Of a DNA stretch of 64,000 nucleotides, positions 1 through 64,000 are shown piece by piece. Numbering within the stretch: position 1 is the stretch's first letter; every line of letters begins with the position of its first letter. The stretch is from Bigelowiella natans CCMP2755 (Eukaryota > Protista > Cercozoa): NCBI GenBank assembly GCA_000320545.1, contig ADNK01000550.1:1-64000 (forward strand), given 5' to 3'. The notes beneath the pieces are model-generated. The model saw nothing but the letters and a program-made list of their open reading frames with translations, had not been told where the DNA came from and did no database searches. The translations under genes were made by a program, and so were the position numbers.

Positions 1-861
1 AAACACAAATCTCAACTCGTACCTCCTGCAAAATCAGCCATTCTCCACGCCGCTTGAACAGCCTCTTCGTCTCGCTCTCCTGGAGGCTGTGGGCTATGTA
101 CGAATGATCTACAGCGCTTAATGACTTACTTTAGGTAGTAATCGATATAAATGAACTTCCCTTATACGAGTGATAACTATGAATGTAATTCTCGATATCG
201 ATGTTTTCGAATTTTGATGAGTTGAGCTTCCGCTGAGGTTGACTAATAGTTTCGCTCTATTGACGGCTCTGATGGCGATGTGAGTAAGCCACGCTAGTTC
301 TGGACTCATGACATGTAGTGATCGAGGGGTGCACACTTTCTGCATAGTCATGATGAGGACAAAAGAAAAAATGGGTAGGGGACAGGGTGGACGTAGACAG
401 GTTGGGATGGGGTTTGAGGCAACAAATCAATTTTTTAGCTCGTAATTTCCTACGATCTTTTCTCGATGTTGTTAGAGTTGTTGTAGGATGTTGTTGGTTG
501 TTTTGGATTTCGCGAATTCGTCCGTGAATGTTCGAGATGATTCCAGAATTTCGGACAGCACACCAATCATGGAAATCACCTGCATTTTGTAGCAAAATTC
601 TAGAAAAACACCAGAAAGTTGCAACTGAATTTTCTCTCACTAAAACAGGACTGCGAAACTCCCCCCCTTACCCATTTGAAGCGGCAGACCCTTCCCTTCT
701 CTTCTTTTGAGCACAGCCATCAGTGAGCAAGGTCAGTGAGTCTGGGCCAAGTGCTGATTCAGAAACCACCCCCCCCCCAAACGTGAACTTGAGGACTTGT
801 TGCTCAATCCTGTGTGTAGGTCTATTGGCTTAGATTTTAGTGTGCCCAACTCCTCTTCGCA

Positions 862-3800
862 ATGACAAGCAGGGAGCTTCTCCATGCGAGTAAGAATGGC
901 CACACCGACACCGCAAAACTATTGATTGAGAACCGAGCTAATCTTGAGGCAAAGGACAAGAATGGTTTGACCGCTCTCAGTTGGGCGAGTCATCAGGGCC
1001 ACACCGACACCGCAAAACTATTGATTGAGAAAAGAGCTAATCTTGAGGCAGAAAACAAGAATGGTGTGACCCCTCTCAGTTGTGCGAGTAGTCAGGGCCA
1101 CACCGACACCGCAAAACTATTGATTGAGAAAGGAGCTAATCTTGAGGCAAAATACAACGATGGTAGGACCGCTCTCAGTTGGGCGAGTAGTAAGGGCCAC
1201 ACCGACACCGCAAAACTATTGATTGAGAAAGGAGCTAATCTTGAGGCAAAAGACAACGATGGCAGGACCGCTCTCTGTTGGGCGAGTAGTCAGGGCCACA
1301 CCGACACCGCAAAACTGTTGATTGAGAAAGGAGCTAATCTTGAGGCAGAAAACAAGAATGGTGTGACCCCTCTCAGTTGTGCGAGTAGTCAGGGCCACAC
1401 CGACACCGCAAAACTATTGATTGAGAAAGGAGCTAATCTTGAGGTAGAAAACAAGACTGGCAGTGCCCCTCTCATTTGTGCGAGTTGTCTGGGCCACACC
1501 GACACCGCAAAACTATTGATTGAGAAAGGAGCTAATCTTGAGGCAAAACACAACGATGGTAGGACCGCTCTCAGTTGGGCGAGTAGTGAGGGCCACACCG
1601 ACACCGCAAAACTATTGATTGAGAAAGGAGCTAATCTTGAGGCAAAATGCAACGATGGCAGGACCGCTCTCTATTGGGCGAGTAGTCGGGGCCACACCGA
1701 CACCGCAAAACTATTGATTGAGAAAGGAGCTAATCTTGAGGCAGAAAAAAAGAATGGTATGACCCCTCTTATTTGTGCGAGTAGTCGGGGCCACACCGAC
1801 ACCGCAAAACTATTGATTGAGAAAGGAGCTAATCTCAAGGCAAAGGACAAGAATGGTTTGACCGCTCTCAGTTACGCGAGTGGTCTGGGCCACACCGACA
1901 CCGCAAAACTATTGATTGAGAAAGGAGCTAATCTTGAGGCAAAAGACAACGATGGCAGGACCGCTCTCAGTTGTGCGAGTAGTCAGGGCCACACCGACAC
2001 CGCAAAACTGTTGATTGAGAAAGGAGCTAATCTTGAGGCAGAAAAAAAGAATGGTATAACCCCTCTTCTTTCTGCATGTAGTTATGGCAAGACCGACACC
2101 GCAAAACTATTGATTGAGAAAGGAGCTAATCTTGAGGCAGAAAAAAAGAATGGTATAACCCCTCTTCTTTCTGCATGTAGTTATGGCCACACCGACACCG
2201 CAAAACTATTGATTGAGAAACGAGCTAATCTTGAGGCAAAGGACAAGAATGGCAGTACCGCTCTCATTTTGGCGAGTTATCAGGGCCACACCGACACCGC
2301 AAAACTATTGATTGAGAAAGGAGTTAATCTTGAGGCAAAATGCAACGATGGCAGTGCCGCTCTCATTTTGGCGAGTTATCAGGGCCACACCGACACCGCA
2401 AAACTATTGATTGAGATACGAGCTAATCTTGAGGCAAAGGACAAGTATGGTAGGACCGCTCTCAGTTGTGCGAGTAGTCAGGGCCACACCGACACCGCAA
2501 AACTGTTGATTGAGAAAGGAGCTAATCTTGAGGCAAAAGACGATGATGGCAACACCCCTCTCAGTTGGGCGAGTAGTAAGGGCCACACCGACACCTCAAA
2601 ACTATTGATTGAGAAAGGAGCTAATCTTGAGGCAAAATGCAACGATGGCAGTGCCGCTCTCATTTTGGCGAGTTATCAGGGCCACACCGACACCGGTGGT
2701 ATGACCCCCATCAGTTTTGCAATTTGTCATGGCCACACCGAAACCGCAAAACTATTGATTGAGAAAGGAGCTAATCTTGAGGCAGAAAGCAACGGTGGTA
2801 TGACCCCCATCAGTTTTGCAATTTATCATGGCCACACCGACACCGCAAAACTGTTGGTTGAGAAAGGAGCTAATGCTAATGTTGGAGCAAAATGCGGAGA
2901 TGGCAGTACCCCTCTCCATCGGGCGAGTCATCATGGTGAGAACGACATCGCAACATTGTTGATTGAGAAAAAAGCAAATCTTGAGGCAAAAGACGATGAT
3001 GGCAATACCCCTCTCAGTTGTGCGAGTGCTAATGGCAAGACCGATACCGCAATGCTGTTGATTGAAAAAGGAGCAAACACCAAAAATTTGAGTTTGCCGT
3101 TGGCTTGTTCTGGAGGTCTCGTCGACATTGTGCACCTCTTGATCAAGAAAAAGGCTGACCCTTTCGTTGAATTAGAAGGGAAAACGGCACTGGTGTTGGC
3201 TAAAGAAAAGCGAAAACATGATGTAGTTGCGATTTTGGAAGAGTATATAAAAAATTGGGTGATGCTTCACAAGGCTTGCGAAAAAGGCAACATTGACATA
3301 GTGAAGTTGTTAATTAAAAATGAGGCTGACCTTGAGGTAAGAGATGAAGATGGCAACACTCCTCTCTCTTGTGCGACCAAAAAAGGCCACATCGACATCG
3401 CAAAATTACTGATTGAGAACAAAGCTAACCTTGATGCGAAAGACAAGAATGATAATACCCCTCTCATTTTGGTGAGCAAGAATGGCATGACCGACATCGC
3501 AAAATTACTGATTGAGAACAAAGCTAACCTTGATGCGAAAGACAAGAATGACAATACCCCTCTCATTTTGGTGAGTAAGAATGGCACAACCGACATCGCA
3601 AAATTACTGATTGAGAACAAAGCTAACCTTGATGCGAAAGACAAGAATGATGACACCCCTCTCATTTTGGTGAGTAAGAATGGCACAACCGACATCGCAA
3701 AATTACTGATTGAGAAAAAAGCTAATCTTGAGGCAAAAGACAAGAATGATGATGCCCCTCTCATTTTGGTGAGTAAGAATGGCATGACCGATATCGCAAA

Positions 3801-4260
3801 AACACTGATTGAGAACAAAGCTGATCTTGACACAAAAGACAAGGATGGCAATGCTCCTCTCATGTTGGCGAATAAGAATGGCAAGATCGACATCGCACAA
3901 CTGTTGATTGAGAATGGGGCAGATACTAAAAAGGCTTCTGTTTGGGTAGCAATGGAGGGTCGCAACGACCTGGCAAAACTCTTCATCGAGGCAGAAGCAA
4001 AGTGGCTCGCAAAATCAGAGACAAAGGCAAAACGACATGAGGAAACGAATGAAAGTGAAGAGACGAAAGAAGAAGACGAGAAAGAAGAATTGAAACCAGA
4101 AGCGAACGAATTAAAGATTGATGATGAAGATGAAGCAGACAGTTTGAGAGAAGAATTAAAACAACAAAAAGAATTAAACAAAAAAACAGTCCATCTCTTA
4201 CTCTCATTGCTTGTGATCATAATTTCAGTGTGTCTGCACCAAATATTGGGAAAGATGTGA
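862..4260 (+). CDS. Ankyrin-repeat protein (~30 repeats) with acidic/coiled-coil stalk and C-terminal transmembrane helix
   Basis: 33-aa repeats G.T(P/A)L..AS..GHTDTAKLLIEKGANLEA; second repeat type NKANLDAKDKNDNTPLILVSKNG at ~3400-3900; hydrophobic tail VHLLLSLLVIIISVCL. Confidence 0.97.
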   Translation: MTSRELLHASKNGHTDTAKLLIENRANLEAKDKNGLTALSWASHQGHTDTAKLLIEKRANLEAENKNGVTPLSCASSQGHTDTAKLLIEKGANLEAKYNDGRTALSWASSKGHTDTAKLLIEKGANLEAKDNDGRTALCWASSQGHTDTAKLLIEKGANLEAENKNGVTPLSCASSQGHTDTAKLLIEKGANLEVENKTGSAPLICASCLGHTDTAKLLIEKGANLEAKHNDGRTALSWASSEGHTDTAKLLIEKGANLEAKCNDGRTALYWASSRGHTDTAKLLIEKGANLEAEKKNGMTPLICASSRGHTDTAKLLIEKGANLKAKDKNGLTALSYASGLGHTDTAKLLIEKGANLEAKDNDGRTALSCASSQGHTDTAKLLIEKGANLEAEKKNGITPLLSACSYGKTDTAKLLIEKGANLEAEKKNGITPLLSACSYGHTDTAKLLIEKRANLEAKDKNGSTALILASYQGHTDTAKLLIEKGVNLEAKCNDGSAALILASYQGHTDTAKLLIEIRANLEAKDKYGRTALSCASSQGHTDTAKLLIEKGANLEAKDDDGNTPLSWASSKGHTDTSKLLIEKGANLEAKCNDGSAALILASYQGHTDTGGMTPISFAICHGHTETAKLLIEKGANLEAESNGGMTPISFAIYHGHTDTAKLLVEKGANANVGAKCGDGSTPLHRASHHGENDIATLLIEKKANLEAKDDDGNTPLSCASANGKTDTAMLLIEKGANTKNLSLPLACSGGLVDIVHLLIKKKADPFVELEGKTALVLAKEKRKHDVVAILEEYIKNWVMLHKACEKGNIDIVKLLIKNEADLEVRDEDGNTPLSCATKKGHIDIAKLLIENKANLDAKDKNDNTPLILVSKNGMTDIAKLLIENKANLDAKDKNDNTPLILVSKNGTTDIAKLLIENKANLDAKDKNDDTPLILVSKNGTTDIAKLLIEKKANLEAKDKNDDAPLILVSKNGMTDIAKTLIENKADLDTKDKDGNAPLMLANKNGKIDIAQLLIENGADTKKASVWVAMEGRNDLAKLFIEAEAKWLAKSETKAKRHEETNESEETKEEDEKEELKPEANELKIDDEDEADSLREELKQQKELNKKTVHLLLSLLVIIISVCLHQILGKM
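895..2880 (+). repeat. 99-bp tandem repeat (ankyrin coding units), about 21 copies
   Basis: Near-invariant core ggccacaccgacaccgcaaaactattgattgagaaaggagctaatcttgaggca recurs every 99 bp; one unit is truncated at ~2693. Confidence 0.97.
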
Positions 4261-4713
4261 TTTTTTTCCTCTTTTTGCAACATCTAAAACATCACAAATG
4301 AGCAATTGCAAGTTTGCATCCTGCGATTAAAAATGAAAGTGAGCAACATGCCATCGATGCAAAAAATGCATCCTGCGCTACACAATTCTGCATTCAATGT
4401 CAACACGGATCGGGGTCATCATCTGTGCGTCGGATGCATGTCCTCTCAGCAACATTGCGCATTTACGCTGTTAACAGTCATCAGGGTTGCACTCAACGTC
4501 CTATGAACATTTGCGCGTGCATTGATTGTGTTTTTGTCATTTTCGCAACGTGAAAGTCGATGCACGTGTCACAGACAACGTGCACACACAGGGACTCTAC
4601 AAGTCCACATACTCGGTTGTTAAACCAAGCATTTTTTTTTAGTCGACAATGAGGACACATTTCATCAAATTTTTGTTCTGAAATTCACACAAACAGCAAA
4701 CAACAAACACGCA

Positions 4714-5349
4714 ATGGATGATGAAAAACAGTCCAATCAATTTGTTGACACGATCAAATGCAGCGGTTCTACCCCAACAAACTACAATGTAGACGAATCT
4801 CATCACCAGCGCACACACTGCCACAGGCGACCACGCTGTACAAAACACAATCTTTACCTCAAAAAGCCCAAAAAATACAAGAGGTCACGCAAGTCAATAC
4901 TTGGAGGCGCAGAAAGAACGTATCATCGACACTGCATGAACGACAAAGAAGCCGAAGCTTACAAACTTCAAATGCAAAGAGAAGGCATAGAAGACATCAA
5001 AAAGGCACCACTTTACAAGCAACTTCCCAAACCTTACGTGGTGAAAAACCCACGACATCAGAAGATGCCAATCGAAAAAAACAAACAAAAGAAAAACTCA
5101 GGTGGACCGAACGTTGACGAAAACTTGAACATTTTTTTGAAATTTTCGCTTGGAGAAAATGATGGCAATGCCCCTCCTGTTTTGGCGAGCAATGATAAGA
5201 ATGGCAAGACCAACATCGCAAAACTGTTGATCAAGAATGCGGCAGACACCAAAAAGGATTCCATTTGGGTAGCAAAGGAGGGTCGCAACGACCTGGCAAA
5301 ACTCTTTGACAAGACGGAGGCAAAGTGGCTCGTAAAATCAGAGAATTGA
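4714..5349 (+). CDS. Chimeric hypothetical protein; C-terminus is a diverged copy of the ankyrin gene's 3' part
   Basis: 5161-5343 aligns to 3844-4020 (DGNAP...WVA.EGRNDLAKLF...EAKWL.KSE). Confidence 0.6.
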   Translation: MDDEKQSNQFVDTIKCSGSTPTNYNVDESHHQRTHCHRRPRCTKHNLYLKKPKKYKRSRKSILGGAERTYHRHCMNDKEAEAYKLQMQREGIEDIKKAPLYKQLPKPYVVKNPRHQKMPIEKNKQKKNSGGPNVDENLNIFLKFSLGENDGNAPPVLASNDKNGKTNIAKLLIKNAADTKKDSIWVAKEGRNDLAKLFDKTEAKWLVKSEN

Positions 5350-5720
5350 ATGTAAAATGACACAAGGAAACGAATGTGAAGGGATCAAAGGGGATGCATG
5401 CATGTTTCATTTTCGCCGCTGCAACTTTTGTGCCCTTGCATGGCCTCATGAAGCTACACAGCGTGTACGTGCAAGGACACACAAGTCCCTGTGCGTGCAT
5501 GCTGTCTGTGACATGTCAACACTGAGAAGAAATTAGTTGATTCATTGCTAGCTTGCAACTTGGGTGAAGATCACAGGGAAACAAATGAAAACAAGGACAA
5601 ACGAGGTCGCTCATTGGTCCGTCGTTAGTTGCGTTTACAAGGTCTCGAGATTTGGTTGGAGAACACAAGAAGCATTTGTGACCAACTCCAAAACACAGTT
5701 CACCAAAACTGTCTATTCGC

Positions 5721-7282
5721 TCATTCGCAAGATGATGACGATGACGATGATTCGTTAAATTTCACATTGAAATGATCATTTTTGACAATCTGATGGTTGT
5801 CGTCGTCGTAGAACATGTAATGCACTTCTCTCAAAGATGTGTCAGAATTCTGTGAGGGCTTTAGTATTTCTTTCAGAAGCGCGTGCAATGCCTCCAATCT
5901 CTCTTTGAATGAGATTTTTGAATGCTTTGACTTTCGCGAAATGTGGTGTGGTCTTCGTTTGTCGGGATTGAAACGAATGAAAATTTTGCGTTTGAAGCCG
6001 TCGAAGTCATTGTCCATGATGTCGGCCATCCTTTTCGCTTCGCATTTGCATGACCCATTTTAGCTTCGTGTTGATGTTCATCGCATTCAATGGCGACAAT
6101 TACGTCGATCCCAGTCAGTGTGACATCAGGCCTCTTCTTTGAACAACCGCCGAGAGATGCCAGTTGTCGATCGTGGGAAGTGATCGGGTAATTCTTTGAT
6201 TTGAGAAATTTCAGCATCTTGATCTCTTTCCTCTCTAGTTTGCCCGTCACCTTGTTGTGACACTGTCTGCAAATCATGTTTTCGTTCTTGTGCATGTCTT
6301 TGTGTGGAATCAGTCGATATCTTTTCTTAGAACAGTAGTTGCACTCTTTGTCACCCATGTCGTGAAAGCATTCCATGTGCCTGATCAAATTGCCCTTTAG
6401 TGAAGCCGAGTAGCCACAGCCTTGAAATTTGCATTTGTGCGGCTTCAGCTTTTCGTGAACGGCTCGCACGTGCATGACCAAATTGCTCTTTAGTGAAGTC
6501 GAGAAGCCACAGTCTTGAAATTTGCATTTGTGCGGCTTTAGCTTTTCGTGAACGGCTCGCACGTGTGTGACCAAATTGCTCTTTAGTGAAGTCGAGAAGC
6601 CACAGTCTTGAAATTTGCATTTGTGCGGCTTTAGCTTTTCGTGAACGGCTCGCACGTGTGTGACCAAATTGCTCTTTAGTGAAGTCGAGTAGTCACAGCC
6701 TTGAAATTTGCATTTGTGCGGCTTTAGCTTTTCGTGAACGGCTCGCACATGCCTGACCAAAACGCCCTTTAGTGAAGTCGAGTAGTCACAGCCTTGAAAT
6801 TTGCATTTGTGCGGCTTTAGCTTTTCGTGAACGGCTCGCACGTGCATGACCAAATCGCCCTTGCGTGAAGCCGAGTAGTCACAGCCTTGAAATTTGCATT
6901 TGTGCGGCTTCAGCTTTTCGTGAACGGCTCGCACGTGCATGACCAAATTGCTCTTTAGTGAAGTCGAGAAGCCACAGTCTTGAAATTTGCATTTGTGCGG
7001 CTTTAGCTTTTCGTGAACGGCTCGCACGTGTGTGACCAAATCGCCCTTGCGTGAAGTCGAGTAGTCACAGCCTTGAAATTTGCATTTGTGCGGCTTTAGC
7101 TTTTCGTGAACGGCTCGCACGTGTGTGACCAAATTGCTCTTTAGTGAAGTCGAGAAGCCACAGCCTTGAAATTTGCATTTGTGCGGCTTTAGCTTTTGCT
7201 TGTGTTTTTTGTTTTTTTGCATTGCCTCAAGTTCATCAAGCTTGCGTTTAGGAGCATTTGTCTCATTGACCACACCGTTCAT
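5721..7282 (-). CDS. C2H2 zinc-finger array (9 fingers) fused to giant-virus PD-(D/E)XK endonuclease; 1-nt frameshift at ~6058-6061 (pseudogene or sequencing error)
   Basis: Fingers Cx4C..Hx4H with EKLKPH linker; nuclease motifs KKRPDV...VAIECDEHQH in ORF 5873..7282 continue as CEAKRM...FIRFNPD...HYMFYD in ORF 5721..6029; one extra A in the A4 run joins them. Confidence 0.88.
6361..7195 (-). repeat. 90-bp tandem repeat (zinc-finger units), 9 copies
   Basis: gaaatttgcatttgtgcggctt recurs every 90 bp. Confidence 0.97.
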
Positions 7283-7363
7283 TGTTTTGGAATTTGAAAC
7301 ACGATCAAGATGTTTGAGTTTGGAAATTGCTTGATGTGCTCAAAATTGTGTGTGTGTGTGTGT

Positions 7364-7521
7364 CGGCTGGACAATCAAAACAACAAACAGGCGTTCGGCT
7401 TGACAATCAAAACAACAAACAGGCGTTCGGCTTGACGATCAAAACAACACTGTGCGTTCGGCTTGGCAATCAAAACAACAAACAGGCGTTCGGCTTGACA
7501 TTCAAAACAACACCATGCGTT
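7364..7521. repeat. 5 x 31-32-bp tandem repeat upstream of the ZF-nuclease gene
   Basis: Unit cggcttgacaatcaaaacaacaaacaggcgtt at 7364, 7396, 7428, 7459, 7491; preceded by a (tg)n tract. Confidence 0.95.
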
Positions 7522-8141
7522 TAGTAAAAAGTGCCCAAAATGCTAACAATGGTAGATTTTCATCATTTGACAATTCGATTGGAAATGAAACCAAATTTCA
7601 CAAAATAATGTTGCCTGATTTTAGACCTCCATGAAGCATCCAATGTTTTGATTACGAGTGCGGGCGGTTTTGTTTTGCCGATTTTGAACAATTGTCTGAC
7701 AGAGGACTTGTCGTCTTTGCAATTTGGTGGCGAATTCCAATGCACTGTTTTTTCATCCTTGTCGCCATTCTGCAATTCAGGTCAATTTTGGTCATTTCGA
7801 AAGGACCGGTCAGTCAATTTGGAAATCAAAACACATCATGACATGAAAGGTCGTTTCTTGTGTTTTTGGCCTGAAATGTCATGTCGTAAATCTGCATCTG
7901 TCATGACCACACAAAACAATGAAATTCACTTCTCAAATCAGAAGACAACGTTGCTCGTTTTTTTCAAATTGTGCATGTTTCCTTGTCGCATTTTGAATTT
8001 TGGGTCATTTCTTTGTCGTTTCAAAAGGGTCAGATGAATTTGAAATTGCTTCGACTTTGAGTCCGTTCTCATGACTTTGTCGATCATGTCTCAGAGAATC
8101 TCAGGAAATCTCCATGGCATCATGTCATTTAAATGTATCGT

Positions 8142-8637
8142 TTTGACCGTCAATGCAGTGCAAAATGAAATCTGAGAATTGCGTGGATTTCCTCGAGATC
8201 TCCCAACATCGTTGTCTAAAGGTATAGGTAGCTTTTGGGTAAAGGTAGCTTTTAGGTAAAGGTACATGGTGTGGGTAAAAAGTGTAGGTAAGGTGAGTGA
8301 GCATGTTTAGCGTGTCGTAGGACAAAAACCTACTTTTACTAAAAACATGTACCTTTACCTAAAAGCTACCTTTACCCAAAAGCTACCTATACCTTTAGGT
8401 TTTGACCTTCATGAAAATAAATGTTTTTCAAATTCTCAGATTTCATTTTGCACTGCATTAACGGTCAAAGCAGTGATTTACGAACATGGCATTGCGTGGA
8501 TTTCCTCGAGATCTCCCAACATCGTTGTGTGGATTCAGAAAAAATGACCTCGATTTCAAAAAATATTTCACATTTCACTCGTGTAAAATTTGACTAGGTT
8601 TTTGTCCTACGACACGCTAAACATGCTCACTCACCTT
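8142..8637. repeat. Nested inverted/direct repeat element A-B-C-D-C'-A'-B-D'
   Basis: A 8142-8180 / A' 8431-8469 (1 mismatch); B 8178-8215 = 8491-8528 direct; C 8216-8268 / C' 8346-8398 perfect 53-bp IR; D 8290-8332 / D' 8595-8637 perfect 43-bp IR. Confidence 0.95.
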
Positions 8638-8834
8638 CAAATTGTGAAAAATGTTTTGTAGGGACTCCAATCGCATAGATGTTCATCTTAGCAAGGCCAA
8701 CGCAGAAGGAACACTATTGTCTTAAATCATGGCTGTCATGCCACGTTGCACTGCAGCAGAGACACTCGATGATGTCGAAAAGGGTTAGATCATCGAGTCG
8801 CTGCATGAACATTGCCTCTCTGTGATGACTATTC

Positions 8835-9356
8835 GTGACACCATGCCATAGCTGGTACCCTGTAGCAGATTATTTTGTCGCTTTTATCAAAAAGAACTGC
8901 TGTGTGTTGTCGCTTGTAAAAAATAGTGGGGATGTCAGGACACATTGCACAAAGGCTCTTTGGCATGCTGCCTACCCCCCCCCCCTGAACATGAACGCAA
9001 GGCTCAGAGAAATGTTGTCGTGCGTTCATGACTTGAAGCGAGGAATAAAGATTTTGGAATCTGTGGTGCTAAAGTCTATGAAACGCCACAGACAGGAAGG
9101 AAAAAGAAATCCTGGAAGGCCTCGTAAGCGCAGAACAATGTTAGAGGCAGAGCAGACTGTTAACGTGCCAGTGGTTAAAAGAAAAAGGGGCAGGCCGCGT
9201 AAAAATCAACAGAGAAGTGCCAATGAAAGCACACCAGTGCTTACTCGTAAACACAGACCGCGAAAGGATGTCAAGGAGGAGATAGCCATACCGACTAGAA
9301 GGAGCAAAAGACGCAAGCGTTTTCCAGACACTTGCGGGGCATATTTACGAAAGTGA
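8835..9356 (+). CDS. AT-hook-containing basic protein (5' end possibly degraded)
   Basis: PGRPRK and KRGRPRK AT-hook motifs, plus degenerate HRPRK; GTG start. Confidence 0.6.
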   Translation: MTPCHSWYPVADYFVAFIKKNCCVLSLVKNSGDVRTHCTKALWHAAYPPPLNMNARLREMLSCVHDLKRGIKILESVVLKSMKRHRQEGKRNPGRPRKRRTMLEAEQTVNVPVVKRKRGRPRKNQQRSANESTPVLTRKHRPRKDVKEEIAIPTRRSKRRKRFPDTCGAYLRK

Positions 9357-9379
9357 TGTTTCCTGGCGTCAATCGTCAA

Positions 9380-10557
9380 CGCAGCTTTCCTCTACTTGCC
9401 GTAAGAAATTGTCCGGTACACCCCCTCCTGTGTCTTCTGGCTTTAATTGTCATCGCAGCTTCCTCTACTTGCCGTGAGAAATCATCCCGTGTACCCTCCT
9501 GCGTCTTCTGGCTTTGATCATCATCGCAGCTTCCTCTACTTGCCGTAAGAAATTATCCGGTGTGCCCCTCCTGCGTCTTCTGGCTTTAATTGTTATCGCA
9601 GCTTCCTCTACTTGCCGTAAGAAATTATCCGGTGTGCCCCTCCTGCGTCTTCTGGCTTTAATTGTTATCGCAGCTTCCTCTACTTGCCGTAAGAAATCAT
9701 CCGGTGTGCCCGGGGCTGCGTCTTCTGGCTTTAATTGTGATCGCAGCTTCCTCTACTTGCCGTAAGAAATTATCCGGTGTACCCCTCCTGCGTCTTCTGG
9801 CTTTAATTGTTATCGCAGCTTCCTCTACTTGCCGTAAGAAATTATCCGGTGTACCCCTCCTGCGTCTTCTGGCTTTAATTGTTATCGCAGCTTCCTGTAC
9901 TTGCCGTAAGAAATTATCCGGTGCACCCCTCCTGCGTCTTCTGGCTTTAATTGTCATCGCAGCTTCCTCTACTTGCCGTAAGAAATTATCCGGTGTACCC
10001 CTCCTGCGTCTTCTGGCTTTAATTGTTATCGCAGCTTCCTCTACTTGCCGTAAGAAATTATCCGGTGTACCCCTCCTGCGTCTTCTGGCTTTAATTGTTA
10101 TCGCAGCTTCCTCTACTTGCCGTAAGAAATTATCCGGTGTACCCCTCCTGCGTCTTCTGGCTTTAATTGTTATCGCAGCTTCCTGTACTTGCCGTAAGAA
10201 ATTATCCGGTGCACCCCTCCTGCGTCTTCTGGCTTTAATTGTTATCACAGCTTCCTCTACTTGCCGTAAGAAATTATCCGGTGTACCCCTCCTGCGTCTT
10301 CTGGCTTTAATTGTTATCGCAGCTTCCTCTACTTGCCGTAAGAAATTATCCGGTGTACCCCTCCTGCGTCTTCTGGCTTTAATTGTCATCGCAGCTTCCT
10401 CTACTTGCCGTAAGAAATTATCCGGTGTACCCCTCCTGCGTCTTCTGGCTTTAATTGTTATCGCAGCTTCCTGTACTTGCCGTAAGAAATTATCCGGTGT
10501 ACCCCTCCTGCGTCTTCTGGCTTTAATTGTTATCGCAGCTTCCTCTACTTGCCGTAA
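9380..10557. repeat. 72-bp tandem array, ~16 copies
   Basis: Unit cgcagcttcctctacttgccgtaagaaattatccggtgtacccctcctgcgtcttctggctttaattgttat; left units are more degenerate. Confidence 0.98.
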
Positions 10558-10684
10558 AAGTCCCTCGAGAAGATCATGCAGATGTTGAAAGCCAATGCAA
10601 CGCCCTCTTCTTCTTCGAATGCTTGAATGTTAACAACAACAAAATTTCATGTGTAACATCGCTTGTGATCTTCTTTTGATGCAT

Positions 10685-11038
10685 TTAAGGCTTGAATGCT
10701 GTGCAATTATTCGCGATTAGCTCGTTCACTTTTTTTTGGTCATAGCCTAACACTGCTTTGATTGAGTCTGCGCTCTGGCGCGTGTTCTTAAGTATTGCTT
10801 TGAATGCCGTGTTAAATTTTTCTTCAGTGACGCCTGTCACTCTATTGCGCAATTGTTGCATACATTCGCTTTCCATGACCGTCTCAATTGGCTCGTCCGA
10901 AAAGAGTCCAACGCGCACAATGCAGGGAAGGTCTCCTTTTCTAATGACTATGTTCACTTTTTTCAATTCGTCGTGTATCAACATGCACATGGGTTTTATG
11001 ATCGTTGAGGAGTCAACAAGACTTGTCAAAAAGCTCAT
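10685..11038 (-). CDS. Hypothetical protein
   Basis: 117-aa ATG ORF with globular composition. Confidence 0.6.
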   Translation of the reverse strand: MSFLTSLVDSSTIIKPMCMLIHDELKKVNIVIRKGDLPCIVRVGLFSDEPIETVMESECMQQLRNRVTGVTEEKFNTAFKAILKNTRQSADSIKAVLGYDQKKVNELIANNCTAFKP

Positions 11039-11280
11039 GATGCAGTCTCACTTGTTGGTTTTCAACGCTTCGCGCGATTGTCGTGAGTTGTTTGTGTTGC
11101 TTCTTCCACGTGCTGTCCATCACAGACCGTGATGTCTTTTTTCGGTGGTTGTGTGTGAGACCTCCCTCATGACATGCACATTTGAGCATTAGGATATATT
11201 TTTTTTTTGTGTGGGTCCCAGACACAATGCTCTGGGTTTTTAGAAATTGAGCTGAAGTGTGCACACATCAGTGACTAACC

Positions 11281-11649
11281 ATGTTCAACAGAACCGCGAA
11301 ACCAGACGGAAAAGTGTCCGAGAGAAAGAAAGAAAAAAAAACTTACAGAGTCACTCACTACAATGGCAAGCCGCTCGAAAAAACCAAGGAATACAAGGGC
11401 GGTCGCGATTTACCTGAATACAAAAATGACACTCCAGGAAACGCCGCTAAAAAATGCGGCCGAATCCTCAAAGAAATGAAAAAGAAAACAGGCACGTTCA
11501 CACTTCAGATGATATCTTCAGGGTACAGAGTGCCACAATACAAAGAATACAAGTACAAAGTCGAACGCATCAAAAAGAAAGTACCAGATGAATTTGGAGA
11601 CTTTGAAATCAAGGCCACACCAATCAAACCAAGGAAGCAAAAGAAGTGA
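11281..11649 (+). CDS. MC1-like non-histone chromosomal protein (giant-virus type)
   Basis: Lys-rich 122 aa with GGR...TPGNAAKK...FTLQ...YKY..ER.K..P pattern typical of viral MC1 homologues. Confidence 0.65.
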   Translation: MFNRTAKPDGKVSERKKEKKTYRVTHYNGKPLEKTKEYKGGRDLPEYKNDTPGNAAKKCGRILKEMKKKTGTFTLQMISSGYRVPQYKEYKYKVERIKKKVPDEFGDFEIKATPIKPRKQKK

Positions 11650-14117
11650 AATGCAGCCGACTTTTTTTTGCGATGAAAACAACAACTGCAAGAGGCGAGA
11701 CGGTGTGCAAACAAGCAACCATGAGAATTTCACGCAGAAGACAAAAACGAGTCACGAAACCAGGCGTGCAAGACCATGGCAGCGACGAGAAAGACAACGA
11801 AGATGAGGAAAAAGACTTAGATCCTGGTGAACTCCTGACCGAAATCACCGGCGCTCCACTGCGTTACGACTTTGACATGTCTCCAGAGGACAATGAATGG
11901 GTACGACTGCATGACGTGCTGTTCGTCCGACTGCATTTGCTCGACATGATCACGCACATCGTCCAAGGCGAGATGTACAAGTCCGAACTTGGTGCGACAT
12001 CGACAAGTCGGTCGGGTGAGGACGTTTTTGTCATGTGCTGCCTTCAGAACAATCGTTTCATCGAAATCGCCGAGGCGATTCTGCACGCTTCCATCCGCGA
12101 CGCGAGAGGCGGGGTTGACAGAAAAGTCGCCGCGTGGCAGAAACCCCTGGAACGAAAGCATTCCAGACCCGACAACCTCTGGAAAGTGGCGAGCATGCGC
12201 TCAGCAAACCCCGAGCGCAAGACACGAGTGAGACGCATGATCGAGGGTTTTCTCGAAGACGAAAAAGATGATTCCAACTTGAGCGCAACCTCAAAACGGC
12301 TGCTGCTGTCAAGAACCGCGGATGCCGACTCGGACGCTCAGAAACGCATCAACCGCTTTCTTCTGGGCCAGGCCGTGATTGTGCCCAATTGCGACGTTGA
12401 CATGTGCTGGAAGCTGGTTGTCGGGGCCAACAAAACGCGCGATGGCATGCGAGATGGCAACGAAGATGTCAAAGAGGGATGGCAGCAGGCACGCAAATTT
12501 CAGAATTGGGTGGTCAACAAACAACCCGAAACCAAGAACAACGGTTACAGTTTCAGGGCAGCGTTCTTGCTTCTGATCAACGAGATGCAGGACTGGGGGG
12601 TTGCTCCAGGGCAAACGGCGCAGCGCAGCTCGGCAATCCGCTGGAACACGAACCTCGTCGAAGACATGGATGCGATGCGCACTCGAATCATCGGCATGTA
12701 CGGTTCCTTCACACGTCGCTCTTTCCTCATGTTCCTGCACCAGGAGTCCAGTGACATCAAACACACCAGGCATGGCTTTCTGTACTGCCAGCTGCCATCC
12801 ACGCAGCAGATTCGGCAGATCTTCGAGGCGCATGTGCTCAAACGCCTTCCTTCCGGCAGTCGGAACGCCTTCTGGCTCAATCTCTTGCAGCACACACACC
12901 GCGCGAACGCTTCTGAGGCCGACATTCGAACGCCTGACCCTCGCTTCTTTGTGAGTCGGACTGCCCACCGGGATTTCTTTCTGCAGACACGCATTCCGGT
13001 CGAAGTGGACGACGAGTCGGATCTCTTGCTTCTCAACGCGATGAACGAGTTGTACGAGGTGGTCGGGCGTTTGCAGCGTCCGGTGTCGCGAAACGCACAC
13101 AACTACAACACACTGGCGCAGTTTGTCGCGTGTGTTTGGACCTCTGTGATGTCGAATGTGGGTGCCGTCGATCACATGTCCCTGCTCGCGAAATCGTTTG
13201 CGTTGCAGCACATCAAACGCGTCATGGTCGCCCCGGTTGCCGCCGGGGATGTAGACTCCGGTGAGGATTCCGGGGAGGAGAAGGCCGACGACGCGGTGAC
13301 CCTTTCAAGCATGGAGGTGACTCAACGCCGGAATTACAAATTCTTTTCACAACCAAGTGCTGCCACACAACAACTCAGGTCCTTGGACGAACGGCACACT
13401 GACCAGATGCGTCTTCGTTTGCTCAACAGGATTCGAAGCAGCACCCTGCAACTTCGAGTGCAGGATTTTCCTCTCTATCTGCTTCCCTCTTTGGACACCA
13501 TGGAACGCGAGCAGCTGCTAGTCGAGTCCCGAAAATTGAACTTTGAAAGATGCACCCGCTCCCCAGATTGCCGCTGCATGAGGCCCATCCTGGACCACGA
13601 AGCTGCAGCAGCCGATTCCGAGGAGGAGAGGGTCGTCGACATCGTTTTGCTTCTGCCAAAACACGCATGCAAGAAACAAAACAACGGGGACTACGTGGCG
13701 ATTGACCTGCACCGCAATGAAACACCAAGACAGCCGCTTCTTTCGCAAATGGTTGATGTTGCGAATGCGCCAAGAACCAGAGGCGTCAGCGTCAAGGAGG
13801 CTCTGCCCAGACGATTTCAGGACCCTGCCGCGTGCGTTTTCGATTTGCTGTTTACTGACGTCGACGGCAAGGTCAGGGTGCGCGATCGGATGAAAAACAA
13901 CGATCGAGCAAGAATGCGCGTGCATTCCGCGCTGAACTTCACAGTGTTTCCTAGAAGTACTCGCCAGCCCAGTGACTCGGTGCACATCATTGCATTGGAA
14001 TCCTTGGAATCTCGGCTGCTCTCAGGTCAGCGCGGCGCTGCTGTGTTGCACAACATGATGGACGGGCTTGCACATGTCATTCCAGACAAACTTGACACTG
14101 TCTTGTTTTTGCGTTGA
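11646..14117 (+). CDS. Large hypothetical protein (start may be 11673 or 11721)
   Basis: 823-aa uninterrupted ORF; no motif recognised. Confidence 0.85.
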   Translation: MKCSRLFFAMKTTTARGETVCKQATMRISRRRQKRVTKPGVQDHGSDEKDNEDEEKDLDPGELLTEITGAPLRYDFDMSPEDNEWVRLHDVLFVRLHLLDMITHIVQGEMYKSELGATSTSRSGEDVFVMCCLQNNRFIEIAEAILHASIRDARGGVDRKVAAWQKPLERKHSRPDNLWKVASMRSANPERKTRVRRMIEGFLEDEKDDSNLSATSKRLLLSRTADADSDAQKRINRFLLGQAVIVPNCDVDMCWKLVVGANKTRDGMRDGNEDVKEGWQQARKFQNWVVNKQPETKNNGYSFRAAFLLLINEMQDWGVAPGQTAQRSSAIRWNTNLVEDMDAMRTRIIGMYGSFTRRSFLMFLHQESSDIKHTRHGFLYCQLPSTQQIRQIFEAHVLKRLPSGSRNAFWLNLLQHTHRANASEADIRTPDPRFFVSRTAHRDFFLQTRIPVEVDDESDLLLLNAMNELYEVVGRLQRPVSRNAHNYNTLAQFVACVWTSVMSNVGAVDHMSLLAKSFALQHIKRVMVAPVAAGDVDSGEDSGEEKADDAVTLSSMEVTQRRNYKFFSQPSAATQQLRSLDERHTDQMRLRLLNRIRSSTLQLRVQDFPLYLLPSLDTMEREQLLVESRKLNFERCTRSPDCRCMRPILDHEAAAADSEEERVVDIVLLLPKHACKKQNNGDYVAIDLHRNETPRQPLLSQMVDVANAPRTRGVSVKEALPRRFQDPAACVFDLLFTDVDGKVRVRDRMKNNDRARMRVHSALNFTVFPRSTRQPSDSVHIIALESLESRLLSGQRGAAVLHNMMDGLAHVIPDKLDTVLFLR

Positions 14118-14223
14118 TGTGCGGCCTGATGAAAAATAGTGAGTTTTTGTTTGATATTTTTCTGTTTTGTCCTTTGTGCATTTCATTGTGCATTGTTTTG
14201 TTTCGTGACCCTTTGCAAAACCA

Positions 14224-15888
14224 ATGAGTGTGCTGACTCAAGAATTTCGAGACATCTTGCCATTTGTGTTGGCTTGGGGCCAGCAATGTCACCTGCAATG
14301 CTGCCCGAACTCTGTTGCGGCGAACAAGACTCTGCTCAATGTCGCGAAAGTTGTCAACAAACCGACATCTAAGCCGAAAAAGGTGAAGGTTTCCCCGCTT
14401 TCCGTCCCAAGCACGTGGACTCCGGGAGAGGGTGTGAATGTGACCTATGCCAGTGATCTCAGTGACCCATCAAAAACGAAGACCGTCACCATTGTTGTGA
14501 ACAAAAACACAGTGAAAAGTGCGTCGTATGACTTTGAAGTCTCATTTGAGGATGACGACGCCAAAGTGAGTGGTGGAAAGGACCTGTTGTCGTTAGACAA
14601 AACCATCCAAGATCTGAAAAAACAAATTGAAGGGTTGAAAGATGAATTGGATTCGTCAAATTCTTCTTCTTCTCCTTCCATTCCTGGTGCTGGGGGCGTT
14701 CCTCCTCCTCCAGGCGCAGGCGGCTTTCCTCCCATTCCTGGTGCTGGGGGCATTCCCCTTCCTCCTCTTCCAAGCGCGGGCAGCTTTCCTCCCATTCCTG
14801 GTGCTGGGGGCGTTCCTCCTCCTCCAGGCGCAGGCGGCTTTCCTCCCATTCCTGGTGCTGGGGGCGTTCCCCCTCCTCCAGGCATGGGCGGCATTCCCCC
14901 TCCTCCAGGCATGGCTTCTCCTTCAGGCTTGGCTCCTCCTCCAGTTGTCCCTTCTGGGCCCACCGCAGCTGAATTGAAAAAAATGGAAGAGGAAAAGAAA
15001 AAATTGATCGAAAGGCAAAAAGCAGAAATCGATCAAAAATTCAAGAAATTTTTCGATGGAGTGGGTGGTAAAATTAGTGTGAAACAATTGATTGCATTCC
15101 ATGAAGTGTTGCAGAAAGATGTCAAAGAATCGTGCAAAAAACAAAAAATGAAAAATGTAACATTGCCAAATAAGCGCTTCACCATGTACTCAGCCATCAA
15201 AGACCCGGAAAAATACAACATTGTGTCCGGGGAAAATTTTGTCAAAGCATTCAAAAAGTCAATGTGGATTCAGGCGTTTGAGCAGATTTTGACGAGGAAT
15301 GAAACGACCGCACACAATTGCAATGACAGCGCTGTCACAACTGCCACCAAGCCTTATTTCAAATGTCGACTCGAAAAAATGATTTTAGCAGCGAAGAAAA
15401 AGAAAAAGTCGAAAAAAACTGCAGACACATCCGATTCCAAAGACAAGGATGACCAGAAAACCATCAAAATAGAAGATTTTATGAATGAAGACAAAAAAGA
15501 CCATCTGCCTTCTAAAATAGGGGTAGCATCCGCAGAAAAATTTGTCACCAAAAACTTAGACTACAACGACAACGTAGTGATGAGCAAGGTGTTGGAAAAA
15601 CTTGAAAATGTCTACGTCAACGACAAAGAAAACTTAACACAGATGACATTTGTTTTCAACAACAACGAAGTGATTCAATGGAACAATTTGAAAAAGGCTC
15701 TTCTTGATTCTCAAAGAGGGAAGTTTAAGACCGTCACAGAGGCATTTGAAGCTCTGGCTGAGGACCATGACGGCAACAAGAAAATCAAAAAAATCATGAA
15801 CTACATGTTGATGGTCGAATGGCAAGAACATCAAACAAAAATAAACAGAATGTTCTCAAAAGTCAATAGGGAAATTGCACAACGCTAA
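14224..15888 (+). CDS. Proline-rich (formin FH1-like) coiled-coil protein
   Basis: [18 protein letters not shown] / [11 protein letters not shown] repeats (14680-14913) flanked by coiled coils; no FH2 recognised. Confidence 0.8.
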
Positions 15889-15963
15889 TTTGCCTTTTTA
15901 TTTTTTTGAGTCACGTAGATTGCACGATCGTTTGATTGCTCGTGTTTTGAACACGAGCTCTTC

Positions 15964-16965
15964 ATGGACCTGTCCTCATTCCTCTCTGATGTGGATGTAC
16001 TGGAGAAATCTGTGCTGAAACATTTCACTAACTTCAACAAAATTTACGATTTGATCAAACAGAATGAAAGCATGTTCCTGGACATCTATGAGATTCTGAT
16101 CGTGCATTTCTTGTTGTTGCGGGCGTGGAATTGTTTCAAGGTCAACAACCAAGATTCGAAGAACCAAATGACACAACTCATGGGGCCTCTGCCTTTAGAT
16201 CTTGTAAATCTGCGGCAGGAATTCGCAGGTACGAAATCCACGAAATGGTCGCTCAAAACATCTTTGCTCATGAACAATGAAGCCTCCAAAAAGGCCATTT
16301 CTCTCTGCAAAACCTTGACAAAATTTAACAAAACTTTCAATTTGTTGAACGAGGAGACAAAAGAGAACCAAATACAGCTTCAAATGAAACTGCAAAATTA
16401 CAACAAGAACAAAAAGTCCGTGCAAGATGACAACGAAAAAAACAACAACAAGCTCAAGAAACTTCAAACCATGATCGATGATGAAAAAAAGAAATCAATG
16501 AAGTACAAAGTCATGAAAGCGGTTGAAAATAACTTGACGGAATTGCAAACCACGTACAAAAAGGCTTTGAAAGGCAAGGAAAAGATCGAAGATCTTCTGG
16601 CTGGCAAAAGCGAAACAGCATTGCCACAGTCCCTCAAACACCTCTACGAACTTTCTAAAATGTTCACATACTCTCCTGCGCTGCAATCAAAAAAAAAAGT
16701 AGCAGTTGTGACGTTCAGAGACACTTTGCAAACCATTGTCAAAAAAATTGACAAAAACGTTAATTTACCCCCATACACATATAAAAATCTTGTAGACGAC
16801 TTTGAAACATTGCAGAAAAACGATGCCCCTAAAAACTACACCAAAGCCATCGAGCTCCAATTAGATCTGCTGATTAACATTGGAAAGCTTGTGTACACGT
16901 TTCAAACATCTTGCGGCGGGGAAGAAATTGAGGAACTGATCAAAAAATTAGATTCTGCAACATGA
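15964..16965 (+). CDS. Coiled-coil hypothetical protein
   Basis: 333-aa K/N/E-rich ORF. Confidence 0.85.
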   Translation: MDLSSFLSDVDVLEKSVLKHFTNFNKIYDLIKQNESMFLDIYEILIVHFLLLRAWNCFKVNNQDSKNQMTQLMGPLPLDLVNLRQEFAGTKSTKWSLKTSLLMNNEASKKAISLCKTLTKFNKTFNLLNEETKENQIQLQMKLQNYNKNKKSVQDDNEKNNNKLKKLQTMIDDEKKKSMKYKVMKAVENNLTELQTTYKKALKGKEKIEDLLAGKSETALPQSLKHLYELSKMFTYSPALQSKKKVAVVTFRDTLQTIVKKIDKNVNLPPYTYKNLVDDFETLQKNDAPKNYTKAIELQLDLLINIGKLVYTFQTSCGGEEIEELIKKLDSAT

Positions 16966-17108
16966 TCGAAGAGTGCATTTCTTTTGACAAAATAACAATT
17001 TGTGCATCTCTGAAAGCTGACAAATGCAGGGCGTCTAGCCTGGCACGTACGCAAACCTACTGAGACACACAGCATTAGATTGTAAATTGAAAACTTAACA
17101 TTGCAGAG

Positions 17109-17522
17109 ATGAGCGTGATCAACGGTATTGTCGGAAACCTAATCGAGAGGTTTGCATTCCCCAGTCTTACGGTGCTGAGACTCGGTGTCTTCCAACTGGT
17201 AGACTCCGTGATTGAAGCGATTGCTTACATATTTGTAGCAGGGAAATTCGGAAGCAAGATTGACCAAAATTTCAAGATGTACAGTGGGTTCTCCTGGATT
17301 TCCAATGACAGCGTACGGGAGATCCTCAACTTGGCGTCGCAGATCGCCCTGCTGTTCCTGCTGCTCATAGTGGCGCAGAACGTGATCGAACGCATCCCAA
17401 GCCCGTTCAGTGGCCAGATCGGAACCTCCATTGGATCGGTCCTGTTCGTGCATGCCATCGTCGCCAACAGCCCCAATCTCATGGAGCGCATCAAAGATCT
17501 CATGACCAAGATGTCTCCGTAG
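17109..17522 (+). CDS. Small membrane protein resembling a conserved giant-virus family
   Basis: Hydrophobic helix followed by NVIERIPSPFSG, recalling the RN.VE.IP.P..G motif of uncharacterised NCLDV membrane proteins (from memory). Confidence 0.65.
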   Translation: MSVINGIVGNLIERFAFPSLTVLRLGVFQLVDSVIEAIAYIFVAGKFGSKIDQNFKMYSGFSWISNDSVREILNLASQIALLFLLLIVAQNVIERIPSPFSGQIGTSIGSVLFVHAIVANSPNLMERIKDLMTKMSP

Positions 17523-17531
17523 TCCAAGTCG

Positions 17532-18809
17532 TCAATTCAACAACGGAACATCTGCAGACGAAATCATCCGAGGACGATTCAAAATACCTTCCATCGGAGT
17601 GTATGGAATGGTCAAGTTCCTGTCGAGCTTTTTGAGGTAATGATACGCCTTGCGCTTGTCTATGCCTCTGAACTCATTTCTCTTGTAGTCCTTAAAATCT
17701 GCGATTTCTCTGATTCCATACAAGTCAAGGTAGTCGCGACCATTGTTCTTATTTGTTTTCACTCCGATTTGGTCTCTGCTGTCCAAGTACATCATGACCC
17801 CACGCGGCATTGCGGGTTCCTTCACGCCATCGAACTTTTGCATTCCCCACACACAGCGCCGTGTTTTATCACCTGATTCAATTCCTTGGAAATCTTTGTA
17901 TTCGTAGCCAAGCTCCTCTTGACATTGATGAAAAGGATCGCCTACTTTTCTGCAATCTTTCAAGTACGCATCGTGGGATCGTGATCCTGGTTTCCCTGCT
18001 TTTCGTAGTTTCTTCATGCATCTCAGTATTTCGCGTCCGTTTCTGTCATTGTCGAGGTCGCCTGCCAACCTAAAAAATTTCGTAGAAATGCAGTTACAGT
18101 ATCCCTTCATTTTTCTGTTTGTGTTTTGCAGATGTCGCCATGTACCTATGTTGCTTCCTTCGTAGAAAGTCTTGTTCACATCCGGCTCGAACACAGTGCG
18201 GTCGTATCTGCCGTAATAGTCGTAAGGTTCGTCTGTATTGGTTGGGAAACCTGTCAGATTGCGGTCAAATGCATCATCAGATGCATCATCGAACACAATT
18301 TCATCATCAGGCCTTACAATTAAAGAATTGGGTGGTGGGGGCGTACTGGGTGTGTCTTTGACATCATCATCATCATCACTAAGAGTGAGATCAATGACAT
18401 TGGCTGACGACGACGACGACAACGACGGTTTCGATCGTTTTGACTGTACAGGCGACGACGACAACGACGGTCTCGATCGCTTTGACGAGGAGGACGATGA
18501 CTCGTCTATTTTGAAACGAACATCTTCGCTTCCTGGAAACGGCACGAAGCATATAGGGGTTTTGGCATCGTCGAGATACACATCCGCATTCGGCGCATTC
18601 AAGGAGTTCTCAGATAGCTTGAGACCGTGCAAACTGTTTTTGTTTTTGTGCGAGCAATGTTCAAAAAACATCATGCTGTTGTTAATTGTGTTTTTGTACC
18701 GACTGTCACGCTTCGCCCTTGCGAGGGCTCTTTTCGAGAATCTGTTGCCTTTTGCCATTTCGCGCACGGCATGGTCAAAACGGAGCAAACTGTGTTTATT
18801 GTCCTGCAT
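17532..18809 (-). CDS. Hypothetical protein with Ser-rich linker and SIM-like VIDL motif
   Basis: ORF 17532..18974, likely start MQDNKH at 18809; VIDLTLSDDDDD. Confidence 0.8.
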   Translation of the reverse strand: MQDNKHSLLRFDHAVREMAKGNRFSKRALARAKRDSRYKNTINNSMMFFEHCSHKNKNSLHGLKLSENSLNAPNADVYLDDAKTPICFVPFPGSEDVRFKIDESSSSSSKRSRPSLSSSPVQSKRSKPSLSSSSSANVIDLTLSDDDDDVKDTPSTPPPPNSLIVRPDDEIVFDDASDDAFDRNLTGFPTNTDEPYDYYGRYDRTVFEPDVNKTFYEGSNIGTWRHLQNTNRKMKGYCNCISTKFFRLAGDLDNDRNGREILRCMKKLRKAGKPGSRSHDAYLKDCRKVGDPFHQCQEELGYEYKDFQGIESGDKTRRCVWGMQKFDGVKEPAMPRGVMMYLDSRDQIGVKTNKNNGRDYLDLYGIREIADFKDYKRNEFRGIDKRKAYHYLKKLDRNLTIPYTPMEGILNRPRMISSADVPLLN

Positions 18810-19050
18810 TGGCTGAGTTGCTGCTTCTGCCTTTTTTTTTTGGTTTTGTTTTTCTTTTTGGGACCACTCACTGGATGACACAGAAAAGCATCTGTGATTG
18901 CGCAACCCGTAGCAACACACAAAAAAAAAGTCACACCCGCATGCATGTGAAATCATGTTACACATTGAATTCATTCATCATTTGTCATTCCATTTTTGTC
19001 ATGCATTCTTCATTTGTCATTCATCATTCATTCTGCATCAATTTTGTTGT

Positions 19051-21066
19051 TTATGCTAGCTTAGCCTTGACGAATCCGTTCGCATCGATGTAGAGCTCGC
19101 CGGTAGCCAAGGTGTTAGGGTCTGCCGTGAACGGGTCGTAAGAGGAAGTACCGACCATCATGAACTTACCATGTAACGCGACCTTGCTTGCATCAGCCTT
19201 GATCGCGTGTAGCTCGCTGGCGTTGTAGGTCATTACTGCCTCGGCAGAAGCTTCGTCGATCTTGAAATGGGATTCGCGCAGAGTGCGAGAGCTTTCAAGA
19301 GAAGTGATTCTTGTGTTGTGGCCATCAGTGACAGCCGTTCTAGTTGCAACAGCCTCATTAAGTGCGACAGTGGAGGCAGCCGTGATCGCTGCCTCAGCAT
19401 CAGTTGCACGAGTCACTTCAGCAGCAAGGTCGGCAATGATTGCATCACGTGCAGTGCTGTTTGTCGTGGCAGCAGCGGTATCAGCATCAGCGAACTCTTG
19501 ACGAATTGCAGTGCGGTCGGTTTGCGCCGCGGTGAACAGCGCACTAACGGTCTCGCTAGCAGTCATGTCGCCAAACTTGTCGGCGATCTCCCTGATGGTA
19601 TCAAGAGCGTCGTTGTTCATGTTTGCTGTGAGGTCGGCAAATTCCCCTGCAAGGGTATCATGCAAAGCCTTGTTTGCCGTGACCGTGGCATCAATAGTTG
19701 TAATGCTGGTGTTTTGCGTGGTGTTCATAGCCTCAATTGCAGCAACGCGTGTATCGTTGGTTGAAACGTAAGTGTTGTGTGCGGATTCTGCATCGTCGAT
19801 CCTGACGCCAAGAGCGGTGTCTGCAGAGATGCGAGCAGCTTGCTCAGTGCTGATAGCAGCTGCGTTAACTTGCTCTGCAGCCTCGGCGCGCGCAATTTCA
19901 GCTGTGAGATTCGTGTTAGTGCTGCTGAGTCCAGTGTTAAGAATGGTGAGGTTGAGCGACGCGAAGTCAACATCATCGATGGAAGCGACACCAAAGACAT
20001 CCTCCTTGAAAGACTCGACAGCAGCGTCGTTAGAAGAGACGTAAGTATTAAAAGCCGTGCTAGCGTTAGTAAGAGATTCTGTCAATGTAGCATCGGCAGC
20101 GACACGAGAAGTTGCCTCAGCAGCGATGGCATCTGCGTTGACTTGCTCTGCAGCCTGTGCACGGGCCGCTTCAGCGTCGATGTTTGCCTGAAGAGTAGCG
20201 TCAGCAGCAGCAAATTCACTTCGAATTGCAGCACGGTCTGTCGCGGTGTTGGTAGTCAGAGCGGTAAGGGATCCTTGCAGGGATGCATCAGCTCCCTGGA
20301 AAGCGGTGATGACCTCACTGATCTGGTCGAGAGCTGCATTATCCAACCCTGCTGTCAGTGCATCATAGTCAGATTGGAGGGAGTCGTGCAAAGCCTTGTT
20401 TGCCGTAACCGTGGCAGTCAAAGTAGTGATTGCAGCTGCACGTGCAGCGGCCTCTGCATCGACCTTTGCAGTAGACGAAGTGTCAAGGGCGGTAATTGCA
20501 GTGGCGTTAGCCAGAATTGCACTGTCAGCAGAAGTCTTGTTGTTATCAATGTAAGTGTAGAGATCGTTTGCCTCTTTCAACTTGGAACTTCCGGCTACGA
20601 AATTACCATCGTAGACTACTTGTGAACCCTTCACTTCATAGAGGAGTACATCACCAGTGTCCTTAACTTCTAAAGTATCAAAGTCTCCGTTGCCATCAAC
20701 CGAGGTTTCGAACGACATACCAACGAGGGCAGAGGTACCGAATGAAACCTTTGCCTCCGTCTTCAGTGGTTTCACAGCAACGACCGAGGCACCTGCCTTC
20801 AGAGACTCCTCAGCGCCCTTGTACATGACCAAAGAATCATCAGCGCTCTTGTAAGCAATCGAGGATTTTGCCTCCAAAGTTCCGAGGTCGGCTCCAACAG
20901 CAGCATCGGCTAGTTGCGTAAGATCCTGTCCGAAATTGATCTTCGATTCGTCGTGCACACTCTGAGCCCTCGTAAGAACGCTTCCTCCTACCACAACGGA
21001 TTTGGGGAACTTCGAGAACGCGGTCCCTCCATCCCCACCGATCACGCTTGCTACGGTGACTGTCAT
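19051..21066 (-). CDS. Fibre / tail-fibre-like structural protein (Ala/Thr-rich coiled repeats)
   Basis: Repeats AE.ARA.AAE..NA.AI..E...R.AAD and LD(T/Q)I.E(I/V)..(A/K)F; C-terminal GELYIDANGFVK. Confidence 0.75.
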   Translation of the reverse strand: MTVTVASVIGGDGGTAFSKFPKSVVVGGSVLTRAQSVHDESKINFGQDLTQLADAAVGADLGTLEAKSSIAYKSADDSLVMYKGAEESLKAGASVVAVKPLKTEAKVSFGTSALVGMSFETSVDGNGDFDTLEVKDTGDVLLYEVKGSQVVYDGNFVAGSSKLKEANDLYTYIDNNKTSADSAILANATAITALDTSSTAKVDAEAAARAAAITTLTATVTANKALHDSLQSDYDALTAGLDNAALDQISEVITAFQGADASLQGSLTALTTNTATDRAAIRSEFAAADATLQANIDAEAARAQAAEQVNADAIAAEATSRVAADATLTESLTNASTAFNTYVSSNDAAVESFKEDVFGVASIDDVDFASLNLTILNTGLSSTNTNLTAEIARAEAAEQVNAAAISTEQAARISADTALGVRIDDAESAHNTYVSTNDTRVAAIEAMNTTQNTSITTIDATVTANKALHDTLAGEFADLTANMNNDALDTIREIADKFGDMTASETVSALFTAAQTDRTAIRQEFADADTAAATTNSTARDAIIADLAAEVTRATDAEAAITAASTVALNEAVATRTAVTDGHNTRITSLESSRTLRESHFKIDEASAEAVMTYNASELHAIKADASKVALHGKFMMVGTSSYDPFTADPNTLATGELYIDANGFVKAKLA

Positions 21067-21262
21067 TATGTTTTTTGTGGCGTTTTGTACTTCGGTACTA
21101 TTGCTTTTGTGTGACCAAAAAAAAATACCAAAAACCTTATGAATTAGAAAAAAATATTAGGTCATGTTTGGTTGTAATATTTGTATTTTTTTTCCTAACA
21201 TTATTTTTTTCTCCGGGTGTTCGAGGGTGATTGTGTGTGTTGAATAACGCAAACACGTCACA

Positions 21263-22432
21263 ATGAGCTTCACTGACAAATCATCGTGGGAGCTCGCAGC
21301 AGATTCATTCCTTAAAGATCCTCTCGCTGACTCGGAATTCGTGCGTCTCAACAAAGACCTCAAAAAATGCATGGCACTTGGCATTGAGTCTGAAAAACGC
21401 AAACGCAACGTTTGGGTGTCCAAAAAGATGCGGGTTTGCATCGACAGAGACGAGACATTAAAACAAGAATCTGTAGTGTCTAAGGACAAAACAACTATTG
21501 CAGTAGCAGAAGAAACTCCGATCTGCATTGACGTCATGGTACAACATTCGTCGCAGGGTCAGGTCTTCAAAGTAACCCCCGTGCAGACATTCAACAACAA
21601 ACCCGCTCTCGCGCCATCACCCAACAACGTGCTGTCATCCGATGAATGTAGTGACGAAGAGACAGCGCTCGTTGCCGTTGATTCGTCAAAAGCTATGCGA
21701 GATTCATTGAAATCGTTGCTGTTGTCTTTGGAACAAAAGCTTATAGACCTACGACCCGACGCTACAAGAACACGGGGGCAAAATGCCAAAACCAACGAAA
21801 CACGCCTGCGCGCACACACAGACAGTTGGAAAACAGCAATAAAAAAGTACTGCCAAGAGATGGTCGAGGGCAAGACCTCGATGCGAGCAAAACCGTGGTG
21901 GTTCGTGTTTTACGATGTAAGTTCCAATGCAACATGCAAATGGATTAAAGGTTGGAAAGGCATAGTGTCAAAATTTGCGGAGGTAAAACCCCTTGACATG
22001 TTGTTTTTGGAACTGTCGCCTTCTACTGTGCACTTTGGCGGCTTAGGTCGATGCGCGCAGTTTTATAACCAGATTCCCGAATTGCTATACACAGAAAAGA
22101 TCAAGGACGCGTCGGATTGGCAAACGTCAGCGTACCTGTTGTCTCCTAAAGCCCTAACCTTCGCCATTCAGCTTACGAATCGCATCGAGAACGACACCGA
22201 ATGCAAGATCTTCCCCAAAACAACACGCAACCTCGAGTACGTGCTCCGACTCGTCGAGTCTCGTTTCACCGAAACTGCCTACACTTCTTCGCCGCCACTA
22301 GCGGTAACTGCAAAGCACGACGACCAGGAGTTCTCAGAAAGCGTGCACGACCGCACCGCGCAAACTCTTAGTGCAGCCCCGGACGCCGCTACATTTTATG
22401 GAGCGTTTTACGATTACGAGACTATTTGTTGA
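21263..22432 (+). CDS. Hypothetical protein with degenerate glycosyltransferase family 25-like domain
   Basis: AH..SW...DMLFL...TSAYLLSPKA...Y...PPL in GT25 motif order; EDD motif not conserved. Confidence 0.5.
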   Translation: MSFTDKSSWELAADSFLKDPLADSEFVRLNKDLKKCMALGIESEKRKRNVWVSKKMRVCIDRDETLKQESVVSKDKTTIAVAEETPICIDVMVQHSSQGQVFKVTPVQTFNNKPALAPSPNNVLSSDECSDEETALVAVDSSKAMRDSLKSLLLSLEQKLIDLRPDATRTRGQNAKTNETRLRAHTDSWKTAIKKYCQEMVEGKTSMRAKPWWFVFYDVSSNATCKWIKGWKGIVSKFAEVKPLDMLFLELSPSTVHFGGLGRCAQFYNQIPELLYTEKIKDASDWQTSAYLLSPKALTFAIQLTNRIENDTECKIFPKTTRNLEYVLRLVESRFTETAYTSSPPLAVTAKHDDQEFSESVHDRTAQTLSAAPDAATFYGAFYDYETIC

Positions 22433-22461
22433 TTTATTAGTTAAGTGTCGCATTCCTTCTT

Positions 22462-23022
22462 TTAATATTCAGGCCCATAATACACGCTGATGTGTTTATT
22501 AGCTCTGATCGGCTTTACTGACCAGATGCACAGGTCAAATTTCTGGTTCGACTTCAACGCTTTGATTCGTCGCTTGTCATTGCTTTTGCAGTAGTCGATT
22601 CGGGCGCTGTCTTTGCTTTCTTGCATTGACTTTGCTTTTAGGTTTTTTGTATTTGCGAATGGTCCGTACAAATCGAACCGTTTGTCACTCTTAGCTCCTG
22701 CCTCGGCGATGATTCGGTCAAAATCGGTGTGACAGTACCCATTCTTAACTCTTACCTGGTAATACGCCCTGTGATCGGTGTCGGTGTGTAATAGGTTTCT
22801 ACTTTTGATGCACGGATACTTGGTTATGATCTCATCATCGCCGATCTTTTGAACCGCCTGCAAAGTCATGCCCTTGCGCGGGTTCGGGTCCTTGACCAGG
22901 CGTGCCTTTGCACTGGTTTTGCGATCCGAACGTTGCCGTTTAAGTATTGCCTGTTTCGCAAGCATTACATTTCGTTTGCTTTGTCTAAGACGGGCCCGTC
23001 GCTCTCGATTTGCGTCTGCCAT
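22462..23022 (-). CDS. Divergent SET-domain methyltransferase
   Basis: KGMTLQAVQKI..DEIITKY, GPFAN, KPIRANKHISVYYGPEY; likely start 23022. Confidence 0.7.
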   Translation of the reverse strand: MADANRERRARLRQSKRNVMLAKQAILKRQRSDRKTSAKARLVKDPNPRKGMTLQAVQKIGDDEIITKYPCIKSRNLLHTDTDHRAYYQVRVKNGYCHTDFDRIIAEAGAKSDKRFDLYGPFANTKNLKAKSMQESKDSARIDYCKSNDKRRIKALKSNQKFDLCIWSVKPIRANKHISVYYGPEY

Positions 23023-23090
23023 GGTTGCGTCTTTGTGTTTTGGCTCATGCATGCAACACAGACAAATTGACTGACAAAAAAAAAACATGC

Positions 23091-23960
23091 ATGGCGCAAG
23101 AATATAAGGCAAAAAATGCGTTTTCATTGACAAAGCCACCAGTCCAAACAAAGATGGATGAACTTAACAAGAGATTTGTGCAAATGCAGAAGAACAAGAG
23201 CGCGCCTAAACACATGTACACACCGTACAAACCGCAAACGGTGCTGCAAAGTGTGGTGCACGACCGGGCGCGCAGCAACAGTTCGGGCGGCTTTCACAGG
23301 TATCAGCAAGTGGGTGCCAGAGACACCACAGCGCCGCCGACACGAGAGCAGAAGAACCTCGGTCCGAGCCCCGCCTGGTTTCGGGAGCACAATTTGCACT
23401 CGAGACAAGAATACTTTCAGTGGTTGAAGATGCACCCGGACTGGTTAAAGTCGCACCCTAACTATGCGCATCCAGTGAAACAAGCGCCGGTGCAGCACTG
23501 GGACAACAGCGGCATCATCAACTCCGGACGTCCAGTTCCAAAGGTCGACTGTCACGGGGACGCCATTTGCTTGCTCGCGCAGCGAGGTCAGACACAGATA
23601 AAAACCACTGCCCAACAAATCGCGTACCCCACAACACAGACCGCCGCGAACGACATTCTTTACGACAAACGCGATCCTGAGTTCCGGCACTCGTTCATGG
23701 CTCAGCTACACAAGACCGCTACGCGCGGGGGTGCTGTCCGTGGCAGCAACATTGGGACCGATGCCGCGGAGAATTTGCACCTGCGCTCGGTGCAGCAGCG
23801 CCTCGCTCGCGCGGCCGTAAACTACGCAAACCCTAACGCCGTGTCGAAGATGGCAGACGGCAAAGGAAACCTGAGCATGCACTCCCACGCGTACACGGGC
23901 AACTTCCCGGAACCGTACCACTTTGCTCCCGGGATCAAGTCCGGTAGCTGGGAATATTAG
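23091..23960 (+). CDS. Hypothetical protein
   Basis: ORF 23010..23960; first plausible ATG at 23091 or 23154. Confidence 0.8.
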   Translation: MAQEYKAKNAFSLTKPPVQTKMDELNKRFVQMQKNKSAPKHMYTPYKPQTVLQSVVHDRARSNSSGGFHRYQQVGARDTTAPPTREQKNLGPSPAWFREHNLHSRQEYFQWLKMHPDWLKSHPNYAHPVKQAPVQHWDNSGIINSGRPVPKVDCHGDAICLLAQRGQTQIKTTAQQIAYPTTQTAANDILYDKRDPEFRHSFMAQLHKTATRGGAVRGSNIGTDAAENLHLRSVQQRLARAAVNYANPNAVSKMADGKGNLSMHSHAYTGNFPEPYHFAPGIKSGSWEY

Positions 23961-23976
23961 TGTTGCTGTTTGGTTC

Positions 23977-25809
23977 TCACACAAAGGCCGGGTCCCTGTA
24001 GTCATCCATCTGCTCGCGGAGATTTCGTAGCATGAGGGACCGCGTCAGCTTCTGCACGTTCTTTTCGGGCCCGGCTGCGATCCGGTTAGTGTTCTTAGCC
24101 GTCACCACGCCGAGAAGCGTATTCCACTCCCCCTTCTCGTTCTGATTGTCGCGCGTGTCGTACGGGTCGGTGTTGCGCCGGAGCGGGAAGTAGATCTTTC
24201 CCACAGCTCTCCGGATTCCGGTCAGCATTGTGCTCAGCGCGCCGCTGCTGTTGTCGCCTGCGTTCGCGCCGCTTGTGCCCATGATGCCGATCCCCGTAGA
24301 AGCATGCGGTACCTGCGCCCGCATGGGGCCGTAGTTCCCGCCCGAGATGTGTCGGTCGACCTTATCGTACGGGATCTCTCTTTCATAGGATTCGTTCAGA
24401 GGGGCACGGTTGCGGTCGGCGCTCCCAAGAGTGCGCGAGTGCAGGATGGGCTCCCGCATCCAGTTCTCACCGCGTTGGAAGACCGCGTTGTCAAAAGTGC
24501 CGACCGTCTTCTCCCCTGCGAATGGGATCTTGTTGTAAGAGGCGTTAGTTAACGGGCCGGGGTGTGGGTACTTGGTGAACATGTCGTTCAGGTTGGTGTA
24601 GCGTTCCTGCCTTACCGAGGCGGGATGCATCGTTTGCATCGACTCCGGTCTGAATTCCTTGCTGTTTGGGTTCGCCCCGAGCCTGATGCGCCTGGTCCCG
24701 GTTTGGGCCTGGAAGAAAGCCACGTGCGGGTTCTTGTCGTTCCGCATGGTGCGGCTCTTTAGCTTCGCGAAGTTGTTCAGACGCCACTGGCTCGTGAATT
24801 CGTCGGTCGGGCGCTTGTCTCGCGGGAACTCGGTGTTTTTGATGTTCTTGGGGTAGAATCCCCTTGCATCCGGCGCCCTCTCCGACTGCAGCCGGCTTTC
24901 TCTTTCTTTCGTGGTTTCCTTGATCGTGCTGCTGATGTTGAGAATGGCGTTCTTCGGTTTCTGCAGCGTCGTCCACAAAGGCAGGTTGCGCATGAAACCA
25001 AGCCAGCCGGTCGGCATCGTGGTCGCCTGCTGTTGGACCCCCGACTGCGAAACGTCGAAGTACCGCGGTTTCCGGATCGCGTTGAGTTGCTCGGGGTACC
25101 GGTCGGCGAGGATGCGCTCGGACTCGCTCTGGCGCTGAATGGGCCATTTGCGGTTCTGGCGCACGGGCATCACCTTGCGCTCCCATTCCTTTTTGACCTG
25201 CCCCCACTGCCCTTTTACTACCTTTTCGTATTCCCTCCCGTACTTGTAAGGATCGCGCATGGAGCGGTTGTAGAATGGTCCCTCGCCCACCAGGAGCTTG
25301 AGCGCGTCCTTTTTCAGGTGTGGGGTGCAGTGATTGTAACGGCGCTGGGCGAGCCGCGGGTTGGTGTAGTTGTGCACGCCGTCCATCTCCCGAATGTCTT
25401 CGTGGAAGGTCTCACGGTTGACATCGCCAGCGGACATGACACCGAGAGCGCGCGCGTTGTTGTCTTGTAGGGTGGGGTTCTGCTCCCCTTGCCCTGAAGC
25501 GTTCTGCAGCAGGATTGAGTGCATGTCGTTGCCTTTGTTGGCACGTCCCTCAGCATTCGCCCTGCGCAAAATCGCGCGACCATACCCGTCATTCTGCAGG
25601 ACGTTCGCCGCGGCGGTTTTCTTGTCCTCGGCTTCTTCCTCCTCGTCATCTGAAAAGCTGAACGGGTCTCCTCGACCCTCTTCATCGGCCTGCTTGGCGA
25701 GTATTTCCTGCTCGAGTGTAGGATCGAGTGCGGTGGGCGTCAGCGACGACGCGTCGGTGAGAAGTTCGTAGATGTCTTTGTGCGTTCCATTTGAATTGTA
25801 GCCCGACAT
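23977..25809 (-). CDS. Hypothetical protein (GC-rich, disordered; possibly a virion component)
   Basis: ORF 23977..25890, likely start MSGYNS at 25809. Confidence 0.8.
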   Translation of the reverse strand: MSGYNSNGTHKDIYELLTDASSLTPTALDPTLEQEILAKQADEEGRGDPFSFSDDEEEEAEDKKTAAANVLQNDGYGRAILRRANAEGRANKGNDMHSILLQNASGQGEQNPTLQDNNARALGVMSAGDVNRETFHEDIREMDGVHNYTNPRLAQRRYNHCTPHLKKDALKLLVGEGPFYNRSMRDPYKYGREYEKVVKGQWGQVKKEWERKVMPVRQNRKWPIQRQSESERILADRYPEQLNAIRKPRYFDVSQSGVQQQATTMPTGWLGFMRNLPLWTTLQKPKNAILNISSTIKETTKERESRLQSERAPDARGFYPKNIKNTEFPRDKRPTDEFTSQWRLNNFAKLKSRTMRNDKNPHVAFFQAQTGTRRIRLGANPNSKEFRPESMQTMHPASVRQERYTNLNDMFTKYPHPGPLTNASYNKIPFAGEKTVGTFDNAVFQRGENWMREPILHSRTLGSADRNRAPLNESYEREIPYDKVDRHISGGNYGPMRAQVPHASTGIGIMGTSGANAGDNSSGALSTMLTGIRRAVGKIYFPLRRNTDPYDTRDNQNEKGEWNTLLGVVTAKNTNRIAAGPEKNVQKLTRSLMLRNLREQMDDYRDPAFV

Positions 25810-25886
25810 TGCTGTGTTGTTTTGGTTCGTCTCCGTGACCTCGGACTTTGGGCACATGTGAAAAAAAACATGAGACGTTTTGTATC

Positions 25887-26159
25887 TCACACCATGAATT
25901 CTTCGATAAGAACCGCCTCCTCCTCATCGCTTGATTGTGCGCTCAAAATGTTGAACTCGATCCAGTTTAGATCGCGTTTGCGTTCGGCGAAAGGGCAGTT
26001 TGCTTTCTTTAGGATTCTGTTTTCCATCGTGAGTTTTGCGTTGTCATGACTAAGCTCTTTCATTTTTCTCTGGTACGCGACTGCTTTCTGGTGCAGCTTT
26101 TCGAGACGGCGTTCTGCGTTTTGGCTTCTGATCAAATGCGCTATGATCTCGTACAGCAT
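25887..26159 (-). CDS. Small coiled-coil hypothetical protein
   Basis: 90-aa ORF. Confidence 0.6.
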   Translation of the reverse strand: MLYEIIAHLIRSQNAERRLEKLHQKAVAYQRKMKELSHDNAKLTMENRILKKANCPFAERKRDLNWIEFNILSAQSSDEEEAVLIEEFMV

Positions 26160-26337
26160 CCAAAACGAACGGGTATGGTTTGCAGGCGGTTACCCAATGC
26201 GGTGCCGACATTGATTAGCATTACATTTTATTTTGTGGTAGTAAAGAAATGCTGCTATTCAGACCACCCTTTCCATTGAGCTTTTCGTTTTGCTTATGAT
26301 ACGCATATTTCTCTGCTGCAAAGGCCTAGGAAACAGC

Positions 26338-27381
26338 ATGCGACGGCTATGGACAGACCGATACATTTCGAACGTGACCGACCCCGTCTCGCAAAGCGAG
26401 ATATCGGTGATTTCCTCCACGCCGGTGACACGGGGAGAATTGGCAGTGCATAGAAGCAACGCCATCATACGAGAACAAGCACAATTACAAGAAGAAGAAG
26501 GGCCGCAGAGCCGCAGCAGCAGCGTCATCGTCGACGAAAGAGACATCGAGGAGGACGGGGAGGAAAAAGAGAGCGAAACGAAACGATCCAGTGATCCGTT
26601 CGGTGAGCAAATGTTTTCAAGATTCTTGGGGAACCGGACCCGAACCTTTGTGATTCCATGCTCAAGGACGATGCGGCTGACGGCCCCTCCCGAACGCAAA
26701 CGGATTCACCGTCGACGCGCATGGGTCACGCGAAACTTTGATTTGCCTGGATCTACGATTTCAGTGCACCGCAGCCCGTCCAGCGCCTCGATTCCCAACC
26801 TCGAGACCGCGCGGCGCTCCATTGTTTCAAGGATAGGCGGGCCAGTCGAGCAGCTTCAGACACCGCCGAGAATGCTGCCGGTTTTAGGGTTGAACACACA
26901 ATACAATCATTCGATGTCCATGGCATCCGCTGCCAGTGCCCTGGAAGACCTGGCGCAGCAGCCGTCGCAGGCAACCGAGGTTCCCCGACCACGCGGGGTC
27001 ACGATGCGGAACGTCGTCCGAGCTGTCATTAAAGAGAACTCGGTCCTTGAGAACCGCATTAAACGGCTCGAGGATTGTCTCCGAGAACGGGATGACCAGA
27101 TCGTCATGCTCAAACGCACGATACAGAGAATGGAGGCGAAAGTAGAATCCAAGAATAATCAGCTGAAAACCATGCGGATCATCACCAAAGTGGCGCCGCG
27201 ATCGGCTCTTGTAGGCGCGACTACGTCGGGAACGTCCTCCACGACGCAGGATGTGTTCGTCAGCAAGAAAAATATGCGGACCATTGCGGGGCTTGCGATG
27301 TTCGAGTCGTTCCGCCTGCAGGCGGGCAAGTACAAGCGGCACCAGCAGCGCATGCGAATGCAGCGTCGCCGGCCCAGATGA
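26338..27381 (+). CDS. Hypothetical protein with C-terminal coiled coil
   Basis: ORF 26290..27381; heptads ENSVLENRIKRLEDCLRERDDQI. Confidence 0.75.
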   Translation: MRRLWTDRYISNVTDPVSQSEISVISSTPVTRGELAVHRSNAIIREQAQLQEEEGPQSRSSSVIVDERDIEEDGEEKESETKRSSDPFGEQMFSRFLGNRTRTFVIPCSRTMRLTAPPERKRIHRRRAWVTRNFDLPGSTISVHRSPSSASIPNLETARRSIVSRIGGPVEQLQTPPRMLPVLGLNTQYNHSMSMASAASALEDLAQQPSQATEVPRPRGVTMRNVVRAVIKENSVLENRIKRLEDCLRERDDQIVMLKRTIQRMEAKVESKNNQLKTMRIITKVAPRSALVGATTSGTSSTTQDVFVSKKNMRTIAGLAMFESFRLQAGKYKRHQQRMRMQRRRPR

Positions 27382-27401
27382 CGGCAATATTTTTACAATT
27401 T

Positions 27402-28016
27402 TTATTCCATCATGACCGATAACATGTAGATGTGCTCTGTTTGTTTGGTGTGGTTTTGGCCAATCATAGCGTGAATCAGCGATTTTGCCTTTTCGGACAA
27501 TTCAAGGTCTAGCAACTTCATGAATTGGAGGGTGAAGTCGAGTTTGTTCTTGAAAGGTACGGTGATCTTCTTCAGTTTTGACAGTGTCAGTTTTTCAAAC
27601 TGTTTCATCACTGGCGCGCCGTACATCTTGTACCACTTCCTACACAAAGAATCGTATTTGTCCAGCAAGCTTTTGTTTTGGAAACCTTTGTCATTCCACC
27701 ACTTGTGGCGATTGAGCACATGTGTAAAGTTCTGAAACAACGTCGTGTTCGACCAGCTTTTTCTCTTCTTGCTCAAATGCTCCTGCATTTCATTGCAGAT
27801 GTCCTCTACAATGTCCTCTAGACCCAGTTGCAGCAAAATTTTCATTGGCACATAACACACCATGTTGCTAAAATGATAAAAGTCTTTGCGGTCTAAGTAA
27901 TATTCGTCATTTCTTTTGTCTTTGAGGTAGTTTGTATTGACCTTGTACCCCTCGTATTTCATCTTTAATAGAATTTCGTTGTTTGAATCTTTCCATTTGG
28001 ACACCAAGAATGACAT
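27402..28016 (-). CDS. Hypothetical protein
   Basis: 204-aa ATG ORF, AT-rich codons. Confidence 0.8.
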   Translation of the reverse strand: MSFLVSKWKDSNNEILLKMKYEGYKVNTNYLKDKRNDEYYLDRKDFYHFSNMVCYVPMKILLQLGLEDIVEDICNEMQEHLSKKRKSWSNTTLFQNFTHVLNRHKWWNDKGFQNKSLLDKYDSLCRKWYKMYGAPVMKQFEKLTLSKLKKITVPFKNKLDFTLQFMKLLDLELSEKAKSLIHAMIGQNHTKQTEHIYMLSVMME

Positions 28017-28152
28017 TTAATGCGCTTACGCTTGTGTATGCAAACCGTTCGATTGACCAAGGAAGCAACAACGCCAAACAAAATTTTAATGTTGCGAAAC
28101 AAGGGCACATGGACTATTCACTTGTGTTAGTTACATTGCTTTGATTCAAATT

Positions 28153-28422
28153 CTACATCATCAACTTGTTGTCATGCATGTACTTTAATGTTTTGAGCGT
28201 TTGCATTGCAAGTAGCACCGTCTTCGCGTTGCTAAGGTGCTGCCGGTACGTTGCAATGTAATCTCTGTTCAGACTTCTGAGCATTTTGGCCGAGCAGTTG
28301 CGGTCTTTCATCATTGTCTCGACAACTTTCATGCGTTTGTTGAGAAGCTTTTGTTTTTGTCTAAACTTAAGAAATATCTCCGATCGCTCGAATGCAGCCA
28401 ACAGGGATGATTCAGATGACAT
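28153..28422 (-). CDS. Small hypothetical protein
   Basis: 89-aa ATG ORF. Confidence 0.6.
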   Translation of the reverse strand: MSSESSLLAAFERSEIFLKFRQKQKLLNKRMKVVETMMKDRNCSAKMLRSLNRDYIATYRQHLSNAKTVLLAMQTLKTLKYMHDNKLMM

Positions 28423-28506
28423 GGCTACAAGGAAGTATGAGTTTTGCTTTTGTTTGGTCGCGAGGAATGTGCTGACTTGAACTGTTCGTATGCGTGTGCG
28501 TGTTTT

Positions 28507-28833
28507 TCACGTCAATGCATCAGCAGGAATGTCGGGTTGCACGTCACGTTCTAAGTGAATTGTTGTGTTGGCGACAAAGCCGTTGCAGGAGATTTCGCTA
28601 GAGTCCTTGCGCAGCTCCATCAACTGCATGCGCGTCCATCTATTGATGATGTGTAGAGACGCCGTGAGTTCTGCCATGTCGTGTTTGAGTTTGTCATGTT
28701 TGTTCTCTCTGTGAATCTCATCCTTGCCTCTGTCGTCGGTGCTGTCTAGATTCCAAATCGAATTCGAATGCCATTGAATGTCACGCAATCGCAGATCGTT
28801 GCTGTGTCGTATCATTAGTATGTCCATTTGCAA
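28507..28833 (-). CDS. Small hypothetical protein
   Basis: 108-aa ORF; start uncertain. Confidence 0.5.
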   Translation of the reverse strand: MQMDILMIRHSNDLRLRDIQWHSNSIWNLDSTDDRGKDEIHRENKHDKLKHDMAELTASLHIINRWTRMQLMELRKDSSEISCNGFVANTTIHLERDVQPDIPADALT

Positions 28834-28903
28834 GGAAAACGGAAGGGCGCTATTTGAAATTTCAAAACTGATTCCCGAACAAAAAAAACGGGGTTAGCAA
28901 AAT

Positions 28904-29713
28904 TTAAATGGATGAAATTCTACGCCGCTTGTTCTCTGTGGAGACGACGTGTCTTTGCGCGGATTGCATCTTGTAATCTTCTTCTTCAATGAACGTTATG
29001 CTTTTCCAATCATCGATCAATCGTTTGAAGCTTCGAATGCGATCTATTCTGTGGGTGTGTAGTTGATCGAACGTGAATGTCGCGATGTCCCGGATGACAT
29101 CGAAGTAGCGCATCTTGCGTACATCTATGGCAACATTTCTGTCGTTTTGGTAGATCTGCTGGCAAAGCCTCAGACGGGCCATGAGAACATCGCACCTGCT
29201 ATCTCCCAATTGTTGCAAACATGTTGTGTATTGTTGGTAATTGTCCGTTTTGGGAATGTACATCATCTCTTTGATGTGTTTGCAAAGTTCCAATGTGCTC
29301 CGATTGAGCCCGGATACATCTCTCGTGGTTACCAGGGTGCATGTTTCCGGTCGTTTGGGTAGGAATTCGACCATCCATTTGAAATCGGCAAGAATTTCAT
29401 TGCAGATGCTCGTCATTAGAACGTATAGCATAGTCATTCTTTCATCGCTAAACACCCTGTTCTCCTTTAAAAACTCGACACGGGAGTTCATGATGTTTAT
29501 TGCCTTTCCAACGATGTGTTTCTCGATCCCGATTATCTTTTCAATGAACGACTCCCGAATGTACCACCACTCGCTCGACATCCAGTGCAGCAGCTTCACG
29601 TTGCTACTCGCCTGACGCCATTTCCTGCACACAAGCCGAACCTGCACGCACTCAGGGAACGGCAGGTGTGAAAAAATGACATTGAGCTCGTCGTAGGACA
29701 GTCTGGAAAGCAT
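28904..29713 (-). CDS. F-box protein
   Basis: N-terminal LSRLSYDELNVIFSHLPFPECVQVRLVCRKWR. Confidence 0.85.
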   Translation of the reverse strand: MLSRLSYDELNVIFSHLPFPECVQVRLVCRKWRQASSNVKLLHWMSSEWWYIRESFIEKIIGIEKHIVGKAINIMNSRVEFLKENRVFSDERMTMLYVLMTSICNEILADFKWMVEFLPKRPETCTLVTTRDVSGLNRSTLELCKHIKEMMYIPKTDNYQQYTTCLQQLGDSRCDVLMARLRLCQQIYQNDRNVAIDVRKMRYFDVIRDIATFTFDQLHTHRIDRIRSFKRLIDDWKSITFIEEEDYKMQSAQRHVVSTENKRRRISSI

Positions 29714-29739
29714 GTCCGTCCGATAGGGTAGTTTGAATT

Positions 29740-30489
29740 TTACACGGTTTTTTGTTTGTCTGCTCGACCGGTTATGCTTTGGCGTGAAAAGCGACCGATA
29801 TATGTTTGGAATTTCGTACAGAGTAGTGGGATGTTGTCGTAAATGTAGACGCAGAGCGTGATGAACAGGCTGCACAGCAGACAGGCACCTATGTCGAGCA
29901 GCATGCGGATCAGGCATACCCGTAGCACCGCGCGCGTGGTCAGCACTCTCATGAAGCACAGCGCAGCGGTCTCGTAGCTGCTCGAGGGTGGAAGCAAGCT
30001 GTAAAAGAACGCGGGCATCAACGTCGTGGACGTGACTTCGTATGCGCTGTGGTGCAGGGGCTCACCGAAAACGAACGCGTAGACCGTAGCTAAAGGGTCC
30101 AGATTTGGGCTGTTGCACCAGGCGGCATGCTCCAGGACCCCGAGAATCAGCGTGTAGTGCATGTACGCCGTCCGCGACGTCTTTATAAAAACAAAAGCCA
30201 GAGCGATGCGTTTGGTTGTGAGAGAGTCTAATTTAATGACGAGCTCGCGCGGCGCCCAGAAAGAAGTAATGCTTTGCGGAAGGAGGTCTCTGCTGGAGAG
30301 ATCATCCTCCTTCTCGCGCCCTGCGCTGGAAGCGAAAGCGTGAAGTGAATCGGCCGCGGCGGAGTCTGTGCTCGAATTCAACTGATCCGACACAAGCGCT
30401 AAGTCGACGAGTATCGCCTCGCCACACCGACACAGAACGCCGTTGGTTTGTGTATGCACGACACGAAAAAAATTATGCATTGTATACAC
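29740..30489 (-). CDS. Hypothetical membrane protein
   Basis: 249-aa ORF with a hydrophobic C-terminal segment. Confidence 0.6.
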   Translation of the reverse strand: MYTMHNFFRVVHTQTNGVLCRCGEAILVDLALVSDQLNSSTDSAAADSLHAFASSAGREKEDDLSSRDLLPQSITSFWAPRELVIKLDSLTTKRIALAFVFIKTSRTAYMHYTLILGVLEHAAWCNSPNLDPLATVYAFVFGEPLHHSAYEVTSTTLMPAFFYSLLPPSSSYETAALCFMRVLTTRAVLRVCLIRMLLDIGACLLCSLFITLCVYIYDNIPLLCTKFQTYIGRFSRQSITGRADKQKTV

Positions 30490-30534
30490 TCATCAGTCAC
30501 ATCGAAATTTGTGGTCACATGCATTGCAAGTCTA

Positions 30535-32970
30535 TCATTGGGTTAGGTCAGCGTAAAAACTGTTTGTCTTGGGGTCGATCGATAGCCGGCCGCTCTTGCT
30601 ATTGTTCAAGGACTTGCCACGTGCGATCATCAGCATCGAACCAAGCGAGTTTGAGCCAAGCAGGTCCTCGGCGATCGCTTCGATGTTGCACGTCGCGCCC
30701 GTCTTCTCCATGGCGTACTTGTAAGTCGCAAGGTACGCTTTGCGGAAGTTTGTGGTAGGGTTGAGCGGGGAGACCGCGTGCGGGAAGAGCCCCTTGCTCA
30801 CGGCCGCGTGACGGTCTGCGGCGTTGTGGTCGAACACCTTGAAGCCTCCCGAAGCGCTGCGCTCCCCGGCCATCTTCCAGGTCGGAGCGGACACCATGTA
30901 CTTGAGCTTGCTGCGGTCGACCACCCAGACGAGCTTGTCGTTGTTGGTCATGTGGATGTGCACGACGTGCTTGGGTAGCACCGGGATGCTCAGGCCGATG
31001 CTGCTCATCGACTGAAGCTTCGCGCCGGTCTTCATCGCGAGTTTGCGGCCCCCTGCGTCGGCGCGGATGCAGGTTCCGAGCATCTGCACCCCGTTCTGGA
31101 CGCTGTTCTCGGTGAAGAGCTGTCGCATCTTGAGGTGTAGCGCCTGTGGAGGCGCGTAGCGGTACAAGCCGTACCCGTCCGAGTAGCGCGTCATGTCGAC
31201 CACCGCAACGGACTTGGCGCTCTCCGAGCGGCGCTTGCCCTTGTTCATCGAGAGGACGTCGTAGATCGACTCAAGGCTCGAGTGCGTGATGCCTCTGTTG
31301 CTGGCGAGCAGTGGGAAGGCCATCTTGGTGCGCACCTGCCCGATCTTATAGTTACCCATCGCAGGGCTCGATTTAGACACGCAGTAGTTGACGCAGTCGG
31401 TGTAGACCCCCATGATCTTGTTGTGCGTCGCGTGGCTGAACCCGAGCGATAAGGAGTACTTTGGACCCCAGCGTTCCAGGGCGCCGTCGAGTCGTCGGAG
31501 CATTCCCTCCTCGCTCAGAATGTCGAAAGGGTTCTGCGGGGAAACCTTGGCATCGACGTAATCCATTTCCATCTTGAGGTAGCAAGCGGTCAGGTCGATG
31601 TCGAGAGCGGCTGCAACTGGTTTGCACTTGTGCGTCGCGGCGAAAAGAATGTTCTCAGCCTTGCTGTCTGTTTTTGCACTCTCGACCCGCTCAGCGATGT
31701 CCTTGCGCAGCAAAACTTTGGAGTAGAGGTCGTTGTAGGTTTCCCTGATCCTTTTTTTCGATAAAAAATCCACAAGCTTCTCATTCAAAACATCCAAAAC
31801 ACCATAATGTGGAAAATGTGCCACAAAATTTGTAGGGTTGTTTGTGAATTTGTTGAGAATGCTCATGTTTGGTTTGATTCGAATTGACGTGACCACATCA
31901 AGCAGATGCTGCAAACTATGTTGTGACGAATTTGCTTCGTATTCTTTGGCTGTGAAACTTTTTGTGGTTGTTTCAAAACTAGTGACGTTACCAGCAAGCA
32001 CATAAGCTGCTTTGCCAATTTCTCCTAATTGATTATTTGCAATGGGCTTCTCTGATGTTCCATTTGCCGTCGAATTAAGAATTGTTAATTGCTCGACTGC
32101 TGTTGTCTGGGATCGATGATTTTCGAACAGAGTGCCGCTTTTGATGTAACCAGTGAGTTGGGAGTCAACTTCACCGACAGAAGTATTTTTTGCATCGGTT
32201 TTGAAACCGTAGTTGTGATGGTTCCAGCATTCCGTTCGAGGAGTGTTTGGCGCGACGGCGCAGCGTGCGAGCTCGGGCATCAGGAGGATGTCCTTGTACA
32301 CTCCCAGCCAGTAATTTCGTAGCTCTGTCTGTTCGGCCGGATCCTTGATTTTACAAAACGCCAAGAAATCCTTGAAACGGTACAATTCGCCTGATTTTCC
32401 TATTGTGTACGGAATAGGCTGGTGTTGCAGGATGAACCCTTCTTTCCCGATAGCGATGTCGTGCAGGCGCTGCATGGCGCGGGCCTCGCCCTGTCGACTG
32501 AGTTTCCACATGTTTCGGAAAAGGGGATGGAAGGAGAGAAGCATGTAGTTGTTCTCGAATGGGCCGTTTGCGTTGAATGGCATGAACACGGTGTAGAAGA
32601 ATTTGGCGGCTGGCAAATCTTTATTATCAAAAGCTGAAGTTTTTAATCCATTGGATGAAAAGGATTTCAAGTGGCTGATTTTGCGCTTTTCCTTGCCGAA
32701 GACACCGGTCACGCTCGTGTTGCCGTTCGGTCCATTGATGGAGTTGTTTGCGAAGATCTCGTTGAACTTGGTTTCGTCGATGTGCACCTCTTCGTTCTGA
32801 AAGGTGAGCATGTTGTTCATGACGAATTCGAAGTACTGCTTGTCCGTAAGGGAGCATTGTCCGCGGTAGACTTTTTGGTTGCAGCTCGCGTAGACGGAAT
32901 GCAGGTCTTTGTTCATCAAAGGGTTGCTGGTGCACGGGGTTGATTTGAGGAGTGTGGATTTACCTCTCAT
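30535..32970 (-). CDS. Large hypothetical protein
   Basis: 811-aa ATG ORF; mosaic GC content. Confidence 0.88.
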   Translation of the reverse strand: MRGKSTLLKSTPCTSNPLMNKDLHSVYASCNQKVYRGQCSLTDKQYFEFVMNNMLTFQNEEVHIDETKFNEIFANNSINGPNGNTSVTGVFGKEKRKISHLKSFSSNGLKTSAFDNKDLPAAKFFYTVFMPFNANGPFENNYMLLSFHPLFRNMWKLSRQGEARAMQRLHDIAIGKEGFILQHQPIPYTIGKSGELYRFKDFLAFCKIKDPAEQTELRNYWLGVYKDILLMPELARCAVAPNTPRTECWNHHNYGFKTDAKNTSVGEVDSQLTGYIKSGTLFENHRSQTTAVEQLTILNSTANGTSEKPIANNQLGEIGKAAYVLAGNVTSFETTTKSFTAKEYEANSSQHSLQHLLDVVTSIRIKPNMSILNKFTNNPTNFVAHFPHYGVLDVLNEKLVDFLSKKRIRETYNDLYSKVLLRKDIAERVESAKTDSKAENILFAATHKCKPVAAALDIDLTACYLKMEMDYVDAKVSPQNPFDILSEEGMLRRLDGALERWGPKYSLSLGFSHATHNKIMGVYTDCVNYCVSKSSPAMGNYKIGQVRTKMAFPLLASNRGITHSSLESIYDVLSMNKGKRRSESAKSVAVVDMTRYSDGYGLYRYAPPQALHLKMRQLFTENSVQNGVQMLGTCIRADAGGRKLAMKTGAKLQSMSSIGLSIPVLPKHVVHIHMTNNDKLVWVVDRSKLKYMVSAPTWKMAGERSASGGFKVFDHNAADRHAAVSKGLFPHAVSPLNPTTNFRKAYLATYKYAMEKTGATCNIEAIAEDLLGSNSLGSMLMIARGKSLNNSKSGRLSIDPKTNSFYADLTQ

Positions 32971-33344
32971 GCTGTTCTATTCTTTAACACAATCTGATCA
33001 GGGGTGTATTTGTAGGGTGTGTGTGTGCTGTGATTTGGATGTGTCTATGCTGATCACCTGGTGGAGCTCCCGAGCTTTCTGAGGACCGGCTACCGAAAAA
33101 AATGATGTTGACTTTTTAATGAGAAGAGAACGCCCAAAAACCTGGACGGACCCCGTGATTTTATTAGAAATGTTTTTTTCCCTCCTGACCCTCTGAGGCA
33201 CTCTAGAGGGCCCCAAACGCCTCGCAAATCGTTCTGACGATACAAAAAGAGTTGCCGCAACCCGATCTGACGGGAACAACCGTTTGTCGCGGCCACAAGT
33301 GTCCGTAAACACGACCAATTCTAGTCATCATCATTCCATAAACC

Positions 33345-34094
33345 ATGAGCAGCAGCAGCAGCAGCAACACCAACAATGACGACAGCAGCAACCGGCAGGA
33401 CATCAACATCGAGGACGTGCAGCACCGCTGTGCCGTGACCACGAACGCCTTGTTAGACTCCTCCATTGCGCAGTCCAACCTTGCCCAGAGCAGCAACGGC
33501 AGCAACATCCTCGGTGTGATCGGCGTTTCGCAACAGTACATAAACGCCCATTCGACAACAAACACAACGATCGAGAACAGAGACGATGACGACACGGTCA
33601 GCGTGTCGAGCAGCGGCGGCAGCACGGACGGCGGTGACGTTGCGGACGGCTGGAACCCTGAGATGGAGACCTACGATGAAACCGAACTTGACAACGAGGT
33701 CCGGTACATGGACACGGTAAACGATGTCGACACCCTCGACCCACTAGATACCCGTAACCACGAACAAACAATAATATCCGAGTTTGAGGCCCCGGCTGCG
33801 ATGTGCACCCGTAACCGTCTGCGACCTCGCACTGTGAACTACCGCGTGTTGAGTGACAGCAGTAGCGATGAAGATGAAATGGAGGTGCAACAAGTTCGTG
33901 GTCGTCGTCGCCAGTTAGTGTCATTCGGCAGCCAAAGTCGACAGCAGCGCCTCATCGACCGGGAGGCCATAAATGACCCTGACTACTGCCCCGATAGCCA
34001 CAGCAGCAATTCATCATCGGCTGCATCTGACGATGAAATGCAGGACGAGTATGCTGAGCTTTCCTCCAATGCCACTGACGACAACGAGGTTTGA
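33345..34094 (+). CDS. Acidic low-complexity hypothetical protein
   Basis: 249 aa, S/D/N-rich, RLRPRTVNY motif. Confidence 0.75.
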   Translation: MSSSSSSNTNNDDSSNRQDINIEDVQHRCAVTTNALLDSSIAQSNLAQSSNGSNILGVIGVSQQYINAHSTTNTTIENRDDDDTVSVSSSGGSTDGGDVADGWNPEMETYDETELDNEVRYMDTVNDVDTLDPLDTRNHEQTIISEFEAPAAMCTRNRLRPRTVNYRVLSDSSSDEDEMEVQQVRGRRRQLVSFGSQSRQQRLIDREAINDPDYCPDSHSSNSSSAASDDEMQDEYAELSSNATDDNEV

Positions 34095-34167
34095 CGGTCA
34101 AAGCACGCCGAGGACACTTGGATTGCACGTACGTGCTGCATGGCAACACAAAATTCGAGCGTCAACG

Positions 34168-34665
34168 ATGCCATCATGCGACGTGCATTGTGTGTTAGTG
34201 AAAGAGGAGGACAGGTTGCAGCAGCTCATCGCTTTGCATCTCGATGGGGATGACGACCGTGATGATCTGCGAAAATGGATCACAAAGAATGTACATTACC
34301 CGTCTGTGCAGACGATGGAGAGCTCCGTGCAGACGAATGTTTTTGCACTGGATGCAAAAGAAAGAGAACTAGTCACGATCTTCGAGCACGACACCATGGT
34401 TGAGCTGCACGGGGCTCAGGCGCGTAGCCTTTCTGCAATTTTAGGGGTGTACACTGAGCTGCTCGAGGACTTTGGATTTGCATTCATCGGCACGCGTTTC
34501 GTGTTCTGCAAAGAGTCGAGCGGTCTACGCGCGGTCGAAACTTTTGAACGAATAAGGAAAAACGTAAATGTTTGTGGTGTTGACCGGGCACGCATGCACG
34601 CATGCAAGCGGTTCGCATGTCCCGAGCTATCATGGCGCGTGCACATAACAACAAAAAGCGCATGA
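34168..34665 (+). CDS. Hypothetical protein
   Basis: ORF 33973..34665, likely start MPSCDV. Confidence 0.65.
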   Translation: MPSCDVHCVLVKEEDRLQQLIALHLDGDDDRDDLRKWITKNVHYPSVQTMESSVQTNVFALDAKERELVTIFEHDTMVELHGAQARSLSAILGVYTELLEDFGFAFIGTRFVFCKESSGLRAVETFERIRKNVNVCGVDRARMHACKRFACPELSWRVHITTKSA

Positions 34666-34721
34666 TGCATTTTCAACAAAGTTTTGGTGTAAATATATGC
34701 AACTAAGAAAAACGTTTTCAG

Positions 34722-35291
34722 TTATGCTGTATCTGTAGTAGTGTCATCAGTGCTTGTTTCCGCGTTCGCATCATCCTGTGTCGGGGGGGGCGGAGGCGAC
34801 ACCATGACCGCATCACCAGCCGTGTCTGTGACAATTGGGCTTGTAGGTGCTGGCTGCTCTGCATTGGTTGTATCTGCGTCCGTAGCATTAGCATCAGCGT
34901 CGCCCGATACGTCCCCGATGATGTCCTCATCGGCAGCCGCCGCGGCGTCGTCGCCTACAGCATCGGTGTCATCCCCGACTGCCCCCCCGTCGAGCCCCGT
35001 GTCACATCCATCGTCGCATTTGAGCTCGTCGTCATCCCCTTGCTGTTCTTCTTCCTCGGTCGCTTCCCCGCCAGTGGAGGAGGGGAAGATGACAGCCGCT
35101 ATGTCGGTCAGCTTCTTGAACTCATCCGAGGCCAGCTTGGAGTTGAGGTCATGCAGCTCATTAATTGCTTTGCTAGTGATGACCTTCATGCGTTGGTATT
35201 CGTGCACGAGAATGGTCGCTGACCGGAAAAGGAAGTAAGAGAGTGTAACAATCGAGAGAGAAACGAGGATACACAATGTGAGGACCAGCAT
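34722..35291 (-). CDS. N-terminally anchored acidic membrane protein
   Basis: TM segment LVLTLCILVSLSIVTLSYFLF, coiled coil, D/A/T-rich tail. Confidence 0.75.
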   Translation of the reverse strand: MLVLTLCILVSLSIVTLSYFLFRSATILVHEYQRMKVITSKAINELHDLNSKLASDEFKKLTDIAAVIFPSSTGGEATEEEEQQGDDDELKCDDGCDTGLDGGAVGDDTDAVGDDAAAAADEDIIGDVSGDADANATDADTTNAEQPAPTSPIVTDTAGDAVMVSPPPPPTQDDANAETSTDDTTTDTA

Positions 35292-35429
35292 GGTCTTGGA
35301 TTGGGTTTTGCAATTTCGAACAAGCGCAGCAAGCACCGAGACACAGAAAAAAACTCAAAGAAAAATAATGACGACACAAGAAAAATTAAATGGGCGTTTA
35401 TTTGCAAAACATCAAAGCTGAATGGACAA

Positions 35430-36809
35430 ATGCCAAAAAAGAGTAGTTCAGGCAAAGTATCAAAAAAGAACACAACTGTTGAGATAAAAGTTTCCCTTTC
35501 AAAGAAAAAACGATCCAAATCTTACGTACCGGCCTTCGCGGTCAACCACCATGCAGACCAGTTTAGGACGCAGCTACTCATCCATCTTCACCTGCAAAAC
35601 ATGCAGCAGAAACTTTGCCAAGGCTCGTGCGTTCTTCCGTTCATGGAGGGCAACATGCACACAATGCACAAGTCATCGAGCGGAGTGCACAAACGCAGGG
35701 GCGAAAGCGCCGCCAAGCACACCAAACGTCGTGAGGATGCTTTGAAGGCGGTCCTGGACTGCATGATGAGCGACCGGCTCTCAAACCAACTGTGTTTCCT
35801 GTTGCAGCACAGCACCCCAAAGAAGAGAAACAAGAAGAAAGCAGAAATACTCCAGATCACGAGCGTCCACGTCCAAAACATTCCTGAAGAGCCCGGCTTC
35901 ATCCCCGTCAAGTGTGATCAGAAGAGCATACTCAAATCGAAGGCGCTACAGAGCCGCACCTCGGACATCGGGGTCGTGGCGGGGAGCGTGCTTCCCAAAC
36001 GTGAGGCAAGTGTTGTCAAAGGCATCTGCCGCAACAGTCAACCCACATTGCTCGGCGCTCGCTCGGACGCCTACTTGGTGTATTTGGAGTTTGAACACAA
36101 CGAGGACGACGATGAAAATGCGGTAACCTCGGCGCACAACCACGCCCTTCTGGTGCACAAATACAACGGACGTCTTGAGATCTTCGTGTTCGAACCGTAC
36201 GGCCTTGATCACGATGCCCCGTCGTACGTCTGGTGGGGCAGGGAAGCCAATGTTGCGAAATACAAAGATGCGATCATGCGCTTTGTGTCAAACATGTATG
36301 GTGAAATAGCATCCAGACGCGCGAATCTTACCTTCTCGTGGGAAACCACCGACCCGACTGAGAAGAAGAAGAGGAAAGGAATGCAGGTGCAGACTGACAA
36401 GCACATCGTCAAAGACCTGGACCCGAATGGATACTGTTCCTCGTGGTCGATGTTGTTTATGCACTTATTTGGGTTTCGGGTCCTGCGCGAAAGCAAGTGC
36501 TTCCTTTTTGAAAATTCTCACAACGTCCAGACAAACATAAACAACTCTCTTCTGTACAGCGTGGAGGTCTGTCGCAAAATCGTGCGCGATCTCAACGATT
36601 TGAGTGTGAACAAACGCACCACCCTCATACGCGCCTACTCGCTGCAGATGCGTTCCTTCTCTAATTACATCAAGGATCAAAACCTTGATGCCGACCTTGC
36701 GGCGCGCTCCAAAACAAAGAATGGGACCTCTGTAGGCGAGCCAATGCGCACGCTTTTTGCGAACATCAATGAAACCATGTACGAGATCGAAAACCTCATG
36801 ATGCTATGA
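35430..36809 (+). CDS. Putative cysteine protease (CE-clan/Ulp1-like, giant-virus type)
   Basis: HALLV...FVFEPYG...MQ...D.NGYCSSWS gives His-Glu-Gln-Cys catalytic order. Confidence 0.7.
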   Translation: MPKKSSSGKVSKKNTTVEIKVSLSKKKRSKSYVPAFAVNHHADQFRTQLLIHLHLQNMQQKLCQGSCVLPFMEGNMHTMHKSSSGVHKRRGESAAKHTKRREDALKAVLDCMMSDRLSNQLCFLLQHSTPKKRNKKKAEILQITSVHVQNIPEEPGFIPVKCDQKSILKSKALQSRTSDIGVVAGSVLPKREASVVKGICRNSQPTLLGARSDAYLVYLEFEHNEDDDENAVTSAHNHALLVHKYNGRLEIFVFEPYGLDHDAPSYVWWGREANVAKYKDAIMRFVSNMYGEIASRRANLTFSWETTDPTEKKKRKGMQVQTDKHIVKDLDPNGYCSSWSMLFMHLFGFRVLRESKCFLFENSHNVQTNINNSLLYSVEVCRKIVRDLNDLSVNKRTTLIRAYSLQMRSFSNYIKDQNLDADLAARSKTKNGTSVGEPMRTLFANINETMYEIENLMML

Positions 36810-36896
36810 CGGTAATTTTTTTTTGTGATGCGAAGTAGGGTATTTCTTTTTTGCAAAGCTTGATGGCAAATCAAAAAAAAACAAACACACAACAGA

Positions 36897-37112
36897 ATGA
36901 GTAGCGTGTACACTGCTGCGTTGATGAGTCAAATGTGCTGTCCAAGCAAAACACCCGCGTGCAAGCCATGCAGCCCAATTAGCGGGTACTTGCGAATGAA
37001 AGCAATTGCCTCTGTTTTAGAACAGAAAAGCAAGAAAGGAAACAAGAAGTTCATTAGTGATGATCTTACAAAATATTTAATACTTAAGAAATTAGGTGCA
37101 CCCAGATGCTAG
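36897..37112 (+). CDS. Small Cys-containing basic protein (possible paralogue of 43410..43721)
   Basis: Shared Q..K.G.KK...DL..Y.....LG pattern. Confidence 0.55.
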   Translation: MSSVYTAALMSQMCCPSKTPACKPCSPISGYLRMKAIASVLEQKSKKGNKKFISDDLTKYLILKKLGAPRC

Positions 37113-37131
37113 AAACTCATGCATGCCTCCA

Positions 37132-37593
37132 TTAGTGTTTAGCTGGTTTGGCTGCGGCTTTAGCAGTGGCGCCTGTGGCCGTGGCTGTTGTTTTTGCCAC
37201 GTCGTTCGTGCTGCTTTTGTTTGTTGAAGCGATAGTGACGTTTAGTTTTCCGCGTTTGGAGCGCGTGCTTCGCTGTCGACTGACCGGCCGTGGTGTGGTT
37301 GCCTTCTCCTTGGTCTCCTCAAGCTGCTTGGTCAGCTTTTCGATCAGCTGTGTGCACTGCTCATAGTTTTTTTCTAATCCCTCGATTTTTGTTTTGAGAA
37401 CCGTGATTTCGTGGCTGCGTTTCTTGTCTGAATCAAGCAACAATTGAACGTCACTCACGATTTTGGGTGTCGGCAGCTTCACATCTACGCTTTTCTCGTC
37501 TAAGGAAGAAGTCGGGGCGTTCACTCTCAGAGTGGAAAACGTGTTTGATTTTGTTTCAAGCGGGGCGTAAGATGTGCGTCGGTAATTTAACAT
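37132..37593 (-). CDS. Coiled-coil hypothetical protein
   Basis: 153 aa with heptad segment. Confidence 0.75.
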   Translation of the reverse strand: MLNYRRTSYAPLETKSNTFSTLRVNAPTSSLDEKSVDVKLPTPKIVSDVQLLLDSDKKRSHEITVLKTKIEGLEKNYEQCTQLIEKLTKQLEETKEKATTPRPVSRQRSTRSKRGKLNVTIASTNKSSTNDVAKTTATATGATAKAAAKPAKH

Positions 37594-37736
37594 GCTTTAC
37601 ACGGTAACAATTGCAGGTTTGCACGTAGAAACGATGTTAAAGTTTGGTTTAGGGCATTCTAGATTGTCGTAAAAGATGATGTACACAAAAAAAAATCACT
37701 TACAAAATGCTTCTGCGCGTGTGTGTGGACCTGCAA

Positions 37737-38876
37737 TCACACCCAGAGCGTGCCGAAGCTGTAGCGCTTGTTGTCGTAGGGAGCCGCACTACCGTCGTCA
37801 AAAGAAGTGTGCAGAACATTTGCGTCGACCATGGTGACAATGCATCGGAACTCTTTTATCAGGTTCTGTTCGATGCTTTGGATGCCCCTCTGAATCACGC
37901 TGTTGTAGTGCTGAAGCATTCGTTTGGTCCAGAAAGACATGGGGCGAATCACCGCGGTTGTTTTGGTGTCCTGCTCCCGAAAGTGTTTCGGTAGCAGCTG
38001 CGGAAATGTCTGTGTATTTTCTTTGTGGTAGGCTCCCCGTAGATTCGAGTTGTACTTATTGGCGTTGCGCATCGCAATGTCGCATTCGGTGTTGTGCATG
38101 TACACATCATGGCACATCTGCCCGCTGTGCACCCATCGCCATTGCACGTCTATCAATCCGAAGAGAACGACAATGGGGTGCAACTTGACAACGTGTTCGA
38201 GCAGGCATTTGAGCTTTCGCACAGAGGCCTCGAGCCCACTGCTGCTTCCCGTGTGCTCTTTCGTGTCGATTGTGAACAACACACAACTGGCTTCGCGCCT
38301 CCAGACCGTCTGCAGGTTGAACCCATCAGACCGCGATGATATGTACCGCAATTGCTCGCGGAGGCTCCGCGTAAAGATCTCCGGGTTCTCAAGCATCTCA
38401 TTGTTTCGTAGGCATTCCAAGTTGACGAGACTCAACTTGGCACAATCCATGCAGCAATCCAGGAGTTGCTCTTTAGGATTTCGGATGTCGTTGATGATCA
38501 AGCACTGCCTACAAAACTGCAGTTGCTCGCGCACCCGGACACTACCCTCTTCGCAGGTGGCAAAGCGCGAACACCGAACTTCTTCCTCGTCGTTTTGTTT
38601 CTGCTCATTGCTCGAGACATCACAGGTGTACACCTGAACGATGTCGAAATCTGCTTTCTGCTCGGATGACTCTTTCCATTCCGACGCCCACACACACTCG
38701 CTCAGATTGGTTTTCTTCTCAACGCCAAAGACCGGGAGTTTGAAACGGCTCTTCTTTAGCAGATCGCAGATGCCCGGAAGATTGATGTCCATGCAGCAAC
38801 GCTCGGCTTCTAAGCGGTGCATTGAATTTTTCCGGTCATTAATACGACTTTGCATGTCGTTCAAACCCCAATACAA
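37737..38876 (-). CDS. Cys-rich hypothetical protein
   Basis: 379-aa ORF, CRQC and CMDC pairs; start uncertain. Confidence 0.75.
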   Translation of the reverse strand: MYWGLNDMQSRINDRKNSMHRLEAERCCMDINLPGICDLLKKSRFKLPVFGVEKKTNLSECVWASEWKESSEQKADFDIVQVYTCDVSSNEQKQNDEEEVRCSRFATCEEGSVRVREQLQFCRQCLIINDIRNPKEQLLDCCMDCAKLSLVNLECLRNNEMLENPEIFTRSLREQLRYISSRSDGFNLQTVWRREASCVLFTIDTKEHTGSSSGLEASVRKLKCLLEHVVKLHPIVVLFGLIDVQWRWVHSGQMCHDVYMHNTECDIAMRNANKYNSNLRGAYHKENTQTFPQLLPKHFREQDTKTTAVIRPMSFWTKRMLQHYNSVIQRGIQSIEQNLIKEFRCIVTMVDANVLHTSFDDGSAAPYDNKRYSFGTLWV

Positions 38877-39139
38877 CCAATTTAAATTTTGTTTTCCTGG
38901 CCTTGTTACACTGCAAATGCACGTAGCAATGTTCTAAGGTGTCTGTAGTGCACATCATTGCAGACCCAAAGCTTCTGTTTTGAAGACAGCCTGAAAAAAA
39001 GTTTGAGTGCTTTTAACAAATTTGCGGTATGTGGGGTCTGCAGTATTTTTTTCGAATAGCTACGGCTGTTGCAAAGACCAAAACCCACGTGCACAAGCCT
39101 AAGTTTTTCTCATTTGTATCATCATCATCATCAAAACTA

Positions 39140-39988
39140 ATGACTAGATCAAAACCAGTCATGACCAAAAAAAACAAATCGCCGACGAGCACGTACATAA
39201 GAGACTGGTGCAATCGCAATCGGCACCGAAAGAGCATCAACAAAGCCGCGGCGGTTGCTGCTGCGGCGGTATCCGGTGCGGACACGACGCCGAGCCCACC
39301 ATCGACGCCTCCCTCCGTCTCTTCCACGTCCTCCCTGTCTCCTTCGTTTGTCCTTTCGCCGCCAGTGCGGAGGACCATCCAAAAAAGGAAACGCACGTAT
39401 GCAACCACTGAGAGGAAGCACGAGCTTCGCATTTGTCCTAAATGCAATTACGCGCTGCCTGACACGAAAGCGAATTTTCCGTCGTCAGGACACAAATGCG
39501 TCATTTGCGCTGAAACAAAAACGCCTAAAGATTCAAGTAGTCCCTCGCCAGACAACAGTAGCGCATCATCTGGCGATTCGCCGGTTCTCCGCGGCAAAAC
39601 AAACGTTTTCCGCACATGCAAATCGTGCAAGATGACAATGCCCTTGCAGCAAAATTTTGAAATTAACAGCACAAGCATGCGCGGCACCGTGTTTAGGAAG
39701 TGGAAGTGCAAGTCATGCCGCAAGGTGGAGCAGAAACAACTTGCTAAGATTAAAAAGAACATCAACATGCAAGACTATTACGGGAAACCGTGTTGCATAT
39801 GCCATCGCAAGATGACGAAAAGGGGTTCCATGCGGGCGACACCGGACCATTGTCACGAGACAGGCACAATGCGGTCAGTCATTTGCAACGATTGCAACAC
39901 TTCGATCGGAAAGTTAGGTGACAGTGTAGTCATAGTTGGCAGAGCGCTTCAGTATTTAGAGTTCTACCAATCAACGGAGCAAGAATGA
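39140..39988 (+). CDS. Endonuclease VII-family (HNH-like) nuclease with zinc ribbons
   Basis: C.IC...DHCHETG..RSVICNDCNTSIGKLGD...ALQYL; upstream CPKC/CVIC/CKSC pairs. Confidence 0.9.
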   Translation: MTRSKPVMTKKNKSPTSTYIRDWCNRNRHRKSINKAAAVAAAAVSGADTTPSPPSTPPSVSSTSSLSPSFVLSPPVRRTIQKRKRTYATTERKHELRICPKCNYALPDTKANFPSSGHKCVICAETKTPKDSSSPSPDNSSASSGDSPVLRGKTNVFRTCKSCKMTMPLQQNFEINSTSMRGTVFRKWKCKSCRKVEQKQLAKIKKNINMQDYYGKPCCICHRKMTKRGSMRATPDHCHETGTMRSVICNDCNTSIGKLGDSVVIVGRALQYLEFYQSTEQE

Positions 39989-40004
39989 CTGCATGCGCAC
40001 GTGC

Positions 40005-40520
40005 CTATCCCGATGATAGACAGACATTTTCACTGCTCATCAATGCGTTCATGGCCAGTAGCTCGGATTTCCGAGCCTGGTCACTCATTGTCGCTGGTTT
40101 GAGCTGCAACTCTCCCGACCCGTCGCTACTGAGAGGTCTGAATTCTGTGCGCGCAATGCTTCTTGTGTTCTTATCGGTTGAACGCAGGAATGGATGCCCT
40201 TTCGCTGCGTTTGTCCCGGCACAAACCTTTAGCGCCTGCAACGGTACTGCTCGTCCGGGTGCGAGTGGGGGTTTGCTGCTGCCATTGGGTTTTGTGCTTC
40301 GTCGTTTTGCTTTCATGCGTTTCTGGGCGCGCACAGCAGCGCCTAGCAGGATGATTTGCCCCTTTTCCAACTCCGTGACTTTGTTGAAGAGATAATAGTT
40401 GAGGTAAAGACCGGCTAGAATGCAAAACAGAGCGACTCCCATGAACAGCCTGTAGCTGCTCGAAGAGCCAAGGCCCGACACGGCATTCTGAACGAAACTC
40501 GCTATGTACGCAAGAACCAT
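40005..40520 (-). CDS. Hypothetical membrane protein
   Basis: TM segment LFMGVALFCILAGLYLNYYLF then basic tail. Confidence 0.55.
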   Translation of the reverse strand: MVLAYIASFVQNAVSGLGSSSSYRLFMGVALFCILAGLYLNYYLFNKVTELEKGQIILLGAAVRAQKRMKAKRRSTKPNGSSKPPLAPGRAVPLQALKVCAGTNAAKGHPFLRSTDKNTRSIARTEFRPLSSDGSGELQLKPATMSDQARKSELLAMNALMSSENVCLSSG

Positions 40521-40632
40521 TTTGCACTACAAACCCGAGACAAGACCGGGAAATAGATGCTCACAAAAAAATATGTGCACACATCTATCAAAATATCTTT
40601 TGCAACGGTGTGATGTGCATGGTTTGACAGCG

Positions 40633-41175
40633 ATGTACGACCCCGACGCAGTCGAAAATAAAGAAGTCGAGCTACAGAATCCTCGTGGCTCTGTGGACAC
40701 AAAGAGAAACGAAATTTTGCTGTGCAACGACGGCACGCCCATCCGCACGACCCCCAGAATATTTCATGAAAGGCCGCACAACCGCGGTATCGATATGCGC
40801 AGGGTCTCGGGGACGGGCGATTACCGCATCACTGTGAATGACGCTGCCGGTGTTTCGGATGAGAAAAAGGCTGCCCCTAAAGAGGTGGACGACGGGCAGA
40901 GCTCCATGACGTCGGCATACAAAACGCGCTGTTGCGGGGAGTTGGCATTTAGTGTGAACAAAAAATTTGTTGCGTTCATTGTGCAGACCGTAGTCATCCT
41001 CGCGGTGCTCATATTTTCAATGCACCAGGCAGTCAATGGGGAGAAGAGCAGAAGGGAGACGTTCCTCATAATCATTACGACCATTCTGTCAGTTTATCTG
41101 CCTTCACCACAGATCCCGAATGCGAACAACAATGAAACTGGTTCCAAAATTAAAAAAAAAAGGATTCGTCGATAA
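40633..41175 (+). CDS. Two-TM small membrane protein
   Basis: CC...FIVQTVVILAVLIFS.HQ...LIIITTILSVYLPSP. Confidence 0.7.
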   Translation: MYDPDAVENKEVELQNPRGSVDTKRNEILLCNDGTPIRTTPRIFHERPHNRGIDMRRVSGTGDYRITVNDAAGVSDEKKAAPKEVDDGQSSMTSAYKTRCCGELAFSVNKKFVAFIVQTVVILAVLIFSMHQAVNGEKSRRETFLIIITTILSVYLPSPQIPNANNNETGSKIKKKRIRR

Positions 41176-41200
41176 ACACAAAGAATCTAGTAATGATCTG

Positions 41201-42322
41201 ATGGGTTTCGTTTCTGGTTCCTGGGCTGACGATGAACCCGATCAGACGGAAAAGGAAACGTCCGACCAATCATGCAAAGAATCAGAATCGTCTGAATCCG
41301 AATCGACCCTGAAACACACTAATCCATGGTCGTATTTCCGGGCGGTTTCCGATATGAAGGAGCTCCTAGTAAACGCCAAGTACCACGATAAAAAGGCACT
41401 AGAAAGCGAGGTCTCAAAGTACAAAAAATTGATTGCAAAGACGACCAAGCAAGTCATAGCTAGCAAGAACAAGAGCAGTGGCAGGGTCATCAAAGAGCTA
41501 ACAATTCGTAGAAACAAGCTTTGTGAGAAATCTTTGGGCGAAAACGCAAAGTACAAGCTGTCGAAGGCTGACAAAGAGGACAACTTGTGTGTGTACTTTT
41601 TCAGCAATCGCAAAAAATCTAAAGATGTAAAATCACCGTCTCTGGGAAGTAGCAATCTGCGTCTGCAATTGCACACCAAAAATGACGTCAAGTTCTGGAT
41701 GAGCAGCGTGGTGGCCAAAATGAAGAACAACACGGACTACCAGATGCTACGCAATCACGTCATCACTTGCAAGAAACTCAGCGACAAACTCAGGGGCGTC
41801 ATCCTGTACGACGAGCTATTGTTTGCATACCTACAGACGATGTACACGGAGGATGGCATCAAAACTAAAAGCATCGACCAAAGAGACGATGTCGAAGAAG
41901 AGAGCACTAGATTCATCGGTTATGACAATGCATCAACGGTTACTAAATACTTTGCCGCTCCGATCACACCGATGCACCTGACCCGGCTGCAGCAATTGCA
42001 GAGCGTCCTCGGTGAGATCTATTTTTGTTACGACACCATCCGGGCGCTGATCGGGCCCGCAGTGATGCGACGGTGCGCGTTTCGAAAGAAATACGAGAAC
42101 ATGTGGAAGTCCATACAATCCGAGATCGAGTTGTTCTCGTTCTCCTCCTCTGGCTCATTCATACAGAAGAAAGACGATTCGATGAAACACAAACTTTCGC
42201 CCAGTCGGGCCGCTTTTGGTGTTACGATTTGCGTGATGAGCCGCTTCGTCGATGCCATGTGGGCACACACGTGCCACGCCGAGTCTGTCTCTACGAAACA
42301 CTTACAAACACGGGAGATATGA
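41201..42322 (+). CDS. Hypothetical protein
   Basis: ORF 41120..42322, likely start MGFVSGSW. Confidence 0.8.
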   Translation: MGFVSGSWADDEPDQTEKETSDQSCKESESSESESTLKHTNPWSYFRAVSDMKELLVNAKYHDKKALESEVSKYKKLIAKTTKQVIASKNKSSGRVIKELTIRRNKLCEKSLGENAKYKLSKADKEDNLCVYFFSNRKKSKDVKSPSLGSSNLRLQLHTKNDVKFWMSSVVAKMKNNTDYQMLRNHVITCKKLSDKLRGVILYDELLFAYLQTMYTEDGIKTKSIDQRDDVEEESTRFIGYDNASTVTKYFAAPITPMHLTRLQQLQSVLGEIYFCYDTIRALIGPAVMRRCAFRKKYENMWKSIQSEIELFSFSSSGSFIQKKDDSMKHKLSPSRAAFGVTICVMSRFVDAMWAHTCHAESVSTKHLQTREI

Positions 42323-42674
42323 TGCTGCCTATCATGCCAATGTACAACGTAGTGGGTAGATTGTGTTTTGTGTAGTCAAAATTGAGGTAGTTTGTTGCTG
42401 TGGACCCCTCTTCCATGTGGTTCGGGATGTACAACACTGTTGATATTTTGAAAAGAACGTGTTGCGGTCCGAAGATGTACACATTCGCTTCGTCGGGTTC
42501 CTTGGCCTCATTGATCTCTGCTGTTCTTATCGTTGTGCGAAAGTGGTGACTTTCGGACTTCCAGTCCTGCCTGAATTTCCCATAAAAGGTCCAGTGGTTT
42601 TTGGACTCTTTCACGTCGGTAAATGAAACTGAGGACATCACTTCGTGCTCCAGGCACCCGTCAAAACATGTCAT
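42291..42674 (-). CDS. Hypothetical protein
   Basis: 127-aa ATG ORF. Confidence 0.6.
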   Translation of the reverse strand: MTCFDGCLEHEVMSSVSFTDVKESKNHWTFYGKFRQDWKSESHHFRTTIRTAEINEAKEPDEANVYIFGPQHVLFKISTVLYIPNHMEEGSTATNYLNFDYTKHNLPTTLYIGMIGSIISPVFVSVS

Positions 42675-42725
42675 GACAAACTGACATAAAATATCTGCAT
42701 GTTTATTTTAAGCATGCATGAGTAT

Positions 42726-43199
42726 TTAAGAACAATTTGTGTTCGAAACAACGCCGTTCGGGGCAACTCCACGAGCAGACTTGCATCGAATTTTGACCCC
42801 GATCGGTACCCTTTTGCCTTTGTAAAGAAACCTTTTCCCGGCGTAAATGGGCTTGCACTGCATGCCGCTCTTGTCGGTCAGGAAAGCAACTAGTTTAAAC
42901 AGCGAACGCACACCGTCTGCTGCAACGGGGTACTTGTAGAACATGTGAACATGCGTGCGTTTGCCCTGCGCCATGCCGCGCACGACGTTTTGCGTGATCT
43001 GTTTCACTAAAGTGGCGTACTTTTTGCGTTTCATCTGCTCCATGTGATTCTCGAGGCAGCGCATCTTGTTTCGGATGCTCACTGCGACGCTTTTGTTGCT
43101 GCTGCCGCTGCTATACCCACTGCGCGCACTGCTGTTGCTGTCGTGGGGGCTTTGCATCTCATTCTGCATGCGGTATTTTCGGCTCGCGTTGTAATACAT
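42726..43199 (-). CDS. Basic hypothetical protein
   Basis: ORF 42726..43343, likely start MYYNAS. Confidence 0.65.
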   Translation of the reverse strand: MYYNASRKYRMQNEMQSPHDSNSSARSGYSSGSSNKSVAVSIRNKMRCLENHMEQMKRKKYATLVKQITQNVVRGMAQGKRTHVHMFYKYPVAADGVRSLFKLVAFLTDKSGMQCKPIYAGKRFLYKGKRVPIGVKIRCKSARGVAPNGVVSNTNCS

Positions 43200-43409
43200 C
43201 TTTGTGCGTGTAGGTGTGTATGTGTCTGTGGTTCGGATATGAGCGTAGCTTGCGCAATTGCATGTGGGTTTTCGAAGTTTGACGCACAAATATTGTAAAC
43301 ATTTTTTTTTTCTCATCAAAGACCCGTGTGATTGGTAGTACATTAAAGCAAAGTGTCTGTGCCAAACAAAACCTACTCACATACACACACATCTCCGCAC
43401 TAGAACATC

Positions 43410-43721
43410 ATGAGTTGCAACGACAAATGCGATATTTGGCCGTTCCTGTTGCTCAACCAGAGCGGCAAAGGAAAGAAGAAGGCCAGCGGCTTTCTGGAGG
43501 ACCTCCTTCAGTACCAGATGGTCAGCCAGCTGCTCGGGTGCTCCACGGACAGTTCGTGCTCGCTCTTCCCCTGCAGCACCCCATGCGGACCGCACTCAGA
43601 AGCGATTGAAAGACTGCAAAACGATTTGACGGATTTGGGTGTTGGCGGAAATGATGCTGATAAGAAGAAATTGGCAGCTGCAATCAAAGCTCTTGGCGGC
43701 ACTCCTCAGATGCCTAAGTAA
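43410..43721 (+). CDS. Small Cys-containing protein
   Basis: 103-aa ATG ORF. Confidence 0.65.
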   Translation: MSCNDKCDIWPFLLLNQSGKGKKKASGFLEDLLQYQMVSQLLGCSTDSSCSLFPCSTPCGPHSEAIERLQNDLTDLGVGGNDADKKKLAAAIKALGGTPQMPK

Positions 43722-43722
43722 C

Positions 43723-44118
43723 TCAGTATTTTCCACCGAGCACCGCGTACAGGGTTGTAGTGGTAGCAGCTCTGCGCCGAAAAAGGTCCCTGACCACGAT
43801 GGGCAGGTCCAGTTTGATGTCGTTCGGTACGTTCTTCCCATTTCGTTCCACTACGTAGCCACCAACATGTGATGAATATTTTCGAACAGTGAAAGTGTTG
43901 AACTTCCCTTCCAGATCATGCATCATGAAGAAGTAATGCCAGCATGTCATCCCGTAGAAGATCCACTTTCCAGTGTGATTCCGCGCCAAAAGTTCTGCTA
44001 TTTCAATAGTTTTGCAGTTCATGCCTGGAATGAGGGGCGGGGGCAGCTTCAGCTTGGTCTTCTTCGATGCAGTCCTCTTCGAAATGGGAATGGTCCAAGT
44101 AGAAACTGTCACGGGCAT
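43723..44118 (-). CDS. Hypothetical protein, member of a 4-gene paralogue family
   Basis: PPP...GKW...FTVRKYS...DIKLDL similar to 49750..50139. Confidence 0.7.
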   Translation of the reverse strand: MPVTVSTWTIPISKRTASKKTKLKLPPPLIPGMNCKTIEIAELLARNHTGKWIFYGMTCWHYFFMMHDLEGKFNTFTVRKYSSHVGGYVVERNGKNVPNDIKLDLPIVVRDLFRRRAATTTTLYAVLGGKY

Positions 44119-44253
44119 CGTGTCTCAAGCACAAGCAAAGGTAGGATGGATCGATGGATTCTGTGATGGCTTTTCAATGGTGAAAACGTGATCTCGTAAG
44201 TTCCATGTGGTTTTCACTCTGCGACAATGATGTTGTGTTTTTTTGTTGTTTTT

Positions 44254-44281
44254 AAACAGGTTCCCGCCAAATTTTCCCGCC
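44254..44281 (-). promoter_or_regulatory. Tandem E2F-like sites (TTCCCGCC x2), near-identical to 48800-48826
   Basis: aaacaggttcccgccaaattttcccgcc versus reverse complement of 48800-48826 aaacagcttcccgctaaatttcccgcc. Confidence 0.55.
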
Positions 44282-44457
44282 AATTTTAGTCCCAACTTCG
44301 CGAAACTTCCTACAATTTCTGGAATTTGAAAGAAAACTGGTAAAATTTCCTTAAAAATTTTTCATTTTTTTTTCAAATTTTCGGCCGACTTTTTATTTTT
44401 TTTAAAAATCAACACCCTGCACATTGACCTCACCCCTCTCAAAACCCAATTAGGCCC

Positions 44458-45051
44458 ATGGACTGCAGCAACGATGACATCGAATACGAAATTCGTAGAG
44501 ATGCGCGAGCATTATTGATCCAGGAGATAAAAGACTTCAAAAGGTTTGCTGGACACAACAACAAGTTGCCTGCTTACATGGAGAAGTTAATCGGTATAGC
44601 TTTGATGAAGGAAATTAGGATTCACATTACTCGCGTGGATGCAGCTGCTCAACAAGAACTGAAAGAGGAAATGGAAGCAATCAACGTACAATGCAGACTC
44701 GACGATGAAACTCATCATGCCAATTTGCAGAACGGCATCACGGAAGACGAAGAAAGTAAGGCATCAGCTTCAAACAACTCTGGCGATTGCGTGTCAACCC
44801 ATCAATCAGAGAGCTACGACTTTGAACTTGCAAGCTCCATTTCGAGCAATGATGCCGAGAAGAGAGATTTCGCTTCGGCCATGGAAAAGGAATCTGTGCA
44901 TTTGTCGGACCTACGCGAAGAAAAAGAGGACGAAGACTCACCACAAAAAATGCCCTGCACATTGACTAGTTCATCGACCGCAAATGACAAGACTCCGGTG
45001 CAAGGTTCCACAAAAAGGGCGCGTTATCATTTGCGAAATAGGGAGTCGTAA
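44458..45051 (+). CDS. Hypothetical protein, acidic disordered C-terminus
   Basis: 197-aa ATG ORF. Confidence 0.75.
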   Translation: MDCSNDDIEYEIRRDARALLIQEIKDFKRFAGHNNKLPAYMEKLIGIALMKEIRIHITRVDAAAQQELKEEMEAINVQCRLDDETHHANLQNGITEDEESKASASNNSGDCVSTHQSESYDFELASSISSNDAEKRDFASAMEKESVHLSDLREEKEDEDSPQKMPCTLTSSSTANDKTPVQGSTKRARYHLRNRES

Positions 45052-45155
45052 TTCACGTCAAAGCGTGTCCATTGTGTTTGTATTTGCATCATTAATTCCT
45101 TTTTCTAATAAAATGTATCCCTAATTTTCAAAATCCAAACGACCACATCTACGCA

Positions 45156-45614
45156 ATGATGCTTGCATGCCAACAACAAAGCCCTCGTGCCATGGAAGAT
45201 TTCAAAAACATTAAGCTGCCGAAAATGGCTTACATAACTCAGCGCAACTGTGATGTGCTTCGCGACAACCTGATCATGCGGCTGCACCCTGAACAATGGA
45301 TTCTTTCAAAACTGCATTACGGAAAGCTGTTGTTCAAACACAGTCGATATGGGGAAGCTTTGGTCATTCTGTCTTCCAAACGGGGGCGAATAGTGGTGTA
45401 CCCGCACCCAGAAACGTGCAATGCAACCTTGTCTGCGGAGGAGGAGGCCGTGCGCGCGAAAGTGACACAGATGCTAAAAAGTGACTCCACGCAAGTTTTG
45501 GAAAGAAACAGGGGCGATCCAAATGTGATCACAGAGCAATGGTTGATGACGGAACCTCTGCAGAAAACGACGTTAAAAAATTTGTACGAGGTTGTGTGGC
45601 AAGTCCCGTTTTGA
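45156..45614 (+). CDS. Hypothetical protein, paralogue of 50215..50607
   Basis: PEQWILSKLHYGKLLFKHS...ILSSKRGRIVV versus PNKWLHVKAKWGRHVFCHS...ILVQKNGQIRV. Confidence 0.7.
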   Translation: MMLACQQQSPRAMEDFKNIKLPKMAYITQRNCDVLRDNLIMRLHPEQWILSKLHYGKLLFKHSRYGEALVILSSKRGRIVVYPHPETCNATLSAEEEAVRAKVTQMLKSDSTQVLERNRGDPNVITEQWLMTEPLQKTTLKNLYEVVWQVPF

Positions 45615-45682
45615 ACATGTTTTGATGTCTATACATGTAAAATCATCGAACAAAGCACCCCAATATTTACTTGTTCGCGGTG

Positions 45683-48184
45683 ATGAAAAAGCACAGAAAT
45701 GCAACGTTTTACGATCACTCGAACAAACTTGTTTCGCAGTATCATGCGTGTAGCAAGCTGTACGCCAAAGTTTATGACCATCTTGAGAAGCAGGGAAAGG
45801 GCGAGCAAAAGACGTCGATGTCTTTGTTCGATGTAGCGTCGCAGTTGCGTGCACAGACTGTTGCGCGACTGTGTTACCCCAATTCCTATCTCATGTGGCG
45901 CAGTACACGTCGCCATCTCCACATCGCCAACAAATCCCAAGCCTCGAACCACTTTACTCCGGCGCAACGCGCGATACTCGGCTCGATGCAACTACGCGAG
46001 ATCGCCAAAAACGACCTCTTGCGGCGAAACGTTTTGAAACCTGTTAGGAGACTCGAGTACCTACTGGAGCTCATGCTCGATCAGTCGGTGATGAAGGTCA
46101 CTGACACCAAAGCCGTAGACCTGCATGCACTCATTACCGCAAAGTGTCAGGACCCGTATCTCCGGGAGCAAGCGATGAACAGTAGGTGCACAAGAACGGC
46201 CGGGTCAATGTTGAAATTGCACAACTCGCTGCGTGCAAACGATGTACCACTTCCGTTTTGCGTCGGAGCCAATGCGGGAGGGACCATGAACCTCATATCT
46301 GTCCGCGGGCAGCTACCCGATGTGTTCTTACCGACGACTAACGACGCAAAGCAGCATGTGCAAACGCTAAACGAAGCGATGAATGGGAGCATCGACGCAC
46401 TTTACGTAGACGAAATGCTACTGCTGTGCGCGATGACCCAGCGCAGGGATGCGGAGATAGCCGGCGGGGATCTTAGTGGTCAGTGCATCGATGTCTTTTT
46501 GGCTGACACGCTTGTTCGACGGGGTATGTTTTACGAAATGGTGTTCGACTCGCTGGACGGGCGCACCCCGATGCTCTGCCGTAAGTTGGGGAAACTGGAC
46601 GAGATCGAAAACACCCCCAGAGACCACAGCGCGTACCTTTCATGCAATCGCAGCCTAACCCGTTTCATCACCAAAACTCTGCTACGCAAAGCGAACAAAC
46701 AAGCCAGCACTCTGTTGCGTAACGCCGCGGCGCAAAAGGTCCGGGAGGAAAGCAGTCGAGGCTTGTTGGAGCATGCACTCAGTGCGAAAACCGTCCGTCA
46801 GGACGTGCTCCGCGGGTCCATCATTCCAAGAAATCAACCCAAGACCCACATGACAGGTCTAACTATGACAAACGTTGCATCCCCGGTTTTTGTAGACGTA
46901 CTTAATCTCAATGCAAGCAGCAGGGCGGAGGAACCCAGTAGTAAAAAATCCACCAAAAAAGCAGTGCAAGGTGATGCAAAGAATGGAACGCAAAGCAAGT
47001 TTGCCGTGCCGATAAAAAGCCATCGCTTGAAGTTTTCCTGGCCCGGCTTGCATCGCATAGCAGCAGGCTGTCCCGTGGCATTCATAATTCTAGAGGGAAG
47101 AAGCAATGAACCTCTTTTGGAGCAATGTGCAAACCTTTGCCTGAACGCGCGCGTGCAGAACGAGGTGTACCAACTGATACTGGCGTCCCGTGTTACGAAC
47201 TCCAAACTGGGCGCCTTGGTCGAGAGCAACAATGTTGCCCAGATCAAATCGCTCATGCGCAAGCACAGTGTGTTGTCAAACTCAAAATTCCAGTTGACAA
47301 AGCAGGCAGTCGCCCAGATGTGTGCTCACAACTGCAAGGGTTTGCAGGTCTTGTGCGGGGGGACGACACGCTCCAAAGGCAGGACCAAGACCTGGGCGGC
47401 GATCAGGACTGGATCAGGGGTCACCCAGAACTTTGGCGCGTACTTCAACAACACAGTGATCGAGGACGCAACCTCATCGGCGATGTGCCAGGCTAGTTTC
47501 TCGCGGGTGAAAGACATACATAAGTTGATGGCAAGCACACTCCCACGCAACGGTTCTGCTTGTTCAGCATCAACCTTAGCATTCTCCGTGCGCGTGTGGC
47601 TGGGAACCCTTCTCTCGGGTCTTTCGTACATGGCGATGCTGCATGCGGTCACCAAACAGATGTTTGTTGTCGAGACATTGAGTGCTGCTGAATCCTTCAT
47701 AGATCGGTGCACGTACACCTGTTACATGCAAGAAGGCCGCCTCATGACCAGGAGGAATAGCTGCAGCGTAGTAGAGGCTCCCAGCCAACTGTGCCTAGCA
47801 TTTTGGCTTCCTTTGCGTCAAAACTTAAACGTTGCAAATGCGTTTAGCGAAAGCGCATACCGTAGCTATCGCCCTTTCTTTGGGGGGTCAGCGCGGAACA
47901 TGGGAACCGAGTTGTCGCTAAACGGAAGAATTGCGATTGACAAATCGGTTGTGCCGCTTGTTGATGCAGCTTACAGAGCGCTTTCCGCATCACTTGGCAA
48001 AACATTACGTCATAGTTTCAAAGAAACGCTGTTGATGGTGCAAGATTTTGCTGCCCGGTATAGCAATGCCCAGATGCAGAACAATGGGAACATGAGTTTG
48101 GCTTTGTGTCGATATTCAGCCGTGTTACAAGAAATTTGTGAAACCGAATGCATGACATACGATCTATCTAATGGCATGATGTGA
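45683..48184 (+). CDS. Large hypothetical protein
   Basis: ~833-aa ORF; no motif recognised. Confidence 0.85.
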   Translation: MKKHRNATFYDHSNKLVSQYHACSKLYAKVYDHLEKQGKGEQKTSMSLFDVASQLRAQTVARLCYPNSYLMWRSTRRHLHIANKSQASNHFTPAQRAILGSMQLREIAKNDLLRRNVLKPVRRLEYLLELMLDQSVMKVTDTKAVDLHALITAKCQDPYLREQAMNSRCTRTAGSMLKLHNSLRANDVPLPFCVGANAGGTMNLISVRGQLPDVFLPTTNDAKQHVQTLNEAMNGSIDALYVDEMLLLCAMTQRRDAEIAGGDLSGQCIDVFLADTLVRRGMFYEMVFDSLDGRTPMLCRKLGKLDEIENTPRDHSAYLSCNRSLTRFITKTLLRKANKQASTLLRNAAAQKVREESSRGLLEHALSAKTVRQDVLRGSIIPRNQPKTHMTGLTMTNVASPVFVDVLNLNASSRAEEPSSKKSTKKAVQGDAKNGTQSKFAVPIKSHRLKFSWPGLHRIAAGCPVAFIILEGRSNEPLLEQCANLCLNARVQNEVYQLILASRVTNSKLGALVESNNVAQIKSLMRKHSVLSNSKFQLTKQAVAQMCAHNCKGLQVLCGGTTRSKGRTKTWAAIRTGSGVTQNFGAYFNNTVIEDATSSAMCQASFSRVKDIHKLMASTLPRNGSACSASTLAFSVRVWLGTLLSGLSYMAMLHAVTKQMFVVETLSAAESFIDRCTYTCYMQEGRLMTRRNSCSVVEAPSQLCLAFWLPLRQNLNVANAFSESAYRSYRPFFGGSARNMGTELSLNGRIAIDKSVVPLVDAAYRALSASLGKTLRHSFKETLLMVQDFAARYSNAQMQNNGNMSLALCRYSAVLQEICETECMTYDLSNGMM

Positions 48185-48207
48185 CAAGAAACGGGTTTCA
48201 AAATCGT

Positions 48208-48534
48208 TTAAAAGACATATCTGTTTTCAGGGTCTTTTGTTTTGGAGTTGTATTTGATCAATAATTTTTTCAGGAAGGCCTCTGAAACAAAATCCTTTCT
48301 TTGCACCCAGTTCGGTTTCCATTGCACCTTGCATTGTCTTTTTTTGGGGATCTTTTTGACCTTCCGGACGTTCTTCTTAGTTAGGAAAGGGTCATCTTCT
48401 TTTACAATTGAATCTTTCCATTCAACATAAAATGATTCTTCGTCGTGTTGAACTCCGTCCAACCTCAACTTGCTTTGAGTGTAACCAATTATTGCTTTGA
48501 CCTTGAAAAATTGGGTGTGTTTTTCCTTCGACAT
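48208..48534 (-). CDS. Chromodomain-like protein
   Basis: FKVKAIIG...FYVEWKD...KVQWKPNWV. Confidence 0.55.
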   Translation of the reverse strand: MSKEKHTQFFKVKAIIGYTQSKLRLDGVQHDEESFYVEWKDSIVKEDDPFLTKKNVRKVKKIPKKRQCKVQWKPNWVQRKDFVSEAFLKKLLIKYNSKTKDPENRYVF

Positions 48535-48799
48535 GGAGCTTTGCTAAGTGTGTGGGGCAGGGGAAGGAAGATCAGTGTGTGAGTTGCGTAAACTAAAATA
48601 CGGAATGGGGGTGTTTCTAGAGGGCGACAAGGCAAATTGACAAAATAGCTAGTTGGTATTTTTTTGGGAAAATTTCCACGGAAACCATCCCTGTGCCATT
48701 TGCCCAGTCAAAACGCACTCCGAACTCCGACGTCAGAAACAAGGGGATACCCAGGATGCGACAACATGAAAATTAACATTTGCATCGCATTAAAAAATC

Positions 48800-48826
48800 G
48801 GCGGGAAATTTAGCGGGAAGCTGTTT
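48800..48826 (+). promoter_or_regulatory. Tandem E2F-like sites upstream of 48849
   Basis: ggcgggaaatttagcgggaagctgttt ends 22 bp before the ATG. Confidence 0.55.
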
Positions 48827-48848
48827 TGGAAGACACTGACAACTCACA

Positions 48849-49655
48849 ATGGCTTCTTCTACCTTTAACCTTCAACAACTCATATCCGGCCCCAACCAAA
48901 TAGCTCATCCTCCACCTGACATGCAAAAAAATGCGAAGTCTCAAGCGGCACAAGGACTAATGATGTTAAATATTAAGAAGTGCAACAAATGCGGTTGCCA
49001 CAAACCCATAGATGAGTTTGCTAAAAATGCTAGGAACAAGAGCGGGTACCTGCCTAAATGCAAAGTTTGCCATGCTGCTTACCAAAAAGAGTATCGCACC
49101 GTGTGTAAACGGAGGTTGTTGATGAATGCTCCTTATGAATCGCCGACCCCAAAGCGAATTAGACAAGTTGCACAGATTGATCAACATGCGGCTGCAGCAG
49201 CTGCAAGGATTAACGTAGTCGAAGCACCGAGTCCTCCATCGGATTCATGCTTTTCGAACAACAACAAAACGGGGCCGTCTAATACACTCATAAAGACAAA
49301 AGCAGAAACCATATACTGTGTCCTCAAGAAACAGTTTTTGGAATCATGGAACCAAAATGGAAGCATTGATTCATGTGCATTAGACGTGTTGAAGAAAGTC
49401 AAACCTTTAGTCGAAAGTATCAATGAAAAATCGATAGAGGAGTACACTACGCAGAGGACTGAGGTTGCAAAAAAAAAGTGCAGTGAGATCATGAAAGTGG
49501 CAGAAGCTAAGTGTGCCGAAATCATGAAAGCAAATGAAATCGAATGCAACAGCTTCAAGTCTAATCTGCATTCTGCCGCCGGGACAAAGCAGAACAACAT
49601 TTTCAAGAACCTTTGCGCTTATTTTTCCACTCTAGAGGAAGCACGTCAACAATGA
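48849..49655 (+). CDS. Zinc-ribbon plus coiled-coil protein
   Basis: KKCNKCGCHKPIDEF.KN......PKCKVC, the ribbon type often N-terminal to HNH nucleases; no nuclease motif seen. Confidence 0.75.
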   Translation: MASSTFNLQQLISGPNQIAHPPPDMQKNAKSQAAQGLMMLNIKKCNKCGCHKPIDEFAKNARNKSGYLPKCKVCHAAYQKEYRTVCKRRLLMNAPYESPTPKRIRQVAQIDQHAAAAAARINVVEAPSPPSDSCFSNNNKTGPSNTLIKTKAETIYCVLKKQFLESWNQNGSIDSCALDVLKKVKPLVESINEKSIEEYTTQRTEVAKKKCSEIMKVAEAKCAEIMKANEIECNSFKSNLHSAAGTKQNNIFKNLCAYFSTLEEARQQ

Positions 49656-49749
49656 ACAAGCACATTTGTTGGTCTGTTGTGTACGTGTATTGCCATGTGC
49701 GCGTTGCAACATCTGCGCCTAACATGTGATGCGCATGTGCTCTTCAATC

Positions 49750-50139
49750 TCAATCGACTTGTATAGGCCTGTACATTTTCAAGACATGCTTCAAAGTGGT
49801 CTTGATATTTTCGAATGGAACCTCAACATGCGCGAAAACAGGCATCTTTAAATCGATTTTGAAATCTTGGTCAGCTGATGTTTTCATTGGCTCGGCTTTT
49901 CCATTGCTAAAAGCGCGAACATTGAAACTTTGTTCCGCTAGCTTTCCATCTTTCTTGGTATAAAAACGTCGAAATAAGTGGGTTCCACTGGAGCATTTGG
50001 CATGCAGCCATTTGCCTACGTTACCTTTCATCCATTTTTCGCTCAGTTCGGATTCTTTGATGTTTTCACTCATTGTGAAAGGGGGTGGCATCTCCTTTGA
50101 AAAAAATGGGAATGGCGCTTGCGCTTTTGCATCTGTCAT
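49750..50139 (-). CDS. Hypothetical protein, paralogue family
   Basis: KW...N.GKWLH.K...G.H.F shared with 50215..50607. Confidence 0.72.
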   Translation of the reverse strand: MTDAKAQAPFPFFSKEMPPPFTMSENIKESELSEKWMKGNVGKWLHAKCSSGTHLFRRFYTKKDGKLAEQSFNVRAFSNGKAEPMKTSADQDFKIDLKMPVFAHVEVPFENIKTTLKHVLKMYRPIQVD

Positions 50140-50214
50140 TGTGCTTGTTTTCGTTTGGATTGTGATTGAATCCAATCGATGTGCTCACAAACGCGCAAAC
50201 AAGAGCAACGTTTT

Positions 50215-50607
50215 TCATGTTACAACAATGTTCGATCGAGGGTGTTTTCGTACACACTTCATCAGGGTTGTTTTTTGGAACGTGTTGTTCACATGCTCCC
50301 ACACCTCTGTGTTGTTCTTCAATTGACTTTGTAGTTTGACGCAATCTTTCTTGTCAGCAACCAAGACCCGTATCTGTCCGTTTTTTTGCACAAGAATCTC
50401 AAAATTTTTAGTGGCGTCGCTGTGACAGAACACATGACGACCCCATTTTGCCTTCACGTGCAGCCACTTGTTTGGGTTTTCAGTGGTCCACTTCTGCACC
50501 ATTTCGGACTCTTTTGGCGACAAGGTGTGCACTTGATAGCCCTCTACGGACATTTTCGTCGCGCCCTTTTCTTCATTAGAAGAGACTCTTGAGACTGCGG
50601 CGCTCAT
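50215..50607 (-). CDS. Hypothetical protein, paralogue family
   Basis: Tandem paralogue of 49750..50139. Confidence 0.72.
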   Translation of the reverse strand: MSAAVSRVSSNEEKGATKMSVEGYQVHTLSPKESEMVQKWTTENPNKWLHVKAKWGRHVFCHSDATKNFEILVQKNGQIRVLVADKKDCVKLQSQLKNNTEVWEHVNNTFQKTTLMKCVRKHPRSNIVVT

Positions 50608-50708
50608 TGCGAGGTTTGATTTGTGCCAAAAAAGAATCAGTGTGTGCAAACTATGGCTGCATGCGTTTTGCTTTGACGTGAAAGACGGGATGAGAATGAC
50701 GCAAATGC

Positions 50709-52880
50709 ATGAACAAGCAGTACGGTGTCAAATTCAAAACATCAAAAATGAAACGGAAACAAATCTCCTCTCCCACGTTCACACCACCCAAGTCCAAGAT
50801 TCCTAAAACCGAGATGAACGCCATGACTTCCGTGCTCAGGGAGTTGGCCGAGGTCGAACTTGATTTTGTAAAGTCCTGCTACTCGAGAAGGTACATCGAG
50901 GTCGACATCAATTCGCGTCACGACAAAATCAGGGATTTGACGAGAATCCTTGCCACGCATCCCGACAATGCACCTTTGATGCAGCCCGTGGTCACTGCAA
51001 TGGTGACGAGATTCAAGTCATCCAGCCGCACACAAAAACGTTTTGACCATGACAGGATCATCCACAATTGCAGCAAAATTCACGCGCTATCTCAAACTCA
51101 CGTATTTGCAAGTGCATTCAACGACATGTTTCTGTACGAGATCAACAAAAACAAGCATTCTGATGACCTGCGCAGAACCTTTAGAATTGGGTCATTAACT
51201 TTCAATGCTTCGAAACGGTGCGTGGATTCTAAGAGCAAATTCAACACATGGCCCAAACAAAGCCAGGCAATATACTGGCATACGCACACGCTCAAACCTG
51301 CAATTACTTGGTACCACAAAATGCTCCGCGATCAAACCGAAAAAAACATCGTTCGAGCGAACCTGAGATTAAAAATGAGTGCACGTGCGACAAATTCGCA
51401 CCACAGCACAGGCATTAGAAATGAAACGCCTTGTGAGTTGAAAGAGATGTGTTCAGCATATCTCATACCTTTGAGTTACGATGTCGCGAGAAAATTTGCT
51501 TTGTTCAAATCAATGCTACGTCGGGCACAAAGACTCCTTGACCTTGCTACAAATTTGAAAGAATTTCATTCGAGAGACAAAAACGTTCCGTTGTACACAC
51601 GAGTTTGGGAGGGCATTGTGAAGAGTGTGACGAAGTTTCCCAGAAGCCTGCACGATTCAAACTCCAGACTTGCTAGTCTGACAAAAATGACGTTGTGCAC
51701 GCACATGGCAGACACGGAACTGAGTAATGACGCGAAACTTCTTTACCTCATCTTGATTGAGATCATGCACAATGAAAATTGCCACCAATTCGATCGCCGT
51801 GACAAGATGAAGTCATTCTTAGATGTGACAAATCTTTTGATGGTAACTGGGTCGATCAAATTCAAGAATTCCACAAACAACAATTTTTCATTGTTCAACG
51901 TCCTCTCAATGACGAATCTTTTGGATGGTTTGGAATTTCTTCAATTCAATGAGCGTCTTAACTACAGAATGACACACTTTAGAAACAAAGATCGGAGCCT
52001 GTTGATGCAACAAAAATCGGGATATCTCTTTGACTTGCAGTTCATAAACCTGCAGCCCAAAACAGAAGGATTGGGCAGTGAAGACCAGTTTCGCAGGTCA
52101 ACTTGCATGCATGTCGACATGACGACACAAGCCATTTTGGCTACTGAATGTAAAAACATGACTCCGTTCTTCGATGACTCGCAAACATCTCTGAGCATGC
52201 GAATTGGTCGAAGTGCGATGCGGACTTTGATTGAGGACGATGCTGTTGTGCAACCGCACAAGACTGGCTTTGCAATGTCAACAAGGTTCCCATTCCCCGA
52301 CATAGGCAGAATGTATCATCTTGTGCACGCAACTCAGAGTCGAAGGTGCATTAAAAATAGCGTTGTGTCACCTGACATTCGCAAAATCACAGAAGCGTCG
52401 AACCTTCTAACCAACTGGACAGTCATTCGACTCGCAGAAAGGCAAGTTAGAGGTCTCCAGAAGGTGTTGTCCAAGTTTTTCCCTGATTGCGTAACAAACA
52501 TCGTGTTCAATTACTTTTACGGGTGTGAATCAGTGGAAGACACGTCGTCTCAGACTCCTAACATCGCACACTCGGCTGCGACAGCGTTGTGTGACGCCTT
52601 CACTGTGATACACAATGAAAAGTATGAGCCAGACGTGATGTTTGAAACACCTAACGAGTACCAAACCAACACTCAACACCTGTTTCGCGGCACGCGGGTT
52701 CCTGTGATCGGAAACATGTTGAATTCTAGTCGACTGGTTCCTTTTACCTGGAATGGACGACAGTTTTACCAGCAACATGTGTCCCCAAAAGAGCCTTTGT
52801 CACATCTGTCAATTAAATGTGAAATGAGTTTCGTTGCCGACTCCTTGTCATCTTTAATGAATGAAACCGTGTCATGTTGA
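50709..52880 (+). CDS. Large hypothetical protein
   Basis: 723-aa ORF; FPDCVTNIVFNY weakly F-box/SOCS-like. Confidence 0.85.
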   Translation: MNKQYGVKFKTSKMKRKQISSPTFTPPKSKIPKTEMNAMTSVLRELAEVELDFVKSCYSRRYIEVDINSRHDKIRDLTRILATHPDNAPLMQPVVTAMVTRFKSSSRTQKRFDHDRIIHNCSKIHALSQTHVFASAFNDMFLYEINKNKHSDDLRRTFRIGSLTFNASKRCVDSKSKFNTWPKQSQAIYWHTHTLKPAITWYHKMLRDQTEKNIVRANLRLKMSARATNSHHSTGIRNETPCELKEMCSAYLIPLSYDVARKFALFKSMLRRAQRLLDLATNLKEFHSRDKNVPLYTRVWEGIVKSVTKFPRSLHDSNSRLASLTKMTLCTHMADTELSNDAKLLYLILIEIMHNENCHQFDRRDKMKSFLDVTNLLMVTGSIKFKNSTNNNFSLFNVLSMTNLLDGLEFLQFNERLNYRMTHFRNKDRSLLMQQKSGYLFDLQFINLQPKTEGLGSEDQFRRSTCMHVDMTTQAILATECKNMTPFFDDSQTSLSMRIGRSAMRTLIEDDAVVQPHKTGFAMSTRFPFPDIGRMYHLVHATQSRRCIKNSVVSPDIRKITEASNLLTNWTVIRLAERQVRGLQKVLSKFFPDCVTNIVFNYFYGCESVEDTSSQTPNIAHSAATALCDAFTVIHNEKYEPDVMFETPNEYQTNTQHLFRGTRVPVIGNMLNSSRLVPFTWNGRQFYQQHVSPKEPLSHLSIKCEMSFVADSLSSLMNETVSC

Positions 52881-52975
52881 AATGTTAAACAGACGATGAA
52901 CAGTCTCACAATTACATCAACTTTTTTTTTGCGCGCACGTCCTTTCCTTTTTAGCTTCGTGGCGAAGCTAAATCA

Positions 52976-54934
52976 ATGCTAAACTTTGTCATCTTGCAAG
53001 AGACTTTGCAAGAACTCTTTGAGTTCTCTGTGGTGAGTGGCAGGCGCCTTGCCATTGTTTCCATTCTGTTGCTCTTTGCTGCGTTGTATGTAGCAATTCA
53101 GTCCGCTTTTGAATATGTTGAGGATGACCTTTTGAGCAAAAAAACCGCCGTACGCCTTGGAAAAAGGGCGGGTGCAGCAATGTTTGGACCAATGTTCGAC
53201 GGCATCATGTTTGTAGTTAGCAACGCCTTCAATGTCATAGGTGTCGGTCTCTCTGCTTCTGCCCAAAGTGTCATCGACTTAGCAAGACAGTTTGTGCAGA
53301 GAACCCGGGCTTTGGAAGGTGTGCTTGTTAACAGGTTTCGCAAAATCATCGATGGGGCAGAAAAGGAGATAGATGCTGCAAAAAGGGGACTCACAACAGC
53401 CTTGAAGGATGCAGCTGAGTTTGAGAAAGAGGCAAACAGAGAAACCAAAAAGGCGTTTGCAATTGTGGGAAAACAAATTAACAAAGCATTTAAAGAGACA
53501 ATACCAAACTTTGGTTCAAGGCAGATGCAGATAGTAAAAACCGGGATCAACAATTCTGCTGCGGACACCAAGCGAGCTTTGTTTGGGAAAAATGCAGCTG
53601 CGAAAGAGATGTCTGATGCCGCAGCTCAGGTTGTTAAGCAGCTTGGAATAACGGAAGCTGCAAAGTTTACAAACACCGGTGTGTCAAAACTAGCGAGCAA
53701 AGGGCCGTCCATGAGCGCCTTAAACGTCACAGCGAACTTAAAAATCTCTAAGATTGATCAAGACATGGACGCGCTACGCAAGAACATCGAAAAAGTGTTT
53801 AACAAAGAGAGCAAGTCAGCCATAAAATTCCTTTCTGGGGGTGCGAAGAAAGCTGAAAAATTCATTGACAACACGAGCGGCACGGTGACCAAAAACATAG
53901 ACAATGTAGCCTCTCAACTTGGCATCGGTTCGAACACATTCCGTGACATTGGAAACAACATCGGCAAGTTGTTTGGTAAGAAACACAAGGAGTGTGATGA
54001 TGGTCCTTGCGGTGTGCGCTGCCAGTTTGTTGATTCGTACAAAGACTACTTCACACGCAACGTTTGTCTTGTGCTTGTCATACAAAAACACAAGTGTGCC
54101 TGCAAGTTTCCTCAAGATTGGCGCATCGCCCCTCGAATGAATCGATCTGCTGCCATTGAAACACACAATGGCTGTGAATCCGATTTTAGAATTCTGACGC
54201 AGGTGTGCCACGTAATCGATCGGGTCAATATCAAGTCCGGTCGTGACTGGGAGATTCCGATGAACACGGGGTATTTCAAAACCCAAAACGTGATGAAAGA
54301 AATTTCGCAACGCAAATGGGACGGACTATGGGCCAAGCTCCTTCCCGTGAATGTAGCAACAAAAGAACGTCGCATGGGACAGGCCTTCAAACAGTATGTA
54401 AAAGACGGGGATGGCATGCACCATCTGATGTTCGACATGTTCATGCACCGGTTTTTGACCTCGCCCAAATTTAGACAAGGCTTCAACAAAATGCCCGACA
54501 CCCAGATCGACACGTTTGCTCGGGAATGGCGCGTCGAATCGATGGATTTGGTCATGAGTGCGCTCTCTAAGAACCCTTTATTCGAAAATGAATGGTATTG
54601 CAAGTACTACAAGGCGTTCCAGAAAAGCCTGCACAATGCCAGGGTGGCCGTCGAGCAGGTCCAAAACGATAGTGCAAATGCATTCGACAAAGTCACTGCG
54701 ACGAGCACAGGTGTCGATGGGACAGGAAAAGACATGATGGGCGTGGCGGTCAACAAATTTCGTTCAGCGCAAAAGAAAATCGACGATTTCCTTTACGGAA
54801 TGCACGACACATTGATGAACAGAGGTTTAAACAGCACCACTTACGGTCATTTTCGCAACCCACGCGACGGTGAGGGGTTGATGTGGCTGCGGCGCACATT
54901 GCTCCCGATTGGGGCATACGATTATTTTCGTTGA
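52976..54934 (+). CDS. Membrane-anchored helical-repeat protein with Cys-rich domain
   Basis: N-terminal TM, Ala/Lys amphipathic repeats, CDDGPCGVRC...CAC; N-terminus paralogous to 57420..58298. Confidence 0.85.
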   Translation: MLNFVILQETLQELFEFSVVSGRRLAIVSILLLFAALYVAIQSAFEYVEDDLLSKKTAVRLGKRAGAAMFGPMFDGIMFVVSNAFNVIGVGLSASAQSVIDLARQFVQRTRALEGVLVNRFRKIIDGAEKEIDAAKRGLTTALKDAAEFEKEANRETKKAFAIVGKQINKAFKETIPNFGSRQMQIVKTGINNSAADTKRALFGKNAAAKEMSDAAAQVVKQLGITEAAKFTNTGVSKLASKGPSMSALNVTANLKISKIDQDMDALRKNIEKVFNKESKSAIKFLSGGAKKAEKFIDNTSGTVTKNIDNVASQLGIGSNTFRDIGNNIGKLFGKKHKECDDGPCGVRCQFVDSYKDYFTRNVCLVLVIQKHKCACKFPQDWRIAPRMNRSAAIETHNGCESDFRILTQVCHVIDRVNIKSGRDWEIPMNTGYFKTQNVMKEISQRKWDGLWAKLLPVNVATKERRMGQAFKQYVKDGDGMHHLMFDMFMHRFLTSPKFRQGFNKMPDTQIDTFAREWRVESMDLVMSALSKNPLFENEWYCKYYKAFQKSLHNARVAVEQVQNDSANAFDKVTATSTGVDGTGKDMMGVAVNKFRSAQKKIDDFLYGMHDTLMNRGLNSTTYGHFRNPRDGEGLMWLRRTLLPIGAYDYFR

Positions 54935-54954
54935 TCAAAAGAAACATGCATTGA

Positions 54955-56229
54955 TCATGTGTTGGGCATGTAGGATTGTATTTCCGCGTTGTGTGAAAAA
55001 AGATGCTGAGGCGCATCCGACGACAAATTTGCCTTTGATTTCCGTCTGTTCCGGCTAGACTTCCGGAGCATTTTTAATATTCTTGCGTTGTCACTTCGAT
55101 CACGCTTTCTGTTGCTCGCGGCGTGTCGATGCTGCTGCTTTCTGTCGGGTCCTCGCTCAGGTCCTGTCTCTGCTTGGTTGGACAAATACCTCTTGCACAT
55201 GCCTAACAACTTGTCAGAAGGAATTATGTTGAGGTTTTTGTAGGATTTGTTGTCTTCGACACTTGCTAAAAGCATTGCTATGAGTGATGACGTTTCATTG
55301 GACCCTTGCACGGGCTTTTGCGTGCCTTTCGCGATTTGCATGAACTGAAACAACTTGATTTTGTTGTTGTTGAGGATGCAGGAAGTTATTGAGTTGCTGT
55401 GACTGTTACAGAGGATGTTCGTGGAGTTTTGCAAAAGGATGTTTTGATCACTAAACAGATAAGTAGTCTTGACGTCGATGTTTGTCGGTGCATTGTCACG
55501 CAACGCCGATCGTCTTAGCTGCGCGACTGACTTGTTTGTAGCGCCCATGTACTCGCTAAACAAACGCTTGACATCTAATATTTGAAGCATGAGTCGACAA
55601 ATCGTGGCATTCAGTTCGTCCCTTGTCATGAACCCTCCATACTCTTGAAGCAACAATTTGTTCAAATTCTGAGAGTCGCTCATGAATTCATATTCAAAAA
55701 TATTGCACTTTTTGTGCCGTTGCAATGTTCCATTGGCTTGTGTCAGCCTTGTCCCCAGTTGAAAATAGGCGATTCGCATGATTTTGTACATGTTTCTTGA
55801 TATTTCATCAACATCCGCTGCCTTGAACGAGGATGACATTTTCGCGTAGTTCAGAGCGCAAATCGGCGAACAAAACTGCCCTACGCCTTTTGTGAACTCG
55901 GGTATTGGGGGCATTTGTGTGCTAAAAGTGTCATTTTGCATCGCATCCTTGTTGTCTTCTTTGTATTGTTTCCATTGACGAACGCTGTTGCGAGTTTCAC
56001 CCATTGGTATGCAGAAAATCGGGTAATTGTTGTTGCTTTTCCTACTCTCGGCAATTCGCTTGCTCCGGTTTCGGTTGTACCGAAGAGTTTTGCAGTTTAT
56101 TGTTTTCAAATTAACGTTCTGGTGATTGCGTCTTGTGAGTAGGTGTCGCATGCAACTCATCATCAAAGCGGACGGACTGTTAGCGCTGCACAAATCAACG
56201 TCACAGTTCCAGCATTTGAGTGTACACAT
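54955..56229 (-). CDS. VLTF2-like viral late transcription factor (poxvirus A1L family)
   Basis: CWNC...PIFCIP...G.GQFCSPICALNY...LLQEYGGFMTRDE matches the NCLDV VLTF2 pattern. Confidence 0.75.
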   Translation of the reverse strand: MCTLKCWNCDVDLCSANSPSALMMSCMRHLLTRRNHQNVNLKTINCKTLRYNRNRSKRIAESRKSNNNYPIFCIPMGETRNSVRQWKQYKEDNKDAMQNDTFSTQMPPIPEFTKGVGQFCSPICALNYAKMSSSFKAADVDEISRNMYKIMRIAYFQLGTRLTQANGTLQRHKKCNIFEYEFMSDSQNLNKLLLQEYGGFMTRDELNATICRLMLQILDVKRLFSEYMGATNKSVAQLRRSALRDNAPTNIDVKTTYLFSDQNILLQNSTNILCNSHSNSITSCILNNNKIKLFQFMQIAKGTQKPVQGSNETSSLIAMLLASVEDNKSYKNLNIIPSDKLLGMCKRYLSNQAETGPERGPDRKQQHRHAASNRKRDRSDNARILKMLRKSSRNRRKSKANLSSDAPQHLFSHNAEIQSYMPNT

Positions 56230-56279
56230 TCTACTGTGATTGTTTGGTGTTTAATGATTCTTAGCTCAAAAGAAATAAA

Positions 56280-56879
56280 ATGTGTGTAGATGAAATACAC
56301 GCTTTGAACGAGACATCGAACCCATTGGAGCACATTTGCGGTACGGAACGAAGCAGGATGGATTGGCCTAACCTGCATGAAGTGTCATCTTTCATGTCGC
56401 TCGTGCACGACAGGTACAAGCGCATCATGCAAAACAATTCGAAGTGGAGTTTGTGCAAGACTAGACGATCAATCTTTGTGCGTTCAAAATCGGCACACCC
56501 GACCAAAAAGGGAGATGTGACGCCCAATTCCATGGTGGTACATGCACACATGGCCACACACCTGAAGTACCTTGTTGAAGCCTATGAGATTTTGGTGCGC
56601 AAATTGAGGTCAATGCATTTTGGTCAACAGATCACTTTGCAAATCTGTGATCGGGTAACAGCACAGCTTTTCCTAAACATGCTACAAGAAACAATGCAGC
56701 AGAAGGTGCGAATGTGCAACCTGAAAAAAACATTAAACGTCACGTACAACTCGAATCATTTCGCGAAATCTGGGCTGTTAGAATGCATGCATGCATCCTG
56801 CTGCATTCGTCGGGTCAACCCCCAATTTCCGATGCCATGTTTGATGGAAATCTGCACGTACCTTGTCAAAATGTGTTAA
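56280..56879 (+). CDS. Hypothetical protein
   Basis: 199-aa ORF. Confidence 0.65.
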   Translation: MCVDEIHALNETSNPLEHICGTERSRMDWPNLHEVSSFMSLVHDRYKRIMQNNSKWSLCKTRRSIFVRSKSAHPTKKGDVTPNSMVVHAHMATHLKYLVEAYEILVRKLRSMHFGQQITLQICDRVTAQLFLNMLQETMQQKVRMCNLKKTLNVTYNSNHFAKSGLLECMHASCCIRRVNPQFPMPCLMEICTYLVKMC

Positions 56880-56888
56880 TTTGTTACT

Positions 56889-57221
56889 TTACTCAGCTGC
56901 AGGTGGGTTTGTTTCTGAGGTAGTCGTATCTGGATCGGCTGCTTCAGTAGGTGGGACGCTCTCGGTGCCATCAAGAGCAACCACACAGCACAGATCGGTC
57001 GCGGCGTGTAGGACTTGCGAGTAGAATGTGTAGACAGCGGCAATGCCAACCAGACAGTACACAACTCGGGTCAAGTCACTGGCATATCCAAACAGTCTTG
57101 AAACCAGATTGATCCCGTAAAACCCGATGAGACCCCAGTTGAGCCCTCCCACAACCAAAAGTGTCTTCGCGACAATGTCGACGTAGCTCCATGGCCAGGT
57201 GTATGAATGCGCACAGTGCAT
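56889..57221 (-). CDS. DUF378-family small membrane protein
   Basis: LLVVGGLNWGLIGFYGINLVSRLFG...RVVYCLVGIAAVY. Confidence 0.88.
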   Translation of the reverse strand: MHCAHSYTWPWSYVDIVAKTLLVVGGLNWGLIGFYGINLVSRLFGYASDLTRVVYCLVGIAAVYTFYSQVLHAATDLCCVVALDGTESVPPTEAADPDTTTSETNPPAAE

Positions 57222-57419
57222 TTTTAGACAGGATTTTACCTTTAGTTTTTGTGATCACTCTTGAGTAGTGATGTGGGTATGTGAAATGTTTTCTTCATGA
57301 ATATAACAAATAGAAAAAAATATTGCTGTCGACATTGTTGTTTTGTTTTGCTCATCTCTGCACTCTAAAAAAACACCCTGTCTAAAGTTAATTTTGGCTG
57401 AGCACCAAAAGAACTCATC

Positions 57420-58298
57420 ATGATCGCGGACTTCCTGCAGGGTTTTATGCTCATATATGAATGGGCAAAAACAACAGGGCTCGTCATTCTTCGACGACTC
57501 GAGATATTCGGCATCAGCAGTCTGCTCTTTACAATGGGGCTTTTGGCGTATGGAATCCTACAATCAATAGCCGCGTTGTTCGACACTGGAAAATCTGCAG
57601 GCAAATTTGTCGGAAAAAAGATGTTTCATCCGGTGTTTAGTGGCATTCAGGCGCTGATCAACATCATATTCGGCTTTTTTCAAGAAGCCTTAAACACACT
57701 AAAGACTGTGGTCAACCAAATCGTCAGATTTCTTCGGATGATGAAACAAAAATTCGACGAAATATTCAAATTGACAAAGAGGAAAATGAACCAGGCGTTC
57801 CAGGAACTAAAATCCTCTGCGGATGTAGTCAAAAATGGCGTTTTGGCCGGGGCACGAGCAGCAGAAGAAGGTTTAAAGATGGCCGGCGGGAGTGTAAAAG
57901 CTTCCATCAAGAATCTAAAACAAGAAGGCAAGGATGCCATTCGCGGGATAGATCAAGGATTAGCAAAGTTCGGCTCCAAAATGGACAAACTTGGCGAAAA
58001 CGCGATCAGCGGGATGAAAAAAGCAGCGAATAAGGAGATCGGTAGAATAGCAAAAACTTTCGACGGTGGCAATTTCAAACTGAACACGTTTAAAACCAAC
58101 GCCATTGGAAACATTAACGTGGTTTCATCGGCCGAAATAGTGCGAATGAACAAGAAAGTTGATGAGTTCATAGTGAAATTGAACGCCAAAGCCGACAAAG
58201 AGATCAAACGAGTTGCAGACGCAGCAAAAAATGCATACAACAGGCAAAAGGAAAAGCTGAAAAACTTTGCTAAAAACTTAAATCCAGCCAAGCTATGA
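57420..58298 (+). CDS. Membrane-anchored amphipathic-helix protein (paralogue of 52976..54934)
   Basis: RRL.I..I..L.....Y...QS...GK..G..MF.P.F.GI shared. Confidence 0.82.
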   Translation: MIADFLQGFMLIYEWAKTTGLVILRRLEIFGISSLLFTMGLLAYGILQSIAALFDTGKSAGKFVGKKMFHPVFSGIQALINIIFGFFQEALNTLKTVVNQIVRFLRMMKQKFDEIFKLTKRKMNQAFQELKSSADVVKNGVLAGARAAEEGLKMAGGSVKASIKNLKQEGKDAIRGIDQGLAKFGSKMDKLGENAISGMKKAANKEIGRIAKTFDGGNFKLNTFKTNAIGNINVVSSAEIVRMNKKVDEFIVKLNAKADKEIKRVADAAKNAYNRQKEKLKNFAKNLNPAKL

Positions 58299-58379
58299 GG
58301 TGTCTCATTTCAAAAAAAATTTAGTGTTTGCATGTTCTCATCACGTGAGCACAATGCTTGCACAACACACGAACACTAA

Positions 58380-58703
58380 ATGGATACGATGTCAAGTGTG
58401 GACGAAAAAAAGGCAAAAAGCAATGACGCCATAAAAATGAGGCGAATGCGCATTACCAAAGCTATACAGAGAAACGAAGAGCTTGTGGAGGACTTGAAGC
58501 ACATGTCAGGTGAGCTTCTGAAAGCCGTGAAAGAAGGGGACATGGCCAAGACCGAGGTTTACATCAAAGAAAATGTTGACCTTTACAAGGAGGTAGTTCA
58601 CAAGGTGCGTTCTGTGCACGAAACTTTGCGCTCCGCAATTGACCTCAATGGTGACGGGGTCATTGACGAAAAGGATTGCGCTTGCTGCATTGGGTGCTCA
58701 TGA
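58380..58703 (+). CDS. Small protein with C-terminal EF-hand loop and Cys-rich tail
   Basis: DLNGDGVIDEKD followed by CACCIGCS. Confidence 0.7.
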   Translation: MDTMSSVDEKKAKSNDAIKMRRMRITKAIQRNEELVEDLKHMSGELLKAVKEGDMAKTEVYIKENVDLYKEVVHKVRSVHETLRSAIDLNGDGVIDEKDCACCIGCS

Positions 58704-58785
58704 TGTGCACGAAATGTATATTTTTTTTCTAGGTTTTACTTTTGCATTTGGACAATGACCAATGTGACCAAAAATCGCACAAAAC

Positions 58786-59196
58786 ATGAACCGAAAAATC
58801 AAAATAAGCGACGATGACATCAAACAAATGAATGTCATGGACCCAGACAGGACGAAAATCTTGGATCCATGTCATGATTTGGCTTACAATATTTATTATA
58901 AGCACACACAAAAGGCGACTCCAAAAGACTACATTGCTTACAGGAATATGAATTGCAAAAAATGGCTTTGTCGAGATGCAGCTGCGGAGTACAAAGAATT
59001 GCTTGAAGAAAAGAAAACGTTACAAACTTTGGTGGGCCCAACATCACGCTCGCTTCCTATGAGCGATGTTTTGAAAGCACAAAAAGCGTACTACAGAAAC
59101 GAACTTAGTAAAATTCCTGGAAAAATAGAGAAATTCAAAACGGATTTTTGGCAAAAATTCAAATGCAACCAACATTTCACGTACAGGGACTTGTAA
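58786..59196 (+). CDS. Hypothetical protein
   Basis: 136-aa ATG ORF. Confidence 0.7.
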   Translation: MNRKIKISDDDIKQMNVMDPDRTKILDPCHDLAYNIYYKHTQKATPKDYIAYRNMNCKKWLCRDAAAEYKELLEEKKTLQTLVGPTSRSLPMSDVLKAQKAYYRNELSKIPGKIEKFKTDFWQKFKCNQHFTYRDL

Positions 59197-59843
59197 GAAA
59201 TCAAGCACTAGAGTTTGCGCAGGAATCATTTTTTTTTGTTGTTGATGAGTCACACCAAAGCGTGCACAACAATTGAGCTACGTCTACTCAAATGAACAGT
59301 AGCATCAGCACAACGAAATCAAAGTCACCCTCTCAAAAGTCCCCCCCAAACGCCTGGAGGGCACACCCGTGTCCCGCAAAATCGGGACGCTTTCCTATTC
59401 GTAGGATCCTCAAAAGGGTCTCTACGCAAGTGTCTGCAAATGTTGAAATCGATGAAACTGGTTCAAAAACGACTCACTGGACCGAGAGGTTGCTTTGTTG
59501 TGGATGATTGATGAATTGCCCATTTCACACAAGCAATGTTTGCATGCATGTTGCGCACAGAACGTGCATTGGTCACAAAAACAAGGCTCTTTATTAACAA
59601 ACAAAGAACATGATGCCAATCATCTCAAATTTCTGGTTTAACAAAAACTCCATTTTTTTCCAGTTCATTTTGATTTGAGAGTTGCAATTTTCGAAGTGGT
59701 CCTTTTTCGAATTTTGATATTTCGTGGGCATAGTTTCGTCGTTCGATCTGATTCCATTCCTTGCTTTCAGTCCAACAACGTTTAACGACTTTATTTCCTG
59801 GAAGGAAAACAAGCAAACGATGAATTTTTGATGCGAAACAAAA

Positions 59844-60359
59844 CTAAACGACGATCTCACCCTTCTTCCGCAGCATCTGTTGTTGTTTATCTGATGCCTT
59901 CAAAGCACTCACACGTCTCACCAGCAAAGACATGGAATTAGTTTGCAAACTTGGCAACCCAATTTTCGGTGAACGACTGATGCTTCGTTCCCAATTTTCG
60001 TCTATGGCTTTACGAACAAAGGTTTTGCGGTGAATCGATGGAAAGTTCTCCGCACCAGGCGATGATCGAGAAAGATTCAAGATGGGAATCACGTTTGACT
60101 TGTCCTTCACGGGTGTTTTTTTAAACACAAAGACCGACTTTTCATGAGATGGACTCTTAAAATTTTTTAACATCTCCATCTCACAACGTCTGGGACGCCA
60201 TCTGCGTCCCATCCACGGCCTCCGTCCAAAGTTTTTATCTTTGTCAAATTTTGCGCGGGGTGAATTCATCTTTACCCAGTTGTTACGCAACGTGTTTTTA
60301 GTCTCTCCCTCCACATCGATCTTGAGCGTGCTGAGTCTAGGTAGTTCCATGTTTGACAT
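59844..60359 (-). CDS. Basic hypothetical protein
   Basis: ORF 59844..60419; likely ATG at 60359, just after a TTTTGGCGGG motif. Confidence 0.6.
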   Translation of the reverse strand: MSNMELPRLSTLKIDVEGETKNTLRNNWVKMNSPRAKFDKDKNFGRRPWMGRRWRPRRCEMEMLKNFKSPSHEKSVFVFKKTPVKDKSNVIPILNLSRSSPGAENFPSIHRKTFVRKAIDENWERSISRSPKIGLPSLQTNSMSLLVRRVSALKASDKQQQMLRKKGEIVV

Positions 60360-60667
60360 TAACCCGCCAAAATGACTTTGACCGTAATCCAATGAGTTGA
60401 AAAACGCTACGAAGTACATGAAAAACGCTACGAATCAAAATTATGTAACATTAAGTAAAGATTATTGCCTAAAAAAATACAAACAGCTACAAGATGTTAG
60501 CTACGTGTTCAAAATAAATTTGATTGAATGCCAACCCAAATTTTAGATTAAGACATGATTGTCATCTAATTTGACTCAGCGACGAATTGCGTAAAAAAAC
60601 CGTTTTTTTCAGTCGTGTCGTTCCCACCGGTAGTGCCGGATTTAGTCCGCTACGGTGACAAAAAGCT

Positions 60668-61009
60668 TTAGCTACGAAAAAATACAGCAATTTTGGGATC
60701 CACAAATATTATTTTGTCCATGTACACCTGTTTCATACCGTATTGGGTTTCATTTATTTGGTACAGAACGTTACCCCGTCCGGGCCATTCATTGTATCCT
60801 ACGAAAATCCCCTTTGTTTCGTCGTGGTGTTCAGACAAATTGTCATGTGCCACAACGATGACCTTTGAATACAACAACTTGCTTTCATAATAAGAAAGTT
60901 TTCTTTTGAGTTCGTTGTTCTCATTTCGTAAACTTTGCACAAGAATGTCCTTGAGCGTCTTGCAAGTTGATGTGAACAAAGGACTAAGATGTTTAAAGTC
61001 TTCGCTCAT
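60668..61009 (-). CDS. Small hypothetical protein (coiled coil plus beta domain)
   Basis: 113-aa ATG ORF. Confidence 0.65.
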   Translation of the reverse strand: MSEDFKHLSPLFTSTCKTLKDILVQSLRNENNELKRKLSYYESKLLYSKVIVVAHDNLSEHHDETKGIFVGYNEWPGRGNVLYQINETQYGMKQVYMDKIIFVDPKIAVFFRS

Positions 61010-61186
61010 GTTGCGACGCTAGCTGCAATCATGCTACCGCTACCAGCAAAACATGTGCGCTGAACATATAATATTGTTGTGTGATAAAGCTCCATGTTTA
61101 AGCCATCACATGCACATTTCTGACAAGCAAACAAAGGGATTCGCAGCTGTGTGAGATTTAGTACCATTGAATTACATCATGGGGCT

Positions 61187-61600
61187 TCATTGGTCTCTAG
61201 ATTTCTTGTTTTTCCTTTTTTTCTGAGACCTCTTTCCTTTTTGACCCCTTGATTTTTTGAAATTTTTGTTGCGAGCGGTGTTTGTTTTGCTGTCCAATTC
61301 TCTGAATTCTTGAAGATGTTCGCAAAAAATGGTTTGGATGTCATTGCACAGCTCCTCAATGTCTTCGGCATCTTTGTTTAAGACAAAGAAGCTTTTGTTC
61401 ATGTCGAATTTCACTTTCCTTTTTAGCTCTGACTTCAAAATGTTCCATTTCTTTGCATTTTCATGATCAGGATCATTCTGCTTGACTCTTTCATTCTTCC
61501 AATTTTTCTTTTTGTGGTGTGACCTTCCCATGATGGTTTTTGTTGGAACATAGAGGTTCTTTCGGGCGGTCATCTTCGCGGCTGAAGTTGCTGCTTGCAT
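61187..61600 (-). CDS. Lys-rich hypothetical protein
   Basis: ORF 61187..61756; likely start near 61600. Confidence 0.6.
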   Translation of the reverse strand: MQAATSAAKMTARKNLYVPTKTIMGRSHHKKKNWKNERVKQNDPDHENAKKWNILKSELKRKVKFDMNKSFFVLNKDAEDIEELCNDIQTIFCEHLQEFRELDSKTNTARNKNFKKSRGQKGKRSQKKRKNKKSRDQ

Positions 61601-61929
61601 TTGAGATGTGTGAGTAGTGGGGTGTTTGGTTTCTGTGCACTTATCTTCTGACAAAAAAGGCGACATGAAGACAAAAATGCCATTTCCAATCAAAATATGC
61701 ACCATGTGTTGTCGTAAAACATCATTACATTGCAATTTGCAACTGTCATGAGACAATGCCGGACATTACCGCTGTCATTATCCCGCCAAAAAATCGAGAC
61801 AATTCTCGAATTCCAGAACCATTCGAGATTTTCTTCAAATTGGTAAAAATTTAGAAAACGTTACACAAGTTTTAGATACGACAACATTTTGATCGGGATA
61901 TTAGATGAACATGGAAAAACCCAAAAGAA

Positions 61930-62415
61930 ATGTCAGACACAGCGTCTTTCAAATTTCAAATAGGAGAGCAACCATCCACGCGGAGAATGATGATGAAGTC
62001 AGGCAACATAGCTGAGGATGAGAAACACTTCAATGCTTACAGCTCCCACTATCAACTCATGCAGCTCTTGCCCGCAGTGTTGTTCGTTTTGTTGGCATCG
62101 ATTTCCATGAGAAAATACGCCGAAGTTAAACCTTTCGCGTGTGATGTGTGCGAGAAGCACGCATGCCATCTTTGTCACAAGCGATTTTCTACACAGGAAA
62201 TCTTTAAAAAACACATGAAGACTCACAATGAAGAAAAACATTGTGACAATCACCGATGCCCTCTTTGCCACAGACGCCTTTCTGTAAAAAGGATCTTCAA
62301 CAAAACCATCAGAAAACATCCCGGAGAAAGCCCCCATGACAAATGTGCTCGTTGCAAGAAGCGCGGAGACAAGAGCTGTCCTTGCGGAGGGAAGACTTCA
62401 ATTGCTATTTCTTGA
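61930..62415 (+). CDS. C2H2 zinc-finger protein (partly degenerate)
   Basis: KPFACDVC, CHLCHKRFSTQEIFKKHMKTH, CPLCHRR. Confidence 0.7.
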   Translation: MSDTASFKFQIGEQPSTRRMMMKSGNIAEDEKHFNAYSSHYQLMQLLPAVLFVLLASISMRKYAEVKPFACDVCEKHACHLCHKRFSTQEIFKKHMKTHNEEKHCDNHRCPLCHRRLSVKRIFNKTIRKHPGESPHDKCARCKKRGDKSCPCGGKTSIAIS

Positions 62416-62436
62416 AAACTTGCACAATAACACGCT

Positions 62437-63999
62437 TCAAATGTCCCTCCATATGTCACCATCAATGGCAAGGTCCTGCAAATGTTGCATCAATTTGCGA
62501 TCTGCTGCATGCTGAAACATGAGTCTGCACAAACGGATCGAGTCAACCGTTTTGTAAGGATCTAAGATCTTTTCTTTCTTGAACAACACGTTCTGCTGCT
62601 TTTTTTCGAATGCGGGGATGTCCATCTCGGCTACGTACTTGCGCATTTCACCGAATCCATTGATCCAGGTGTCCCATGTGTCAATGATGTTGTTGTATTT
62701 GGTCACTATTTTTTGCATGAGCCGTCGCAACCTTGCATGGGAACTCTTAAACTCGTCCGAGTTGATTCCGACCTCTGATTTAAGGCGAAGTGTTTCCTCG
62801 AGTAGAGATTCGCCCTTTGTGTTAAGTTGCGATCTGAGTTCTGAGAGCATGTAACTATTGCCAATGAGGCGCTTGCTTTTTGGCAGCGTGGAAATGTAGA
62901 GATCAACCTGCAAAGTCCGATCAGCCTCTTTCAGCAAACCAAATTGGCACATTCGGTTAGCCCGGCCCAACAGTTGATGAAACCGAGATACATTGCGTGG
63001 GGGGTTCACCAAAACCATGCGGCGCACGGTGTAGAACTCCTCACCCTCTCCGAATATCGAAGAATCCGCAATAATTACCATGAGTCTCTCGCCAAATTGG
63101 TTAGTCGGGTCGTTAAATAGTGCCTTTTTTTGGTCAACCGTTGCCCCGTTCCATGTACCCACTCCCGTGACTTCAGGACGCAGCGTGTCTTCATCTTTTC
63201 CAATCATTGTTGATGTGATTCCGTGCTTTGTTAACATCTTTTCAATTCCGATAGCAACGCCTTTGAATCCTGCATGTCGGTCAACAAGAACCAAGGTCTT
63301 ACATCTATTTTTCACGATGGAATCTGCAATGGCTGCAACTTTGGCGTGAATCTGCATGTGCTGCGCTAAAGACTTGTCAAATACGTATTTGTCTTCGAAC
63401 ACAGTGTCGTAAGCCTTGATTGTTGACGTGATTGATTTTGAATAGTAATTAGAGTTGCAATGGAGGAGCATTCGGCTTTCATGCTCGGCGTGTTGTCTTG
63501 CGTTAGGACGGTTGTAAATAGTCGTGTGGGGGGCAACGTGCGCGAGTAGTTTTTTGTGGCTGTCATTCATAACATGCAGGTATTTTGTCATGTTCTCCCC
63601 CAACAACGGAACCTCTATCACCCGCACCGGTAAGACCCCCTCCAAAATTTGCCCCGGGTCATCAAGAGATGGTACGTTCGGAAACCTGTACGTAGTTGAC
63701 CCCAGAGTATTCATGAACATGGGTGATTGCTCGTTTGATGGGAAGAAGTAACTCACATAGCCCGCCCCGTTGGACTCGGCGTTCTTTGAGACTCCGATCA
63801 GGGTTTCCAAGGAACTTCGCAATTTCTCCTGCAGTGTCTGGTACACCCTTTTCGGGTCAATTACCAAACTCGACACTATTGGCTCATTCAATGCATCGAT
63901 TGTGTACGGAGTTGCTGTAGCGCCTACCACGATGGAGTTTCTGCATGTCCGTATGCGCACCTTTGCTACATGCAAAAACTGTTGTATGTCTTTTCTCAG
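62437..63999 (-). CDS. SF2 helicase, poxvirus D6/D11 (VETF-S/NPH-I)-like, 5' truncated by the window edge
   Basis: GATATP, FNDPTN..GERLMVI...GEGEEF..VR...P..N...QLLGRANRMC; frame is open to the window end. Confidence 0.8.
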   Translation of the reverse strand: MRKDIQQFLHVAKVRIRTCRNSIVVGATATPYTIDALNEPIVSSLVIDPKRVYQTLQEKLRSSLETLIGVSKNAESNGAGYVSYFFPSNEQSPMFMNTLGSTTYRFPNVPSLDDPGQILEGVLPVRVIEVPLLGENMTKYLHVMNDSHKKLLAHVAPHTTIYNRPNARQHAEHESRMLLHCNSNYYSKSITSTIKAYDTVFEDKYVFDKSLAQHMQIHAKVAAIADSIVKNRCKTLVLVDRHAGFKGVAIGIEKMLTKHGITSTMIGKDEDTLRPEVTGVGTWNGATVDQKKALFNDPTNQFGERLMVIIADSSIFGEGEEFYTVRRMVLVNPPRNVSRFHQLLGRANRMCQFGLLKEADRTLQVDLYISTLPKSKRLIGNSYMLSELRSQLNTKGESLLEETLRLKSEVGINSDEFKSSHARLRRLMQKIVTKYNNIIDTWDTWINGFGEMRKYVAEMDIPAFEKKQQNVLFKKEKILDPYKTVDSIRLCRLMFQHAADRKLMQHLQDLAIDGDIWRDI

Positions 64000-64000
64000 A

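Follow-up and report, generated by a model that had tools for sequence, protein, structure and literature searches.

TpA-specific hypermutation of an integrated NCLDV in Bigelowiella natans has already been reported (Mettrop et al., bioRxiv 10.64898/2026.01.13.699255), and the effect described here is a rediscovery of it. The organism, the scaffold (by gene-model names) and the type of change, A>G/T>C at TpA only, are the same, the TpA depletion is alike (rho 0.45 and 3.3% in the preprint versus 0.44 and 3.07% in the 64,000-nucleotide stretch of contig ADNK01000550.1 analysed here, hereafter the window), and the same defence and deaminase were proposed, leaving no difference in kind. According to the preprint, the rate is ~1000-fold above the host background, the process is restricted to viral regions, including a virophage region elsewhere, and is on or off depending on the line, the insertion region is transcriptionally silent and a capsid gene lies in it, and the host has an ADAT2-like candidate gene. 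The preprint lists 231 de novo mutations and names Bn78255 and Bn77986 as candidates. Its main text is without a flank preference, a strand test, the absence of stop creation, a context footprint in the standing sequence, a gradient within the element, a diverged second copy or the thymine and polymerase rivals discussed below, some of which its supplements may contain. The runs analysed here may include the preprint's own data, and no independence from it is claimed for them.

Fungal RIP is likewise a dinucleotide-specific transition hypermutation of parasitic chromosomal DNA, but it makes TpA, needs duplication and creates stop codons (as the preprint also discusses), whereas at this locus single-copy sequence is hit and stops are impossible. 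A-to-I hyper-editing of viral RNA by ADAR shares the A>G outcome and the 5′ U/T preference, although it clusters on one strand and also accepts a 5′ A; here, in contrast, the changes are heritable in DNA, are intermixed on both strands (30 on the plus and 32 on the minus strand) and have a 5′ neighbour that is strictly T and never A. Moreover, ADAR2 favours a 3′ G, which is disfavoured after TA here (6 of 62 changes versus 15 expected, p = 0.003). A heritable A>G mutator aimed at viral DNA would constitute a genome defence whose polarity is the reverse of that of RIP and APOBEC; it would also be a natural editor of adenine in DNA. For base editors, DNA adenine editing had to be evolved in the laboratory. 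Amphioxus BjADAT2/3, a natural eukaryotic enzyme of the HxE-PCxxC type that makes inosine in DNA and has a homologue reported in the host, prefers GAA and TCG, favours hairpin loops and also deaminates C, none of which fits the present changes; amphioxus ADAT2 was the one natural DNA-active ADAT2 tested (PMC10354150). Selfish DNA is also the substrate of the dinoflagellate TET/JBP pathway to 5hmU, which is reported to prefer TA and is tied to silencing; unlike the changes here, the mark also occurs in TC context, the accessible part of that report shows no hypermutation (PMC11572971), and the pathway is not known from Rhizaria. The flank preference and strand symmetry of the changes, together with their mismatch to known ADAT2 and ADAR preferences, provide a fingerprint for candidate enzymes.

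Most of the window is assigned to the integrated virus, and its right end lies within a helicase gene.
179..64000, no strand: segment of an NCLDV-like giant-virus genome that has integrated and shows TpA>TpG/CpA hypermutation; the left edge is uncertain and the element continues past the right end
62437..63999, minus strand: SF2 helicase gene P0001, represented by its 3′ part; P0002 is a 98% identical relative, and more distant ones lie on giant-virus contigs

The ORFs of the element are densely packed and mostly ORFans. Scaffold-10 gene models of B. natans (cluster members Bigna1 fgenesh1_pg.10) match four window ORFs at 99.6–100%, and one further fused stretch matches a scaffold-10 model at 96.8% with one gap. 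By these protein matches the window is placed in the scaffold-10 NCLDV insertion, in agreement with the preliminary description, which had placed the process on an endogenous giant virus. An alignment-based scan with the helicase found distant relatives on three viral contigs, two of them GVMAG, and a single-sequence scan of viral contigs gave no match. Capsid, polymerase B and packaging ATPase genes were not recognised in the window, which covers about a third of the insertion; PHROGs matches were restricted to an endonuclease VII and one weak tape-measure match, and an atlas search with an 811-aa ORF gave no usable match. In 6% of one RNA run (about 16 million reads), 65 reads fell on 20 kb (depth < 0.4), a count with no expressed control gene compared. 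As a separate observation, the runs guessed to be RNA contain 0.10–0.48 of the sequence words of 7600–12000.

The main evidence comes from differences between host DNA runs in a stretch where every one of them was counted.
20001..40000, no strand: single-copy core stretch and complete test set, spanned whole by one contig at flat depth in each of runs X10 and X12

All 28 differences in this stretch are TpA>TpG/CpA; run X15 gave no contig over it, an absence without evidential value. Each of the 27 rows in the A/T state lies in TpA, versus a background of 12.2% (p = 2e-25); TpA contains only 10–12% of adenines, and the change frequency of TpA bases is at least 140 times that of other bases. Between 200 and 20,000, 34 of the 36 rows among the differences listed are TA-type by window context and the other two are halves of double sites (TG/CA and CA/TA/TG), which brings the rows counted as TpA>TpG/CpA to all 36, with 42 further rows that include up to 3 transversions per run. 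Single-copy genes are hit, and in several runs the variants are supported by the whole depth of the contigs. The effect is real TpA-specific hypermutation.

If mismatch repair failed locally where chromatin is silent, ordinary replication errors would be exposed, and the effect would be regional and biased toward A:T>G:C. Repair-deficient bacteria display the same A:T>G:C bias. However, only a single dinucleotide is affected, no indel was found in 20,001–40,000, nor at 35 homopolymers of ≥6 bases in two runs, and this largely refuted explanation is very improbable. Another candidate is a Y-family polymerase (eta/iota type) that would be brought to the viral region for error-prone patch synthesis and would put G opposite T after an A–T pair; it agrees with the finding that both strands are hit. 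Polymerase eta has a WA>WG hot spot that is strongest at TA, but it also mutates AA and makes some transversions. In the core stretch, none of the 28 changes lies in AA context despite 3053 such bases being available, and neither a transversion nor an indel occurs in the 20 kb; a literature search returned no usable paper on polymerase-iota context. We consider a polymerase source improbable.

The direction of change can be read from the sister runs X10 and X12, which carry 7 and 6 private changes, respectively. Because all of these run TA>TG/CA, no rooting makes TG/CA ancestral. The RIP direction, C>T at CpA giving TpA, does not occur among the sister-run private changes, and the claim of a TpA-specific A>G polarity opposite to RIP holds. 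An artefact, CpG decay or RIP read backwards would find some footing in the double site 14059–14060 (TG versus CA), which could derive from CG, and in the 8 changes per run in 1–20,000 that appear as C>T or G>A when compared with the window. Yet C>T and G>A are equal (4 and 4) in each of X2, X7 and X14, the pattern that changes along the branch leading to the window would give, the CpG o/e of the window is 1.03, indicating no depletion and vindicating the earlier dismissal of CpG decay, and 19 SNMs were Sanger-confirmed in the preprint. Together with the contig depth and with private changes that start from TA, these observations refute this reading, the least probable of those considered.

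Within genes, 25 changes affect the coding and 26 the template strand, a ratio that rules out transcription-coupled attack on single-stranded DNA. The changes comprise 38 missense and 11 silent substitutions versus 71:29 expected (p = 0.43) and are free of purifying selection. Enumeration over all codons showed that TA>TG/CA never creates a stop codon, so that the damage consists of missense changes (Tyr>Cys/His, Ile>Met/Thr) and stop-codon loss; AT-rich promoter signals are presumably lost as well. TGA accounts for 23 of the 37 window stops versus 37 of 319 in control loci. The tyrosine content of the core (2.8%) equals that of GC-matched controls (2.8%), and in a weak contrast with 50 distant homologues the helicase is above 46 in Met, above 42 in His and above 13 in Tyr, with Cys unremarkable.

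TpA sites overlapping ApT are favoured (44 of 62 changes versus 32%), and TAG and CTA are avoided. At position −2 the first set prefers A, whereas the second prefers both A and T; ApT overlap is therefore a summary rather than a fixed motif. ATAC is as hot as its complement GTAT (9 and 8 of 107), a symmetry that fits an enzyme recognising a duplex site better than one recognising a single strand. The standing window sequence bears the same context footprint as the current changes: the mutation rate per tetramer and the surviving TpA are correlated at Spearman −0.92 (null p = 2e-4; controls never below −0.47), and at −0.91 in 40–64 kb, a region that contributed no variant to the rates. Control loci have a mean rho TpA of 0.84, and none of the 46 is as low as the window. 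Two further candidates were rejected: direct conversion of 6mA at ApT accounts for TAT sites only and not for ATA (PMC12695648 mentions neither Bigelowiella nor Rhizaria), and a UV photoproduct at TA was dismissed on general grounds (an A>T product and an effect that would be genome-wide).

The best explanation, which we hold with about even confidence, is a host enzyme deaminating the adenine of TpA in the integrated virus. Such an enzyme would act on the chromosomal viral copy, the following round of replication would read the deaminated base as G, and repeated TpA loss would slowly erode the virus. U33-A34 is the natural target of ADAT2/TadA. The rate per TpA base is 5.5e-6 per generation, about 15,000 times background; at the rate given by the preprint, half of all TpA would be lost in about 63,000 generations. 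A defensive function is reasonably probable, but as a defence the process is slow and without nonsense mutations, which counts against that interpretation.

The main rival to the deaminase is a mark centred on thymine: a host TET/JBP-like dioxygenase would silence foreign DNA by oxidising the T of TpA to 5-hydroxymethyl- or 5-formyluracil, which would be miscopied as C, making mutation a by-product of an epigenetic mark, like CpG decay from 5mC. 5-Formyluracil miscodes. Since TpA is palindromic, T>C and A>G are indistinguishable from sequence; both strands and complementary tetramers are hit equally, and the regional limits and on/off lines suit a chromatin mark. Dinoflagellates use 5hmU to mark and silence transposons, with T replaced preferentially in TA and TC, according to the accessible part of PMC11572971, and the words 'thymine' and 'polymerase' are absent from the text of bioRxiv 10.64898/2026.01.13.699255. 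However, the rate given above is high for passive miscoding, no TC-context change occurs among the 62, and none of the papers listed in a literature search tied TET/JBP to Bigelowiella. We view the thymine mark as a serious but unlikely possibility, and a lesion on A rather than T is slightly favoured.

Erosion is most advanced in one part of the element, and two ORFans have close relatives.
10528..14707, no strand: hot zone, with most TpA already gone and, of the TpA still present, the largest fraction differing between runs
11673..14117, plus strand: 814-aa ORFan with rho TpA 0.14 and 1.2% Tyr; a 97% identical relative is equally Tyr-poor
50709..52880, plus strand: 723-aa ORFan; its 93% identical relative served for reading polarity over the long term

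X2 and X14 each show 14 differences on the 118 TpA bases of the hot zone, and rho TpA falls to 0.06–0.20 at 12,001–15,000. The second copy, 93–98% identical to window proteins and separated from them by 63 ordinary amino-acid changes, looks equally eroded, which poses the choice between a latent virus and a mutator that is mostly off in nature. One can tentatively envisage, though we think it doubtful, that a natural enzyme of the alga edits palindromic TpA in double-stranded foreign DNA, reads the overlapping ApT and possibly acts on T rather than A, and that the virus is no dead fossil but a latent lineage edited repeatedly, with active relatives bearing the host TpA footprint, as the second copy would indicate.

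The eroded state common to both copies would also suit a mutator encoded by the integrated virus, in the form of a leaky DNA-modifying gene, rather than by the host. DNA methyltransferases are numerous in the giant viruses of these algae, according to the accessible part of PMC13196603, and no line had virophage mutations without NCLDV mutations as well (bioRxiv 10.64898/2026.01.13.699255); because the window is only a third of the insertion, a viral enzyme could lie elsewhere in it. Against this, no Pfam deaminase, methylase or dioxygenase family was matched among the 101 window ORFs scanned, the region appears nearly silent, by the limited RNA count above and per the preprint, and TpA-poor clusters occur across the host genome (bioRxiv 10.64898/2026.01.13.699255). 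A viral origin is rather improbable, and the proposed deaminase is probably host-encoded.

The preliminary description had started from the repeats of the window.
862..4260, plus strand: ankyrin-repeat gene (Pfam Ank) of 99-bp units, with TA-type alleles enriched yet in the minority
5873..7282, minus strand: C2H2 zinc-finger gene (Pfam zf-C2H2) of 93-bp units
8142..8637, no strand: nested inverted repeats, whose 8151/8460 arm mismatch is CA/TA
9380..10557, no strand: 72-bp tandem array of 16.3 copies, the clearest TA>TG/CA record within the window, still TpA-rich

The variants it quoted do exist, namely TAC at 1153, CAC at 1549 and TGC at 1648, the arm mismatch at 8151 (TCA/TTA), and all of ggTACAcc, ggTGTGcc, ggTGCAcc and ggTGTAcc, with CG there in none of the 15 units listed. 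Its assertion that TA/TG/CA alternatives dominate every repeat family was accurate for the 72-bp array, where 10 of 16 events, drawn from 18 alleles with three counted together as one, are TA-type (1.3 expected, p = 8e-8), partly so for the ankyrins, and failed for the zinc fingers, which show no TA enrichment (2 of 15 alleles versus 1.1 expected, p = 0.31). In the first ankyrin block, strict TA-type alleles number 9 of 57, or 18 of 57 with ambiguous neighbours allowed (4.0 expected), and transversions 32 of 57; in the second, 10 of 27 are TA-type (2.3 expected, p = 4e-5). At the ankyrin codon of the three quoted variants the commonest state is GAC (7 of 18 units), from which TAC itself is one transversion away, and the inverted pair 8216–8280/8334–8398 has 4 mismatches, at most one of them TA-type. 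Each distinct allele was counted once in these tallies, and array contigs collapse, so that unit variants rest on the assembly and not on reads. The suggestion that repeats are the target did not hold up, nor did a RIP-like need for duplicated sequence: single-copy genes are hit, and the 72-bp array, the most TpA-rich part measured, keeps a rho TpA of 1.07 versus 0.44 for the window. Outside the repeats, the signature has much stronger confirmation than within them.

The left end of the window is of a different kind.
1..178, no strand: piece of a ~180-bp tandem repeat at high depth, probably host DNA and without the signature

One of the four variants in this piece is TA-type, and its depth in three runs is about 850–1200 versus 50–95 alongside, with a joint linking position 178 to position 1.

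The TpA>TpG/CpA signature is real, and it has already been reported for this very locus. In mutation-accumulation lines, the insertion and a virophage region mutate ~1000x faster than the remaining genome, and 210 of 211 changes, in 11 of 15 lines, were A>G or T>C, all at TpA; the insertion was described as single copy and silent, with a rho TpA (a measure of TpA abundance) of 0.45, and an ADAT2-like protein was proposed to deaminate adenine as an antiviral measure, without enzyme activity being shown (Mettrop et al., bioRxiv 10.64898/2026.01.13.699255). Our literature search found the signature in no other paper. The remaining interest lies in the enzyme behind it and in the context fingerprint added here.

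The window was compared with sequencing runs of the host that may include the preprint's data, so that the variant counts are a check and not an independent replication. Across 20,001-40,000, a single contig covers the whole stretch in each of runs X10 and X12, giving a full list of differences: all 28 differing places set TA against TG or CA, no indels relative to the window were found, and the window state is TA at 27 places, compared with 12.2% of adenines lying in TpA (P = 2e-25). Change at TpA bases was at least 140 times as frequent as at other bases. Across 1-20,000, covered by a separate set of four runs, 40 of 82 differing rows were listed, and four within the repeat at 1-178 (one TA-type) were left out of the tally; among the rows listed outside that repeat, 34 of 36 were TA-type by window context, the other two being second halves of double sites (14059-14060, TG vs CA; 15766-15767, CA, TA and TG). 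Over all rows of this part, A>G or T>C made up 47/57 in X2, 50/61 in X7 and 48/59 in X14, each with 2-3 transversions at positions not among the rows listed. Within 862-10557, where the preliminary description had placed the hypermutation, all nine differences among the rows listed are TA-type. At 17586, A>G occurs in X1 and X14 and is absent from X2 and X7, in conflict with the pattern of the other shared rows, and is likely a repeated hit on one ATAC site. Relative to the window, all four runs lack one base at 9386 and have an additional T behind 6057 that puts the 3' portion of the zinc-finger ORF in another frame; both discrepancies are probably assembly slips.

All seven X10-private changes lead from TA, shared by the window and X12, to TG or CA, as do all six X12-private changes from TA in the window and X10. 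Since both private sets start from TA, and under no rooting are both ancestral, RIP polarity is excluded; these changes, all at TpA, bear out the proposal of a polarity opposite to RIP and a dinucleotide-specific process. CpG decay had rightly been considered a poor explanation (window CpG o/e 1.03). The standing sequence agrees with this direction: window rho TpA is 0.44, a value as low as in none of 46 control loci (mean 0.84; the loci of at least 7 kb out of 76, distant relatives reached via two proteins and not all known to be viral), and TGA accounts for 23 of 37 stops, versus 37 of 319 in the controls.

Flanking bases were tallied at 62 sites, each double site taken once. TpA overlapped ApT (ATA or TAT) at 44 sites, against a background of 32%, a rule derived on the first set (27/34) and kept in the second (17/28, P = 0.002). 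C before TA (3 vs 15 expected) and G after TA (6 vs 15) were scarce, and none of 414 CTAG, GTAG and CTAC sites had changed; the -2 position differs by set, with A in the first and both A and T in the second. This preference is also imprinted in the standing window sequence, where faster-mutating tetramers keep less TpA (Spearman -0.92, null P = 2e-4; -0.91 in 40-64 kb, from which no variant was drawn; -0.47 to +0.86 in control loci). The words 'context', 'flank', 'stop', 'thymine' and 'polymerase' are absent from the preprint's main text, although its supplements may treat flanks. No strand bias was found (+ 30, - 32; coding 25, template 26). Among 60 classified changes, 49 were coding, with 38 missense and 11 silent, matching the no-selection expectation (P = 0.43); by enumeration, a stop codon can never arise from TA>TG/CA. 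In 10,528-14,707, 12% of TpA bases differ and rho TpA falls to 0.06-0.20, versus 1.8% of TpA bases in 20-40 kb, a hint, from different runs for each part, of a mutation gradient within the element.

Whether the A or the T of the palindromic TpA is attacked is beyond what sequence can tell. Our best single guess, roughly an even bet, is that a host enzyme would deaminate the adenine, a reading favoured by the pure transitions, the strict 5' T, the action in trans on two viral regions and the preprint's candidate gene. Known deaminases are poor fits, as far as the accessible parts of their reports go: the amphioxus ADAT2 has a preference for GAA and TCG within hairpins (PMC10354150), and ADAR2 favours a 3' G (PMC3113232), whereas G after TA is scarce here. 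A mark on thymine is unlikely but has a precedent in dinoflagellate 5hmU, described in the accessible part of its source as silencing transposons and preferring TA and TC (PMC11572971). An enzyme encoded by the virus fits less well and is improbable; a Y-family polymerase, likewise a poorer fit, is slightly more so, and local repair failure, which also fits less well, is very improbable.

The repeat-unit variants quoted in the preliminary description are present in the sequence, and its reading of polarity and TpA context was right, but it overstated the role of repeats. With every distinct allele scored once, enrichment of TA-type events was strong in the 72-bp array (10/16 vs 1.3 expected), partial in the ankyrin blocks (second, 10/27 vs 2.3; first, 9/57 strict or 18/57 loose vs 4.0) and lacking in the zinc-finger array (2/15 vs 1.1); ankyrin variation consists mainly of transversions in the unit's variable half. 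Repeats are not a favoured target, because the 72-bp array (9380-10557), at rho TpA 1.07, is the sole TpA-normal stretch among those measured. Changes are concentrated in its left units, and those on the right are near-identical, which suggests recent expansion or homogenisation; it has open frames on both strands.

A second copy of the virus, 93-98% identical, lies on Logan contigs 5.9 and 13.5 kb long. The window proteins with relatives are:

11275-11649: relative P0156
11673-14117: relative P0153, 97% identical protein, Logan-derived
50709-52880: relative P0154, 93% identical protein, Logan-derived
62437-63999: relative P0002, 98% identical protein, Logan-derived

Among the 78 differences across 2023 aligned residues, 63 are impossible by a single TA-type change, and TA loss fits 6 on the window's side, 4 on the relative's and 5 on both. 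As the differences are mostly ordinary substitutions, the second copy, judged from its proteins, would be either an insertion in another strain or a related virus. These 63 differences and the tyrosine counts of the two sides (44 and 45) indicate that TpA erosion largely predates the split; both sides probably lost a few further TpA since (P = 0.036 and 0.015, transition bias ignored). Preprint rates give a TpA half-life of ~63,000 generations and, for 63 ordinary changes in passive host DNA, ~20 million generations. These figures are incompatible with constant hypermutation, so that either the mutator would be switched off most of the time in nature, or divergence would have taken place between replicating viruses of a lineage already bearing the footprint.

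The window has a high gene density, and most ORFs have no known family (Pfam, 101 ORFs scanned), the clear calls being ankyrin, C2H2 zinc-finger, F-box, endonuclease VII, DUF378 and SF2 helicase. A helicase alignment search matched three viral contigs, two of them giant-virus MAGs, and 0.71-0.82 of the words of 7600-12000 are present in 14 presumed-DNA runs with a single organism code. Window ORFs led to two protein clusters that include gene models from the fgenesh1_pg.10 series of Bigelowiella natans (names per source). The identity of these models to the window is 99.6-100% in four ORFs and 96.8% in a single fused stretch with a gap; these matches place the window within the giant virus integrated in scaffold 10 of B. 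natans. Further features are:

1-178: ~180-bp tandem repeat, 10-20x local depth, adjoining viral DNA; probably host DNA
19051-21066 (-): alanine-rich fibre-like protein, 671 aa, with many aquatic-metagenome relatives at 30-45% identity

The 1-178 repeat may mark the edge of the insertion. Inverted pairs of 39, 65 and 43 nt interleave at 8142-8637, alongside a direct repeat of ~36 nt and 17-nt tandem units, a structure that could be a viral origin or genome end. The ORF at 22462-23127 (-) had no match in the Pfam search; its C-terminus resembles a SET-domain motif. Finally, the ankyrin gene tail has a short duplicate (like 3850-4020) at 5160-5349, in the terminal part of the next ORF.
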